A DNA stretch of 64,000 nt, from NCBI GenBank assembly GCA_965218295.1, contig CBDCKN010000003.1, positions 480,001 through 544,000 of the forward strand, read 5' to 3'. The position numbers and the translations under genes are program-made. Position 1 is the stretch's first letter; each line of letters starts with the position of its first letter. Shown piece after piece: positions 1 through 64,000 of the stretch. The notes beneath the pieces were generated by a model. The model did no database searches. It was given only the letters and a program-made list of their open reading frames with translations, and was not told the DNA's origin. Origin of the DNA: Longimicrobiales bacterium. GTDB lineage: Bacteria > Gemmatimonadota > Gemmatimonadetes > Longimicrobiales > Gaopeijiaceae.

Positions 1-990
1 ACGCGGAGAAGGGCACGGTGGTGGTGGAGGGATGGAGGACCGAGACGACGTTCCAGGTCATCGATCGCATGAGGGAGCTCGCCCCGGTCGTGGGCGGGTT
101 TCTCCTCACACAGGTTGAGCACGAAGGAGGGATGTCCGGCTTCAGCATGGAGCTCGTGGAGGAAGCAGTGGAGGCAGCGGGAGACGCCCGCGTGACCGCG
201 GCGGGCGGCATCACCACCGCGGAAGACGTGGCAGCTCTCGACCGACTGGGCGTCGAGGCTCAGGTGGGGATGGCGCTGTACTCGGGCCACCTGACCCTCG
301 GCGCCGCCGTGGCCGCCCCTCTGACCAAGGGCATCGAGAGCCGACTTTGGCCCACCGTCGTGTGCGAGGAGTCCGGCGCAGCCCTAGGTCTGGTGTGGAG
401 CACGCGAGAGAGCCTGGAAGCCGCAGTGTTACGGAGGCGGGGCATCTATTGGTCCCGCTCCCGCGGCGAGCTCTGGATCAAGGGCGAGACGTCAGGGGCC
501 ACCCAGGAGCTCCTTCGGGTGGACTTGGACTGCGACCGGGACGCCCTGCGCTTCACGGTCCGCCAACACGGCTCCGGATTCTGTCACACCGGAGAGTGGG
601 CGTGTTGGCCGACGGCGTTCACGCTGTCCACCCTCGGAAGGGTGATAGCGGAGCGTCGGGGGGAGCTCGGCTTCGGCGAGGGACCACCGGTGACAGGCGG
701 CGGCTCCGTGGGGTGGTGGGGAGTCGTCGGACAGGCGCGGCTCGGGTACGGCTCGCGTGTTGGCCGACCCCGAGCTGCTAAGGGCCAAGCTCCTCGAGGA
801 GGCGGCGGAGCTGGCCGATGCCACGGACACCGCGAGCGCCACCCATGAGGCCGCCGACCTCATCTACTTCGCTCTGGTCGGTGCGGCCCGCCACGGCGTG
901 GGCATGGAGGACGTACGCCGTGAGCTCGAGCACCGGCATCGACAGGTCCGACGCCGTCCCATGGCGGCCAAGCCGGAAGGAGGAACATAA
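1..990 (+). CDS. hisA/hisIE: HisA-HisI-HisE fusion, 5'-partial, with an apparent frameshift in the G-run near 710
   Basis: HisA C-terminal barrel motifs (AAGGI, GMALY), then HisI motifs (YWSRSRGELWIKGETSG, DCDRDAL, FCHTG). The HisE motifs (KLLEEAAEL, HEAADLIY) continue in another frame at 757..990. Confidence 0.85.
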
Positions 991-2250
991 TGAACGAGAG
1001 CCTTCTTCCCCGTCGAGACCCCGAGGAATTCACGGCGGGCAACCCGGGCGCTATCTCCCTTGAGATCCAACGCGAAGCCGAGGTCATCGTAGAGCGGGTC
1101 CGAGCCGTCGGTGAAGCCGCCATCCGGGAGTACGCGACCAGGTTCGACGAGCGCAGCCCCGAGCAGTCCCCTGTACATCACCCGTGATGAGCTGGGGCTC
1201 CAGCTCGAAGCGATGGCGCCATCCGACCGCGCACGCCTGGAGCGCATCGGAGGGCGCATCCGCGAGTTCGCCACCGCCCAGAGGGGCGCTCTCGAACCCC
1301 TCGACGTCGATATCCCCGGGGGGACCGTGGGGCACCGCATCGATCCGGTGGAGGCGGCGGGATGCTACGCCCCCGGCGGGCGCTATCCCCTTCCCTCCTC
1401 GGTGCTCATGACCGCCGTCACCGCCCGGGCCGCCGGAGTGGAGTCGGTTTGGGTCGCGAGTCCCCGACCCACGCCCATCACCCTCGCAGCCGCCGCCGTA
1501 GCCGATGTTGACGGAGTCCTAGCGGTGGGAGGAGCCCACGCCATCGCGGGTCTGGCCTTCGGGGTCGGACCGGTGCCTCCAAGCGATGTGGTCGTCGGTC
1601 CGGGGAACCTGTACGTGACCGCGGCCAAGCAGCTCCTGGCCGGCGCCGTGGCCATCGACATGCTGGCCGGCCCGTCGGAGCTCGTGATCATCGCGGACGG
1701 TTCGGCAGATCCGGCCTGGATCGCCGCAGACCTCCTCGCCCAGGCGGAGCACGATCCCGAAGCCGTGCCGATCCTGATCGCGATGGACCCGGCTCTTATT
1801 ACTGCGGTCGAAGCGGAGCTGAGCACCCAGCTCGGCGACCTCCCCACCGCCGACACCGCTCGTACCGCAATATCGAAAGGGGGCGTCATCGCCTGTCCCA
1901 ACGTCGAGGAGGCCGCCCGGGTGAGCGACGCCATCGCGCCCGAGCACCTGCAGCTGTCCATGGCCAACGCCCGTGACCTGGTGCCCCGCCTCAACCACTA
2001 CGGCGCCCTCTTCATCGGGGAAAGGAGCGCCGAGGTGTTCGGCGACTACGGAGTCGGTCCAAACCATGTGCTCCCAACGTCGGGGACGGCCCGGGCTCGG
2101 GGAGGTCTTTCGGTCATGGACTTCCTGCGAGTGCGTACCTGGATCCGCCTGGACCAACCCGGTCCATCTCGCGAGCTGGTAGAGGATTCGGCCTGGCTGG
2201 CCAGGCAGGAGGGGCTGGAGGCCCACGCGCGAGCGGCGGAGCTTCGGTAA
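990..2250 (+). CDS. hisD: Histidinol dehydrogenase, with a frameshift near the C-run at ~1170
   Basis: ATG 990 overlaps the upstream TAA and follows an AGGAGG RBS. Motifs GCYAPGG, GPGNLYV, IDMLAGPSE, DLLAQAEHD, APEHL, GPNHVLPT and EGLEAH. Confidence 0.92.
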
Positions 2251-2297
2251 AGGCTCGCCCGCTGCGCTATAATTGAGGGATTCTCAAAGGAGACTTC

Positions 2298-3357
2298 ATG
2301 AAACGATCGGTGGTGGCGTTGGGCTCTATCCTCCTCCCCTCCATAGCGCCTCCGTCAACAGCCCGGGCTCAACAGGGCCCGTGGGGCCTCACGGCGGTCG
2401 AGGGGATCACGGTCGGGCATCACACCCTGAGCGAGAGGCCCACCGGCTGCACCGTGATCCTCACCGGAAAGGGTGCGGTCGGAGGAGTGGACGTCCGCGG
2501 CGGCGCGCCTGGCACGGTCGAGACCGATCTCTTGGATCCGGTGAACTCCGTGCAGGAAGTCCACGGCATCATCCTCTCCGGCGGCAGCGCCTTCGGGTTG
2601 GCTGCCCGAGACGGAGTCATGCGCTACCTGGACGAGAAGGGCATCGGATACCGCATGGGGTCCATCGTGGTACCCATCGTGGTCGGTGCCATCCTCTACG
2701 ATCTCCCTGTGGGGGGACGACCCCGGTGTTCGCCCGGGCGCCGAATGCGGATACCAAGCGGCCGCCCGGGCCACCGGAGACACGCCCGCCGAGGGGAATG
2801 TGGGCGCAGGGGAGGGAGCCACCGTTGGCAAGCTCCGAGGCATCCCGCGCGCTATGAAGAGTGGGATCGGGACCGCGTCGATTACACTGCCCAGTGGCCT
2901 CACGATCGGAGCTATCGTGGCGGTCAACGCGGTGGGCGACGTCATCGACCCGTCGACGGGCGCCGTGATCGCGGGAGTCCGTACAGCCGACGGCCGGGGC
3001 CTCGCCGACGCCCGGGTGCTGCTGCGGGAAAGTCGCGAGTCGAACGAGCCCCAGAGCGGGGCCAACACCACCATCGGGGTCGTTGCGACGAACGCCGTGC
3101 TCACCCAAGCCCAGGCCACCAAGGTGGCGCAGATGGCCCAGGACGGCTTCGCCCGGGCGATCTATCCCGCGCACACTATGGGGGACGGAGACACCGTCTT
3201 CTCCCTCGCCACCGGCACCTTCGACGGCGATGCGTCCGTCTCCACGATCGGAGCCCTGGCGGCGGACATGGTCACCGAAGCCATCTTGGGGGCCGTGCGG
3301 GCGGCCACCGGCATCGAGGGGATTCCCTCCGCCTCGGACCTCAACACGGGCCGGTGA
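2298..3357 (+). CDS. P1/S58 (DmpA-like) aminopeptidase with signal peptide, frameshifted at the G-run ~2711-2716
   Basis: Motifs GITVGH, TGCTV, DVRGGAPGT, LSGGSAFGL, then in the next frame GNVGAG, NTTIGVVATN and DGDTVF. Confidence 0.88.
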
Positions 3358-3474
3358 TGCGGGCGCCCCCGCGCCGCCAAGTGATGCACGGTGCGCGCCG
3401 CCCTAAGAGTCCAAGCCGCTCCGTGACATCCACCGGCCGTCTCGCCCCATGACCCCCGAGACCTCGGCGCGCCC

Positions 3475-4896
3475 GTGAACCTCGAGCTGGTAGTCCTAGT
3501 GGTCTACTCGGCCATCCTCATCGGCCTCGGCCTTTGGATCGGCCGGCGGGTGGAGAGCAGCGGGGGGTTCTTCGTGGCGAACCGCAAGCTCGGAGCAGCG
3601 CTCATCTTCTCCACCGTGCTCGCCGCCAACATCGGCGCGGGCAGCACCGTGGGGGCCGCCGGGCTCGGCTACCGGGACGGCTTGGCCGGGTGGTGGTGGG
3701 TAGGCTCGGCCGCCGTCGGCACGCTGATCCTGGCCCTTTGGATCGGACCGCGAATCTGGCGCATCGCCGCGGAGCACGGCCTCTACACAATGGGGGACTA
3801 CCTTGAGCTCCGATATGGCCGGTCCGTTCGGGCGGCCATCACCGGCCTCCTGTGGCTCGGCACCCCGGCGCTCCTGGCGGCCCAGCTCATCGCCATGGCC
3901 AAGATCCTCGAGTTCGTGGCGGGGGCGCCCGAGTGGGCCGGCGTCCTTATCGGCGGGGTGGTCATGACGGCCTACTTCACGGCCGGCGGGCTCCTTACGT
4001 CCGCCTGGGTCAACATGGTCCAGCTCGTGGTCCTGGTACTCGGCTTCGCGGTGGCCCTGCCCTGGGCCTGGGCAGCGGTAGGGGGTTGGGAGGGCGTGGT
4101 GGCCGCCGCGCCCCCATCCGGGGATTACTTGGACTTCTGGCAGGGAGGTCGCTCGGGTTGGATCTACCTGGCGCTCCTCGGGCCGAACTTCATGGTCTCG
4201 CCGGGACTCGTCCAGAAGGTATACGGAGCCGTAGACGAACGGGCCATTCGCCTGGGCCTGGGAGCCGCAGCCCTTGCGTTGCTGGTCTTCGCAGTGGTTC
4301 CGCCCCTCTTCGGAATGATCGCCCGGGTCTACGACCCGGCCCTCGTGGACCGGGAGCATGCCCTGATGCTGGTCCTGACTGCCGGCCTTCCGACGCTTCT
4401 CGGGAGCGTGGGCCTGGCGGCGGTCTTCTCCGCCGAGATCAGCTCGGCCGACGCCATCCTCTTCATGCTGTCCACTTCCCTGTCCAAGGACCTCTACAAG
4501 CGCTTCCTCAGGCCCGACGCCGATGACGGACAGGTTCTAAACGTCGCCCGTGGTGCGGCTCTCGCTGGAGGGAGCATCGGCATGCTTCTGGCGCTGGTGC
4601 TGCCGTCGATCATCGACGCCCTCACCATCTTTTACTCCCTGATGGCCGTCTGCCTCTTCATCCCGGTGGTGGCAGGCCTCTACGCGCGCCGGCCCGGAAC
4701 GCCGGAGGCCCTGGCGGCCAGCGGCGTGGGCGTTGCAGCCCTGATCACCGTGGAGCTGGCGGACTTCGCCGACCCATCCCCGTGGCTGAACTCCACCTTC
4801 CTGGGGATCGTGGCGTCGGCGCTGGCCTTTGGCTTGGTCTTCCTGGTGCGCCGCCCCTCCGGGGAGCGGACGGAGGCGGATCAGCGCCTCCGCTGA
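3475..4896 (+). CDS. Sodium:solute symporter family protein
   Basis: About 13 hydrophobic segments, with FFVANR, NIGAGSTVG, LELRYG, YFTAGG and FSAEISSAD. Confidence 0.9.
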   Translation: MNLELVVLVVYSAILIGLGLWIGRRVESSGGFFVANRKLGAALIFSTVLAANIGAGSTVGAAGLGYRDGLAGWWWVGSAAVGTLILALWIGPRIWRIAAEHGLYTMGDYLELRYGRSVRAAITGLLWLGTPALLAAQLIAMAKILEFVAGAPEWAGVLIGGVVMTAYFTAGGLLTSAWVNMVQLVVLVLGFAVALPWAWAAVGGWEGVVAAAPPSGDYLDFWQGGRSGWIYLALLGPNFMVSPGLVQKVYGAVDERAIRLGLGAAALALLVFAVVPPLFGMIARVYDPALVDREHALMLVLTAGLPTLLGSVGLAAVFSAEISSADAILFMLSTSLSKDLYKRFLRPDADDGQVLNVARGAALAGGSIGMLLALVLPSIIDALTIFYSLMAVCLFIPVVAGLYARRPGTPEALAASGVGVAALITVELADFADPSPWLNSTFLGIVASALAFGLVFLVRRPSGERTEADQRLR

Positions 4897-5254
4897 CCGT
4901 CGGCTCTTGGAGCGCCGCGTCAAGAGCGCCGTCCGATGAGGAGCCGCCCGGCACGCCCTGCTTCCGCCTGCGAGAGTTCAAGCAGGCCGAGCCCGTGATC
5001 TCTTCGGCGGCTCGACGATCAGCGTGGCGTTCGACCTGTTCGAGAAGGCCGAGAGGGGTCCGGCCCCTCGTCGGTCTTGGGGGACCGTGCCGATCTGATG
5101 ATGGTCCGATGATACGCACCGATTACCCTCGGGAGCCCTGGAAGAGCTCCGTCGCTCACGCCCCGACCGAGGTCCGCACCGATCTCACGCGATCGCGAGA
5201 CGTCGGGCGAGCTCAGGAGCGCTTCCACCCGACTACCAGTCACCAGGAGGTTCT

Positions 5255-5437
5255 ATGCAGACCCTATCACCGGGCCGGATGCAGGAGCTGTGCGGCTCCA
5301 AGATGGACGAGGGGAGCGCCTGCGGTTTCATGGTCGGAGCCCTGGGAGGCGCCATCATGCTGGGGTGGGTCGTCCCTGCGGCGTTCATCTTCATGTTCAC
5401 GCCGCTGGTATGCGTCCTGGACTACGGACTGGGCTGA
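5255..5437 (+). CDS. Putative double-glycine-leader bacteriocin/RiPP precursor 1 (60 aa)
   Basis: AGGAGG RBS at 5245-5250. The leader MQTLSPGRMQELCGS fits L(-12)..M(-7)..L(-4).G-S. The core is hydrophobic with 2 Cys, and the gene lies upstream of a C39 exporter. Confidence 0.7.
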   Translation: MQTLSPGRMQELCGSKMDEGSACGFMVGALGGAIMLGWVVPAAFIFMFTPLVCVLDYGLG

Positions 5438-5484
5438 TCGCCCGTCGCCATTCGACCCACTCTTCCCCCAAGCAGGAGATCATC

Positions 5485-5661
5485 ATAACAGAGCTCACGA
5501 CCTATCAGATGGCTGATATCAACAGTACGAGCTTCTGGATGGGCTTCCTTTGCGGTGCCGGCATCATCTCCTCGATCGCCATATCGGCCTCCCCGGACCC
5601 CGTTGTGAGGTGGACCATCTACAGCGGCACGGTCGGTGCTTGCGGACTAGCGTTCTTTTGA
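5485..5661 (+). CDS. Putative precursor peptide 2 (58 aa, ATA start, possibly degenerate; alternative ATG at 5509)
   Basis: AGGAG RBS at 5474-5478, 6 nt before ATA. The leader (I/M)TELTTYQMADINST has the same spacing as precursor 1. Core SFWMGFLCGAG...GACGLAFF has 2 Cys. Confidence 0.6.
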   Translation: MTELTTYQMADINSTSFWMGFLCGAGIISSIAISASPDPVVRWTIYSGTVGACGLAFF

Positions 5662-5717
5662 GTTGGTCGGGCTGGGCGTGACCGGGGCGCCCAGCCCGTC
5701 GCCTCACTGTCATTTCG

Positions 5718-7273
5718 ATGGGTGACCTCTCCGACGACCTCCTGCTGGTCACACGACACAAGCTCCTAATCGTCGGTCGCCGCTTCGCAGACACCGTACG
5801 CAACACACTCGAAGGGAAGATGGCTCTGATCGTCATGTTGGCCGCCCCCTTCTTGATGAAGAGCATGCTAGGGTCCGCGTCCCTGCGGGCCGCGAACGCC
5901 AGCCGCGATGCGGCCGGCGTCATACTCACGCTCGCCCACGCCGCGACCGTGGTTGCGCTGATTCTGGGCGTTGCCGCACGCACCGCTCGCTCGCTGATCG
6001 TCGAGAAGCAAGAGGAGCCCCTGGCTCTGTACACGGGTGGGAGGCGTGGTCTCGCTGCCTATGACCTGTGGGGAGAAGTGGCGGCGACCGGCCTCTGGCT
6101 CCTCTTCTTCTTCTATCTCTTCTACGGCGCCTTGATTTATGGCCTGGCGACTCAGCCGCTCCTGGTCCTGCCGATGCATCTCCTTGCGCACTTTCTGGTG
6201 CTGGGCGCCCTCGGAGCACTGGCCTACCGCTGGACCCTTCGGATCCTGGAGAGACGGCCGGCGATGGGTCGATCTCTCTACATCGGGACCAGTGCCGGCG
6301 CTGTGCTCGCGTTCCTCGCCATGGTCGGGTCGGCGACACTTCTCGAAGATGTCGCGCCCGGGTTGATGGCCCCGCTGGTGGTGTGGTTCGACGGGGCCGC
6401 CGTTTTCTATCCTCCGCTCGCTGCGCTGGTCCAACCCACGAACAATCTCCTTGGCCCGCTGATGTGGGTAGCCGGCGTCGTGGCTGCTCCCGCTGTTGCC
6501 CTGAAGGCGGCCGGCCCACTGATGCGCGAGCCGAGTCCCCTGCTGCTGGGCGACGTTGAAGCGCTGCCAGAGCGCCCCTTCACGAGCACCTTTCGGACAC
6601 AGTGGCACCCCAAGGCCCGTGGTATGGCCGGCATTCGCTTGTTCTTCCTGAAGGACATCCTTCTTCCCACGACCCGGAATCCCCGCAATTTCCTCACCAG
6701 ACAGTGGATCCTGCTCGCCGTTGCCGTGACGGCACCTGTCGTGATGTGGCAGCTCCGAGGTGAGGGGCGCGTGAGCGAGATCGCGGCGGAGGCCGCCTTG
6801 TGGGGAGTGGTGATGGCGCTTCCATCGGTCGCCGCCTACTTGGGCGGGCTTGGCTCGCTCGGACGGGAGGGGCCGGAATTGGCGCTGATTCGTCCATTCC
6901 TCCGGCCAGCCACGCTGTGGGGCTACAAGGTGCTTCCAGTCCTAGCTGCCGTGGTGCCGTACGGACTCGTGTACGGAGCCATCACGGGAGCCACCGCCGC
7001 CGGGCTGGCCCTCGAGCCTGGACCGTTGCCGGCAGCGGGCGTGGGTGGACTGACCGGAGTCGTCGCCGCCGTGAATGCGGTCGCTCTGGGGTTCCTGTCT
7101 CCCGACTTTGGACGCCGGAGCGTGCTCGCAACGGGTGCGTCGAGGACCGCACGGAAGTGCTGCCCGCCGAGGCGTTCGCCATGACCCTGGTCACCACGGC
7201 GGGCTTGGGCGTGACGATGGGGGGAATCATCACCTTCTTCGCCCTTCGTCGACTCCCCTACCTGGAGACTTGA
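5718..7273 (+). CDS. ABC-2-type multi-TM permease (putative immunity/export), with a frameshift or deletion near 7150-7185
   Basis: Many TM segments, FFLKD and SLGREG motifs. The last TM helix (MTLVTTAGLGVTMGG...) lies in another frame ending at 7273, next to an ABC ATPase. Confidence 0.7.
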
Positions 7274-7274
7274 G

Positions 7275-8042
7275 ATGACGGACGCACCGTCGATAAGAAT
7301 CGACCGGCTCACCAAGAGTTTCGGCCCGGTGCTGGCCGTCTCCCAGTTGAGCATGACCGTCGATGCGGGTGAGATCGTCTGCTTCCTGGGCCCAAACGGC
7401 GCAGGCAAGACGACGACCATCGCCACGATCATGGGTCTCAAGAGACCCACAGCCGGTGACGTGTTCATCAACGGCGTGAGCCTTCGTGCGCCAAAGGTCG
7501 AATCAGTCCGTAGAAGTATCGGCTATCTGCCGGAGCAACCGGTGTTGTACGACTATCTCACGGGTCGGGAGTTCGTCCAGTTCTTCGGCCAGCTTTACCG
7601 AGCGGACAGGGCATTGGACAGCTGGCTGGACGATCGGCTGGCCGCCCTACAGATGAGTGAGGACGCAGATCGGCTGATCAAGGGCTACTCGGCGGGAATG
7701 CGGAAGAAGATCTCCTTCCTCACGGCCCTGGTCCATCAGCCCGACATCCTGATCTTCGATGAGCCCACCGGCGCGCTGGACGCTCTCAGCTCCCGCATTG
7801 TCAAAGATGAGATGGTCGCCGCCCGAGACAGAGGCTCGTTGGTCTTCTTCACGACTCATGTCATGGAGATCGCGGAGCGCCTGGCGGACCGAATCGTCAT
7901 TATCAATAACGGACAACTCGTAGCAGACGGGACACTCGCCGAGTTGCGGATGGCGCACGGCCGAGAGACCGGCGAATCACTCGAGAGTCTATTCCTCCGC
8001 CTGATTCAACTGACGGGGTCCCGAGCAGGCCAGAGCGAATGA
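7275..8042 (+). CDS. ABC transporter ATP-binding protein
   Basis: Walker A GPNGAGKT, signature YSAGMRKK, Walker B ILIFDEP and H-loop TTH. Confidence 0.95.
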   Translation: MTDAPSIRIDRLTKSFGPVLAVSQLSMTVDAGEIVCFLGPNGAGKTTTIATIMGLKRPTAGDVFINGVSLRAPKVESVRRSIGYLPEQPVLYDYLTGREFVQFFGQLYRADRALDSWLDDRLAALQMSEDADRLIKGYSAGMRKKISFLTALVHQPDILIFDEPTGALDALSSRIVKDEMVAARDRGSLVFFTTHVMEIAERLADRIVIINNGQLVADGTLAELRMAHGRETGESLESLFLRLIQLTGSRAGQSE

Positions 8043-10190
8043 TGCCTTTGGCGCTTTCTCGACTGGCACGATGGTGCGCCCGCACCGTGAACCCCCACCC
8101 GGTCGTCCGTCAGTACGATCGCGTTGATTGCGGCCCCGCCTGCCTACTTTCAGTGCTACGGTTCCACGGCGGCGATACCGGGCTCCCCCGGGTTCGATCC
8201 TTGAGTGGCACCGACGCGAGCGGGACCAGCCTCCTTGGGCTCCATCGCGCCGCCGTCGCCCTCGGATTCGAAGCCTGCGGCGCCACCGGCGACTATGACA
8301 GCCTGCGCAAGGAACGAGTGCCGTGTATAGCCCACGTGGTTGTCGAGGGAGCTCAGCACTACGTCGTCGTCTATGAGGCCCGAGACCGACGGCTGAAGGT
8401 GGGCGACCCGGCTCTCGGACCTCGGTGGCTCACGCGTGAGGATTTCGAAGGTATTTGGAGTCAACGAGCCGTCTTGCTCCTACACCCCGGCCGGGATCTC
8501 CTCCGAGAGCACCCAGCTCATTGGTTCCGATGGGTTCTCGGCCGCATCCGCCACGTTCACGGGTGGCTGGTGCAGTCTGTGTTCCTCGGGGTGATCTACA
8601 CGATTCTGGGTCTCGCTACGGCGGTCGTGGTTCAGCGACTGATCGATGACTTCATCGAGATGCGTGACGTGTCGCGGATTCTGTTGGCCGGTGGGTTTCT
8701 TCTTGCCCTCCATGCATTGAGGGGATTGGCCGGATACCTCCGTCAGCGGTTCTTGGTCGGACTCTCCAAGAGAGCCTCGAACGCAATCGCATCGGAGTTC
8801 CTGGAACACCTGTTCCAGCTTCCCGCTCGTTACTTCGAAACGCGAAAGCGTGGAGACATCATCGCACGTCTGCAGGATGCCTCGCGTATTCAAACCGCGG
8901 TCTTGGAGATTCTGGGGAGCACGACCGTCGACGTACTCATCACGGTGCTGTCGATGGCTGCCGTCTTCTACTTCTCGCCACCACTGGGTTGGATCGCACT
9001 GATCCTCTTGGCACCCTACGTCCTCGTCACAGGCACCGCGGCACGACAGATTCATCGGGAGTATCATGCGGCCCTGGGCGCTTATGGGCGGCTTCACGCT
9101 TCCTATGTCGACGCCATCGAGGGCATCGACTCGATCCGCGGGCTCGGCGTCGGACCGGCCTTCACTCGGCTGAACCTGGCGCTCTTCGGCCACTTCCAAA
9201 CCCGGGTCGAGCGGCTCGGACTCACACGTGCCGCGATCGGATTCCGGGTCGAGGGTGTGAGCAGCGCCCTGCTGGCCACGATCCTGACCGTCGGCGCCCT
9301 TCTAGTGGTGACAGGAGATCTGCGCCTCGGGGCGATGATGGCCGCCTACTCGCTCGTTGCCGGCACCTTGCCGAGCCTGCAGCGAGTCATGGAGGGCCTC
9401 TTCGCGTTTCAAGGCGGCGGGGCCGCGGCCCAAAGGCTGCAGGACCTCATGCTCACCGCCCCGGAAGAGAGTAGCGGGGAGCGTCCGTTCCGGATGAGAG
9501 TGGACTTGAGGTTGGACGCCGCCCGCTTCGAGTGGCCCAACGGAGAGCCGGTTCTGAACGGAGCCAGCCTGACACTCCGGCGCGGACGGATCACTGGATT
9601 GAGCGGAGCGAACGGATCCGGCAAGACCACGCTCGTTCATCTCCTCACGCGGCGCTATCCACTGAATGGGGGACGTTTGAGGATCGACGGCGTAATGGCG
9701 TCGAGCATCGACCTTCAGGCGTATCGTCGGCAGGTAGCCGCCGTTCCAGAGGCTGTGAAGATCTTTCACGGCACTCTTGGTGACAACATCGTTCTCGCAC
9801 GGGAGGAGCTTTCTCGGGAAGAGCTTACCGACCGCCTTCGTGACCTCGCGGTGGGCTCGTTCATCAGTCGCTTCAAGGGGGGACTTGCCACCATGCTCGG
9901 CGAGGACGGCCGTCGCTTGTCTGCGGGTGAGCGGCAGATGATCGGTCTGATACGCGTGCTGCTATGCCGGCCCTCGGTTCTCATCATCGATGAGGGCCTG
10001 AACGCCCTGGACCCCCAGCTCTACCGGACAGCCATCAGGGCCCTCGCAGCGCACGCCTCCCGAGGAGCGGTTCCTCATCTCTCATCACCCTTCCGTGTTG
10101 GCCCTCGCCGATGAGCAACTCCGCCTCGAAGGGGGCGTCATCACCTCAGTCATGGGGCACGAACCGGGGCCCGACGCCGAGGCGGCCTGA
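8039..10190 (+). CDS. Peptidase-containing ABC transporter (C39 peptidase + TMD + NBD), with a frameshift at ~10073
   Basis: C39 motifs QYDRVDCGPACL, HYVVVY and GDPA, then GANGSGKT, LSAGERQ and IIDEG. The H-loop LISHH and the C-terminus continue in a shifted frame to TGA 10188-10190. Confidence 0.92.
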
Positions 10191-10195
10191 GCCGA

Positions 10196-10837
10196 GTGTC
10201 CCGCGGAATGGCCACTTGGCGCATCTTCATTCTGATCGCCTGCGTCTGGCTGGCCGTTTCTGCATACACGAATGAGAGAGTGCTCGCGCCGGAGGTGATG
10301 GCAGGCGTGGCCAGCCGTACCCCCGGGGTCGAGATGTCGGTCGCGCAGCTCGACCAGCTACGCCGACAAGGACGCTGGGCATACCTCCTGCTTCCCGCGC
10401 TCCTGGCGATCCGCGTCGCCGTCGTAGCCCTGGCACTTCAGTTGTTCTCGACGTTGATGGCGCACCCCCTGCCCTACCGCGAGGCATTCCGCGCGGGCCT
10501 CTGGGGCTTCGGGGCCGTGATCTACGGCACATTCGTTCGGATGCTGAGGCTCGATCTGCTCCCGTCTGGCGCCCTCACACGGGAAGAGCTCGCAGTCGTT
10601 CCCGATTCGCTGGCGGTTTTGATCTTGGGAGCGGGAGAGCGTGTCACGGTCCTGTCCGCCGCCTTGGGCCTGCTTAGCCTCCATGACGCCTTCTGGATCG
10701 TGGTCATCTCGGCGTACCTCCATGCCTTCACCGGCCTGGAGCGCCGTGTGGCCATCGCCATCGCCGTGTCCGGATGGCTGACAATGGCGCTGGCCCGCCT
10801 CGGCGCCCAGGCCTTCATGATCGGAATGCTCAACTGA
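10196..10837 (+). CDS. Multi-pass membrane protein, Yip1-like
   Basis: About 5 TM segments with a soluble loop after TM1, as the last gene of the exporter operon. The family call is by resemblance only. Confidence 0.55.
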   Translation: MSRGMATWRIFILIACVWLAVSAYTNERVLAPEVMAGVASRTPGVEMSVAQLDQLRRQGRWAYLLLPALLAIRVAVVALALQLFSTLMAHPLPYREAFRAGLWGFGAVIYGTFVRMLRLDLLPSGALTREELAVVPDSLAVLILGAGERVTVLSAALGLLSLHDAFWIVVISAYLHAFTGLERRVAIAIAVSGWLTMALARLGAQAFMIGMLN

Positions 10838-10893
10838 GCGGTGTCGACACCCGTCGGGCCGCTGAGTTGCCGGCTCCGGTAGCCGCGGCCTCC

Positions 10894-10922
10894 TTGCCCT
10901 CACCGCGACCCGCCTCTACCGT
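10894..10922 (+). promoter_or_regulatory. Possible sigma70-type promoter of the Rid gene
   Basis: TTGCCC-17 nt-TACCGT, about 50 nt upstream of ATG 10973. Confidence 0.3.
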
Positions 10923-10972
10923 GCCATCCGCCCACGAGGGCCCTCTCACAATCATTGTCAGAGAAACGTGCC

Positions 10973-11428
10973 ATGAGCATCCGAAACGTCACAGCCTTCG
11001 CTCTCCTTGCGCTGGTCTTCGCCTGCACGACCGATCCCTCTGCGCAGGAGGCGCGTACCTACTTCAACGGGCGCTCCCCGGCCGACGGGGACGTCGCGCC
11101 CTTCAGTGGCGCCGTTCAGGTGGGCAGCACGCTCTATCTGGCCGGGAGCATCGGACTCGACCCGGGCCAGCAGGTGCCGGCCACGGCCGAGGCAGAGGCC
11201 ACGAACGTCCTGAACAACATCCAGGGCTCCCTCGAAGCCGCCGGCATGACCATGAACGACCTGGTGATGGTGCAGGTGTACAGCTCCGACGTCTCCGACT
11301 ACGGTGCCTTCAACGGCGTCTACCGCACCTACTTCACCACCGAGTTTCCGGCCCGGGCCTTCATCGGTGCCGGCACGCTGCTCTTCGGCGCCCGGTTCGA
11401 GGTACTCGGGATCGCCGTAAAGCGGTAG
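10973..11428 (+). CDS. RidA/YjgF/UK114 family protein with a lipoprotein-like signal peptide
   Basis: APFSGAV, LYLAGSIG, FNGVY..YF..FPAR and FEV motifs. The N-terminal hydrophobic stretch ends in LVFAC. Confidence 0.88.
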   Translation: MSIRNVTAFALLALVFACTTDPSAQEARTYFNGRSPADGDVAPFSGAVQVGSTLYLAGSIGLDPGQQVPATAEAEATNVLNNIQGSLEAAGMTMNDLVMVQVYSSDVSDYGAFNGVYRTYFTTEFPARAFIGAGTLLFGARFEVLGIAVKR

Positions 11429-11566
11429 TGGGGCCGACACCTGACGCTCGACATCCCGTGACGCCGAATACACATTAGTTGGCGCAGGGGAGCGGCGTTG
11501 GGCCCGTCCGGGCTCACCAAATGGTCCGGCAGATCTCGCACCAGGCCCCTCGCTAGGGGGCACTGG

Positions 11567-13206
11567 ATGCCGAATCTACAGACAAGGTCTAGCACTCGAA
11601 TGGGCTCCTGGAGTGGCCCGAGGGAAGGTCTCCTCACCACTCCCGCGGAACTGGTCCGGGGGCTGGCTCGCGTGAATCTGCCTCTATACGTCGTCGATCA
11701 CGGCGATACCTTCGCGTTCTCCCACGAGGGCACCGTCGAGCTCGGTGGCGATCCCCAGGTGGAAGGCCTCCCTCTCCTGGCCCTGGCCCCCGTATGCAAG
11801 CCCCAGCGCCTGGGATCCGCTGGATTCGCCCGTGACCACGGCGTCCGTTTCTGCTATCTGGCAGGAGCCATGGCGAACGGCATCGGCTCGGTGGAGCTCG
11901 TGGAGGCCATGAGCCGAGCGGGCATGCTCTCCTTCTTCGGCGCCGCCGGCCTCGGGCCGGATCCTATCGAAGACGCCATTGACCACATTTCCACCCGCCT
12001 GGGCGATCTCCCCTGGGGCTTCAACCTCATCCACAGCCCGTACGAGCCCAGGCTCGAAGAGGTGGTGGCCGACCTCTACGTGCGCCGCGGTGTGAACCGG
12101 GTATCCGCCTCGGCCTATATGGATCTCACGCTGCCCCTGGTGCGCTACCGGCTCCACGGGATCCATGCGGACTCGTCGGGCCGGGTGGTGACGCCCCATC
12201 GGGTGGTGGCCAAGGTCTCACGCACCGAGGTGGCCCGGAAGTTCTTCGCCCCCGCTCCGGCCAAGATGCTCGCCGAGCTGGTAGCCCGCGGAGACCTCAC
12301 CGAGGAGCAGGCCCGCATGGCGGAGACCGTCCCGGTTGCACAGGACCTGACGGTGGAGGCCGACTCGGGCGGCCACACCGACAACCGGCCCGCCATCACC
12401 CTGCTTCCCACCATGCTGGCGCTTCGCGATCGGCTCCAGGTGGAGCACGACTACGACGCCCCCTTGCGTGTGGGTTCCGCTGGCGGCGTTTCGACGCCAC
12501 ATTCCGTGGCTGCGACGTTCGCCATGGGGGCCGATTACGTCCTGACCGGCTCGGTGAACCAGGCGTGTCGCGAGGCCGGAACGTCGGACGCCGTCCGGAA
12601 GATGCTGGCCCAGGCGAAGCAGGCCGACGTGACCATGGCTCCGGCCGCGGACATGTTCGAGATGGGCGTCAGGTTGCAGGTCCTCAAGCGCGGAACGATG
12701 TTTCCCATGAGGGCTCACCGCCTGTATGATCTCTATAGAGCCCACGCGGGCCTCGAAGACATTCCCGACGACGAACGACTGAATCTGGAACGGACGATTT
12801 TCCGTACGTCATTGGACGAGATCTGGGAGGAGACACGGCGCTTCTGGGAGGCTCGAGACCCGGCCCAGGTCGAAAAGGCCGAGCGCGATCCGAAGCATCG
12901 GATGGCCCTGGTCTTTCGGTGGTACATGGGCATGTCGTCCCGCTGGGCGAACCGCGGTGAGCCGGGTCGTGAGATGGACTACCAGGTCTGGTGCGGCCCG
13001 GCGATGGGTGCTTTCAACGAGTGGGTCCGGGGCAGCGTCTTGGAGCCCTGGGAGAGCCGTCGCGTAGTCAGCGTGGCTCACAACATGTTGCATGGTGCTG
13101 CGGTCATTACACGGGCGAACGCTCTGCGCAGCCAGGGAGTGGAGCTGCCGGCCGAGTGCGTCGACCTCCGCCCCCGCGAACCAGATGAACTCGAGGAACT
13201 GCTGTC

Positions 13207-13210
<4 letters not shown>
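11567..13210 (+). CDS. pfaD: PUFA synthase enoyl reductase PfaD
   Basis: AGAMANGI, NLIHSP, SASAY, EADSGGHTDNRP, LTGSVNQ, APAADMFE and DYQVWCGPAMGAFN. Confidence 0.95.
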
Positions 13211-19476
<6,266 letters not shown>

Positions 19477-19481
19477 CCGCT

Positions 19482-22400
19482 ATGTCCTCACCCGAGCCGA
19501 TCGCAATCGTCGGCCTCGGCGGGGTGCTCCCCGGTGCCGCTACCCCCGATGACTTCTGGCGCGTCGTCGAGGCCGGCATCGACACCGCCTCCGAACCACC
19601 CCTGGGCCGCTGGCACCTGGATCTGGAGCAGGCGTACAATTCCGAGCACGCCCGGGCGGATCACGTCTACTCCCGGCGGGCCTGCTTCGTTAGAGACTTC
19701 GAGCTGGATCCGACCGGCCTGAATCTGCCGGCGGAGCTTGTCGACGCCCTCGATCCCATGGTCCACCTGGCGCTGCACGCCGGCAGGCAGGCGTGGCACG
19801 ACGCCGTCACCGATCCGGTCGATCCCGGACGCGTGGGTGTCATGCTCGGCAACATCGTCCTCCCCACGGCGTCGGCTTCGGCCATGGCCGACTGGATCCT
19901 GGGGCGTCGCTTCGAGCGCGAGCTCTTCCGGGCGGCCGGCGTACCCATGCCCATGGAGGATCGGGTTCCGGTCGGGGCTATCAACCGCTGGGTCGCCGGG
20001 CTTCCCGCCGCCATGCTGGCAAGGGCCCTGGGCCTCGGTGGGGAGCGGTTCTGCCTGGACGCGGCGTGCTCCTCGTCCCTCTTCGCCCTGGAGCTCGCCG
20101 TCGACGCCCTCCGGAGCGGCCGCCTCGACGCCGTCCTCGCCGGTGGACTGTCCCGGCCCGACTCCCTGTACACCCAGATGGGTTTCTCCCAGCTCCTGGC
20201 CGTCTCGCCCACAGGCCGCTGCTCTCCCTTCGATCACAAGGGTGACGGCTTGGTGGTGGGCGAGGGCGCCGGAATTCTGGTAGTGAAGCGCCTCTCCGAC
20301 GCACTGGAGCATGGAGATCGGATCCGAGCCGTCGTGAGGAGCGTCGGCCTCGCCAACGACGTGGAGGGCAGCCTCCTGGCCCCCAGCCAGGAAGGACAGC
20401 TGCGGGCCATGCGAGGCGCTTACGGAGCGGCCGGTTGGCGCCCGAGCGACGTGGATCTGGTGGAGTGTCACGCCACGGGCACGCCGGTGGGTGACGCCGT
20501 GGAGTTCGCGAGCCTGCAGGCGCTCTGGGCCGAGGAGCACGCCCCCGAAGCGAGCTGCGTCATCGGTTCGGCCAAGTCCAACACTGGGCACCTGCTGACT
20601 GGGGCCGGAGCCGTCGGACTTCTCAAGACCGTGTTGGCCATGGAGCACCGGGTTCTGCCCCCGACAGCCAACTTCGAGGAGCCGGGGGACAAGGTCGACC
20701 TCGCCCGGAGCCCGTTCCGAGTGCTGCGAGGGGCAGAGCCCTGGGAGGCCCCGTCGAGTCACCCGCGTCGTGCGGCGGTGAGTGGCTTCGGCTTCGGGGG
20801 GATCAACGCCCACGTGCTTCTGGAGGAGTTCGGGGCGCCCTCGGCCGGGCGTGCCACAGTCGCCGTTCCGGAGCTGCCCGCGCCCGAGGGAGTCGCCATC
20901 GTGGGCATGGGCGCCCGTATCGGGCCGTGGCAGGACCTGGAGTCCGTCCAGCGGCGGATACTGGGCCGCAGGGATGATCATCCGGTTCGCGCCAAGGAGA
21001 ACCACTGGGGGGTCCCGGACCCTCCGCTGGGGTGGTTCATCGAGGAGCTCGAGATTCCCTTCGGCCGCTTCAAGATCCCACCAAAGGAGATCGAAGAGGC
21101 TCTCCCCCAGCAGATGCTCATGCTCCAGGTTGCCGAGCGCGCCATCGCGGACGCCGCCCTGGACGATGTCGAGCGCCTTCGCACAGGTGTGTTCGTGGGG
21201 ATCGAACTCGATCTCAACACGACCAACTATCACCTGCGATGGGCCGTCCGATCCCGGGCCGCGGATTGGGCCCGGAGGCTGGAGCGTCCGACCTCAGGAG
21301 CAGAGTTCCAGAACTGGGTCGACGAGCTCTGCGATTCCCTCACGCCCGCGCTCAACGCCAACCGCACCATCGGCGGTCTCGGCTCCATCGTGGCAAGCCG
21401 GGTCGCCCGGGAGTTCGGCCTCGGCGGTCCGAGCTACGTCCTCGCCAGCGAAGAGACCTCCGGCATGTCGGCCCTCCAGGCAGCGATCCGAGCGCTCCAG
21501 ACCAAACGACTCGACTGTGCCGTCGTGGGGGCCGTCGACCTGTCCGGAGACGTCCGAGCCTTGCTCTCTCTGGCCAGCACGGATGGCGTGGCGGGTGACG
21601 GCGTCCCGCGCCCCTTCGACGGAGAGTCGCAAGGCGTGGTACCCAGCGACGGCGCGGTCGCTCTCGTGCTGAAGCGGGAAGACGAGGCCCGACAGGAGGG
21701 TGATCGTATCTACGCGGTTGTCCGCGGCGTAGGAAGCGCAGGCGGAGACCTGGCGGACGCGAGCGCCGAAGCCATCCGCCGGAGCTGCCGGGAAACCGGT
21801 GTCGACCCCGATGACGTTTTTTACGTGGAGGGCCACGGCGGCGGGGTGCCGAAAGAGGACCGGGCGGAAGCCCGAGCGCTGACAGAGGTCTATGGAGCCG
21901 ACACCATCCTCGGATGCACCAAAGCCCGTGTTGGTCACACGGGAGCTGCGGCGGGGCTCGTCTCGGTCCTCGGGGCCAGCCTGGCGCTTTACCAGCAGGT
22001 GCTACCCGGGACTAACGGACGCGACCGAGCCATGCCTGGAGACGGCTCAGCGGCCGGGCCTGCGCGTGTTCCCGAATCGGACACGGGCTTGATTCCGCTG
22101 GCCGACTCCCGTCCGTGGGTGCGTGATCGAACCGACGGTCCAAGGCGGGCCGGCGTTCTGGCTGTATCTCGAGGCGGATCCTGCTCACACGTGATGTTGG
22201 AGGGACTGGACGAAGCGGCGCGTGAGGAAGAGCGATCGAGTCCCCTGGGCCCGTTGCACGAAGGGCTCTTCGTGGTGGAAGGCGACGACGACGAGGCCGT
22301 GGCCGCCGGCCTGAGACGCCTCGCCGACTTCGCCGGGGCTACGCGGTCGGCTCCAGTGCACGCCCTGGCACGACCCTGGTGGCAGGAACAGTCCCTGCAG

Positions 22401-25400
22401 CCGGGCGCCGCCCGGGCCATTGCCCTGGTCGCCCGTGATGCCGGCGAGGTAGAGAGCCTTGCCCGGTCCGCGGCCGACCAGATCGAGGCGGGTGCCGACC
22501 CGTCGGATCGGAGCGCCGGCCGGGTCTTCTTCTCGCGGGAGCCCCTGGGACCCGAGGCTCAGCTCGCCTTCGTATATCCCGGCTCGGGGAGTCAGTTCAC
22601 CGGAATGGGCCGGGAGCTCTGCCTCCAGTGGCCAGAGATCCTGCGAGCGCGGGAGGCGAGCAGCGAGAAGCTGAGCTCCCAGCTGAGGATGCCGGAGATC
22701 TGGCGGACCGGCCCCACCCACACCGATGCCCGTACGGTGATCCTCTCCCAGGTGGCGCTGGGCACCCTGGCCACGGACCTCATGTCCCGTTTCGGCGTGC
22801 GCCCCGACGCGGTGGTCGGTTACTCGTTGGGAGAGACGGCGGGGCTGTTCTCCACGGGAGCTTGGCACGAGCGGGACGAGATGCTTCGCAGAACCACCGA
22901 GAGCGATCTCTTCGTGACCGAGCTCGCGGGCCCCTGCACCGCCGCCCGCGCCGCCTGGAATCTCGACGAGGATGCTTCGGTGGAGTGGCGGGTCGGGGTG
23001 GTCGACCAGCCTGCCGACAAGGTGAGAGGGGTCCTGGAGGGGCGAGAGCGGGTCTACCTGCTCATCGTGAATACTCCCGACGAGTGCGTCATCGGTGGCA
23101 ACGCGGACGCGGTGGATGAGGCCGTCCAGGCCCTGGGCTCGGCGTTCCATGCGCTCCAGGGTGTCACCACCGTGCACTGCGAGGTCGCCCGCGAGGTTGA
23201 GAAGGCCTACCGGGACTTGCATCTGCTCGATACCCGCCCACCGGCGGGTATGCGCTTCTACAGCGGGGCCTGGGGAGAGTCCTACGAGGTGGACCGGGAG
23301 CGGGCTGCCGACTCCCTCCTTGCCCAGGCGCTCCACGGAGTGGACTTCCCCAAGACCGTACGCCAGGCCTACGAGGACGGCGTACGCATCTTCCTGGAGA
23401 TGGGGCCAGGAGCGTCGTGCACGCGTATGGTTTCGAAAATCCTCGACGGTCTCCTCTTCAGGGCGCGCTCCATCTCCTCGCCGACACAGGACGAGCCGGG
23501 CGCCGTCCTCAGGGCCCTTGCCATGCTCGTGGTCGAGCGGGTGGAGGTCGATCTCACGCTCCTCTATCCCAGCGTCGTCGAGCCCGAGGGCGAGTCGGGA
23601 CCGGCCATCCGGGTTCCCATCGGCCAGGTGGGCCTTGGAGCGGTGCCCGTGGGAACCGTGGCGGCGCAGCCCGTCGGAACCCTACCGACCGCTGAGCCCC
23701 GCGCGTCTCTCCCCACCGAGCTCCCCCCGGGTCTGGCGGTCGCCGTGCGGGCCGCCCAGACCACGGTGGAGGCCCACGAGGCTTTTCTCCGCTCGGCCGA
23801 GCACACACGGCAGCTGGCAGCGGCCCAGCTGGCGCATCAGCGGGAGTTGATGCACGCCTTGGCCAGCGGGGGCACAGCACCCCTGATCCCGGATCTGGGC
23901 GCTGCCGTAGCGGCAGTGGAGTCGGCACCGCCGCCCACCGCCTCTCCCCCGATGCCAGCCGAGACGACCCGCGACGCCCCCGCTCCTGTGCGCTCGATCG
24001 CCCTGGACCGCGACCAGCTAATGGAGTTCGCCGTCGGCTCCATCGGAGATGTGCTGGGTGAGCGCTTCGCCCACGTGGACAGCCACCCGACCCGAGTGCG
24101 ATTGCCCGACGAGCCGCTCATGCTCGTCGACCGCGTCATGGCCATCGAGGCCGAGCCCCAGTCCATGACCTCGGGGCGGATCGTGACGGAGCACGACGTG
24201 CTCGAGGGCGCCTGGTACCTGGACGGGGGACGCATCCCTACGTGCGTCGCTGTCGAAGCGGGGCAGGCCGACCTGCTCCTCTCGGGCTACCTGGGCATCG
24301 ACTCCGAGACGAAGGGCCTGGCCGTCTACCGGCTCCTGGACGCCGTGGTGACCTTCCACGGAGAGCTGACACGGCCGGGTCAGGTCATCGTCTACGACAT
24401 CCGAATCCTCCGGTTCTTCCGGCAGGGCGACACCTGGCTTTTCCGCTTCCAGTTCGACGCCACCGTCGACGGACGCCCGCTCATGACCATGCGGGAGGGC
24501 TCAGCAGGCTTCTTCACTCAAGGAGAGCTCGATGCCGGGCAGGGCATCGTGTTGACCGGCATGGAGCAGCGGGCCATGCCCGGCCGGCGGCCCGACGACT
24601 GGCGAGAGCTGGTCCCCATGCGCAAGGAGTCCTACGACGAAGCACAGGTCGAGGCGCTCCGGCGTGGTGACATGGCCGGCGCGTTCGGCGAGGAGTTCGC
24701 CGGACTCGGCGTGACCCGTCCGCTCACGATCCCCGGAGACCGCATGCGGCTGGTTCACCGGGTCACGGAGCTCGACCCCGAGGGCGGACGCTACGGCATC
24801 GGGAGCATCGTGGCGGAAGCCGACATCCATCCTGACGACTGGTTCCTCACCTGCCACTTCGTCGACGACGAGGTGATGCCGGGCACGCTGATGTACGAGT
24901 GCTGCCTGCACACGCTGCGGATCTTCCTCCTTCGCATGGGCTGGATCGCCGAGGACGGAGCCGCAACATGGCAGCCCATCGTGGGCGTGAAGAGCCGGCT
25001 CAGGTGCCGGGGCCAGGTGCTGGCCTCTACGGAGATGGTCACCTACGAGATCAACCTCCAGGAGCTTGGCTACGACCCCGAGCCCTACGCCATCGTGGAC
25101 GCCATGATGTACGCCGACGGCAAGCTTATTGTGGACATCCGCGACATGTCCGTCCGGCTGAACGGCGCGAGCCGGGCTCAACTGGAGTCCCTTTGGGCGA
25201 ACCGAGGCGCCGGCGCTTCCCCCGACCTAACGCCGAAGAGCACGGCAGCGACGCATGCGAGGACGGAGGCCGCTGACGCCACCCCCTCAGAGTCGCTGGC
25301 CCCCGGGAGCGCTCCCTCCGAGATCACCGTCGTCGAGTCGCCCGGCGCCGCCCCCAAGGTCGTGGCTCTCCATCGGGACCCGTCGGTCCCGTACGACAAG

Positions 25401-26468
25401 GCGAGCATCCTGGCCTTCAGCAGCGGCAAGCCGTCGGAGGCGTTCGGCGAGGTCTACAGCTCCTTCGACAGTGGTCCGCGGCGCATCGCCCGGCTTCCGC
25501 GTCCCCCGTATCAGTGCATCGATCGTGTTACGTCGGTGGAGGGGGAGCCCTTCGTCATGAAGGCGGGGGCCAAAGCCACGGCTCAGTTCGACGTCACAGC
25601 CGACCACTGGTACTTCGCGAGCAACCGCCAAGGCGAGATGCCCTTCTCCGTGCTCCTGGAGGTGGCGCTCCAGCCCTGCGGGTGGCTGGCAGGATACGTG
25701 GGGTCGGCTCTGGCCTCCAACACGGACGTGCGCTTCCGAAACCTGGGGGGCGAGGCCGTCCAGCTGGCCAGGATGACCGCCGGCACAGACGTGATCACCA
25801 CCCAGGTGGAGCTCACCAGCGTCTCCTTGTCCGGGGGGATGATCATCCAGCACTACTCCATGTCGCTGGCCAGCGATCGTCAGGGGCCATTGTACGAGGG
25901 GACCACCTACTTCGGCTTCTTCTCGGACCAGGCCCTGGCTGATCAGGTCGGCATGCGCGACGCCGTCATCCATGATCCCCCGTCAGCGGAGCGCCAGCGT
26001 GGGCTGAGCTTCCCGCTCCCAGGCGAGCGGCCATTCCCCGACGAGCACTTCCGCATGGTGGACCGGATCGATCTCCTGGTGCCCGACGGCGGCCCGAACG
26101 GTCTCGGATGGATCGAAGGATCCATCGACGTCGATCCGGGTGCCTGGTTCTTCGAGGCACACTTCTACCAGGATCCCGTGTGGCCCGGCTCCCTCGGCCT
26201 GGAGGCGTTCGTACAGCTGCTCAAGGCCTACGCCGCCAAGCGCTGGCGTCTCGGTGAGGCGGCCGAGTTCCGTACGCTCCCCAGTGACAACCGCCATCGA
26301 TGGAGCTACCGCGGCCAGATCATCCCGGGTTGCCGGCGCGTGGAGGTGTGCGCCAGCATCACTGCAGTGAACGACGACCGGCGAACCCTCATAGCCGACG
26401 GATTCCTTTCGGTGGACGGCAGGACCATCTATTCGATGAACGATTTCAGCCTGGAGGCGCGCGAGTGA
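19482..26468 (+). CDS. pfaBC: Fused PfaBC (KS-CLF-AT-FabA-like DH domains)
   Basis: KS DAACSSS and HATGT; second KS with Glu in place of Cys (SEETSG); AT GYSLG and TVH; DH motifs WFLTCHF..D.VMPG and WFFEAHF..DPVWPG. Confidence 0.92.
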   Translation: MSSPEPIAIVGLGGVLPGAATPDDFWRVVEAGIDTASEPPLGRWHLDLEQAYNSEHARADHVYSRRACFVRDFELDPTGLNLPAELVDALDPMVHLALHAGRQAWHDAVTDPVDPGRVGVMLGNIVLPTASASAMADWILGRRFERELFRAAGVPMPMEDRVPVGAINRWVAGLPAAMLARALGLGGERFCLDAACSSSLFALELAVDALRSGRLDAVLAGGLSRPDSLYTQMGFSQLLAVSPTGRCSPFDHKGDGLVVGEGAGILVVKRLSDALEHGDRIRAVVRSVGLANDVEGSLLAPSQEGQLRAMRGAYGAAGWRPSDVDLVECHATGTPVGDAVEFASLQALWAEEHAPEASCVIGSAKSNTGHLLTGAGAVGLLKTVLAMEHRVLPPTANFEEPGDKVDLARSPFRVLRGAEPWEAPSSHPRRAAVSGFGFGGINAHVLLEEFGAPSAGRATVAVPELPAPEGVAIVGMGARIGPWQDLESVQRRILGRRDDHPVRAKENHWGVPDPPLGWFIEELEIPFGRFKIPPKEIEEALPQQMLMLQVAERAIADAALDDVERLRTGVFVGIELDLNTTNYHLRWAVRSRAADWARRLERPTSGAEFQNWVDELCDSLTPALNANRTIGGLGSIVASRVAREFGLGGPSYVLASEETSGMSALQAAIRALQTKRLDCAVVGAVDLSGDVRALLSLASTDGVAGDGVPRPFDGESQGVVPSDGAVALVLKREDEARQEGDRIYAVVRGVGSAGGDLADASAEAIRRSCRETGVDPDDVFYVEGHGGGVPKEDRAEARALTEVYGADTILGCTKARVGHTGAAAGLVSVLGASLALYQQVLPGTNGRDRAMPGDGSAAGPARVPESDTGLIPLADSRPWVRDRTDGPRRAGVLAVSRGGSCSHVMLEGLDEAAREEERSSPLGPLHEGLFVVEGDDDEAVAAGLRRLADFAGATRSAPVHALARPWWQEQSLQPGAARAIALVARDAGEVESLARSAADQIEAGADPSDRSAGRVFFSREPLGPEAQLAFVYPGSGSQFTGMGRELCLQWPEILRAREASSEKLSSQLRMPEIWRTGPTHTDARTVILSQVALGTLATDLMSRFGVRPDAVVGYSLGETAGLFSTGAWHERDEMLRRTTESDLFVTELAGPCTAARAAWNLDEDASVEWRVGVVDQPADKVRGVLEGRERVYLLIVNTPDECVIGGNADAVDEAVQALGSAFHALQGVTTVHCEVAREVEKAYRDLHLLDTRPPAGMRFYSGAWGESYEVDRERAADSLLAQALHGVDFPKTVRQAYEDGVRIFLEMGPGASCTRMVSKILDGLLFRARSISSPTQDEPGAVLRALAMLVVERVEVDLTLLYPSVVEPEGESGPAIRVPIGQVGLGAVPVGTVAAQPVGTLPTAEPRASLPTELPPGLAVAVRAAQTTVEAHEAFLRSAEHTRQLAAAQLAHQRELMHALASGGTAPLIPDLGAAVAAVESAPPPTASPPMPAETTRDAPAPVRSIALDRDQLMEFAVGSIGDVLGERFAHVDSHPTRVRLPDEPLMLVDRVMAIEAEPQSMTSGRIVTEHDVLEGAWYLDGGRIPTCVAVEAGQADLLLSGYLGIDSETKGLAVYRLLDAVVTFHGELTRPGQVIVYDIRILRFFRQGDTWLFRFQFDATVDGRPLMTMREGSAGFFTQGELDAGQGIVLTGMEQRAMPGRRPDDWRELVPMRKESYDEAQVEALRRGDMAGAFGEEFAGLGVTRPLTIPGDRMRLVHRVTELDPEGGRYGIGSIVAEADIHPDDWFLTCHFVDDEVMPGTLMYECCLHTLRIFLLRMGWIAEDGAATWQPIVGVKSRLRCRGQVLASTEMVTYEINLQELGYDPEPYAIVDAMMYADGKLIVDIRDMSVRLNGASRAQLESLWANRGAGASPDLTPKSTAATHARTEAADATPSESLAPGSAPSEITVVESPGAAPKVVALHRDPSVPYDKASILAFSSGKPSEAFGEVYSSFDSGPRRIARLPRPPYQCIDRVTSVEGEPFVMKAGAKATAQFDVTADHWYFASNRQGEMPFSVLLEVALQPCGWLAGYVGSALASNTDVRFRNLGGEAVQLARMTAGTDVITTQVELTSVSLSGGMIIQHYSMSLASDRQGPLYEGTTYFGFFSDQALADQVGMRDAVIHDPPSAERQRGLSFPLPGERPFPDEHFRMVDRIDLLVPDGGPNGLGWIEGSIDVDPGAWFFEAHFYQDPVWPGSLGLEAFVQLLKAYAAKRWRLGEAAEFRTLPSDNRHRWSYRGQIIPGCRRVEVCASITAVNDDRRTLIADGFLSVDGRTIYSMNDFSLEARE

Positions 26469-27544
26469 GGTATTCGCGTGTGGTCATCGAGGGGTTCGGC
26501 TACGAGCTGGCGCCGTGCATCGTCACGTCCGACGAGCTGGAGGAGAGGCTGGCCCCAGCCTATCGCCAGCTGCACATCCAGCCAGGCCAGTTGCTCCTCA
26601 TGACGGGGATCCGGGAGCGCCGCTACTGGGATCCGGGATACACTGTAACCCAGGGCGCCACGGCCGCCGCCCTGAAGGCGCTCCGCGACTCGCCCGTACC
26701 GGCCGACGCCCTCGAAACGCTGATCTACGCCGGCGTGTGCCGGGAGCACTTCGAGCCCGCCACGGCCTGCCACGTCGCCGCCGGCCTGCACAAGGCCGGC
26801 CAACCGATCCGGCCGTCGGCCCACGTCTACGACGTGAGCAACGCGTGTCTCGGCGTCCTGAATGGCATTCTCGACATCGCAAACCGCATCGAACTGGGCC
26901 AGATCCGAGCGGGGATGGTGGTGAGCTGCGAGACCGCCCGGGCCATCGTCGACACGACCATCGCCCGCCTCAACGGCCGTCCGGATATGGAGGAGTTCAA
27001 GACGGCCATCGCAACGCTCACGGGTGGATCGGCGGCCGTTGCGGTGATCCTGAGCGACGGCTCCTTCGGCGAGTCGGACAGGAGGCGCCTCCGAGGAGCG
27101 GTGGTCGAGACGGCCCCCGAGCACCACATGTTGTGCCGCTGGGGCTTGGAGGCCCACCCCGAGAGCCAGGCGAACGGGGCAGAGTCCAGCCTGCGGGAGT
27201 TCGCGAGCACCGACGCGCCGGCCGTTCTCGAGCACGGAGTCGCCTTGGGCGCCCGCACCTGGGACGAGTTCCTCAAGGAGATGGAATGGCCCGTCGAGCA
27301 GGTCAACCGCACGGTCTGCCACCAGGTCGGGTCGGCTCACCGAGAAGTAATGCTGCGGACCATGGGCCTTGCTCCGGAGCACGACTTCGTGACCTACGAA
27401 TATCTGGGTAATACTGGCACCGCGGCGCTCCCGGCGGCGGCGGCCCTGGCTCAGGAGCGGGGATTCATAGAGCCCGGACATCGGGTCGGCCTTCTCGGCA
27501 TCGGCAGTGGCCTGAACTGCATGATGTTGGGAGTGGATTGGTGA
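26465..27544 (+). CDS. oleA: OleA thiolase/FabH-like condensing enzyme
   Basis: GTGA overlap with pfaBC. TGIRERR, FEPATA, NACLG, CHQVG, GNTG and LLGIGSGLN. Confidence 0.9.
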   Translation: MRYSRVVIEGFGYELAPCIVTSDELEERLAPAYRQLHIQPGQLLLMTGIRERRYWDPGYTVTQGATAAALKALRDSPVPADALETLIYAGVCREHFEPATACHVAAGLHKAGQPIRPSAHVYDVSNACLGVLNGILDIANRIELGQIRAGMVVSCETARAIVDTTIARLNGRPDMEEFKTAIATLTGGSAAVAVILSDGSFGESDRRRLRGAVVETAPEHHMLCRWGLEAHPESQANGAESSLREFASTDAPAVLEHGVALGARTWDEFLKEMEWPVEQVNRTVCHQVGSAHREVMLRTMGLAPEHDFVTYEYLGNTGTAALPAAAALAQERGFIEPGHRVGLLGIGSGLNCMMLGVDW

Positions 27545-28428
27545 GCACCCTCTACCCATTCGCCCCCCACTACCTCGACATCGCCGGAAACCGGCTCCAC
27601 TACGTCGACGAAGGATCGGGCGAAGCCGTGCTCATGCTTCACGGCAATCCGAGCTGGTCGTTCTTCTACAGGGATCTCATCCGGGAGCTCATGGGCGGCC
27701 ACCGCACCGTGGCGCCCGATCACATCGGGTGTGGCCGCTCCGACAAGCCCGATGACGGGAGCTACAAGTATACGTTGGCCTCTCGTGTCTCGGACGTGAG
27801 CTCGCTGGTGGAGAAGCTGGACCTGCGAGACATCACCCTGGTGGTCCACGACTGGGGCGGGATGATCGGGATGGCTTGGGCCGTTCAAAACGTCCAACGG
27901 CTCTCGCGCCTGGTCGTCATGAACACGGCCGCGTTTCCGCTGCTGGACGACAAGCGCCTTCCCGCTGCCCTCTCGCTGGCCCGGACCCCGGGCCTGGGCG
28001 CCCTCCTGGTGCGCGGCGCCAACGCCTTCGCCCGGGGGGCGGTGCGCACCTGCGTGACGCGTGCGCCCATGTCGAAGGAGGTGGCAGCCGGCTACCTCGA
28101 GCCGTACAACTCCTGGGCTCACCGCATCGCGGTCCATCGCTTCGTGCAGGACATCCCGCTTCACGACGGCCACCGTGCCTACCCCATCGTCCGTGAGACT
28201 GCGGACTCCCTGGGCCGGCTCACCGGAATTCCCATGCTGATCTGCTGGGGCATGAAGGACTTCGTGTTCCACAGCGAATTCCTCGACGAGTGGATTACTC
28301 GCTTCCCCGCCGCCGAGGTGCATCGCTTCTCGGACTGTGGACACTACGTTCTCGAGGACGCCTCGAAGGAGATCGTACCATTAGTCCGTCACTTCCTCGA
28401 GGCGCACCCACACCACGCGTCCACATGA
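27541..28428 (+). CDS. oleB: OleB beta-lactone decarboxylase (haloalkane dehalogenase-like)
   Basis: HGNPSWS, PDHIGCG.SDKP, HDWGG, RFVQDIP and GHYVLED, located between oleA and oleC. Confidence 0.9.
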   Translation: MSTLYPFAPHYLDIAGNRLHYVDEGSGEAVLMLHGNPSWSFFYRDLIRELMGGHRTVAPDHIGCGRSDKPDDGSYKYTLASRVSDVSSLVEKLDLRDITLVVHDWGGMIGMAWAVQNVQRLSRLVVMNTAAFPLLDDKRLPAALSLARTPGLGALLVRGANAFARGAVRTCVTRAPMSKEVAAGYLEPYNSWAHRIAVHRFVQDIPLHDGHRAYPIVRETADSLGRLTGIPMLICWGMKDFVFHSEFLDEWITRFPAAEVHRFSDCGHYVLEDASKEIVPLVRHFLEAHPHHAST

Positions 28429-30239
28429 GCGACGAGACCTCCGCCACCCCGCACGGCGGCCATACCGACGAGACCTCCCCCACCCCGCACGGCGGCCGGA
28501 CTGACGAGCATGCGCCTGACTCCGTCAGCGGCCCGGCCCACCACGACTCACGTGCCCCGCGCCCGGCCGCAGGCCACGTCAACGTGGCGGCCTACCTACC
28601 CGAGACGGCCAGCCGGCAGCCCGATGCTCTGGCGGTAGCGGTGACCGTGGGGAGGAACCCGGACGGGACGGGGCGCTACGCGAAGCTGACGGTGGCCGAG
28701 CTCGACCGGCGCTCCGACCGGATCGCCCACGCCCTCGTCGGCGTCGGAATCGGCGAAGGCGTGCGCACGGTGCTCATGGTCAACCCCAGCCTCGAGTTCT
28801 TCGCCCTTACCTTCGCCATGCTGAAGGTCGGTGCCATCCCCGTCATGGTCGATTCCGGAATGGGAACGAAAAATCTGGGACGCTGCCTGGCGGACGCGGA
28901 GCCCGAGGCGTTCATCGGGATCCCGAAGGCCCACGTGGCCCGGATCGTCCTCGGCTGGGCCAAAGAGACCCTGAAGACCAAGGTCACCGTGGGTCGCCGA
29001 CTGTTCTGGGGCGGACATTCCCTGGCCGCCCTAGAGGCCCGGGCACCGGAGGAGCCCTATCCGGTGCTGGAGCCAGACCCGGAGCAGACCGCTGCCATCC
29101 TGTTCACCAGTGGAAGCACGGGGACCCCCAAGGGAGCAGTGACTCCGTTTCGGGTCTTCGCCGCTCAGGTCGACGCCCTCCGGGATGTCTACGGGATCGA
29201 GCCCGGTGAGCGGGACCTGGCGACGTTCCCACTTTTCGCTCTCTTCGGTCCGGCGCTGGGAATGGCTTCGGTGGTCCCCGATATGGACGCCAGCCGCCCG
29301 GGCGCCGCGGACCCGGAGCTGCTCTTCCAGGCGTTCCGTGACTTCGAGTGCACCAACCTCTTCGCCTCTCCGGCGCTCATCGACAAGCTGGGACGGTACT
29401 GCGACGACCAGGGTCTCGAGCTGACCTCCCTGCGCCGCGCGATCTCGGCGGGGGCTCCGGCGTCGAATCCGGCCCTGGAGACGTTCCAGCGGTGCCTCCC
29501 GGCGGGAGTCGAAGTGCTCACGTCCTACGGTGCCACGGAGTCGTTGCCCATCTCGTACCTGGGGAGCGAGACCATCCTCCGGGAGACTCGGCAAATCACG
29601 GACCAGGGCGGAGGCGTCTGTGTCGGGAGACCGGTGCCCGGAATGGACGTCCGGATCATCCCTATCCACGACGATCCCGTCGAGCGCTGGTCTGACGATC
29701 TTGCTCTGCCCGTGGGCGAGATCGGCGAGATCGTCGTCCGCGGCCCGGTGGTGACACCGTCGTACTATAACCGGCCGGAGTCTACCAGGCTGGCGAAGAT
29801 CCCCACGCCCGAAGAAGGGCCCTGGCACCGCATGGGAGACGTGGGCTACCTCGACCAGAGCGGGCGCCTCTGGATGTGCGGCCGCAAGGGCCACCGGGTC
29901 GAGACCGAAAGGGGTACGCTCTTCACGATCCCGTGCGAGGCCGTCTTCAACACCCATCCCGCGGTTCGCCGGAGCGCACTGGTAGGGGTGGCACAGGCGG
30001 GCAGGACGATACCGGTCCTGTGTGTGGAAAGGGAGCCCCCTGCCACCCTCGACGACAGCGTGCTCACTCAGGAGCTCCTCGCCATCGCACAGAAGCATGA
30101 GCACACGCGGGAGATCGCCACGGTGCTCCACCACCCGTCCCTCCCGGTGGATGTGCGCCACAATGCGAAGATCTTCCGCGAGGAGCTGGCGGCATGGGCC
30201 CAGAAGAAGCTGGGGTCGGCCCGGAGGAAGCTGACGTGA
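28425..30239 (+). CDS. oleC: OleC beta-lactone synthetase (ANL family)
   Basis: FTSGSTGTPKG, TFPLFALF, YGATE, WHRMGD and VDVRHNAKI. ATGA overlap with oleB. Confidence 0.9.
   Translation: MSDETSATPHGGHTDETSPTPHGGRTDEHAPDSVSGPAHHDSRAPRPAAGHVNVAAYLPETASRQPDALAVAVTVGRNPDGTGRYAKLTVAELDRRSDRIAHALVGVGIGEGVRTVLMVNPSLEFFALTFAMLKVGAIPVMVDSGMGTKNLGRCLADAEPEAFIGIPKAHVARIVLGWAKETLKTKVTVGRRLFWGGHSLAALEARAPEEPYPVLEPDPEQTAAILFTSGSTGTPKGAVTPFRVFAAQVDALRDVYGIEPGERDLATFPLFALFGPALGMASVVPDMDASRPGAADPELLFQAFRDFECTNLFASPALIDKLGRYCDDQGLELTSLRRAISAGAPASNPALETFQRCLPAGVEVLTSYGATESLPISYLGSETILRETRQITDQGGGVCVGRPVPGMDVRIIPIHDDPVERWSDDLALPVGEIGEIVVRGPVVTPSYYNRPESTRLAKIPTPEEGPWHRMGDVGYLDQSGRLWMCGRKGHRVETERGTLFTIPCEAVFNTHPAVRRSALVGVAQAGRTIPVLCVEREPPATLDDSVLTQELLAIAQKHEHTREIATVLHHPSLPVDVRHNAKIFREELAAWAQKKLGSARRKLT
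28431..28508 (+). repeat. 36-bp tandem repeat (about 2.2 copies) at the oleC 5' end
   Basis: gacgagacctccgccaccccgcacggcggccatacc / gacgagacctcccccaccccgcacggcggccggact / gacgag. Confidence 0.9.
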
Positions 30240-31255
30240 AGGCCCTCGTCACCGGCGCGGCCGGCTTTGTGGGAGGCGCCATCGCGCGGGCTCTAAAAGA
30301 ACGGGGCGACGATGTTCGCGGATTCTCCCGAGGAGACTATCCCGAGCTGGCGGCCCGAGGTGTCGAGCAGCACCGTGGTAACGTGGGTGAAGCGAACGCC
30401 GTGACGGAAGCTGTCCGGGGCATGGACATCGTCTTTCACACGGCCGCAAAGGTGGCCGCCGGAGGGCGCCACAGGGACTTCTACGACACGAACGTGAGGG
30501 GCACCGAGAACGTCATTGCTGCCTGCCGGGAATGCGGCGTGGGGGCCCTGGTCTACACGTCTACGCCGAGCGTCACTTTCGGGCTCACGGACTTAGAGGG
30601 CGTGGACGAGTCCATCGGTTACTCCGACTACTTCGAGGCCTTTTACGGTGAGACCAAGGCCGAGGCCGAGCGTCGGGTCCTGGCAGCGGCCTCGGAAAGG
30701 CTCCGTACCGTGGCCCTGAGACCTCACCTGGTATGGGGTCCGGGCGATACGTCCGTCCTGCCTCGTGTCGTGGAGCGCGCTCGGAAAGGCCAGCTCCGTC
30801 GCATCGACGGTCCTCCGAAGCGCTCGGGCCACACATACATCGACGACGCCGTCCGTGCGCACCTGCTCGCCGCCGATCGGCTCCTGGCCGGCGGAGATGG
30901 GGCCTCTCGCATCAACGGCCGTCCCTACTTCATCACCGCGGGAGAGCCGGTCGAGATCTGGAGCTTCCTGAACGGTCTGCTGGGCGCAGCAGGAGTTCCC
31001 CCGGTCGAGAAGCGCATATCGTTCCGGACCGCCATGGCCGCCGCATGGGTCTTCGAGAAGCTGCACGCCCTGTCCGGGGGCAAGGGCGAGCCCCGGGTGA
31101 GCCGGTGGATCGTCCGGGAGCTCACCACGTCCCACTGGTTCGACATCAGCGCCGCCCGTAGGGACCTGGGCTACGAGCCTCGGGTGTCGATGGAGGAGGG
31201 GATGCGCCGGCTCGCGGCCTGGGTGACAGAGCAGGGTGGAGTTCCCCATGCCTGA
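30236..31255 (+). CDS. oleD: OleD 2-alkyl-3-oxoalkanoate reductase (extended SDR)
   Basis: VTGAAGFVG, VFHTAAK, YTSTPSV, YGETK and LRPHLVWGPGD. GTGA overlap with oleC. Confidence 0.9.
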   Translation: MKALVTGAAGFVGGAIARALKERGDDVRGFSRGDYPELAARGVEQHRGNVGEANAVTEAVRGMDIVFHTAAKVAAGGRHRDFYDTNVRGTENVIAACRECGVGALVYTSTPSVTFGLTDLEGVDESIGYSDYFEAFYGETKAEAERRVLAAASERLRTVALRPHLVWGPGDTSVLPRVVERARKGQLRRIDGPPKRSGHTYIDDAVRAHLLAADRLLAGGDGASRINGRPYFITAGEPVEIWSFLNGLLGAAGVPPVEKRISFRTAMAAAWVFEKLHALSGGKGEPRVSRWIVRELTTSHWFDISAARRDLGYEPRVSMEEGMRRLAAWVTEQGGVPHA

Positions 31256-31436
31256 AGGCTGGCGGCCCGCGGTGGAATGGAGCCCACCCGATAACGACGT
31301 CATAGACGTGTGGCGGTTGGACCTGACCGTCCTGGAAGACGACTGGGACCTCCTCAGCCCCGACGAGTCCGAGCGCGCGAGCCGCATCCTTGCGCGCTAC
31401 CTCGGCCACCCTATTCCTCGCCCTATTCCTGCTTGA
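31248..31436 (+). pseudogene. Sfp-type 4'-phosphopantetheinyl transferase remnant
   Basis: IDVWRLDL...LLSPDESERASR and ILARYLG are Sfp N-terminal motifs. The segment between them is missing and the frame stops after 62 codons, with no G.D.E or W..KE motifs. Confidence 0.75.
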
Positions 31437-31517
31437 GCGCCTGGATCGGATCCACCGACGCGGCTCGCCGTCCGAAGCACTTCACGAAGCCGATCGTGGG
31501 GCAGCGCGAGGCTGACA

Positions 31518-32078
31518 TCACGGCACCCAGGTCGTGAGTTCCGTGGCCGGCCGCCGGGCTTTCCCTTCCGGTTGGCTCTCGGGCTCGCCGACGTGGACGG
31601 TAGCCACGATCCTCTCCCCGTCGGGGAGTCCGACCGCTGCACGAGCGGCGGGGTCGTCCATGACAGCGCCCGTCCTGATGTGGGTCCCCAGCCCCATCGT
31701 TTGCGCGACGAGCGACAGGTTCTGGATGCCCATGTACGCCGCCGCGTAGTCTTCCTCGCGGATCTCGGGGTTGTCGTGCAGTGTTATGGCGACCGCGAGC
31801 ATGGCCGGCAGCGCCTCGTGGGTCTCGGCCACCTTCTCAACGACGGCCTTGGCCGCCTCGGGATCATCGACCCGTCTGGCCTTCCGGCGCCCAAGGGCCT
31901 CACCATAGGCGCGCCGTGACCGGGGGCCGAGCACATAGAAACGCCACGGCTCCGTCATTCGGTGGTTCGGGGCCTGACAGGCCGCGCTGAGCAGCTGCTC
32001 GATCTCCTCCCGCGTTACGGGATGATCGGTGAACGTCTTGATCGAGCGACGAGCGTTGATAGAATCGAGGATGTTCAT
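31518..32078 (-). CDS. Nitroreductase family protein
   Basis: RRSIK.F, APNH..TEPWRF, IQNLSL and GLGT. Confidence 0.9.
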   Translation of the reverse strand: MNILDSINARRSIKTFTDHPVTREEIEQLLSAACQAPNHRMTEPWRFYVLGPRSRRAYGEALGRRKARRVDDPEAAKAVVEKVAETHEALPAMLAVAITLHDNPEIREEDYAAAYMGIQNLSLVAQTMGLGTHIRTGAVMDDPAARAAVGLPDGERIVATVHVGEPESQPEGKARRPATELTTWVP

Positions 32079-32160
32079 ACGCCGGAGGTAAGGGTCTGCG
32101 CGTGTCCGAAGGCTGTACAATTTTCGACGATCCCGCCCACCGCGCCAGGGAGGACGGAAG

Positions 32161-33321
32161 TCAGCTCGCCGAGCCGACCTCCTCCGGCGCCCGCCCGACG
32201 ATCCGCTCGTACACCTCCGGATCCGTTGCTCCTTCCGTGACGATCGCGAGGACCCGAGCGTCCACCCCCATCCGTAGGGCCGATCTCAGCGACGGCGCCG
32301 ACGCGACCGCCTCCAGACCCGCCAGGCCGGCCACCCCCGACTCCCCGGCCACGACGGGGGGGTCGCCATCGCGGCCCTCGGCCAGTCGCCTCATGAGGGG
32401 CTCGACACGCTCCTCCCCGACCGTCATGAAGGCGTCGACGCCGGGCTCGAGGATCGTCCACGCAAGGGGCGAGATCTCTTCACAGGAGAGACCTCCCATG
32501 ATCGTGTGGAGCGAGCCGGAGGCGTGTGACGGCGAGCCAGCGACGGCGCTCTGATAGAGGCAGTCGGCCTCCTCGGGCTCTACAACGGCGAGGATCGGGC
32601 GCTCGACACCGTCCAGCTCCCAGAGGTGGCCGCACACGGTTGCGGCCAGACCGCCTACCCCACCCTGGAGGAAGACGTGGGTGGGTCGCTGTTTGTTCGG
32701 CATCTGCCCCAGGATCTCGTCCACCATCACACTGTAGCCCTGCATGACCCAGCGCGGGACTTCCCGGTACCCTTCGTACGAGGTGTCCGAGACCACGTGC
32801 CACCCGTTGTGCCGAGCATCCGCGTCCGCCTGGGCCACCGCCTCGTCGTAGGTCCCCTGCACCCGGACGGTCCGGGCGCCGAAGGCCGCGATCTCATCCA
32901 CTCGCCGCTCGGTCACGTGCTCCGGCAGATAGATAACGCACTGGCAGCCGTGGTTCCTGGCGCCCCACGCGACAGAGCGCCCATGGTTCCCGTCGGTCGC
33001 GGACGTAACGGTGATCGTATGGCTGAGTGCGTGACGGTCATCGCCGAGCTCGCGCTCCAGCACCCGCAACACGCCATAGGCCCCACCCAGCGCCTTGAAG
33101 CTCGCGAGGCCGAAGCGGGTCGACTCGTCCTTGAGCCAGAGCTCGCTCACTCCGAGGTCACGGGCCAGAACAGGGAGGGAATGGAGCGGAGTCGGGTGAT
33201 AATCCGGCCAACCCCGGATCTCCCCCGCGGCGCGCTCGTACTCGGCGAGGCTGATGACCGCCCGCTCCGAGTTCCAGTAGGGGCGCACCCGGTCCAGGTT
33301 CGGATTGAGAATGAAGGACAT
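32161..33321 (-). CDS. dpaL: Diaminopropionate ammonia-lyase (PLP-dependent)
   Basis: Y.PTPL, KDESTRFGLASFKALGG, ATDGNHGR, SDTSY.GY, QGGVGG and GESGVAG. Confidence 0.9.
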   Translation of the reverse strand: MSFILNPNLDRVRPYWNSERAVISLAEYERAAGEIRGWPDYHPTPLHSLPVLARDLGVSELWLKDESTRFGLASFKALGGAYGVLRVLERELGDDRHALSHTITVTSATDGNHGRSVAWGARNHGCQCVIYLPEHVTERRVDEIAAFGARTVRVQGTYDEAVAQADADARHNGWHVVSDTSYEGYREVPRWVMQGYSVMVDEILGQMPNKQRPTHVFLQGGVGGLAATVCGHLWELDGVERPILAVVEPEEADCLYQSAVAGSPSHASGSLHTIMGGLSCEEISPLAWTILEPGVDAFMTVGEERVEPLMRRLAEGRDGDPPVVAGESGVAGLAGLEAVASAPSLRSALRMGVDARVLAIVTEGATDPEVYERIVGRAPEEVGSAS

Positions 33322-33323
33322 CC

Positions 33324-33680
33324 TCAGTCCGCCCCCGGGATCGCCGCCGGCCGTCCCGAATGCACCCGCTCTGCGTAGAGGGACGCCGAAAGATCGCCCA
33401 CGACATTCAGCGCCGTCCGGCCCATGTCGAGCAGGCGATCCACGCCCAGGATCACTGCGATGCCGACCGGTGGCACCCCCGCCACGCCCAGCGTCACCGA
33501 CAGGAAGACCAAGGGAATCACAGTCATGAAGAGAACGCGGAGGAAGATCTGACCTGCGGGATCGGCGACGTTGTCCGCAAACCAAAGAATCCAGCCGGCG
33601 CCGGGAAGGAGTGCGGCGGCCAGCCCACCTGCCACTGCCCCCAAAAGGAGGCCAAAACCGATCTTCGCTTGTGTCTTCAA
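33324..33680 (-). pseudogene. Dicarboxylate/amino acid:cation symporter with a large in-frame internal deletion
   Basis: TTG start with an AGGAG RBS. The N-terminal GQIFLRVLFMTVIPLVF is joined directly to the C-terminal GIAVILGVDRLLDMGRTALNVVGD, giving ~118 aa versus ~400+ typical. Confidence 0.85.
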
Positions 33681-34001
33681 CAGGATGGCTCCTGGTGCGT
33701 CCCGAAGAGGCGACGCCGCCGCATGCTGCAGCAGATTGTGTACCAGCCGAGGAAGCCCCCGGGCGGCCAACCGGCGGCGACACTGCTCACTCCTGGTCGA
33801 GAAGAAGAGGACAATCTATTCGGCACGCACAGGACCGCCAGCCAGTGGGGAAGACGCCTCGTCACGGAGGACGGCCCCAGACGGAGGTGCGTTCGCTTAT
33901 CGACGGGGACTGGCCCATGCGGCCTCGTCCCTGTACGATCGGTACTTGAATCGACGCGGGGGCGGTGGCGGTGAGGGCAGGTTCCTCTCGGCGGAGATCT
34001 G

Positions 34002-34622
34002 ATGGGCAAGAGTCGCCTCGGGTTGTTCCTGATCTTGGCCGGCGCGGCCGTCGTTGGGGCCTGCGACATCAGGCCCGAGGAGAGGGTCATGCTGGGACCC
34101 CACGATGGACTCGACCTCCCGGCGGTGGACACGGGACGAGTGAAGGTGGGCGACGTGGCGCCAGATTTCTCGGCCGTGAGCTACGACGGCCCGGTCATCA
34201 CGCTCTCGGACTATCGGGGGGAGAAGAACGTCGTCCTGGTCTTCTACCGGGGACACTGGTGACCCTGGTGCGCCGGTCAGCTCGGGAAGCTGAGAGAATT
34301 CCTGTCGCCGGAGCAAAAGGAGACCACGGAGGTTCTGGCCCTCTCGGTGGACGATCGTGAGAAGCTGCAGATGATGATCGACCGCGTCGCCAAGAACGAC
34401 GGTATGCTCATCGAGTTTCCGCTGCTCTCCGATCCCGACCACCGCATCATCGACCGCTACGGGCTGTTCAACCCCGACGACGCGAAGATGAGACCGATGC
34501 CCCACCCCACGACGCTCGTCATCGACAAACAGGGTGTCGTACGCTGGAAGTTCGTTGAGATGGACCCAAGAATCCGCCCAACCAACGAGGACGTCCTCGC
34601 TGCACTGGCGGCTCTGGACTGA
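34002..34622 (+). CDS. Peroxiredoxin-like (AhpC/TSA) selenoprotein with a UxxC motif and lipoprotein signal; TGA 34260-34262 read as Sec
   Basis: ORFs 34002..34262 and 34347..34622 are in one frame and join as VLVFYRGHW-TGA-PWCAGQL. Prx motifs VGDVAPDF, LLSDPD and P.TLVIDKQGVVRW. Confidence 0.88.
34277..34293 (+). promoter_or_regulatory. Candidate bacterial SECIS hairpin
   Basis: TCAGCT-CGGGA-AGCTGA stem-loop. The loop starts ~21 nt after the UGA and has G at loop position 2. Confidence 0.7.
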
Positions 34623-34691
34623 TCGCAGCCACGGGAGCGGGGGCCCGGGAGGCCGATCCTGTCGACGACGGCCCAACCGGGAGGAGTCTGC

Positions 34692-36582
34692 ATGAAGCCC
34701 GCGATTGCGTTGATCGGCTGTGCCCTGGTCGGGGCCCTACCTGTTTCGTCGCAGACCCCACAGTTCGTTGCCGATGGTGTGGCGGTACTTCCCGTGCGCA
34801 CCCGCGCCGACATCCCGCCTCAAAACGCCGGTTGGGTGGAGCTGGAGGACTACCTGCTCGTGATCGACGGCGGGCCCGGTGACGGCGGATCCGAGGTGCT
34901 CGAGGTCGCCCGCCGCTCGACCGGGAAGCCCGTCCGTTTCGCGCTACGCACGTTAGGCGGCCCGGACGACGTGTGGGGTGCAGAGCCGGAGGGCCTGACC
35001 TGGCTTTCGGCCGTCACGGCCGATGTCGTGGGATGCGGCTCGATCGACGGACGTTGCCGGCCCCGCGGGGGCGTCTGCCGTGCCGTCCGGTCCCGTGCTA
35101 CGGGTCCCGTCGGGAGCCACATTGGAGGACTCCGGGCGTCGCGTGGAACTCCACCACGTCGACGATCGGGCGGGCAGCGCCCTTGCCGTCTACGTGGCCG
35201 ATACCGGCGTCCTCTTCGCCGGTGACCTGATCGGTCGAGGCCGGGGCTCCACGCCCCTGCCCATCGATGCTTGGATCCGATCCCTCAAGCGCCTCGAGCG
35301 CGTGGACCCCGGGGTTGTCGTCCCCGGAAGGGGTCGGGCGGAGGGCCCCGAGGTGCTCGAGGCGACTCGCACCGCTCTGGAGAGCCTCAAGGGACGCGTT
35401 TCCGAGGCGATAGCCACCGGCAGCAGCCGGGAGCAGGTATTGGAGGCCGTGGGGCCGGACGACTTCGAGGTCCTCCCGGAGAGCACCGTAGGTGAGGTAT
35501 TCGACGAGGTGGCCGGCCTCCGTCCGGCCACCGCCTTCGTGGAGGAGCTGGGACTTCGGGAGGGGCCCTCCCCGACAGCCGCCACCCCAGGGTGGACTCG
35601 CCCCACCAAGGTCGTGGTGGCCGACTTCTGGCCGGGACGCACGACGCAGCTCGCCCTGGTCGCGCCCCGAGTCGAAGTCATCGTGGCGGCCAACCCACGC
35701 GAGGCCGCCGAAGCCGGACAGGACGCCGACGCCATCCTGGGATGGCTCACGCCCCGGATCTTCAGCGAAGCGCGGAACCTCCGATGGGTCCAGCTCAATG
35801 CCGCCGGCGTGGAGGGCTACGTGGCCATCCCAGGCTTCGCCGAGAGCGACATCGTCCTGTCCAACGCCCAGCGGATCTTCGGCCCCGGGGGCGCCGAGCA
35901 CGTCCTGGGCATGGTGCTGACGCTGAGCCGCCGCCTCCACACCGCCCTGGAATTGCAGCGGGAGCGCCGGTGGGACATCACACCCCTCACCGGCCCCACG
36001 CCCTACACGGGAGCGGGTAGTGAGCTGCTCGAGCTCCGGGGCCGGACGCTGTTGGTGGTGGGGTTGGGCGGCATCGGGACCGAGGTGGCCCGTGTGGCGA
36101 GCGGAATCGGCATGCGGGTCATCGCCACGCGCGGGAGCAGCCGAAGCGGACCGCCGTTCGTGGACTACGTGGGCCTCTCTTCCGAGCTCCTGACGCTGGC
36201 GCCAAAGGCCGACGTCATCGTGAACAGCGTCCCCCTCACCGCCGCCACCGAGAAGATGTTCGACGACGGCTTCTTCGAGGTGACGAAGCCCACGGCGTTC
36301 TTCGTCAACATCGGACGCGGCCGTACGGTGGACACCGACGCCCTCATACGAGCCCTTCGTGAGGGACGGATCGCGGGAGCGGGTCTGGATGTCACCGAGC
36401 CCGAGCCGCTCCCCGTCGACCACGAGCTCTGGGGCATGCCCAACGTTCTTATCACCCCACACCTCGGCGGGGACGGGGACGGTCACATGGAGCGCATGTG
36501 GCTCCTGTTCAGAGAAAACCTCCGCCGCTTCGTGAACGGAGAGCCATTGCTGTCGGTGGTGGACAAGCGCCGGGGGTATTGA
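34692..36582 (+). CDS. Exported fusion of a degenerate MBL-fold domain and a D-2-hydroxyacid dehydrogenase, frameshifted near 35025
   Basis: Signal peptide, MBL-like NAGWV..LLVIDGG, VLFAGDL and VVVPG, then D2HDH motifs VVGLGGIG, NIGRG, LDVTEPEPLP and ITPH. Confidence 0.75.
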
Positions 36583-36588
36583 GTCGGC

Positions 36589-37470
36589 TCAGACGCCGAA
36601 CTTGCTGAAGTACCCGACCACCAGGGCGCCGCCGGCCGGCAGATTCCGGCCATCCAGCGGCACCCGCCAACCGAGCTCGAACGCTCCCAGTGCGGTCTCG
36701 TACCACAGGGATGGCGTTACCTGAAGGTAGTGGCGCTGGCTGTTGACGATGGGGATGCCCTCCTGGATGGGCGTGTCCCCGTTCCACCCCTCGGCGACCA
36801 GCTTGTATTGGAATCTCCCAACGGCCCCACCCACCTGCGCGAGGAAGAAGATCTCCTCTCCCGGATCGATGGCCGCCTTTTCATTGAGCTCCCGCTGCCG
36901 ATAACCGACCCACCCGTTCACGTACACGGAGCGGGGCCAGAAAGAGTGCCCTATCTCGGCCATGATCTCCCAGTCCGTCTGACCTTCGCTGAGGGGGATG
37001 ATCTCCGCGTCGATGGGGGCCTCGCCGACGGGAATCTTCACGCCACCGCGGATGGCGAACGGAAGGTCAACACCCAGGTACTTCAGCGGAGCCACCCTCA
37101 ACCAGACGTTGGCGTCACCCAGCCCCTCCGTCGACCGGTCGCCACCGGTGTCGGAGAAGGACAGGGAGTTGAGGGAGCCCCGAGCCCACAGGTCCCAATT
37201 CGAGATCAGGCCCACCGATGCGGTGACGAACAAGGCCGTGGACGTGGCGTGGCCGTCGAAGGGGATGGCGTTCTTGTTGCCGTGCAGGTCATAGCGGTCT
37301 CTGGTGTCGTGGTGGTACACCTCGGCGCTGATCCACCCCTTGCCCGGTGCCTCCACCCACTGGGCATCCACCGCGCCCGGCAGTAGCAGCATCGGTCCAG
37401 CAACAACGGCAGTCCGCAAGACGAGGAGCGCGGCGCGATCGGATGTAGTGCGAAGCAGCTGGAAACCCAT
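36589..37470 (-). CDS. Exported probable outer-membrane beta-barrel ('transporter'-like) protein
   Basis: Signal peptide ending VDA-QW, GLGDA and GVKIPVG motifs, amphipathic beta-strand pattern and an aromatic residue near the C-terminus. Confidence 0.6.
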   Translation of the reverse strand: MGFQLLRTTSDRAALLVLRTAVVAGPMLLLPGAVDAQWVEAPGKGWISAEVYHHDTRDRYDLHGNKNAIPFDGHATSTALFVTASVGLISNWDLWARGSLNSLSFSDTGGDRSTEGLGDANVWLRVAPLKYLGVDLPFAIRGGVKIPVGEAPIDAEIIPLSEGQTDWEIMAEIGHSFWPRSVYVNGWVGYRQRELNEKAAIDPGEEIFFLAQVGGAVGRFQYKLVAEGWNGDTPIQEGIPIVNSQRHYLQVTPSLWYETALGAFELGWRVPLDGRNLPAGGALVVGYFSKFGV

Positions 37471-37638
37471 TCATCTCCCCCCAGGAAGGATCCACTCCGG
37501 ACGGCCGCTCCGTAGAGGTCCGCGCCCGGCCACCTGTATGAATCATGGCGAATCGACAAAGGTTCCGGCAGCGGGGTCCTCATCGGCGATCGCACGAGTG
37601 GGTCCGGGCGAGGAACCGCCAGGTATCCGGGGTGTCCG

Positions 37639-39369
37639 ATGGGTTCCATGAGCACGGTGGAAGCCCTCGTCGATCTGCTCGGAGAGATCGACGGAAGAGG
37701 ATACAAGGCCTACAAGGCCCTCCGCGGCATCTGGGCCTTTCCCGACTTCGTTCTGCACGTGGACCACGTGCAGGGGGACCCCTTCGCCGCGCCGAGCCGT
37801 GTACGGGCTCTCCTGCCCGCGGACACCACGGGGCTGGCATCGGTGGCTTGCGCTACCGCCTCCCGCCGCCTCGGCGTGGCCAGCCTGCTGGCCCGACGTT
37901 TTCATCGGGTGGCACTCGCTACCATGAAACCCCGGGGGATCGGCAAGAGCGGCGTCATCGAGATCGAGAGCCCGGGCCAGGAGGTCGTGGCCCACACGGC
38001 GTTGATCGTGGCCGAAGACGGCAGCCTGGAGGCGCGGTTCACGGTGGGCCTCCCCGCGTCCGGCCGCCGGGTGCTGGGCGGGGAGGCGGTGGCCCTCCTC
38101 GCGGAGGACGTCCCGGCCGTGGTGAATGCGAGCCTTCGCCAGGAGTCCGTGGGAGCCGACGAGGTGCTACGCCACGCCCTCACCAACGAGGACGCCGAGG
38201 CGCTGCGTGCCTCCCTCGAGGCTCATGGGTGGGTAGCGTTCGTGGCCGACGGATCGTCCCTGCCACGGCGGAGCGGCATCGACGACCGGCCACTCGCGGG
38301 GGATGCGGCTGTGCCCTTCACCGCTCCCGAAAGTCTCTCGGCCAGCGTCGAGCTACCCAACGCCGGCACGCTGACGGGCATGGCTCTACCCCGAGGCGTG
38401 AGCCTCGTCGTCGGAGGAGGCTATCACGGAAAGAGCACACTGCTCCGCGCCCTCGAGGGGGGAGTCTACAACCACCGCCCCGGCGATGGTCGCGAGTTCG
38501 TGGTATCCGATCCGGGAGCGGTGAAGATCCGAGCCGAGGACGGCCGCTCCGTGTCGGGGGTGGACATCTCTCCCTTCATCGACGGACTCCCGCAGGGCCA
38601 GGACACGCACGCGTTCTCCACGCCCAACGCATCCGGGTCCACCAGCCAGGCCACCTCGATCATGGAGGCCCTGGAGGCCGGCGCCACCACGCTGCTCATC
38701 GATGAAGACACGGCTGCCACGAATTTCATGATCCGCGATCGCCGCATGCAGGCCCTCGTTCCCAAGTCGGGAGAGCCCATAACCCCCTTCATCGACCGGG
38801 TGAGAGCGCTGTGGGAGGAGCGGGGCATCAGCTCCGTGATCGTTCTCGGCGGAAGTGGAGACTATCTGGATGTGGCTGACACGGTGGTGGCCATGAAGGA
38901 GTTCCGCCCCCGTGACGTGACCGAGGAGGCTCGCCGCGTCGCCGAGGAACTCCCCACCGGACGCCACCCTGAGAACCCGAGCCCCATGGGGCCGTTTCCG
39001 TGCCGTGCCCCGGTCCCGGGCTCCGTGGATCCCAGCAGAGGCCGGCGCGAGGTGGATCTCAAGGTCCGCGACCGGGAGACCCTCGTGTTCGGGAGGCAGG
39101 TCATCGATCTTTCGGCCGTATCGCAGCTGGTATCACGAGCGCAGACGAGGGCCGTGGGAGGGGCTCTGGTGCTGGCCCGGGAGAAATTCATGGACGGGCA
39201 GCGGTCGGTGGGTGAGATTTCCGACCTGGTTTCGCGTATGATTGAGAATGAGGGTCTCGACGCTCTGGACGAGCGGCGGACCGGCGATCTGGCCGCATTC
39301 CGGCCTTTGGAGTTCGCCGCCACCCTCAACCGGCTGCGCACCCTGGAAGTGAACGTGCACACAGGCTGA
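37639..39369 (+). CDS. Predicted ATPase of the ABC class (ABC_ATPase family)
   Basis: DHVQGDPFAAPS, LPRRSG, GGGYHGKST, IRAEDGR, ASGSTSQA and LIDEDT.ATNFM. Confidence 0.9.
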   Translation: MGSMSTVEALVDLLGEIDGRGYKAYKALRGIWAFPDFVLHVDHVQGDPFAAPSRVRALLPADTTGLASVACATASRRLGVASLLARRFHRVALATMKPRGIGKSGVIEIESPGQEVVAHTALIVAEDGSLEARFTVGLPASGRRVLGGEAVALLAEDVPAVVNASLRQESVGADEVLRHALTNEDAEALRASLEAHGWVAFVADGSSLPRRSGIDDRPLAGDAAVPFTAPESLSASVELPNAGTLTGMALPRGVSLVVGGGYHGKSTLLRALEGGVYNHRPGDGREFVVSDPGAVKIRAEDGRSVSGVDISPFIDGLPQGQDTHAFSTPNASGSTSQATSIMEALEAGATTLLIDEDTAATNFMIRDRRMQALVPKSGEPITPFIDRVRALWEERGISSVIVLGGSGDYLDVADTVVAMKEFRPRDVTEEARRVAEELPTGRHPENPSPMGPFPCRAPVPGSVDPSRGRREVDLKVRDRETLVFGRQVIDLSAVSQLVSRAQTRAVGGALVLAREKFMDGQRSVGEISDLVSRMIENEGLDALDERRTGDLAAFRPLEFAATLNRLRTLEVNVHTG

Positions 39370-39454
39370 CGGAGTCGGCTCGCCCCCTCGGCTGGACCCG
39401 TCGCCTTCGTATTCTGGTGCCCCCACGGGGGCGCTCATCCGATAAGGAAGAGTC

Positions 39455-42220
39455 ATGTGTTCGCCTGTCCGCTGTTCCACCTACAGCCCCCTAGCCGCCC
39501 TGGCCATCCTCGCCCTGCTGGCGACCGCTCCGCTGTCGGCCCAGGAGGTCACTCGCGTCACCGAGGTCGAGGGGATCACAGAATACAGCCTCGACAATGG
39601 CCTGCGCTTCCTCCTTTTCCCCGACGCCAGCAAGCCGAGCGCCACCGTCAACGTCACGTATTACGTGGGCTCTCGACACGAGGGGTACGGCGAGACCGGG
39701 ATGGCCCACCTCCTCGAGCACCTGGTGTTCCAGGGGACGCCCGACCATCCGGACATCACGGAGGAGCTCACGGAGCGGGGGGCCCGCCCGAACGGCACCA
39801 CCTCCTGGGACCGCACCAACTACTACGAAACGTTTCCCGCCACGGAGGACAACCTGGAGTGGGCCCTGGACTTCGAAGCCGACCGCATGGTCAACTCCTT
39901 TATCGCCGCCGAGGATCTCGACTCGGAGATGACGGTGGTCCGGAACGAGATGGAATCGAGAGAGAACAGCCCCTTCGGCATCCTGCTGGACCGGACGTTC
40001 TCTACCGCCTATCTGTGGCACAACTACGGGAAGTCGATCATCGGTGCGCGCTCCGATGTGGAGAGCGTGCCCATCGACCGGCTCCAGGCGTTCTACAGGA
40101 AGTACTACCAGCCCGACAACGCCTTGCTGATCGTGACGGGGAAATTCGATGAGGAGCGGGTCCTAGAGCTCATCGTCGATACGTTCGGGCAGATCCCCAA
40201 GCCGGATCGTTCCGGAGCCAACACGCTCTGGGAGACATATACCCGTGAGCCCGTGCAGGACGGAGAGCGCATGGTCACGCTCCGGCGCGTCGGAGACATC
40301 CAGGTGGTCATGATGTCGTACCATGTCCCTCCGGGCTCCCACCCCGATTATGCGGCCGTGGACCTCCTGGTGCAGGTGGTGGGAGACCAGCCGTCGGGCC
40401 GGCTGTACAAGGCTCTGGTGGAGCCTGGGCTCGCCGCGTCTGCGGGAGCCTTCTCCTACCAGCTTCGTGAGGCCGGGCCCCTGCTCACCTACGCCCAGGT
40501 TCGTGCCGAGGACGATCTCCAGGCGACCTGGAACGCCATGGGCGAGGCCCTCGAGGGAGTGATTCGCGATCCGGTCACGGGCGAGGAGGTCGAGCGGGCC
40601 AGGGCCGCTTTGCTCAAGAGCGTGGAGCAGGTCTTCAACAACCCGGAGCGCATCGCGATTCAGCTCAGCGAATGGGCCTCCATGGGCGACTGGCGGCTCT
40701 TCTTTCTGCACCGAGACAGGATCGAGACGGTGGAGCCCGCCGACGTACGGCGAGTGGCCGCCGAATACCTCAAGCCCGACAACCGAACCGTGGGGCTCTT
40801 CTACCCGACCGAGGAGCCGGATCGCGCCGAGATTCCCGAGCTCCCGGACATCGCGACGGAGCTGGAAGGATACACCGGTCGAGAGGCCGTGGCCGGCGGC
40901 GAGGAGTTCGATCCGTCGCCGGCGAACATCGAGGACCGGACCACCCGGTACACCCTGGCCAATGGGATGAAGGTCGCTTTTCTCCCCAAGTCGACCCGCG
41001 GCCAGACCGTGGTGGCCCGCTTCCGCGTGATCCTGGGTGACGAGGAGTCTCTGACCGGCCGCACCGCCGCCGGGAGTATGGCCGGTGCCATGCTGATGCG
41101 GGGCTCCAGCGGACACACGCGTCAAGAGATCCAGGACGAGCTCGATCGGCTGAAGGCCTCCGGATCCGTCGGGGGAAGCGTGACCCAAGCCTCGGGTCAG
41201 ATACAGACGACCCGCGAGAACCTGCCAGCGGTGCTGCGACTCCTGTCGGAGATCATCCGGGAGCCGACCTTCCCCACCGCCGAGTTCGAGACGCTCAAGG
41301 AGCGGCGCCTGTCGGGCCTCGAACAGCAGCGCTCAGACCCCATCGCCCAGGCGCAGATCGCCCTCGGCAGACACATGAATCCGGTGCCCCCGGGCCACCC
41401 GAGCTACACGGAGACCGTGGAAGAAGCCGTCGCCGCCATGGAGGCCGTCACCCTTGATGACGCCGAAGCATTCTACAATGACTTCTACGGTCCTCAACTG
41501 GGAACGCTGGCGCTCGTCGGCGATTTCGACGAGGTCGAGATGCGAGCGGTCATCGAAGAGGCCTTCGGGAACTGGGAGAGCCCGCACACGGCCACGCGGG
41601 TGGCCACCGAGTTCTACGACCCACCAGCCGAGAACCTCCAGATCGAGACCCCGGACAAGGCGAACGCCATCTTCTTCGCTCAGCAGACCCTGGCCCTCCG
41701 GGACGACAACCCCGACTACGCGGCCCTGTTGCTGGGGGGCTACATGATCGGGGGCGGTGTGCTGAACTCGCGACTGGCGAAGCGCATCCGCCAAGAGGAT
41801 GGGCTCAGCTACCAGTTGGGTGGCAGCATCAGCGGTCATCCCATCGACGAATCGGGCGCGTTCTTTGCGTTCGCCCTCTACGCACCGGAGAACGCGGAGA
41901 AGCTGGAGGCCGCGTTCCGCGAAGAGATCCAGAAGGTCCTCGACGAAGGGTTCCTCGCCGACGAGCTGGAGATCGCGAAGCAGGGATACCTACAGTCGCG
42001 CCAGCTGAGCCGAGCCCAGGACCCGTCCCTGGTGGGCGCCCTCACACAAGGCTTGTACCTCGACCGTACCCTCATGTGGGATGCCGAGCAGGAGGAGCGT
42101 ATTCAGGCTCTCACGGTCGAGGAGATCAACTCGGCCGTGCGTCGATACCTGGACTTGAGTAAGATGACTATCGTGAAGGCGGGCGACTTCGAGGGCGCCA
42201 AAGCGAAGGTGATCCCCTAG
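39455..42220 (+). CDS. M16 (pitrilysin/PqqL-like) zinc protease with signal peptide
   Basis: Inverted zinc motif HLLEH, NGTT..DRTNY, VVRNE, FY.KYY.PDN and SRL..RIR. Confidence 0.93.
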   Translation: MCSPVRCSTYSPLAALAILALLATAPLSAQEVTRVTEVEGITEYSLDNGLRFLLFPDASKPSATVNVTYYVGSRHEGYGETGMAHLLEHLVFQGTPDHPDITEELTERGARPNGTTSWDRTNYYETFPATEDNLEWALDFEADRMVNSFIAAEDLDSEMTVVRNEMESRENSPFGILLDRTFSTAYLWHNYGKSIIGARSDVESVPIDRLQAFYRKYYQPDNALLIVTGKFDEERVLELIVDTFGQIPKPDRSGANTLWETYTREPVQDGERMVTLRRVGDIQVVMMSYHVPPGSHPDYAAVDLLVQVVGDQPSGRLYKALVEPGLAASAGAFSYQLREAGPLLTYAQVRAEDDLQATWNAMGEALEGVIRDPVTGEEVERARAALLKSVEQVFNNPERIAIQLSEWASMGDWRLFFLHRDRIETVEPADVRRVAAEYLKPDNRTVGLFYPTEEPDRAEIPELPDIATELEGYTGREAVAGGEEFDPSPANIEDRTTRYTLANGMKVAFLPKSTRGQTVVARFRVILGDEESLTGRTAAGSMAGAMLMRGSSGHTRQEIQDELDRLKASGSVGGSVTQASGQIQTTRENLPAVLRLLSEIIREPTFPTAEFETLKERRLSGLEQQRSDPIAQAQIALGRHMNPVPPGHPSYTETVEEAVAAMEAVTLDDAEAFYNDFYGPQLGTLALVGDFDEVEMRAVIEEAFGNWESPHTATRVATEFYDPPAENLQIETPDKANAIFFAQQTLALRDDNPDYAALLLGGYMIGGGVLNSRLAKRIRQEDGLSYQLGGSISGHPIDESGAFFAFALYAPENAEKLEAAFREEIQKVLDEGFLADELEIAKQGYLQSRQLSRAQDPSLVGALTQGLYLDRTLMWDAEQEERIQALTVEEINSAVRRYLDLSKMTIVKAGDFEGAKAKVIP

Positions 42221-42435
42221 TTGGAGTTCTCTTCGTCGGAGTATCCACCCTCGGAGAGGAGCTCTCTTAGGCGGCCCTCGCGCTCCGGCAAGTGCGTCTT
42301 CGAGATAGCCGTGGCGAGGACGATGCGGTCTTCATCCGAGACCTTGTCCAACGTGCTGATTGGGGCGCCGTAGCGCAGGAGGATGCGCTTGGCATCAACG
42401 ACTACTGAATCGGTAACGACTACTGAATCGGTCAC
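42217..42435 (-). CDS. Small hypothetical protein
   Basis: GTG start with a GAGGAGG RBS, 72 aa (DAKRILLRYGAPI). Confidence 0.65.
   Translation of the reverse strand: MTDSVVVTDSVVVDAKRILLRYGAPISTLDKVSDEDRIVLATAISKTHLPEREGRLRELLSEGGYSDEENSN
42397..42432. repeat. Perfect 18-bp tandem duplication
   Basis: aacgactactgaatcggt twice, duplicating TDSVVV at the start of the small ORF. Confidence 0.9.
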
Positions 42436-42524
42436 TTAACCTCCTCGGATCAGCCGTGGACCGTAGACGTGAAACCGGCTAAATGTAATTTCTTCTACCA
42501 CTTGAGCCAACGGATGCCTCACGC

Positions 42525-43823
42525 GTGACCCCGCTGGTCCGATACTCGGGCGCCGTCCTCGTTCCAGTGGCCATCGGCGTATTGACCGGTCTCTGGGTGA
42601 CTGCCTCGGCCTTCGAGCGACTGCAGAGGGAGGCCGATCTTCGCATAGCGGCCTCGGCCACGGACCTCATCCAGCAGGGGATGGGCGTAGCACGCGACGC
42701 CCTGCTGGAGGAGGCGGAGGCCGTCCAGCCGACTCGTCCATACGCACCGGCGGTCGAGGCGGCCCTGCGCGGCGACACGGTGCTGGCTCTCGGCAGCTCG
42801 GAAGAGAGCCTCCAGCTCACCGTGGCGTACGGCGAGGGGCCCCTGGTCCGGGTTGCGACGGGCCCGTTTCGGCCCACGGTGCTCGAGGTGCTTCCGAGCA
42901 TCGCCGGGTACCGGCTTGCACTCTACCTGCGCGGCAGGCGCACGATGACGACGGTGCCGACGTTCAGCCCCGCAGTGCTGCACGCGGAGGTCCTCCTTGC
43001 GCTGGCCCGTCAAGCCGAGGGGATTGCTCTGGAGTTGGACGGGGTCGCAGGTGCTTTGCGGGCCTTCCAGACCATCCCGGGTCGTCCGTCGGACGTTGCA
43101 GTGCTGGCGGCAGCCGAGGACGACACGAGCATCGAGGCCGCTGGCATGACCGCTCCCGTCACGGTATTGATGGTGGTCCTGTTGTTGTCCGGCTTCGCCG
43201 CCTGGACCACCCACAACCCCCGTCGGCCGTCGGTTCCTATTGCGGGGCCGGTCGAGCAATCGACCCTCCAGTGGTCGCTGGTGGTGCTGGTGCCCGTGAT
43301 CGCCGGTGTGGCCATCGTACTTTCCCTGGATCGGGACTACCGGCAGAGTGCCGCCGCGAGCATGCGGGACCAACTGAATCGGGCGATCATTCTGGTCAAG
43401 CAGGTCGATCGGATCAGCTCCGTCTCAGCCGCGGGAGCCATTACCGGATTCGATGCGGCCCGGCTTCGGGCCGGTGGAGTCGAGGCGGCGACACGGGACG
43501 ATGTCGAGCTGATCAGCCAACTAGCGGAGCTACGTCCCCCTCCCCCGAGCTTCACGTCGTCCGGTGTCATGGACGTCGACGGCGACACCCGATTCTACTC
43601 GGCGGCACGGACCCCCGGCGGTGCCACTCTGGTCTTGATCGGACCCACGATGACCAGGCAGTTGCTCGATGTCCGCCGGAGCCTTGGCCTCGGGGGCCTG
43701 CTGATCCTCCTACCCCCGCTGCTGTTCCTCTGGCTGTCAGAGCATCCCGGCTCGGAGTCGGCTTCCGAAGGGCCTGACGACGAGCCTCCTACCGGAGACC
43801 GAGCCTCGGGTGCAACCTACTAG
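42525..43823 (+). CDS. Hypothetical membrane protein with 4 TM segments and two extracytoplasmic domains
   Basis: Hydrophobic segments near aa 8-28, 205-225, 248-268 and 388-405. Confidence 0.65.
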   Translation: MTPLVRYSGAVLVPVAIGVLTGLWVTASAFERLQREADLRIAASATDLIQQGMGVARDALLEEAEAVQPTRPYAPAVEAALRGDTVLALGSSEESLQLTVAYGEGPLVRVATGPFRPTVLEVLPSIAGYRLALYLRGRRTMTTVPTFSPAVLHAEVLLALARQAEGIALELDGVAGALRAFQTIPGRPSDVAVLAAAEDDTSIEAAGMTAPVTVLMVVLLLSGFAAWTTHNPRRPSVPIAGPVEQSTLQWSLVVLVPVIAGVAIVLSLDRDYRQSAAASMRDQLNRAIILVKQVDRISSVSAAGAITGFDAARLRAGGVEAATRDDVELISQLAELRPPPPSFTSSGVMDVDGDTRFYSAARTPGGATLVLIGPTMTRQLLDVRRSLGLGGLLILLPPLLFLWLSEHPGSESASEGPDDEPPTGDRASGATY

Positions 43824-43885
43824 CCTCGACGATCGTCTCACTCGCTCAACTACCAGTGCACCAGCCACTACGACCAAAAGGGTTG

Positions 43886-44071
43886 CTACCCCTGCTGCTC
43901 CCGCCAGAGCCAAACGGCGAGTCCGCCGGGTCCGATGATAGCGAGCACGCTGGCCCACAGCGGCACCTCGAAACCGCCGGCTGTGACCGTCACCCGGAAC
44001 AGCAATCGCAGCACGTGGAGGACCGCGATAGCCGAGAGAAAGAGCGTTGCGATCAGGGCCGCGGGTTTCAT
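43886..44071 (-). CDS. Small two-TM membrane protein
   Basis: GGAAGGAG RBS, AVLHVLRL...VPLWAS. Confidence 0.7.
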   Translation of the reverse strand: MKPAALIATLFLSAIAVLHVLRLLFRVTVTAGGFEVPLWASVLAIIGPGGLAVWLWREQQG

Positions 44072-44108
44072 GGCGTGACTCCTTCCGTTTGCGCCTCAGC
44101 GCGGCGGC

Positions 44109-44636
44109 TCACTTCACTCCGAGGCTGGCGTAGAGCCGCTTGACCATCTGGATCTGGCCGGCGTGATAGGTGTCGTGCAGGACGATCCCCATGAGTAGGT
44201 CGGCATAGGTGTATTCGCTCTGTCCGCCCGACAGCTCGTCCAGGCGCGACGGATGGAAGTCTCGCATCGCCTCGAGGAGCAGAGTGTGATACTCGCGCAC
44301 GAAGGCCCGGTCCTCCTTCCAGGAGCTCGCCGTGATCTCCTCGGGCGGAGCCGGCCAGTTGGAGGGTGAGCGGGGGAATCCGCCGTGGGCTCCTCCCGTG
44401 ATCCTGCGCCGAATCGCGTAGTTCCAGTAGGCGATATGTAAGGTCAGATCCCAGATGCTGTGCCGGTCGGGCGCCGGCCTCCACGCGGCCTCTTCCGGTT
44501 TCACTCCCCGGAGTGCCCCGAGCACGCTGGCGCCGCCATGCCACAGCTTCGTGCCCGCCGGTGGGTCGAAGAGCCCGATCGTCATCTCGAGCCTGCCGTC
44601 TTCCAGGTGCGCCATCACACTATTCCGCCTACCCAT
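44109..44636 (-). CDS. DinB family protein
   Basis: WHGG, HSIWDLTLHIAYW and HDTYHAGQI. Confidence 0.88.
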   Translation of the reverse strand: MGRRNSVMAHLEDGRLEMTIGLFDPPAGTKLWHGGASVLGALRGVKPEEAAWRPAPDRHSIWDLTLHIAYWNYAIRRRITGGAHGGFPRSPSNWPAPPEEITASSWKEDRAFVREYHTLLLEAMRDFHPSRLDELSGGQSEYTYADLLMGIVLHDTYHAGQIQMVKRLYASLGVK

Positions 44637-45168
44637 ACTTGGCCACGAGCGTGCGAACCGTCTTCATGTTCCGCATGGTGTTCGGCACGTTCCCTGTCGC
44701 CTTCGCCAGGCTCGCCCCGAACAAGGGCGAGTCGGTGAGCTTGCCCTTGATGAGCCAGTAGATCTCACGGCGGGAGATCTGGAAGTCGTCCATTGGAGTC
44801 CCGAGGTCGTCGAAGCGCTCACACGACTCGGCGTCGGGCGGAGCAGGCAAGAAGATCACATAGAGCGAGTCGTCCGGTCCCTCCTCGCCCCATGGCGCAA
44901 AGGGTTCGAACGCCGCGATCGCTGCGAGCTCCGATGGAGATCGAATGAAGGTTGCCACCTCGTAGCCGAGCTGCTGTTCGAGATGGCGCTCGATCTCGCG
45001 TTCCAGAGCGGCGGGGTCGGTGGACTGCCCAGTGAAGATCACGTTCCCGCTCGCGATGAACGTGGTGACATCCGAGAACCCGAGCTCTTCGAAGAGCTCG
45101 CGGAGTCGGTCCATCTTCACCCGATGGCCGCCCACGTTGATCCCTCGTAGGAAAGCGATATAGCGCAC
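44629..45168 (-). CDS. DUF1697 family protein
   Basis: YIAFLRGINVGG, V.TFIASGNVIF and T.RN..T. Confidence 0.9.
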   Translation of the reverse strand: MRYIAFLRGINVGGHRVKMDRLRELFEELGFSDVTTFIASGNVIFTGQSTDPAALEREIERHLEQQLGYEVATFIRSPSELAAIAAFEPFAPWGEEGPDDSLYVIFLPAPPDAESCERFDDLGTPMDDFQISRREIYWLIKGKLTDSPLFGASLAKATGNVPNTMRNMKTVRTLVAKYG

Positions 45169-45170
45169 CC

Positions 45171-46107
45171 GTGTACATTACTACCGCTGTCATCGGGGCT
45201 GGCCATGCGGGGTTGGCCATGAGCCGCTGCCTCGCCCACCGCTCGATCGACCATGTGGTCCTCGAGCGGGGCGAGGAGCCACCCGGCTCGAGCTGGTCCG
45301 GGTTGCGGTAATCCATCGGCGTGAGCATCGCGATCGAGGACGGCACCGCTCGTGCTGGTCGTCGGCGCCTCGGCCACCGGCACACAGATCGCCGATGAGG
45401 TCCACCGTTCGGGCCGGCCCGTGACCCTCGCGGCGGGCGAGCACATCCGGGCGCCCCGCGTCTATCGGGGCAAGGACATCGAGTGGTGGATGGACGTCGC
45501 CGGGGTGCTCGACGACCACTATGAAGAGGAGGACAACCTAGCCCGGGCTCGAAGCGTGCCGTCGCTGCAGCTCGCGGGCTCCGATGAGCGTCGGACCGTC
45601 GATCTCAACTCCCTGACGGACATCGGCGTGAAGCTCATCGGTCGCCTTGCCGGTATCAACGACGGCAAGGCACAGTTCTCCGGATCGCTGCGGAATCAGT
45701 GCGCGATGTCCGACCTCAAGATGAACAGGCTACTCGACAGGATCGACGAGTGGGCGACCGAAGAAGCGATCGACGACCAAGTCGATCCGCCGCACCGCTT
45801 CGAGCCGACCAGGATCGAGGCATCGCCGCCGCTCGGCATGGACCTCAACTCCGGTGAGATCCAGACCATCCTCTGGGCCACCGGGTTCCGCCCCGACCAT
45901 GCGTGGCTCGACGTGCCGGTCTTCGACCGCAAGGGCCGCATCCGGCACGACGGTGGGGTCGTCGAGGCCCCCGGCATGTACTTGATGGGGATCCCGTTCC
46001 TCCGGCGTCGCAAGTCGAGCCTCATCGACGGCGCCGCCGACGATGCTCGTGACCTGAGCGTCCACCTGGCGTCCCACCTCGACGAAATCTCCACACCCCG
46101 CCCCTGA
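45171..46107 (+). pseudogene. Flavin-containing monooxygenase-like oxidoreductase with an internal deletion and a local inversion
   Basis: N-terminus VIGAGHAGLAMS...VVLERGE at 45171-45275, an inverted segment at 45276-45351, then VLVVGASATG...WATGFRPD...RRRKSSLIDG. Confidence 0.85.
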
Positions 46108-46149
46108 CGGGCGAGCCGATCACCACGCCACACCCCTGACGACTGGGGC

Positions 46150-46857
46150 TCACGGGAGTGAAGCGAAGACACAGGTATTCCCATCATTCGTCGGGATGGC
46201 TCCCACGGCCGCGCCTATGTTGTAGAACCAGTGGTATCCTTCCAGCCCCAGATCCCTCCAATAGCCGTAGATGGACGCCGTGGTATGAGTGACCGTGTAG
46301 TCGAGATCGGCTTCCAGCATCCTCGCGAGGCGCGATCGAACGCCGTCAGCCCCGATCACGAGATCGGTAGCCACCTCGGTCTCGTGTCTGTCGGCTCCGG
46401 CGATCTTCGCGCCGCGGACCCGACCATCGGGAGCTCGGAGGAGGCCGACCACCGACTGACCGTGCACGACCTCGGCACCGGCAGCCTGCGCGGCGTCGAC
46501 GAGCACGCGGTCCACGACGGTCCGCCGCGGAGCATACAGGGCGTCGACACCGTCCCGCGGCTTGATCGAGACTTTGATGGGCTCGGAACCGTAATGGAAA
46601 GTGGTCTTCCGGATTGCGGGCGTCTCGGCCGACCGGATGGCATCCAGCAGGCCCCAGCGGTGCAGTTGGAGCACTCCGGCCCGCATGAGCGCGTGAGTCG
46701 ACAAGGTGTCGCTGCCACGCTTGGTCGGGTCGACCACGAGGACTCGCAACCCCCGACGGGCCAGGAGCATCGCGGTGGACGCACCCGCGCAACGCGCACC
46801 GGCAATGACGACGTCGTAGCGGCTCTGCGTGATCGGCGACTGCACGGTGGAGGACAT
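46150..46857 (-). pseudogene. FAD-dependent oxidoreductase (geranylgeranyl reductase-like), C-terminally truncated
   Basis: YDVVIAGARCAGA, DTLSTH, APRR and VIGADG. It ends at 235 aa with no GDA motif. Confidence 0.75.
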
Positions 46858-46899
46858 GGATTGGAACTTGTGGCTTAGCTACACGGTCATCAAGCGGAA

Positions 46900-47071
46900 T
46901 CCCTTCAGTGGGTCAGGTGCTCGGTTCGTTCCGGACCCTATCCCAACCGGCTCCGAGTGGTACGAAAGCGTGGTCGCCGTCGCGGAGTTCGAGGGGGACG
47001 AAGTCGTCGAGATCCGCCTCTATCCGATCGAGCATCTCCCCGGGCTCTCGGCACCGTTTGGCACCCGGTAA
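46900..47071 (+). pseudogene. CapA/PGA_cap family C-terminal remnant
   Basis: WYESVVAVAEFEGDEVVEIRLYPIE resembles CapA-family C-termini. No N-terminal part is present. Confidence 0.5.
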
Positions 47072-47078
47072 CGGGACA

Positions 47079-47520
47079 CTAGCTTCCGGAGATGGCCGAA
47101 AGATCGACCCAGCTGCGCGACGCCAGTGGCCGCACCCGCGTGAGGCTCGAGTTGATGACGGCCCGGCTCACCGCGCACGTCGAATTCGTGACAACCGATC
47201 CGCCCACGAGAGCCTGGGCTTCGAAGCTGGCGTTGCTGGCCATGACCCCACCGTAGACCCGGTTCCTCGAGCCCTGGGTCGACATGCTTCCCTGTACGAT
47301 TATGATGCCGTAGAAGACGAAGTTACCCCGTAGATCGAGGTCTCCATCCACTAGCATGACTCCCTGGCCCACGCCTCCACCGTTGACATGGATGATGGGG
47401 TACCAGTTGAAGCACGCCGCTCCGGGGTTCTCGGGATTGCCCCAGTTGCTGGAGAACGCCTGGCCCGTATTGCAGGCACCGGCGTTAGTGCTGTCGGGAG
47501 CCGTGCCGTTGATGTTTCCG
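47079..47520 (-). pseudogene. C-terminal fragment of a PilX-like/secreted beta-solenoid protein
   Basis: GQGVMLVDGDL.L.GNF.FYGIIIVQG...GGV. The 5' part is replaced by integrase att-like DNA. Confidence 0.5.
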
Positions 47521-47588
47521 CCAGCGAGGCGGATGCTCGTAGATCCGTATCCTGTTGCGAATATTCCAGTTACGAGATTGACTGGCTG

Positions 47589-47612
47589 GATTCCCGCCAC
47601 TTGATTCCCGCC
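47589..47612. repeat. Tandem 10-bp direct repeat, candidate integrase arm-type sites
   Basis: GATTCCCGCC at 47589-47598 and 47603-47612, just past the integrase stop codon. Confidence 0.6.
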
Positions 47613-47619
47613 GATTGGA

Positions 47620-48783
47620 TCAGCCGCGAATTCTCCGGCGTCTCTCGAGCGCCTTCCTGAGCTGTCCCTCGTCCGGCCGCTGGTAGCACTGGAGCACGGT
47701 TTGGGCCGTCTTCCAGCCGCCGAGTTCGCAGAGCACCTTGAGCGGCTGGTCCATGAGATCCGAAGCGAACTTCCGCCTCAGGGAGTGCCAGCCTCTGCCG
47801 GGCTTCGGGTCGAGTCCCGCGAGGTTCTGGGCGTTCTTCCACCAAACGCGCGCCAGTGCGGAGCCCACGCACGCCGAGGGATTCCTGGCCGCGGGCAGCA
47901 ACGGCGTGTCTCCGATCCCGGGGTTCCTCTTTCGCGCCTCTTCCAGGGCGGCGATCGCCTCGGCGGTCACCGGCGTCCGGTGTTCGTAGCCCGACTTGTC
48001 GTGCTCCGCGCGCCACCGCACCACCCCGCGTTCAAGGTCGATGTCCGACCACCGGAGCTGGCGGATGGCACCGATGCGGTGACCCGTCTCGTGCGCGACC
48101 ACCAGCGCGACACGAAACCGCCAGTCGATCTGGCAGGACACCTTGAGAAGCACCTGGTACTCCTCCTCGGCAAGGACGACCCGGACCGGGTTCTTCTCCT
48201 TGGGCGCCTTGAGGCCCTTCAGCGGGTTCGAGTCAAGCAACAGGCGGCCATGCTCGTCCCTCGACTTCGCAGCCCAGTTGAGGACCGCGATCAAGAACTT
48301 CAGGTCGTATTCGATCGTCCGGTCGGACACCGGCCTACCGCTCGGGCCGACCTTGCCCGACCGCCGCGCCCGGATGAACCGGTCCCAGTCGCGCTGGGAG
48401 AACGAAGCGGGTTTACGGTCCCTGCCGAAGCACCCGAGGAACATCCTCGTCGCGGCCCGGTCGTGCATCCGGGACCGCTCACTCTTGGTGGGCGTCACCT
48501 CTTCACCATAGATGTCAAAAAGCGTCCCCAGCGTGAGCGGCTCGGGCTCGGCTTCGGCCTTGCCATGCATCTCCGGCCCGGCGAAGCCCACGGCGAACTC
48601 GTCCGCCTGCTTCTTCGCCCGTGCCCATTCCCGGTGCTTGAGCGACCTGCTGAGCCTGCGCCCGTTCGCGCGCCACTCGATCTGGAACAAGCCGGTCTTG
48701 GGATCGGGAAAGACCCGTACCCGGTTCCGGCCCCATTCGCCAGCGGCGTAGCTGCGCTGGCTTCGTTTCGTGCGTGCCATCAT
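47620..48783 (-). CDS. Tyrosine recombinase/integrase
   Basis: TGHRIG (R), K, HSLRR (H..R), LGGW and CY(Q) catalytic residues. Confidence 0.9.
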   Translation of the reverse strand: MMARTKRSQRSYAAGEWGRNRVRVFPDPKTGLFQIEWRANGRRLSRSLKHREWARAKKQADEFAVGFAGPEMHGKAEAEPEPLTLGTLFDIYGEEVTPTKSERSRMHDRAATRMFLGCFGRDRKPASFSQRDWDRFIRARRSGKVGPSGRPVSDRTIEYDLKFLIAVLNWAAKSRDEHGRLLLDSNPLKGLKAPKEKNPVRVVLAEEEYQVLLKVSCQIDWRFRVALVVAHETGHRIGAIRQLRWSDIDLERGVVRWRAEHDKSGYEHRTPVTAEAIAALEEARKRNPGIGDTPLLPAARNPSACVGSALARVWWKNAQNLAGLDPKPGRGWHSLRRKFASDLMDQPLKVLCELGGWKTAQTVLQCYQRPDEGQLRKALERRRRIRG

Positions 48784-48849
48784 TCGATTGGCGATTGTAT
48801 ATATCTTGCACGGCTGTCCCTATCGCAGTATATTGATTGTATGGCATCG

Positions 48850-49011
48850 TTACTCGGTTTTCGGCTCTTTCGGCTCGCTTTCCTGAGCCACGCGTTTCAA
48901 CTCCTTCACGACGCGTTTGCTGAACACCTTCTGCATGATCTCGTCTCCCGTGAGTTTGCTCACGTCCTTGGGGAGCCGGTCCTTCTCTCTGCGCTTGGTG
49001 GAATCAACCAT
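48850..49011 (-). CDS. Small basic ORF inside the IS, divergent from the transposase
   Basis: 53 aa, MVDSTKRREK...LTGDEIMQKVFSKRVVKELKR. Its start overlaps the transposase ATG (CATG). Confidence 0.5.
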   Translation of the reverse strand: MVDSTKRREKDRLPKDVSKLTGDEIMQKVFSKRVVKELKRVAQESEPKEPKTE

Positions 49012-49921
49012 GTCTAGCACCGCCAATATCAATCTGATGTCGTTGATGGATCGCTTCGGAACCGAAGAGACCTGCCGGGAATACCTCGAAAAGCTGCGCT
49101 GGCCGTCTGGTGTCGCCTGCCCGCGTTGCGGTGACATGTCCGTATCCGAGATCACCACTCGGGACCAGTTCGATTGCAACGGATGCCGCTACCGCTTCTC
49201 TGTGACCTCGGGGACGATCTTCGACAACACCAAGCTTCCTCTGCGGAAGTGGTTCGTGGCCATGTACCTGATGATCGAGTCTAAGAAGGGGATCAGCGCG
49301 AACCAGATGAAGCGCACCCTCGGAGTCTCCTACAAGACCGCTTGGCACCTCTGTCACCGCATCCGTGAGGCCATGACTACCGACCGCTTCGAGGGACCGA
49401 CGCTGTTCGGGATCATCGAAGTGGACGAGACGTTTGTCGGTGGTCGCCAGCGAGGCAAGGGCAGAGGACCCTACTCGACGACCAACAAGTCCATCGTCGT
49501 GGGTGCCGTGCAGCGTGACGGGCGCGTCCGCCTGGAGCGCATCCCGAACACGAAACGGGCCACCTTGGACGACTTCATCAAGCGCACCGTCACCGATGAA
49601 GCCCTCGCCATCTACACCGACGAGTTTCCGGCCTACCGTGGCCTCGGGGACCGTATGGGCATCGAGCATGACACCGTGCAGCACAACCTCGACGAATGGG
49701 TCGTGGGCGATGTCCACACGAACAGCGTCGAAGGCATGTGGAGCCTGTTCAAGCGTTCCGTCATGGGTGCCTTCCACAAGATCAGCGTGAAGCATATGGA
49801 CCGTTACCTCGAAGAGCTTGAATGGCGCTTCAACAACAGGGATAACCCGCTCATTTTCCGGGATCTTCTTCTTCGGATTCTTGACGGGAAGGCTCTTCGC
49901 TATCGAAGCTTGACGGCATAG
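49010..49921 (+). CDS. IS1595-family DDE transposase
   Basis: Zn ribbon CPRC..CNGC, HTH, EVDETFVGG, IYTDE, HTNSVEGMWS and YLEE. Confidence 0.95.
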   Translation: MSSTANINLMSLMDRFGTEETCREYLEKLRWPSGVACPRCGDMSVSEITTRDQFDCNGCRYRFSVTSGTIFDNTKLPLRKWFVAMYLMIESKKGISANQMKRTLGVSYKTAWHLCHRIREAMTTDRFEGPTLFGIIEVDETFVGGRQRGKGRGPYSTTNKSIVVGAVQRDGRVRLERIPNTKRATLDDFIKRTVTDEALAIYTDEFPAYRGLGDRMGIEHDTVQHNLDEWVVGDVHTNSVEGMWSLFKRSVMGAFHKISVKHMDRYLEELEWRFNNRDNPLIFRDLLLRILDGKALRYRSLTA

Positions 49922-51329
49922 CCAGCCGCTTCAATGACTCCTGAATAAGCTCAAAGTCCTTCACGTAGCCCGGACCGCTTGCGTTATACGCTCGGCTCTT
50001 CTCCAAGAGCGTATCTTTGGCCTCATCCACTTTGGCACGACTAGCACCCCCCGTCTCCACCTCCGCAACGACATCGACGAAGTGATCGCGGGCTCGCTTC
50101 AACTGCTCCGCCGGTGGGTAGACAGAGAGGTCGCCCAACTCAAGCGCCTTCAGGGACTCTTCGTACTCGCCGCCCGATTTCCCGAGGACGGCCCCAAGAT
50201 CAACCCCCAATTGCTTCGCAGCCCGCTTGATATCGCGTCGCAAGAGGCCGCGCATGTGTCCATGGGAACCCACAGCAATCAGGTCAACGGGGCCGTACTT
50301 CTTCTCGACCGCCTCTATCGTTTCCTCGCTCAGGAAGGGCTTCATCTCAGGGTAGTGTTCCCCGTACATGAAGCTCAGTCGCTCCATGAGCAGACCAGCG
50401 TCTACGGGGTTCAGTGGTGCCTTCACGGCCCCCCACCAGGCCCTTAGCCGCTCCTCACGGTCTACCAGGCCCATCTCGCGGATGTCGCCCGGAACGGGGA
50501 TTAAGACAACACCCCGGTTGGGGGCGTCAGGAATAGAATCGGGATCGACTTCAATCCCATGGTCGTTCTTCAGGTGGCGGACCAGTAGACTCTTGTCGAG
50601 GTTCTTGAACGGGCATTGCCCGCACTCGTAGTTGGGATACTGATTCCAACGGGAAACCCTGTAGGGTGCCGTCTCGGGATGAACTGTTGTTGACGCCTTC
50701 TCAGATGCAAGCGGCGAGGCGAGACTCGGTAGAGGCGGTAGCCGAGTCCGCGCATACCAAGGGGTGCGCCATTCTTCCCACCGCCATCCCGCGTGATATC
50801 GGCGATGGTGGCAGGAGAAAAAGAAAGTGCACTGGACGGCACGTATGTTCTCGCCCGTAACCCGTAGCGTAATGAGGGTTATGCCCCCCTCCCAGATTTT
50901 GTGAGGGCCGAGGCGGGCCACCGGATGCGGGAAGTCAGCGCACACCACTTCGATCCCTGGGTCGTCATCAGCGACAATATCGAGTAGATCGCCGCCCGTG
51001 TCTTGCCAGTGCAGGCGGATTGTTGGGATATCGGAGCGGCGGTGGACACCACCTGGCCTAATCTCACGAACGGACACAACACGCACGGCACATTTCTTTG
51101 CAGCCACCCGACCCTTGTTGTGGATCTTTACGCGAGCCCGGAAACCCTGGCTTGCATCGTAGCGTGGCTTGGGGCGCACGATGGGCCGATATGCACGAAG
51201 CGACTCCGCGATTCCCAAAGCGCCGCCCACGAGAAGGGTTGCCCCAAGGATGCCAAAACCAGCTATCACGGCAGCTCCGGCGGCGCACACGGCGCTCCAG
51301 AGAGTGATATGCCCGGTCTTGTCTTCCAT
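49851..51329 (-). CDS. IS passenger protein (492 aa) with an N-terminal TM region and a C2H2 zinc finger
   Basis: Long ORF within the TIRs containing YECGQCPFKNLDKSLLVRHLKNDH (C-x2-C-x12-H-x4-H). Confidence 0.65.
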   Translation of the reverse strand: MEDKTGHITLWSAVCAAGAAVIAGFGILGATLLVGGALGIAESLRAYRPIVRPKPRYDASQGFRARVKIHNKGRVAAKKCAVRVVSVREIRPGGVHRRSDIPTIRLHWQDTGGDLLDIVADDDPGIEVVCADFPHPVARLGPHKIWEGGITLITLRVTGENIRAVQCTFFFSCHHRRYHAGWRWEEWRTPWYARTRLPPLPSLASPLASEKASTTVHPETAPYRVSRWNQYPNYECGQCPFKNLDKSLLVRHLKNDHGIEVDPDSIPDAPNRGVVLIPVPGDIREMGLVDREERLRAWWGAVKAPLNPVDAGLLMERLSFMYGEHYPEMKPFLSEETIEAVEKKYGPVDLIAVGSHGHMRGLLRRDIKRAAKQLGVDLGAVLGKSGGEYEESLKALELGDLSVYPPAEQLKRARDHFVDVVAEVETGGASRAKVDEAKDTLLEKSRAYNASGPGYVKDFELIQESLKRLAMPSSFDSEEPSRQESEEEDPGK

Positions 51330-51765
51330 GCACCGGAAGCTAACTGATGCGCAGTATCCCGTGCAACAGGGTTACAATCACCATTCGATTCCTCTCTCGA
51401 TGATGGACTGCACGATCTGCGCATCGGAAACTTGGGGTGCGAACGGCTTCTTGACCAGTGGCGTCGGCGGGCTCATGGACGTTGGGCTGCCTGTTCGGCC
51501 CACGAGGGCGAACACCCGAAGGCCGGTCCCAGTCCTTGACCCGCCGAGCCGGATGCTTCGCGACTCGCGAGTTCGGGAAGGCCATCGGTCACCTGGGACG
51601 GGCGCGTCCCGGACTTGGCGGCTTGGGCTGTGGCCCGAGCCATCGGGGGTACCCCGGCCTTGCTCGGTGATGCCCGGCTGCCAGACGGCCGGCCGGCCGG
51701 CGAACGGGTGATCCGCCGCCTCGAAGCGGCGCTCAAACCGCCTTCCCGCGTAGGGATTGATGGAT

Positions 51766-51889
51766 CGGGAGCGACCCCAAGGGACGGGGGCAGGGGTGTG
51801 AAAACACACCTGCCTCCGAACCCGTACCAGGCCCTCGGACTGGGGGGTCGCTCCCGTCCCGGTCAGTGCTGCCCGTGCGGCGCTGACCG
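51766..51889 (+). ncRNA. Candidate structured RNA/DNA element: three-way junction plus hairpin
   Basis: 13-bp P1 (51766-78/51844-56), long P2 capped by GAAA (51781-51823), P3 (51827-43) and a 13-bp hairpin (51860-89). Confidence 0.4.
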
Positions 51890-51927
51890 ACCCGGCCGCG
51901 AAGGCGCAAGACGCGCTAATTCAATTG

Positions 51928-52007
51928 TAAGTTGTTGTTATATAATGATTTACTACTGACCAGTCTCACCACATTCCCTCATTAAATCCCTCTTCTGCGG
52001 CGGGAAT
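51928..52007. promoter_or_regulatory. att-like region with an IHF-like site and arm-type repeats
   Basis: TAAGTTGTTGTTA has 1 mismatch to YAANNNNTTGATW in an AT-rich patch. Tandem attccctc/aatccctc at 51973-51992 and GGCGGGAAT at 51999-52007. Confidence 0.5.
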
Positions 52008-52099
52008 TCATGGGGCAGTCCAAGACGTCTTCGGACGCGTGGGCGGTTGTTGAGCGTCAACCCCCGCACCCCTGCCACGATTGAACCCGCTTGCTCGCT

Positions 52100-52446
52100 T
52101 GCCGCTTGGCATGGCCGCTGCGTCTTCCCGAACGCGCGCCATCCGCACCGCAACCCACTGATGAGCGAGTCTGTGCGGGGCGTTACGGGCCTTGGACATC
52201 CCCCCGGACCGGATGACGATGCACGGCTTCCGGGCGATGGCAAGAACCATTCTCGACGAGATGTTGGGCTTTCGGCCCGACATCATCGAGCACCAGCTGG
52301 CACATGCGGTGCGGGATCCAAATGGACGGGCCTACAACCGCACGGCATTCCTGCCCGAGAGGCGGTGGATGATGGGACAGTGGGCGGACTACTTGGACCG
52401 ACTCAGGGCCGGTGAAGGGGCCCCCGCCCCTGCGACTGCGTCGTAA
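52100..52446 (+). pseudogene. C-terminal remnant of a P4-like integrase
   Basis: HGRCVFPNAR...MSE, then in another frame HGFRAMARTILDE, IEHQLAH, AYNR and MMGQWADYLD. Confidence 0.85.
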
Positions 52447-52499
52447 GGCTTCGGAAACCCCACGGGTCCTCCCCCCAGCCGGGCCGACCACGCGCAGGG

Positions 52500-52770
52500 C
52501 GGTCGAAGCGTACCTTCACCTGGACCGAGGGGGACGCTGGGGTGACGGTGCCCGCTCCTGCGGTGACGTCTGACACAGCCCGGGTAACCGACACTGCCGA
52601 GCTATTCGGCCGTGGCAGTGGCAGCGAGGCTCACTGGCGGGTGGATTCTTGGACGTCCCCTCGTCGCGGTGATCGCCGCCACTCGTGCTGCGCCCCCGTC
52701 ATCCGGACCCGTAGCGCTGACCGTTGCCACCGAGGGGTCGCTGGACCGTAAAAACCAATAGGCGAAGGAA
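52500..52770 (-). pseudogene. Possible remnant of a bacterial Ig-like (Big_2) domain protein
   Basis: SSDPSVATVSATG is typical of Big_2 repeats. The frames are broken. Confidence 0.35.
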
Positions 52771-53084
52771 GAGCTCGTAGGTGCGGATCTCCAGAGCGCA
52801 ATTTCCGATGAGCAGCCGACGCCGTATGGGCGCAACACTCAGCGTGCGGCAATCCAGGGCGGTCGTTTCCGTGATGCTTGGCTTGGAGTTTCTAGTCCCG
52901 ACGGCGTGCCGGTCTTTGCCGCGCGGACGTGCCGCAGGTTGGCCACGCAGTAGAATGGTGGGAGGTTAGAGTCGCATCTTCAGTTGACGACATTAGAACG
53001 GGGAAGAGTTTCACGATGGCGCAGGCGATCTTCAGGTCCCACAGCCAATCTCAATCCCGCGCGGTCTGAGAACAGGAAGTAGAT

Positions 53085-56000
53085 GTGCTGAGTGCTGAAG
53101 TGCCCATCCGCGAAGGACAGGTCCTCACCGGACCCCTGTTCAGTGAGCCCATGCAGGTGGAGACGGTTCGCGCCAACGGTCCCGGCGTCTGGGTGGCAGG
53201 CCTTGTGGGCCAGCGTTCAGAGCGGTTCCGGCGAGTCACACTCACGTCCGCTGACATTGCGAAGCTAAGCATCGCCGACTCTGCTCTATCCTACGATGGC
53301 GATGGACGGCTATTGCGGATCGCCCTCCAGGCCTATTCGCTGGGCATTGCCTGGGAGTTCGATCCCTATTTCGGACTTTCCATCTCTCGTGTGGACCCGC
53401 TGCCGCACCAGCTTGAAGCGGTCTACGAGCACCTTCTCAAGCTGCCCAGCGTGCGTTTCCTGCTTGCTGACGACGCGGGTGCAGGCAAGACCATCATGGC
53501 CGGCCTCCTGGTCCGTGAACTGAAGCTGCGGGGCCTAATTGAACGAGTACTTGTGGTCTGTCCCGCGAACCTGTCGTTTCAGTGGCAGAGGGAGCTGAAA
53601 GAGAAGTTCGACGAGAAGTTCGTCGTGCTGAAGGGCAGCGACATCCGCGATCAGTTCGGGGTCAACCAGTGGATGGAGCAGAAGCAGATCATCACGTCGC
53701 TCGACCTCGCCAAGCGCACGGAGATTTTTCCTGGCGTACAGCAGGTACACTGGGATCTGGTGATCGTCGACGAGGCGCACCGCATGTCGGCACGTGACGA
53801 GAGCCATAAGAGCCAACGCTACAGGCTCGGGGAGATGCTGCGCGACAGCACCGATCATTTCCTGCTGTTGACCGCCACCCCGCACAAGGGCGACCCAGAG
53901 AACTTCACGCTGTTCCTGCAGCTGCTTGACCGGGACGCCTACGCCGACGTGAAGTCGATCCACGAAGCCATGGATCGGAGGCGGGCGCCCTTCTACCTGC
54001 GGCGCACCAAGGAGGCGATGGTCTATTTTCCGGAGCGCCAGGCCGACGGAGCGTGGACCGCGAAGCCGGTGTTCACCAAGCGCATCCCGCGCACAGCTGC
54101 CTTCGCCATCGATGGCCCGGAGTTCGAGCTCTACCAGAAGATCACCCGGTTCGTGAAACGGCAGAGTGCCCGTGCAGCGGCGGAGGGCGACGATCCACGG
54201 GCTCGCGCGGTCGGCTTCTTGATGTCGCTATATCAGCGGCGCCTGGCCTCAAGTACGTACGCCATGCGGCGGTCGCTCGAGAATCGAGTGAGGCGGCTAG
54301 AGGAGGGTCTCAAGCGGGCCCAGGATCTGGTGCGTATGGCGCCGCCGGACCTACCCGACTGGGAAGAGCTCGAGGAGTTCGAGGAAGCCGAGCGTGAGCG
54401 TCTGGAGCGAATGCTGGAAGCGGTCACGTTGGCCGGCAACGCCGAGCAGGTACGTGAAGAGGTGGCCGAGCTGCTAGGGCTGGCCGAAGAGGCGAAGGCC
54501 GTCGAAGGCTCGGCCAACGAGGCGAAACTCGGACATCTTCATAAGATCATGCAGGATGAGGGATTCTTCGACCGCCCGGACCAGCGACTGCTGCTCTTCA
54601 CCGAGTTCAAGGACACCCTAGACCACTTGATGGAGCAGTTGAAGGCGTGGGGCTTCAGCGTGGGCTGCATCCACGGCAGCATGAAGCCTGGCTCACGCGA
54701 CGAACCGGGGAGTCGGCTCTACACGGAACAGCAGTTCCGCGAAGGTGCCATCCAGGTGCTAGTGGCGACCGAGGCGGCCGGTGAAGGCATCAACCTTCAG
54801 TGCTGTCACATCCTATTTAACTACGACATCCCATGGAATCCGAATCGGCTCGAACAGCGCATGGGCCGCATCCACCGCTACGGACAGCAACACGACTGCC
54901 TGATCTTCAACTTCGTTGCGACCAACACCATCGAAGGGCGGGTGCTGCAACGCCTCCTGGACAAGCTCCAGGAGATCCGCGATGCCCTCGATGACGATGC
55001 AGTATTCAACGTCGTGGGCGAGATCTTGCCCTCCGCTCACCTGGAGCGTGTGCTGCGGGACTATTACGCAGGCAAGCTGGGTGACGCCGACCTCGAGGAG
55101 CGGCTGCTCAAGGATGTGGATGAACGTCATTTCCGAGCCATTTGTCAGACAGCGCTGGAGGGCTTGGCAGCGAAGAAGCTCAACCTGGACATGCTCACTG
55201 AGCGGCGGGCCCGGGCCCAAGAGCGACGTGTTGTTCCCGAGAGCATTGCTCGGTTCATCAAGGAATCGGCTCAAGATGCGGCCTTCGCCTTGAAGCCGGC
55301 GAGGGATCTAGCTCATACGTTTCAGCCGGGTCGGACACCGCCCAGCCTGAGAAAGTATGAGCGTGAGCCGGACTGGCGGCTCACCGACTTGGCGAATCGC
55401 TATCCGCGCCTGTCGACCGACCGCGAGACTGCCGAGAAACACAATCTCGAATGGGTGACGCCCGGACATGCGCTATTCGAGGCTCTACGCCGGCATAGTC
55501 TCGACCGCGGCCTGGAAGCCTTCGCCAGGGGCGCCTGCTTCCACTCGCTGGCGCACGACGCGCCAGCGCGGCTCGATTTCTACCGGGCGCGTGTCGTGGA
55601 CGGTCTCGGTCAGGTCATCCACGAGCGACTGTTTACCGTGGAGCTGACGGCCGACCGGTCGCCCCGCCTCCGTGAGCCGGATGTACTCGGTGACATGAGT
55701 CCCACCGTCTTGTCCGATGATCTACCGCCCGTGGCCACCCTCGCGGAGCCGACTGCTTGGCTCAACGAGAATGCCCTGGTGCCCTTTATCGAAGAGGTTC
55801 GCGCCGAACGGCTGGCCGAAGTCGAGCGCATCGGCGAACACGTTGAGCTCTCCTTGACCGAGGTTCTACAGCGGATCGACGAGGAGATCGGCCGTGCCGC
55901 AGATGAAGTAGCTAACGAGATCACAGGCGCGGAGGGGCGCCTTACACAGGCAGAAACCCGCCACACGGAGGTGTTGGTGCGGCGCGAACGCCGGCGCGAA

Positions 56001-56495
56001 GAACTCAAGCGGCAGCGGGCCGTGACACTGCAGGGTGTCGAGCGGCTGGCGAGCGTACTCATCCTGCCCCATCCGGAAGGCAGCATCCTCGATGTCCGAC
56101 GGCTACGCCCCCATCCCGAAACCGAGATGACTGCCATGCGGGTGGTCATGGAGTATGAGACTGCGCAAGGACGCCAGGTCTATGACGTCCATGAGAAGAA
56201 CCTGGGCTACGACGTGACCAGCCTTGATCTCCAGTCTGGTGAGCTGCGCCTGATCGAGGTAAAGGGTCTCGCGGCCGCCACCGGGAGCATCCTACTCACG
56301 CCGAACGAACGCCGCGTTGCCGAGGACCGTCCGGACTGTTTCTGGCTCTATGTGGTCACCAACTGTGCGAGCAGGCCTGAGCTCCGGGAGCCGATCAAAG
56401 ACCCGGCCCGCTTCCCCTGGCATGAGGTCACCAAGGTTCAACACTACTGGTTGGACGTCGATGCTATGACGCAGCCACCGAGAGAAAGAGGATAG
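53085..56495 (+). CDS. SNF2-family helicase with a C-terminal DUF3883 (PD-(D/E)XK) nuclease
   Basis: LADDAGAGKT, VDEAH, LTATPH, EGINLQ, QRMGRIHRYGQ and LGYDV...LIEVKG. Confidence 0.92.
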   Translation: MLSAEVPIREGQVLTGPLFSEPMQVETVRANGPGVWVAGLVGQRSERFRRVTLTSADIAKLSIADSALSYDGDGRLLRIALQAYSLGIAWEFDPYFGLSISRVDPLPHQLEAVYEHLLKLPSVRFLLADDAGAGKTIMAGLLVRELKLRGLIERVLVVCPANLSFQWQRELKEKFDEKFVVLKGSDIRDQFGVNQWMEQKQIITSLDLAKRTEIFPGVQQVHWDLVIVDEAHRMSARDESHKSQRYRLGEMLRDSTDHFLLLTATPHKGDPENFTLFLQLLDRDAYADVKSIHEAMDRRRAPFYLRRTKEAMVYFPERQADGAWTAKPVFTKRIPRTAAFAIDGPEFELYQKITRFVKRQSARAAAEGDDPRARAVGFLMSLYQRRLASSTYAMRRSLENRVRRLEEGLKRAQDLVRMAPPDLPDWEELEEFEEAERERLERMLEAVTLAGNAEQVREEVAELLGLAEEAKAVEGSANEAKLGHLHKIMQDEGFFDRPDQRLLLFTEFKDTLDHLMEQLKAWGFSVGCIHGSMKPGSRDEPGSRLYTEQQFREGAIQVLVATEAAGEGINLQCCHILFNYDIPWNPNRLEQRMGRIHRYGQQHDCLIFNFVATNTIEGRVLQRLLDKLQEIRDALDDDAVFNVVGEILPSAHLERVLRDYYAGKLGDADLEERLLKDVDERHFRAICQTALEGLAAKKLNLDMLTERRARAQERRVVPESIARFIKESAQDAAFALKPARDLAHTFQPGRTPPSLRKYEREPDWRLTDLANRYPRLSTDRETAEKHNLEWVTPGHALFEALRRHSLDRGLEAFARGACFHSLAHDAPARLDFYRARVVDGLGQVIHERLFTVELTADRSPRLREPDVLGDMSPTVLSDDLPPVATLAEPTAWLNENALVPFIEEVRAERLAEVERIGEHVELSLTEVLQRIDEEIGRAADEVANEITGAEGRLTQAETRHTEVLVRRERRREELKRQRAVTLQGVERLASVLILPHPEGSILDVRRLRPHPETEMTAMRVVMEYETAQGRQVYDVHEKNLGYDVTSLDLQSGELRLIEVKGLAAATGSILLTPNERRVAEDRPDCFWLYVVTNCASRPELREPIKDPARFPWHEVTKVQHYWLDVDAMTQPPRERG

Positions 56496-56563
56496 CTAGT
56501 GTCTGGATCCCTCATCGAATCAGTGGATGGATCAACCGACGGGCATCTCCCAGGAAAGGCCCA

Positions 56564-59521
56564 ATGATTCCCAAGGAGTGCAAACGGCTGGCCGAGGTCG
56601 ACTTTCCGATTGCGGAAGTCTCGAAACACGCGGTGCGAGAAAAGTCGATTCGGCATGGCCATCCCTCGACACTGCACCTGTGGTGGGCGCGGCGACCCTT
56701 GGCGTCGTCGCGGGCGGTGTTGATGGCATTGCTGCTGCCGGACCCATGCGACGCACGCTGTCCCGAGGCGTTCAAGCGGGACGCGCGCCGGATTCTCTTG
56801 GGTATGCACGGACGACCGCAAGGTTGGATCTCGGAGATCGAGCGGGATGAGGGATTACGGCGGATTGTCCTGAAGTTCATTGCCGACTTCGCCAACTGGG
56901 ACCGTGCTTCCGACCGCACCTATCTAGATGTCGGCCATGCGCTCGTGAGGGCAGCACACGGCGAAGAACGTCCTCTGGTCGTGGACCCGTTTGCAGGTGG
57001 AGGCTCGATCCCGCTGGAGGCGCTACGTCTCGGCTGCGAGGCATTCGCCAGCGATCTCAACCCCGTGGCCTGCCTGATCCTGAAGGTGATGCTGGAGGAC
57101 ATTCCACGTAACGGGCCGGGACTGGCTGAGGAGCTGCGTAAAGTCGGTGGGGAGATCAAGCAGCAGGCTGAGCGGGAGCTAGCCGATCTGTATCCGGCTG
57201 ATCCGGACGGGGCGACACCCATTGCCTACCTCTGGACACGAACGGTGCGATGCGAAGCGCCGAACTGCGGCGCAGAGATTCCGCTCATGCGCTCCTTCTG
57301 GCTGTGCAAGAAGCCGAGGCGAAAGTGGGCGCTGCGACACCGGGTCGAGCGGGCACAAGGCGCGCTGCCGCGAGTCGAATTCGAAGTGTTCGAGCCAGAT
57401 GCAGGAAAGGACGTGCATGGAGGTACCGTGACGCGAGCCAGGGCGACCTGCCTTTGCTGCGGCGCGGTCCTAGCACCTGATCGGGTACGGCCACAACTAG
57501 CAGCCCAGCGGGGCGGGGCGGATGTCGCATTCGATGAACAGGGCCGCCGAACAGGCGGTGCGCGCATGACGGCGGTGGTGACGCTTAAGCCCGGCGAAAG
57601 GGGGCGACATTACCGGTTGCCTACGGATGCGGACTACGCGGCGGTGTATAAGGCACAAGAGCGAATCGCCGGGATGCTAGACGAGTGGGAACGCGGTGGG
57701 AAGCAAGGGCTATGCCCGGTGCCGGATGAGAGGATCGAACTGACGGAGATCCGGCGTATCAGCGTGCCAATCTACGGCATGCTGCAGTGGGGCGATCTGT
57801 TCACGGCGCGGCAGAAGGTGGCGTTGGTGGAGTTGGGGCAGCTTACCGTTTCGGCTGGCTCGGTGAGACAGTTTCTGGCGCTAGCTTTGACCAGGGCAGC
57901 CAATGCCGGCTGTTCGCTCTGTAGATGGCATACAACGGGAGAGAAGCACGAGGGTGTCTTTTCTCGTCAAGCGCTTCCAATGGTCTGGGACTTTAGCGAA
58001 GGGAACCCGTTCTCAGGATCGACCGGCGGCTATGACGGCGCTCTGGACTGGATTGCCAACGTAGTAAGTGCTTGGCCAGGATCTATCGCTGGCCAAGTTC
58101 AAGCCGCCGACGCCACCGACCATCCCTTACCTGACCAAACCGCCAGCGTCTGGTTCACCGATCCGCCCTACTACGATGCGGTTCCCTACGCGCACCTGGC
58201 GGATTTTTTCTATGTTTGGCTCAAGCGAGTACTGCCCGATCATCCGTTACTAAGGTCTGTTGATCCTGACAGCCGCACGACGCCCAAAGAGCGAGAGATT
58301 GTGGTAGACCGGCCTCATCGACTAAGCAGTTCCAAGAAAGACGCGACGTTCTACGAAAAAGAAATGGCCGCCGCCTTCGCCGAAGGCCGCCGGGTGCTGC
58401 GCCAGGACGGCGTAGGCTCTGTCGTCTTCGCCCACAAGACGACAGAAGGCTGGGAGGCACTGCTTTCTGGCATGATCCGGGGCGGTTGGACCATCACCGG
58501 CTCCTGGCCCGTCGCGACGGAAATGGGTTCGCGCCTCAACGCACGGGAGACGGCGTCGCTTGCCACCAGCGTCCACCTCGTCTGCCGTCCACGACCCGTG
58601 GAAGCGCCTGTCGGCGACTGGGCGGATGTCCTGCGCGAACTGCCCGCACGCGTGGCCGATTGGATGGAGCATCTGCAAGGCGAGGGCATACGAGGCGCAG
58701 ATCTAGTCTTCGCTTGCATCGGGCCCGCACTCGAGATCTTCAGCCGCTACCGTGCGGTCGAGACCGCGGAGGGCCGGAACGTAGGCTTGCCCGAGTACTT
58801 GGAGAAGGTCTGGGAGGTCGTCGGCCGCGCGGCGCTTCAGCAGGTGCTCGGCACATCAGAAGCGCGAGCGCACAACGGCCTCGCGGGTACGTTGGAAGAA
58901 GACGCACGCCTTACCGCGCTCTTCCTCTGGACACTGCAGAGCACGGACACCTCCGAAGAGAACGGCAAGAAAGACCAGGACGAGGAAGTCGTGGCCAACT
59001 TAGCGGCCAAGGGATTCAGCCTGCCCTTCGACGTCGTGCGCCGCTTCGCCCAACCGATGGGCATCGACCTCGATGTCTGGACCGGACGCATTGTCGGGCA
59101 GGAAGGGGGTGTGGTGCGCCTGCTGCCAGTGACCGAGCGGGCGGAGAGGCTATTCGGCGAAGACGGTGCGCGGGCCGCCGCCGACTGGATCGAGAGCGAC
59201 CCGGGTGCTGACGTACAGGCGACACTTTTCCCCGACTTCGAGCCCACGCCAAGGCCGAGGCACCGTCGTCCAGGAAGGCAGAACATCCTCGGCAGCGATG
59301 CGGAACTTCAGACGATAGACGCTACGACGCTGGATCGTGTGCACGCGGCCATGCTGCTTCAAGCCAGCGGCCACGCCAATGCGCTACGGAAGCTGCTCGG
59401 CGCCGAACAGGATCGCGGTCCCGAGTTTCTGCGGCTTGCTAACGCTCTGTCCTCCCTGTACCCGCGTGGCAGCCGGGAAAAGCGGCTGCTCGATGCCATG
59501 CTATTGGCGGTACCACGGTGA
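56564..59521 (+). CDS. DUF1156 amino-DNA methyltransferase with a Zn finger
   Basis: LHLWWARRPL, DPFAGGGSIPLEA (motif I), C...NC and CLCC, and TDPPYYD (motif IV). Confidence 0.92.
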   Translation: MIPKECKRLAEVDFPIAEVSKHAVREKSIRHGHPSTLHLWWARRPLASSRAVLMALLLPDPCDARCPEAFKRDARRILLGMHGRPQGWISEIERDEGLRRIVLKFIADFANWDRASDRTYLDVGHALVRAAHGEERPLVVDPFAGGGSIPLEALRLGCEAFASDLNPVACLILKVMLEDIPRNGPGLAEELRKVGGEIKQQAERELADLYPADPDGATPIAYLWTRTVRCEAPNCGAEIPLMRSFWLCKKPRRKWALRHRVERAQGALPRVEFEVFEPDAGKDVHGGTVTRARATCLCCGAVLAPDRVRPQLAAQRGGADVAFDEQGRRTGGARMTAVVTLKPGERGRHYRLPTDADYAAVYKAQERIAGMLDEWERGGKQGLCPVPDERIELTEIRRISVPIYGMLQWGDLFTARQKVALVELGQLTVSAGSVRQFLALALTRAANAGCSLCRWHTTGEKHEGVFSRQALPMVWDFSEGNPFSGSTGGYDGALDWIANVVSAWPGSIAGQVQAADATDHPLPDQTASVWFTDPPYYDAVPYAHLADFFYVWLKRVLPDHPLLRSVDPDSRTTPKEREIVVDRPHRLSSSKKDATFYEKEMAAAFAEGRRVLRQDGVGSVVFAHKTTEGWEALLSGMIRGGWTITGSWPVATEMGSRLNARETASLATSVHLVCRPRPVEAPVGDWADVLRELPARVADWMEHLQGEGIRGADLVFACIGPALEIFSRYRAVETAEGRNVGLPEYLEKVWEVVGRAALQQVLGTSEARAHNGLAGTLEEDARLTALFLWTLQSTDTSEENGKKDQDEEVVANLAAKGFSLPFDVVRRFAQPMGIDLDVWTGRIVGQEGGVVRLLPVTERAERLFGEDGARAAADWIESDPGADVQATLFPDFEPTPRPRHRRPGRQNILGSDAELQTIDATTLDRVHAAMLLQASGHANALRKLLGAEQDRGPEFLRLANALSSLYPRGSREKRLLDAMLLAVPR

Positions 59522-59525
59522 CGGC

Positions 59526-60491
59526 ATGGCAACCGAAGTAAACGAGCGCACTATATGGCAGGTTTCCGCTGGTCCGACCAACCGGTCCTACGCCGACCAA
59601 TTCTTGATTCACGGTGTCGCGCTGATCGGTCCCGGGGATACGGGGCCGTGGCGACCTGAACGGTCTGACGAGGAATTCGAAGGTGGGTTCGTTCGGCGTT
59701 TCGCCGCCGAGCTTCGTGTCGGGGACGTACTGCTGCTTCGGACGGGTCTGTCGACCATTCGTGCGGTTGGCCTGGTTGCATCGGACTACCAGTACCTACC
59801 GCAATTCGACGATGTAAATGGGTGGGACCTACAGCACGCCCGGCGCGTGCGCTGGTGTGCACTTCCGGAACCGTACGATCTCGGCAACCGGGTGTTCGGC
59901 GCCAACCCGCCCCGGCTCTCACGTATTCAGGCAGAGGAGATCGTTAGGTACGCGAGTCAGGTTGTTCAGTCACCACCCACGGATTGGCAAGCGCGCGCCT
60001 TGCCGAGCCTACCGGTGGAGGAACCGACACTCGGGACACCACCGCCTGAATTGGAGGAGCTAGTCGCTCAGGTACATGACCTATTGCCACTCTATTGGGA
60101 CACGGTGACGTTCGGCGAGCGACCCATGGAGGACGAGTTGGTCGTGCACTACGTCGTTCCTTTCCTGCGCGCGCTGGGATGGCCCGTCGAGAAGATTGCG
60201 GTGCAGTGGCGCCATGTCGACGTCACCTTGTTCACCAGGCTGCCCAGAGTCCCGGAGCATTGCCACTACCTGATTGAGGCCAAACGGCTGGGTGCGGGTG
60301 TTGAAGGCGCGCTCGGTCAGGCGATCGGATACGTCTCCGCCCTCGGCATCCAATGCGACGTCGTCGTTACGGACGGCATCCGCTACCGCATGTACGAAGC
60401 GGCCAAGGATTTCGCGCCCGTCGCATACGCGAATCTCGCGCGCCTCAAGCGGTCGTCTCTAGAGCTGTTCAACCGTATGCGAAGGCCGTAA
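59526..60491 (+). CDS. Putative endonuclease with a PUA/EVE-like N-terminal domain and an HsdR_N-type PD-(D/E)XK domain
   Basis: N-terminal W...G...GD.LL......RAVG.V.SDY.......RRVRW. C-terminal E......PFL.ALGW, VD..LF, IEAK, QAIGY and TDG..Y. Confidence 0.75.
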   Translation: MATEVNERTIWQVSAGPTNRSYADQFLIHGVALIGPGDTGPWRPERSDEEFEGGFVRRFAAELRVGDVLLLRTGLSTIRAVGLVASDYQYLPQFDDVNGWDLQHARRVRWCALPEPYDLGNRVFGANPPRLSRIQAEEIVRYASQVVQSPPTDWQARALPSLPVEEPTLGTPPPELEELVAQVHDLLPLYWDTVTFGERPMEDELVVHYVVPFLRALGWPVEKIAVQWRHVDVTLFTRLPRVPEHCHYLIEAKRLGAGVEGALGQAIGYVSALGIQCDVVVTDGIRYRMYEAAKDFAPVAYANLARLKRSSLELFNRMRRP

Positions 60492-60504
60492 CCGGAGGAG
60501 AATC

Positions 60505-63267
60505 GTGGACCCGTGGTACAAAATCGTGACCCTCCGTCAGGAAGTCCGGGAAGGCCGCTCGTTCAGTCCGGACGAGTTCGCCATCGCCCTCGAGCAGGTG
60601 GTCGCACAGACGGCTCCAGAGGATTACCGTGACCCGGCGCAGTTCTTCTCGCGGACCTGCTTCACCCGGGCGTTGGAAGAGCATGCCGGGATGGTGCTCC
60701 GGCGACTCTCGGGCAAGACCGAGAACACGGCGCCGGTCCTTACGCTGATCACGCAGTTCGGCGGTGGCAAGACGCACACACTCACCTCGCTCTACCATCT
60801 GGCCAACGCCGGCGCGGAGGCCTCTGAACTCCCCGGCGTGGCCGATCTTCTTAACGAGGCTGGGATAGTGGAAGCGCCTTCCGCGCGCGTCGGCGTATTC
60901 GTAGGCAATGCCTGGGATCCGGCGGAGGGACGGGAGACGCCCTGGATCGATCTGGCTCGCCAACTGGCTGGCGAAGAGGGCGTCGCTGCGCTTGGTGCCG
61001 CCGCCCGGACCACACCACCGGGAACCGAGTCACTGGCGAGAGTATTTGCTGCCGCCGACGCGCCGGTCCTGTTGCTGTTCGACGAGGTACTGAACTTCGT
61101 CAACCGCCACCGAGGCATGGCCGAGAGCTTTCACGCCTTCATTCAGAACCTGACCGTCGCCGTCACAGGCACCAGGCACGCTGCAGCCGTCATCAGCTTG
61201 CCTCGCAGCCAGGTCGAAATGACCGATTGGGACCAGCAGTGGCAGGACCGGATCAAGAAGGTGGTCGGGCGCGTCGCCCGCGACTTGATCGCCAATGACG
61301 AATCCGAGATCAGCGAGGTCGTGCGTCGCCGGCTGTTTCAAGACCTCGGTGCTGTGCGCGTTCGCAAGAAGGTCGCCAAGGCCTATGCGGACTGGTGCTT
61401 CGAGCGTACAGCCCGCCTTCCCCCGGAGTGGCTGGCGGTCGACACGGCGACGACAGAGACCAAGGCAAGGGAGTTTCTGAGGGGCCGGTTTGAGGCGTGC
61501 TACCCGTTCCATCCAGCGACCCTGTCCGTCTTTCAACGGAAGTGGCGCGCACTCGCCCAGTTCCAGCAGACTCGCGGCGCACTGGCCATGCTTGCGCAGT
61601 GGATCTCTTGGGCCAATCGCGAGCACTTCGGAAAGGCACGCAAGGAGTCGCTCATCACGCTCGGATCGGCGCCATTGGACGTGCCGGAGTTCCGCGCCGT
61701 GGTTTTGGGCCAATTGGGCGAGGCTCGGCTCGACGTGGCCATCGACTCCGACCTGGCCGGTCCGATGGCGCATGCAAAAGCCCTGGATGTGGACGCTCAG
61801 GGTGTTCTGCGCGACATCCACCGCCGCGTGGGCACAACCATCCTATTCGAGTCATCCGGCGGACAGGTGGACAAGGTGGCTCATTTGCCCGAACTGCGCT
61901 TCGCGCTTGGTGAGCCAGAGGTCGATACCACCACCATCGACAACGCTGCGGCCGCCCTGGAGACATCCGGGTTCTTCATTCGCAAGGTCGGGACGGACGG
62001 CTACCGCATCCATCACCAGGCGACATTGAAGAAGGTCGTCAGCGACAGGCGTGCTTCGCTGGACGAAGAAACGGAGATCAGGCCGGCAGTCCGCAAGCTC
62101 GTCGAAAACGAGTTCAGGCGTGGTGCAACCCTGCCCGTCGTCGTCTTCCCGGAGGACAGTGCCGCAGTCCAGGACTCGCCGCGCCTCGCGTTGATCGTCG
62201 TCGACCCGGAGACGGAATGGAAGGACAGTGACCAGGTAGTCGAGCGGATCGGCGAATGGACGAAGGAACGGGGCAAGTCACCGCGGCTCTACCCTGGCTC
62301 GTTGGTCTGGTGCGCCAGGAAACCAGGACGTGAACTTCGCGAGAAGGTTGAGTTGTGGCTTGCTTGGCAGCGTGTGGCGCGCGAGGTGGCGGAGGGTGTC
62401 CTAGGTGCCGAGTTCGACCGTGCTGACCGTGTCGAAGTCCAGGTCAAGGCCAGCGAAGCGGAGGAAGCCTCCAAGGACGAAGTGTGGGCCAGCTATCGCT
62501 TCGTGGCACTGTCCGATTCAGAGGCGCAGTACGGTCTCAAACGCATCGACCTCGGCGCCGGCCACGCTAGCGCGACCGAAACGCTCTGCGGCCGTGTCAT
62601 CGGAGCGTTGAAATCCGAGGCCCTGCTGAACGAGAGCGTAGGCGCCGGTTACATTGACCGTCACTGGCCGCCCACGTTCCAGAGCACCGGGGCATGGCCG
62701 CTCACGAGCTTGCGACAGAGCTTCCTCGACGGCTCGCTAACACGGTTGATCGACCCCGATGCGATCCTCCGTAGGCAGATCACAGCGTTCGTGGAGAACG
62801 GAGACTTCGGCTTGGCATCCGGTGCCGAGAACGATGGCACCTACAGTCGGCTGTGGTATGACGAGCTGATCCGCCAAGAAGAGGTCGCCTTTGAATCGGG
62901 TGTCTTCCTGTTGACTAAGGCCAGAGCCGAAGAACTCAAGACCATGCCTGCAGGGGATGAGCACCCACAACCCGGACCCCCACCAGGCCCGGGCCCGGAA
63001 CCCGAGCCTGAACCGGGACCTGATCCAGAGCCAACTCCGGTTGCTGAGAAGACAATCCTTCGCCTTGCCGGTACCGTGCCCCCCGAACTCTGGAACCGGC
63101 TCGGAACTAAAGTCCTGCCTAAGCTCCGGTCGGGAGACGACCTCAGGGTAGGCATCGAGTTCTCCGTGAGTGTCAGCTCGCAGTTTGTTGGGAACATGGA
63201 GACCGAGCTGCAACAGGTGTTGGACGAGCTCGGGCTGAGCAACACGATCCGCGTTCAAAGGTTGTAG
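60505..63267 (+). CDS. DUF499 AAA+ ATPase
   Basis: EFAI.L..V, Y.DP..FF..T, TQFGGGKTH, LLFDE, VVRRRLF, YPFHP and FQQTRG.L. Confidence 0.92.
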   Translation: MDPWYKIVTLRQEVREGRSFSPDEFAIALEQVVAQTAPEDYRDPAQFFSRTCFTRALEEHAGMVLRRLSGKTENTAPVLTLITQFGGGKTHTLTSLYHLANAGAEASELPGVADLLNEAGIVEAPSARVGVFVGNAWDPAEGRETPWIDLARQLAGEEGVAALGAAARTTPPGTESLARVFAAADAPVLLLFDEVLNFVNRHRGMAESFHAFIQNLTVAVTGTRHAAAVISLPRSQVEMTDWDQQWQDRIKKVVGRVARDLIANDESEISEVVRRRLFQDLGAVRVRKKVAKAYADWCFERTARLPPEWLAVDTATTETKAREFLRGRFEACYPFHPATLSVFQRKWRALAQFQQTRGALAMLAQWISWANREHFGKARKESLITLGSAPLDVPEFRAVVLGQLGEARLDVAIDSDLAGPMAHAKALDVDAQGVLRDIHRRVGTTILFESSGGQVDKVAHLPELRFALGEPEVDTTTIDNAAAALETSGFFIRKVGTDGYRIHHQATLKKVVSDRRASLDEETEIRPAVRKLVENEFRRGATLPVVVFPEDSAAVQDSPRLALIVVDPETEWKDSDQVVERIGEWTKERGKSPRLYPGSLVWCARKPGRELREKVELWLAWQRVAREVAEGVLGAEFDRADRVEVQVKASEAEEASKDEVWASYRFVALSDSEAQYGLKRIDLGAGHASATETLCGRVIGALKSEALLNESVGAGYIDRHWPPTFQSTGAWPLTSLRQSFLDGSLTRLIDPDAILRRQITAFVENGDFGLASGAENDGTYSRLWYDELIRQEEVAFESGVFLLTKARAEELKTMPAGDEHPQPGPPPGPGPEPEPEPGPDPEPTPVAEKTILRLAGTVPPELWNRLGTKVLPKLRSGDDLRVGIEFSVSVSSQFVGNMETELQQVLDELGLSNTIRVQRL

Positions 63268-63292
63268 TGACGAGGAGCTTACGAAGGGCGCT

Positions 63293-63425
63293 TGAACCGG
63301 TCCCGATTTACTGGACAAGAGCGCGGCTTAATCATGCCGCCTTACGGGTGAGCTCCTCGCGGACCTGGAACGGAGTCCGGTATCCATGGCGCCCTAGGAG
63401 CCACCCGCAGTTGTAGCTATCGATA
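63293..63425 (-). mobile_element. Right-end remnant of an IS3/IS481-like element
   Basis: Minus-strand YNCGWLLGRHGYRTPFQVREELTRKAA* (stop 63332-34), followed by an IR-like end TGTCCAGTAAATCGGGACCGGTTCA. Confidence 0.7.
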
Positions 63426-63830
63426 CGCGCAAGCGACCGGAACGCCGAATTGATCGCTGAGAGCCTGTAGCCCCTTGTTTAGCAATGGAAGCGTCGGATC
63501 CGGCCCGGCGGGGACGTGATCAAACGGCGGCGCGGTCGAATTGTCGTTGAGCTGGTGAGAAAGACCTAGACCCGCGGAGCTAGGCGATCCCGCAACTACG
63601 GAATTCGAGGTCCTGCACGAACGAACCAGCGTAAGGAAGACCCGGCGTGTCGGCTTGTCGCGAGCGAGGCCGGCCGCAGGTTTCGCGCGCTCCTACGGGA
63701 GCGGTTCAACAACCCGTTGGCAGAACCCGGTCCGGCTCTAGTACGGGGGTGGACCTCCTGGCATATCCTCCCGCTTACGATGGTTGACACCGCGCAAAGC
63801 AGTCTCCTCAATGCTACTGGTAGGGAGACT

Positions 63831-64000
63831 ATGAAGATGATCGAGCAGATGCGGATGACCGCGTTCGAAGACCGGGACCAGCTGCGGAAAATGGCTCCTC
63901 CTCAAGCTTCCTTCGTTCTACCCGATCGGTGGGAGGTCGTGGCAATCGCCCGTGCCCCACGGGAGCTAGAGCGAGGCCGGGCGATCCTCGGAGGCTGGGC
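63831..64000 (+). CDS. Hypothetical protein, 3'-partial
   Basis: GGGAG RBS and an ATG frame open to the window end. Confidence 0.4.
   Translation, partial: MKMIEQMRMTAFEDRDQLRKMAPPQASFVLPDRWEVVAIARAPRELERGRAILGGW

Follow-up and report, generated by a model that had tools for sequence, protein, structure and literature searches.

A conserved Gemmatimonadota gene cluster for a candidate two-peptide bacteriocin, with a C39 exporter, a second ABC system and a remote Yip1-like protein

Gene content and conservation of the locus

Within the window (the whole stretch of 64,000 nucleotides that was analysed), two small precursor genes are followed by a stem-loop and four larger genes (Table 1). This six-gene cluster is common to many uncultured Gemmatimonadota, the phylum within which we compared gene neighbourhoods. 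At least two leader-bearing small ORFs lie no more than 950 bp upstream of the permease gene in all 29 loci (three with one gene broken), and the order permease, ATPase, C39 exporter, Yip1-like protein is kept in 14 of 16 relatives. The ATPase gene directly follows the permease gene on its 3' side in 15 of 16 genome loci, the remaining locus stopping at a contig end. The same neighbourhood surrounds the cluster in three genera, a between-genus dN/dS of 0.17–0.28 indicates purifying selection, and intact loci were found in G354, G359, G365, G396, G355, G295 and G385. An earlier, sequence-only reading of this DNA had proposed a possibly undescribed peptide pair and named conserved synteny as a check. 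The synteny comparison agrees with that proposal; exporters without such upstream ORFs, or a lack of conservation, were looked for and did not appear.

Table 1 Features of the cluster
Feature	Position	Strand	Remarks
Ribosome-binding site (RBS) of peptide A, CAGGAG	5242..5247	+	From sequence; retained in both congeners
Precursor peptide A, 60 aa	5255..5437	+	15-aa double-glycine-type leader ending GS, 45-aa hydrophobic core
Precursor peptide B, 58 aa	5485..5661	+	Cys23, Cys53, central SPDP turn; damaged allele here
Stem-loop, GC-rich, between peptide genes and transport genes	5665..5703	+	-30.3 kcal/mol, z -2.8
Multi-pass ABC exporter permease	5718..7273	+	541 aa in G001; type V-like membrane fold predicted; frameshifted here
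ABC ATPase, 255 aa	7275..8042	+	PF00005, E 1e-29; likely permease partner
Peptidase-containing ABC transporter (PCAT; C39, membrane and ATPase domains)	8039..10190	+	PF03412, PF00664 and PF00005
Remote Yip1-like multi-pass membrane protein, 209 aa	10208..10837	+	Remote homology; model pLDDT 93

The same reading had noted neither a modifying enzyme nor HlyD, which held for the span and for the flanks: HlyD was absent from every cluster and from the 72 flanking ORFs scanned (of 105), among which there was likewise no radical SAM, YcaO, LanM/LanB or recurring modifying enzyme. No regulator, sensor kinase or receptor gene recurred in the scanned flanks, an absence that is no argument for killing. 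Besides the precursors, no small hydrophobic ORF lies next to the peptides that could be a small immunity gene; that function could fall to the Yip1-like protein or to the ABC pair. No description of this peptide-pair cluster was found in the main texts of the open-access literature, and a conserved peptide pair with a C39 exporter, lacking both tailoring enzyme and HlyD, is apparently undescribed. The stem-loop 3' of the peptide genes, whose stem sequence differs between loci, has z < -1.5 in 19 of 24 and is predicted to stabilise or attenuate the transcript. None of 24 sequencing runs was listed as an RNA data set with the locus, which is no guide to expression.

Paired precursors with a fixed cysteine pair

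Two ORFs of about 60 aa had been described, each with its own RBS, a leader of identical spacing and a two-Cys core, and this description stands: CAGGAG precedes both genes, hydrophobic residues occupy positions 4, 9 and 12 of both leaders, and the core cysteines fall at 23 and 53 in both peptides. The cores of this copy are 43–45 aa long, and that of peptide A also carries GxxxG and the family motif FTP-x3-C. The two peptides are distantly homologous to each other (hhalign 95%). Of the genome's 1,871 small ORF candidates with a preceding RBS, these two alone passed a filter for leader, CG-x28-35-C and hydrophobicity, a filter built from this same peptide family. The cores are conserved rather than hypervariable, with a dN/dS of 0.17–0.28 for peptide A against genus g75. 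Net charge ranges from -4 to +4 in intact locus peptides (-2 and 0 here); most are near neutral and not cationic. Matches to known families were weak and came from relatives of the window's own peptides: four of 26 B peptides matched PF10439 (Bacteriocin_IIc; best E 5e-4) and two of 26 matched TIGR03949 (lactobin A/cerein 7B; E 0.027). A PDB sequence search with the peptide B profile gave no significant match, the best being a leader-only one to carnobacteriocin B2 (E 0.13).

Across loci the B-type peptide is the constant member, its partner being of A, C or another type according to clade, and some loci have three peptides. This variability fits a reading in which one peptide is active and the other acts as enhancer or self-protecting partner, with no strict two-peptide unit. 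In the same direction point several strains of this species in which peptide B alone is broken while the transport genes are intact (by frameshift in X3, X4 and P0238, by an ATA start in X1/X7), and thermophilin 13, whose ThmA is active alone according to passages of PMC10059821. However, none of the 29 loci holds a lone precursor gene, and the A and B families are under similar purifying selection, so we regard this reading as improbable.

Two cysteines 30–37 residues apart are present in the cores of 69 of 76 homologues, and all 52 intact locus peptides have Pro or Gly at mid-loop. GxxxG occurs in 51 of these 52, although it is to be expected often in hydrophobic peptides rich in Gly; it is also common to all characterised two-peptide bacteriocins, as stated in part of PMC2850506. 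A related locus, L108, has a thioredoxin-like gene with a CDHC (CxxC) motif directly 5' of its peptides; we count it as related, not orthologous, because its 546-aa membrane protein did not align to the permease profile. DsbA-family genes were found in the genome, which is 91% complete and in which VKOR was not found. Judging from these sequence features, the cysteine pair is likely closed as a disulfide clamp.

The sequence-only reading had left open a disulfide-looped or a cyclised pair, and it is the loop that the fixed cysteines and the L108 gene favour. In a cyclised reading, the ATPase, the Yip1-like protein and the large membrane protein would join the core head to tail once its leader was gone; in favour are the hydrophobic residues at the ends of many cores and the presence of Yip1, ATPase and large membrane protein genes in circular bacteriocin clusters (excerpts of PMC8534725 and PMC8659200). 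Against it, no DUF95/SpoIIM (PF01944) match occurs in the cluster proteins or their homologues, the best in the genome being 20.2 bits (cut-off 26.9) on another contig; the core tails outside the cysteine pair differ widely in length at both termini; the large protein, as modelled, has a fold resembling the membrane domain of ABC exporters; and a peptidase gene is missing from almost all circular clusters, at least as a passage of PMC8534725 has it. We consider cyclisation very improbable.

Leader and cleavage site

C39 domains act on a leader pattern with hydrophobic residues at -12, -7 and -4 (parts of PMC6363468 and PMC10885120), which the cluster leaders match. Leader ends of GG, GA or GS had also been expected. 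Peptide A complies (GS), but the window's peptide B ends in ST, and residue -1 is G, A or S in 33 of 53 locus peptides and another residue (M, R, T, I, E, L, D or K) in the other 20, as it is in 29 of the 76 homologues from databases. The B leaders of this genus have such a residue in each of its three genomes. Canonical cleavage is therefore uncertain for those 20 peptides. The leader might then be an export tag only, often kept or cut elsewhere, with -1 having drifted. The frequency of unusual -1 residues speaks for this. Against it, Gly at -2 is nearly invariant, being present in 48 of 53 peptides from the loci and in 75 of 76 homologues from databases; all 19 of 19 cluster exporters keep the catalytic Gln, Cys, His and Asp; and the stretch that follows residue 15 is of freely variable length, as expected past a cut site. 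We consider this reading very improbable.

A damaged and probably decayed copy in this genome

The sequence-only reading had overlooked damage at three places, in peptide B, the permease and the exporter. In peptide B the start codon is ATA (5485-5487) and the codon at 5524 puts Ser in place of Gly at leader -2, whereas the congeners have ATG and Gly. The ATA start recurs in runs X1 and X7, which come from one sample, against ATG in X5 and X8; the Ser codon recurs in X1, against Gly in X5, X7 and X8. The permease has lost 70 bp near 7147, leaving an ORF at 5718-7184, with the true C-terminus continuing in a different frame as far as 7273; the missing segment is present in G001, G002 and runs X2-X5, X7 and X8, and is inferred for X1. 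The exporter lacks 2 bp near 10074; the resulting frameshift stops the ORF at 10114 and costs it the H-loop histidine, where the original frame would run to near 10190; both bases are present in G001, G002 and four of four runs. About 31 kb of aligned flank contained no window-specific coding frameshift, which makes general sequencing noise an unlikely cause, but a local assembly error may lie behind the breaks. Comparison with relatives suggests that this copy is probably inactive, switched off by decay.

Codon usage had been described as more AT-rich than the flanks and taken as a sign of acquisition. It is so mildly, with GC3 percentiles among 2,017 inferred genes of 8 (C39 exporter), 15 (ATPase), 18 (permease) and 42 (Yip1-like). 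On these values and the neighbourhood shared by three genera, we rejected recent horizontal acquisition.

The C39 exporter, a putative second export system and a remote Yip1-like protein

Exporter residues Gln25, Cys31, His107 and Asp123 align to PCAT1. The claim of a C39 exporter with intact Cys, His and Asp motifs is thus right for the peptidase domain, but not for the ORF, given the frameshift. A tree of 23 C39 exporters resolved little, with support for 3 of 20 inner branches. As for a membrane fusion protein (HlyD/CvaA), TIGR01843 did not exceed its cut-off anywhere in the genome, and the genome's four PF13437 genes adjoin MacB- or RND-like genes, as read by eye. Without its adaptor a PCAT spans only the inner membrane, and for that reason we infer a periplasmic step; no outer-membrane route is evident without the adaptor. 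Class II microcins, according to part of PMC10233263, need a PCAT, a membrane fusion protein and TolC.

The separate ABC ATPase was correctly named. The names permease and Yip1-like, in turn, find no direct Pfam or NCBIfam match and rest on remote homology, models and neighbours. The permease had no Pfam or NCBIfam match, nor did any of 28 homologues match Pfam directly. The model of its C-terminal half resembles type V ABC membrane domains (Z 12.6-13.5), the peptide exporter PmtCD among them (Z 12.6, rmsd 4.0, 219 residues aligned), although the tool warns that any helical bundle may score in this range (12-13.5). Its language-model neighbours are type V-fold permeases (score 0.96). Neither the permease model nor the Yip1-like one had a Foldseek match at E<=0.001.

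The Yip1-like gene probably starts at ATG 10208. Neither its product nor 13 close homologues matched Pfam directly. PF04893 (Yip1) was matched by 10 of 80 remote homologues, one of them over the cut-off, and Yip1 makes up 17% of the members of the top Atlas cluster. A wide structure search with the model gave nothing above Z 6.7, a PDB sequence search with the Yip profile no significant match, and a search of plasmids, for which one remote homologue of the Yip1-like protein served as query, no match. A cluster look-up of 10 remote homologues yielded no informative names. Yip1 genes recur beside accessory ABC genes in circular and leaderless bacteriocin clusters (portions of PMC8659200, PMC11580447 and PMC10707071).

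Comparison with known systems and interpretation

The class IIb bacteriocins (lactococcin G, plantaricin EF/JK, thermophilin 13; TIGR03949; PF10439) share with this cluster adjacent genes for two unmodified peptides, GxxxG motifs, a C39 exporter dedicated to them and leaders of 15 residues that here partly follow the double-glycine type, and the thermophilin 13 cluster also combines a two-Cys peptide with a thiol-disulfide oxidoreductase (PMC10059821, in part). Unlike them, the present system has a diderm host, a fixed cysteine pair in both peptides, near-neutral cores, a second ABC exporter, a Yip1-like gene, a -1 residue that is often not G, A or S and weak profile matches, and it lacks a small immunity gene, accessory protein and three-component regulator. 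Class IIa microcins (microcin V type) share the double-membrane producer, a leader resembling the double-glycine type, PCAT, disulfides as sole modification and hydrophobic, neutral or anionic cores (from passages of PMC10233263), but here the precursors are paired, the cores shorter, and the cluster has neither a membrane fusion protein nor an adjacent small immunity gene.

Circular and leaderless clusters such as those of cerecyclin and bawcin share a Yip1-family protein, accessory ABC genes and small hydrophobic peptides, but have no C39 exporter or double-glycine leader, and the circular ones have DUF95/SpoIIM. The accessory ABC system of bawcin is a trio of HlyD, ATPase and permease (PMC10707071, in part), whereas here an ATPase accompanies the type V-like permease. 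Type V-fold ABC exporters (PmtCD, CcmAB, NosFY; PF16962/PF09847/PF16949) are alike in the fold of the permease C-terminal half and in the stand-alone ATPase, but the permease is 7-15% identical to them.

On balance we think it somewhat probable, from sequence comparison, that the cluster specifies an unmodified, class IIb-like two-peptide bacteriocin that is disulfide-clamped, C39-exported to the periplasm and handled by a second ABC system with a Yip1-like protein. The C39 exporter would cut both precursors after residue 15 and deliver them to the periplasm, where one disulfide, formed by a housekeeping DsbA-type protein, would close each core into a helical hairpin. The pair would act on membranes via GxxxG helix packing, and the second ABC exporter with the Yip1-like protein would protect the producer or carry the peptides onward. 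The patchy presence of the cluster (17 of 401 genomes of the order) and its repeated breakage fit a dispensable competition trait. This reading is weakened by the frequent departure from G, A or S at -1, the near-neutral and conserved cores, the missing small immunity gene and adaptor, the weak family matches, and fold scores that any helical bundle might reach.

Several of the same observations would suit peptides that are no weapons but, once processed, serve the producer as structural, adhesive or signalling parts of its periplasm or surface, placed in the envelope by the second ABC system and the Yip1-like protein: there is no adaptor for one-step export and no immunity gene, the cores are neutral, very hydrophobic and under purifying selection, and four B homologues have, as read by eye, a Sec-type signal segment before the leader that points to the periplasm. 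Double-glycine proteins that are not antibiotics do exist (biofilm proteins, PMC4997328; MAM, PMC8836110; both in part). Yet so restricted and often broken a cluster, the agreement of size, GxxxG and pairing with two-peptide bacteriocins, and the lack of a recurrent sensor kinase or receptor beside it make such a role rather unlikely.

For the paired hairpin peptides, we also propose, tentatively and as a somewhat unlikely possibility, a two-step export in double-membrane bacteria that dispenses with the adaptor. A C39 domain relaxed at -1 (Gly-X) would be followed by periplasmic clamping, and the type V ABC exporter with the Yip1-like protein would lift the peptides from the inner membrane for release or assembly.

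Significance

The cluster offers candidates for peptide antibiotics from a phylum of which few members are in culture: about 50 precursors linked to loci and 93 from databases, which Pfam and NCBIfam profiles hardly detect. As the cores would need no tailoring enzyme, they could be synthesised and tested directly. The system also lets the acceptance of Gly-Met, Gly-Arg and Gly-Glu leaders by C39 exporters be tested, presents a PCAT retained without its adaptor across many double-membrane genomes, and makes testable a Yip1-type role in bacteriocin clusters that passages in the literature give as 'possibly transport or immunity'. If the two-step route holds, a bacterial Yip1 protein would gain a defined, testable substrate, and Gemmatimonadota would have a new family of peptide antibiotics with a Sec-exported branch in Acidobacteriota.

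Conservation of the cluster across related genomes

The six genes recognised by the sequence-only reading, namely two peptide genes, a permease, an ABC ATPase, a C39 exporter and a Yip1-like gene, lie in the window sequence where it had placed them. Within the order Longimicrobiales of the Gemmatimonadota (PMC11316326), the permease profile matched 17/401 genomes, every one in the window's family (16/256 of its other genomes, and 0/71 and 0/73 in the two remaining families), as well as 14 metagenome contigs; the genome count is a lower bound, as G242 has the cluster yet was missed. The permease-ATPase-C39-Yip order is kept in 14/16 genome loci, the exceptions being one locus that stops at a contig end and one, next to an insertion sequence, from which the Yip gene is missing, and it recurs in G242 and in G528, a genome of a different family within the class. 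At least two small leader-bearing ORFs stand upstream of the permease in 29/29 loci (the window, 16 genomes and 12 metagenome contigs, with L047 dropped as a duplicate and L052 for having no upstream DNA), one peptide gene being broken in L046, L051 and L065.

A close Yip homologue (E 5e-46) in genome G468 belongs to a rearranged locus with the order CxxC thioredoxin-like gene, two Cys-pair peptides, C39, Yip, ATPase and 546-aa membrane protein, the last giving no alignment to the permease profile. These parts thus occur together twice, and in one case a candidate disulfide catalyst comes with them. The thioredoxin-like gene product is membrane-anchored, and both Cys-pair peptides are shorter.

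Metagenome contigs L045-L047 hold relic clusters in which the peptides are kept and the permease breaks off at ~residue 290, and the contig DNA examined gave no match to ATPase, C39 or Yip; peptide B of L046 has lost its second Cys and stop codon. The truncated set in G483, with no C39 or peptide match within 16 kb, may be a relic, or a resistance cassette in its own right. Three genomes of genus g10 have a pair of unannotated genes (about 285 and 390-480 aa; no Pfam match at E 1e-6) lying divergently, immediately upstream of the peptides.

Positions of features in the window and in related loci
Feature	Sequence	Position	Remark
his genes	window	18-990	upstream; also seem spread over two frames
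Peptidase S58 gene	window	2298-3357	split across two reading frames
Sodium:solute symporter, upstream neighbour	window	3475-4896	M1, M24 aminopeptidases in congeners (L013, L014) and genus g75
End of similarity to L013/L014	window	near 5050-5080	
Peptide A	window	5255-5437	CAGGAG site upstream
Peptide B	window	5485-5661	CAGGAG site upstream
Permease frameshift	window	near 7147	
Exporter 2-bp deletion	window	near 10074	
Spacer ahead of Yip1-like gene	window	10193-10207	60 bp shorter than in G001; X2-X4 same
PfaD-like enoyl reductase, then iterative PKS/PUFA-synthase-like genes	window	11498-31388	2,089 and about 2,380 codons; kept in both congeners
Transposase-like ORF	G000:C6 (window's genome)	17328-18437	within TolC-like gene of MacAB-type operon (judged by eye)
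Spacer of G002	L014	3690-4710 region	further 164-bp palindrome-rich insertion
pfaD 5' end of G002	L014	near 3130-2690	~450 extra bases
Rearranged locus of G468	L108	7432-13704	
Truncated Yip homologue, ATPase, 545-aa membrane protein (G483)	L109	2424-5106	
Two unannotated g10 genes	L054	2928-5191	
Two unannotated g10 genes	L056	2998-5237	
Two unannotated g10 genes	L059	9572-11830	

Leaders and cores of the peptides

Both peptides carry hydrophobic residues at positions 4, 9 and 12 and core cysteines at 23 and 53. Of the 1,871 small ORF candidates with a preceding RBS in the whole genome, they alone passed a leader, Cys-pair and hydrophobicity filter, although this filter was built from the peptide A/B family itself and measures rarity, not function. 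The peptide B profile matched 93 database proteins; among the 76 whose leader could be located by pattern, the two core cysteines are 30-37 apart in 69 and Gly stands at -2 in 75. C39 domains recognise leaders by hydrophobic side chains at -12, -7 and -4, with cleavage following GG, GA or GS (PMC6363468, PMC10885120), a pattern that the peptide A leader fits in full. Across loci, leader position -1 is other than G/A/S in 20/53 peptides; that leaders stay uncut, or are cut at a shifted position, we regard as decidedly improbable.

The B-type peptide is the constant member across loci, and its partner varies: the window's clade has an A-type, a second clade a C-type, and G385 and G242 have other types; A aligns as a remote homologue with both B and C. 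For both peptides dN/dS was 0.17-0.28 between genera and, on 4-6 synonymous changes only, 0.55-0.88 within the genus, where the ATPase has about 0.2. A single active peptide accompanied by a helper seems improbable. GxxxG faces occur in 51/52 cores, a set chosen with the cysteine pattern, and core net charge is near neutral. A GC-rich stem-loop lies 3' of the last peptide gene in 19/24 loci (z below -1.5) and, by analogy, would hold peptide message above transporter message.

Four peptide B homologues (P0229, P0234, P0236 and P0237), one labelled by its source as an Acidobacteriota MAG protein, share the Cys-pair core and carry, ahead of a double-glycine-type leader, an N-terminal segment resembling a signal peptide, which points to a branch of the family exported by Sec.

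Absence of adaptor and tailoring genes

No HlyD gene lies inside any cluster examined or among the 72 scanned of 105 extracted flanking ORFs (the other 33 being mostly repeat copies of the same neighbours or farther-out ORFs), and these 72 likewise held no radical SAM, YcaO or lanthipeptide enzyme, bearing out for the cluster and the scanned flanks the earlier impression that adaptor and modifying enzyme are both missing. The flank scan found a methyltransferase three genes off at one locus. TIGR01843 had no over-cut-off match in the window's genome (3.57 Mb, 91% complete), whose four HlyD_3 genes adjoin MacB- or RND-like genes; unlike the cluster, an unrelated C39 exporter in genome G040 has an adaptor-like gene immediately upstream (both judged by eye). 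Longimicrobiales-type hosts are double-membrane bacteria, and the RND- and MacAB-like efflux genes of the window's genome are consistent with such an envelope.

The genome search gave no SpoIIM over cut-off, which sets the cluster apart from circular bacteriocins and leaves head-to-tail cyclisation, proposed at first beside a disulfide loop, unsupported and very improbable. DsbA-family genes occur elsewhere in the window's genome, and no small immunity gene was found at the cluster.

Permease and Yip1-like protein

Profile scans of the cluster proteins gave clear Pfam matches for the ATPase and C39 exporter and no family match for the peptides, permease or last gene. Language-model neighbours of the permease (541 aa in the congener G001) fall in PF16962, PF09847 and PF16949 (score 0.96). 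In the predicted model of the permease (pLDDT 81, pTM 0.50), residues 295-541 match type V ABC membrane domains (CcmB, Z 13.5; NosY, 13.4; PmtCD, 12.6), values that are borderline for helical proteins; the best 20 structural matches are all ABC transporters, and the ATPase gene adjoins the permease. At 50% clustering, 102 homologues of the last gene were found, and 10/80 scanned matched Yip1 weakly, one of them over cut-off. Its Atlas neighbours are Bacteroidota clusters bearing Yip1, and the two results together make a remote Yip1-like identity a fair conclusion; the original name holds as a remote likeness and not as a direct family match.

Decay and origin of the window copy

Relative to both congeners (G001 and G002), peptide B of the window starts with ATA instead of ATG and has Ser instead of Gly at -2, the permease frame is shifted by a deletion of 70 bp flanked by short direct repeats, and a 2-bp deletion takes away the exporter H-loop. 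The exporter had been called intact: its peptidase motifs are (Gln25, Cys31, His107 and Asp123 align with PCAT1), whereas the H-loop is not. In public sequencing runs of the same species, the ATA start proves to be a true allele, carried by X1 and X7 from one sample, with ATG in X5 and X8; X2-X5, X7 and X8 all contain the 70-bp segment, as does X1 judging by piece lengths, and 4/4 runs have the two exporter bases. Both deletions are therefore private to the window strain or assembly; since no private coding frameshift appeared across about 31 kb of aligned flank, real decay is favoured, and the window copy is probably inactive. Peptide B is frameshifted independently in X3, X4 and P0238, the exporter is broken in G001 and the permease in G002, and in G335 the Yip gene and a portion of the exporter are gone; 7/16 genome loci look whole (G354, G396, G359, G365, G355, G295 and G385).

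GC per 500 bp is 0.59-0.67 in the cluster versus 0.66-0.71 upstream, and the four large genes fall at GC3 percentiles 8-42 and codon-adaptation percentiles 9-28. These values are not extreme, and pfaD follows the cluster in 7 loci of three genera; an old, vertically inherited, often-lost locus thus fits better than the recent acquisition first suggested.

Proposed function and relation to known systems

From gene content and conservation, we lean, with somewhat better than even confidence, towards a bacteriocin-like peptide pair. The leader would be cut after residue 15 and the peptide exported over the inner membrane; there being no adaptor, the cores would end in the periplasm, and a DsbA-type protein would link both cysteines across a Pro/Gly turn, so that each core forms a hydrophobic hairpin bearing GxxxG faces. 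For two-peptide bacteriocins, the proposed action is pairing via GxxxG motifs and leakage of the membrane (PMC2850506). Clearing peptides out of the producer's own inner membrane, whether to protect it or to release them, would fall to the second ABC exporter and the Yip1-like protein; Yip1 and accessory ABC genes are described in circular and leaderless clusters, with a transport or immunity role unproven (PMC8659200, PMC11580447, PMC10707071, PMC8534725). Counted against such a pair are the divergent -1 residues, the near-neutral cores, the missing small immunity gene and the lack of any route over the outer membrane evident from the cluster genes. An envelope or signalling role for the peptides is rather unlikely.

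In its predicted working the bacteriocin-like pair comes closest to class IIb bacteriocins, although it is given no formal class IIb assignment, and the missing adaptor separates the cluster from class IIa microcins (PMC10233263). Our open-access literature search found no paper on such a gene arrangement, and passages of a Gemmatimonadota survey have Nif11-type bacteriocins and microcin annotations, this system not being among them. The genomic comparisons point to a real, conserved variant of unmodified double-glycine peptide systems, apparently undescribed so far, whose two unusual traits, as read from its genes, are a missing adaptor in a double-membrane host and a relaxed leader end.
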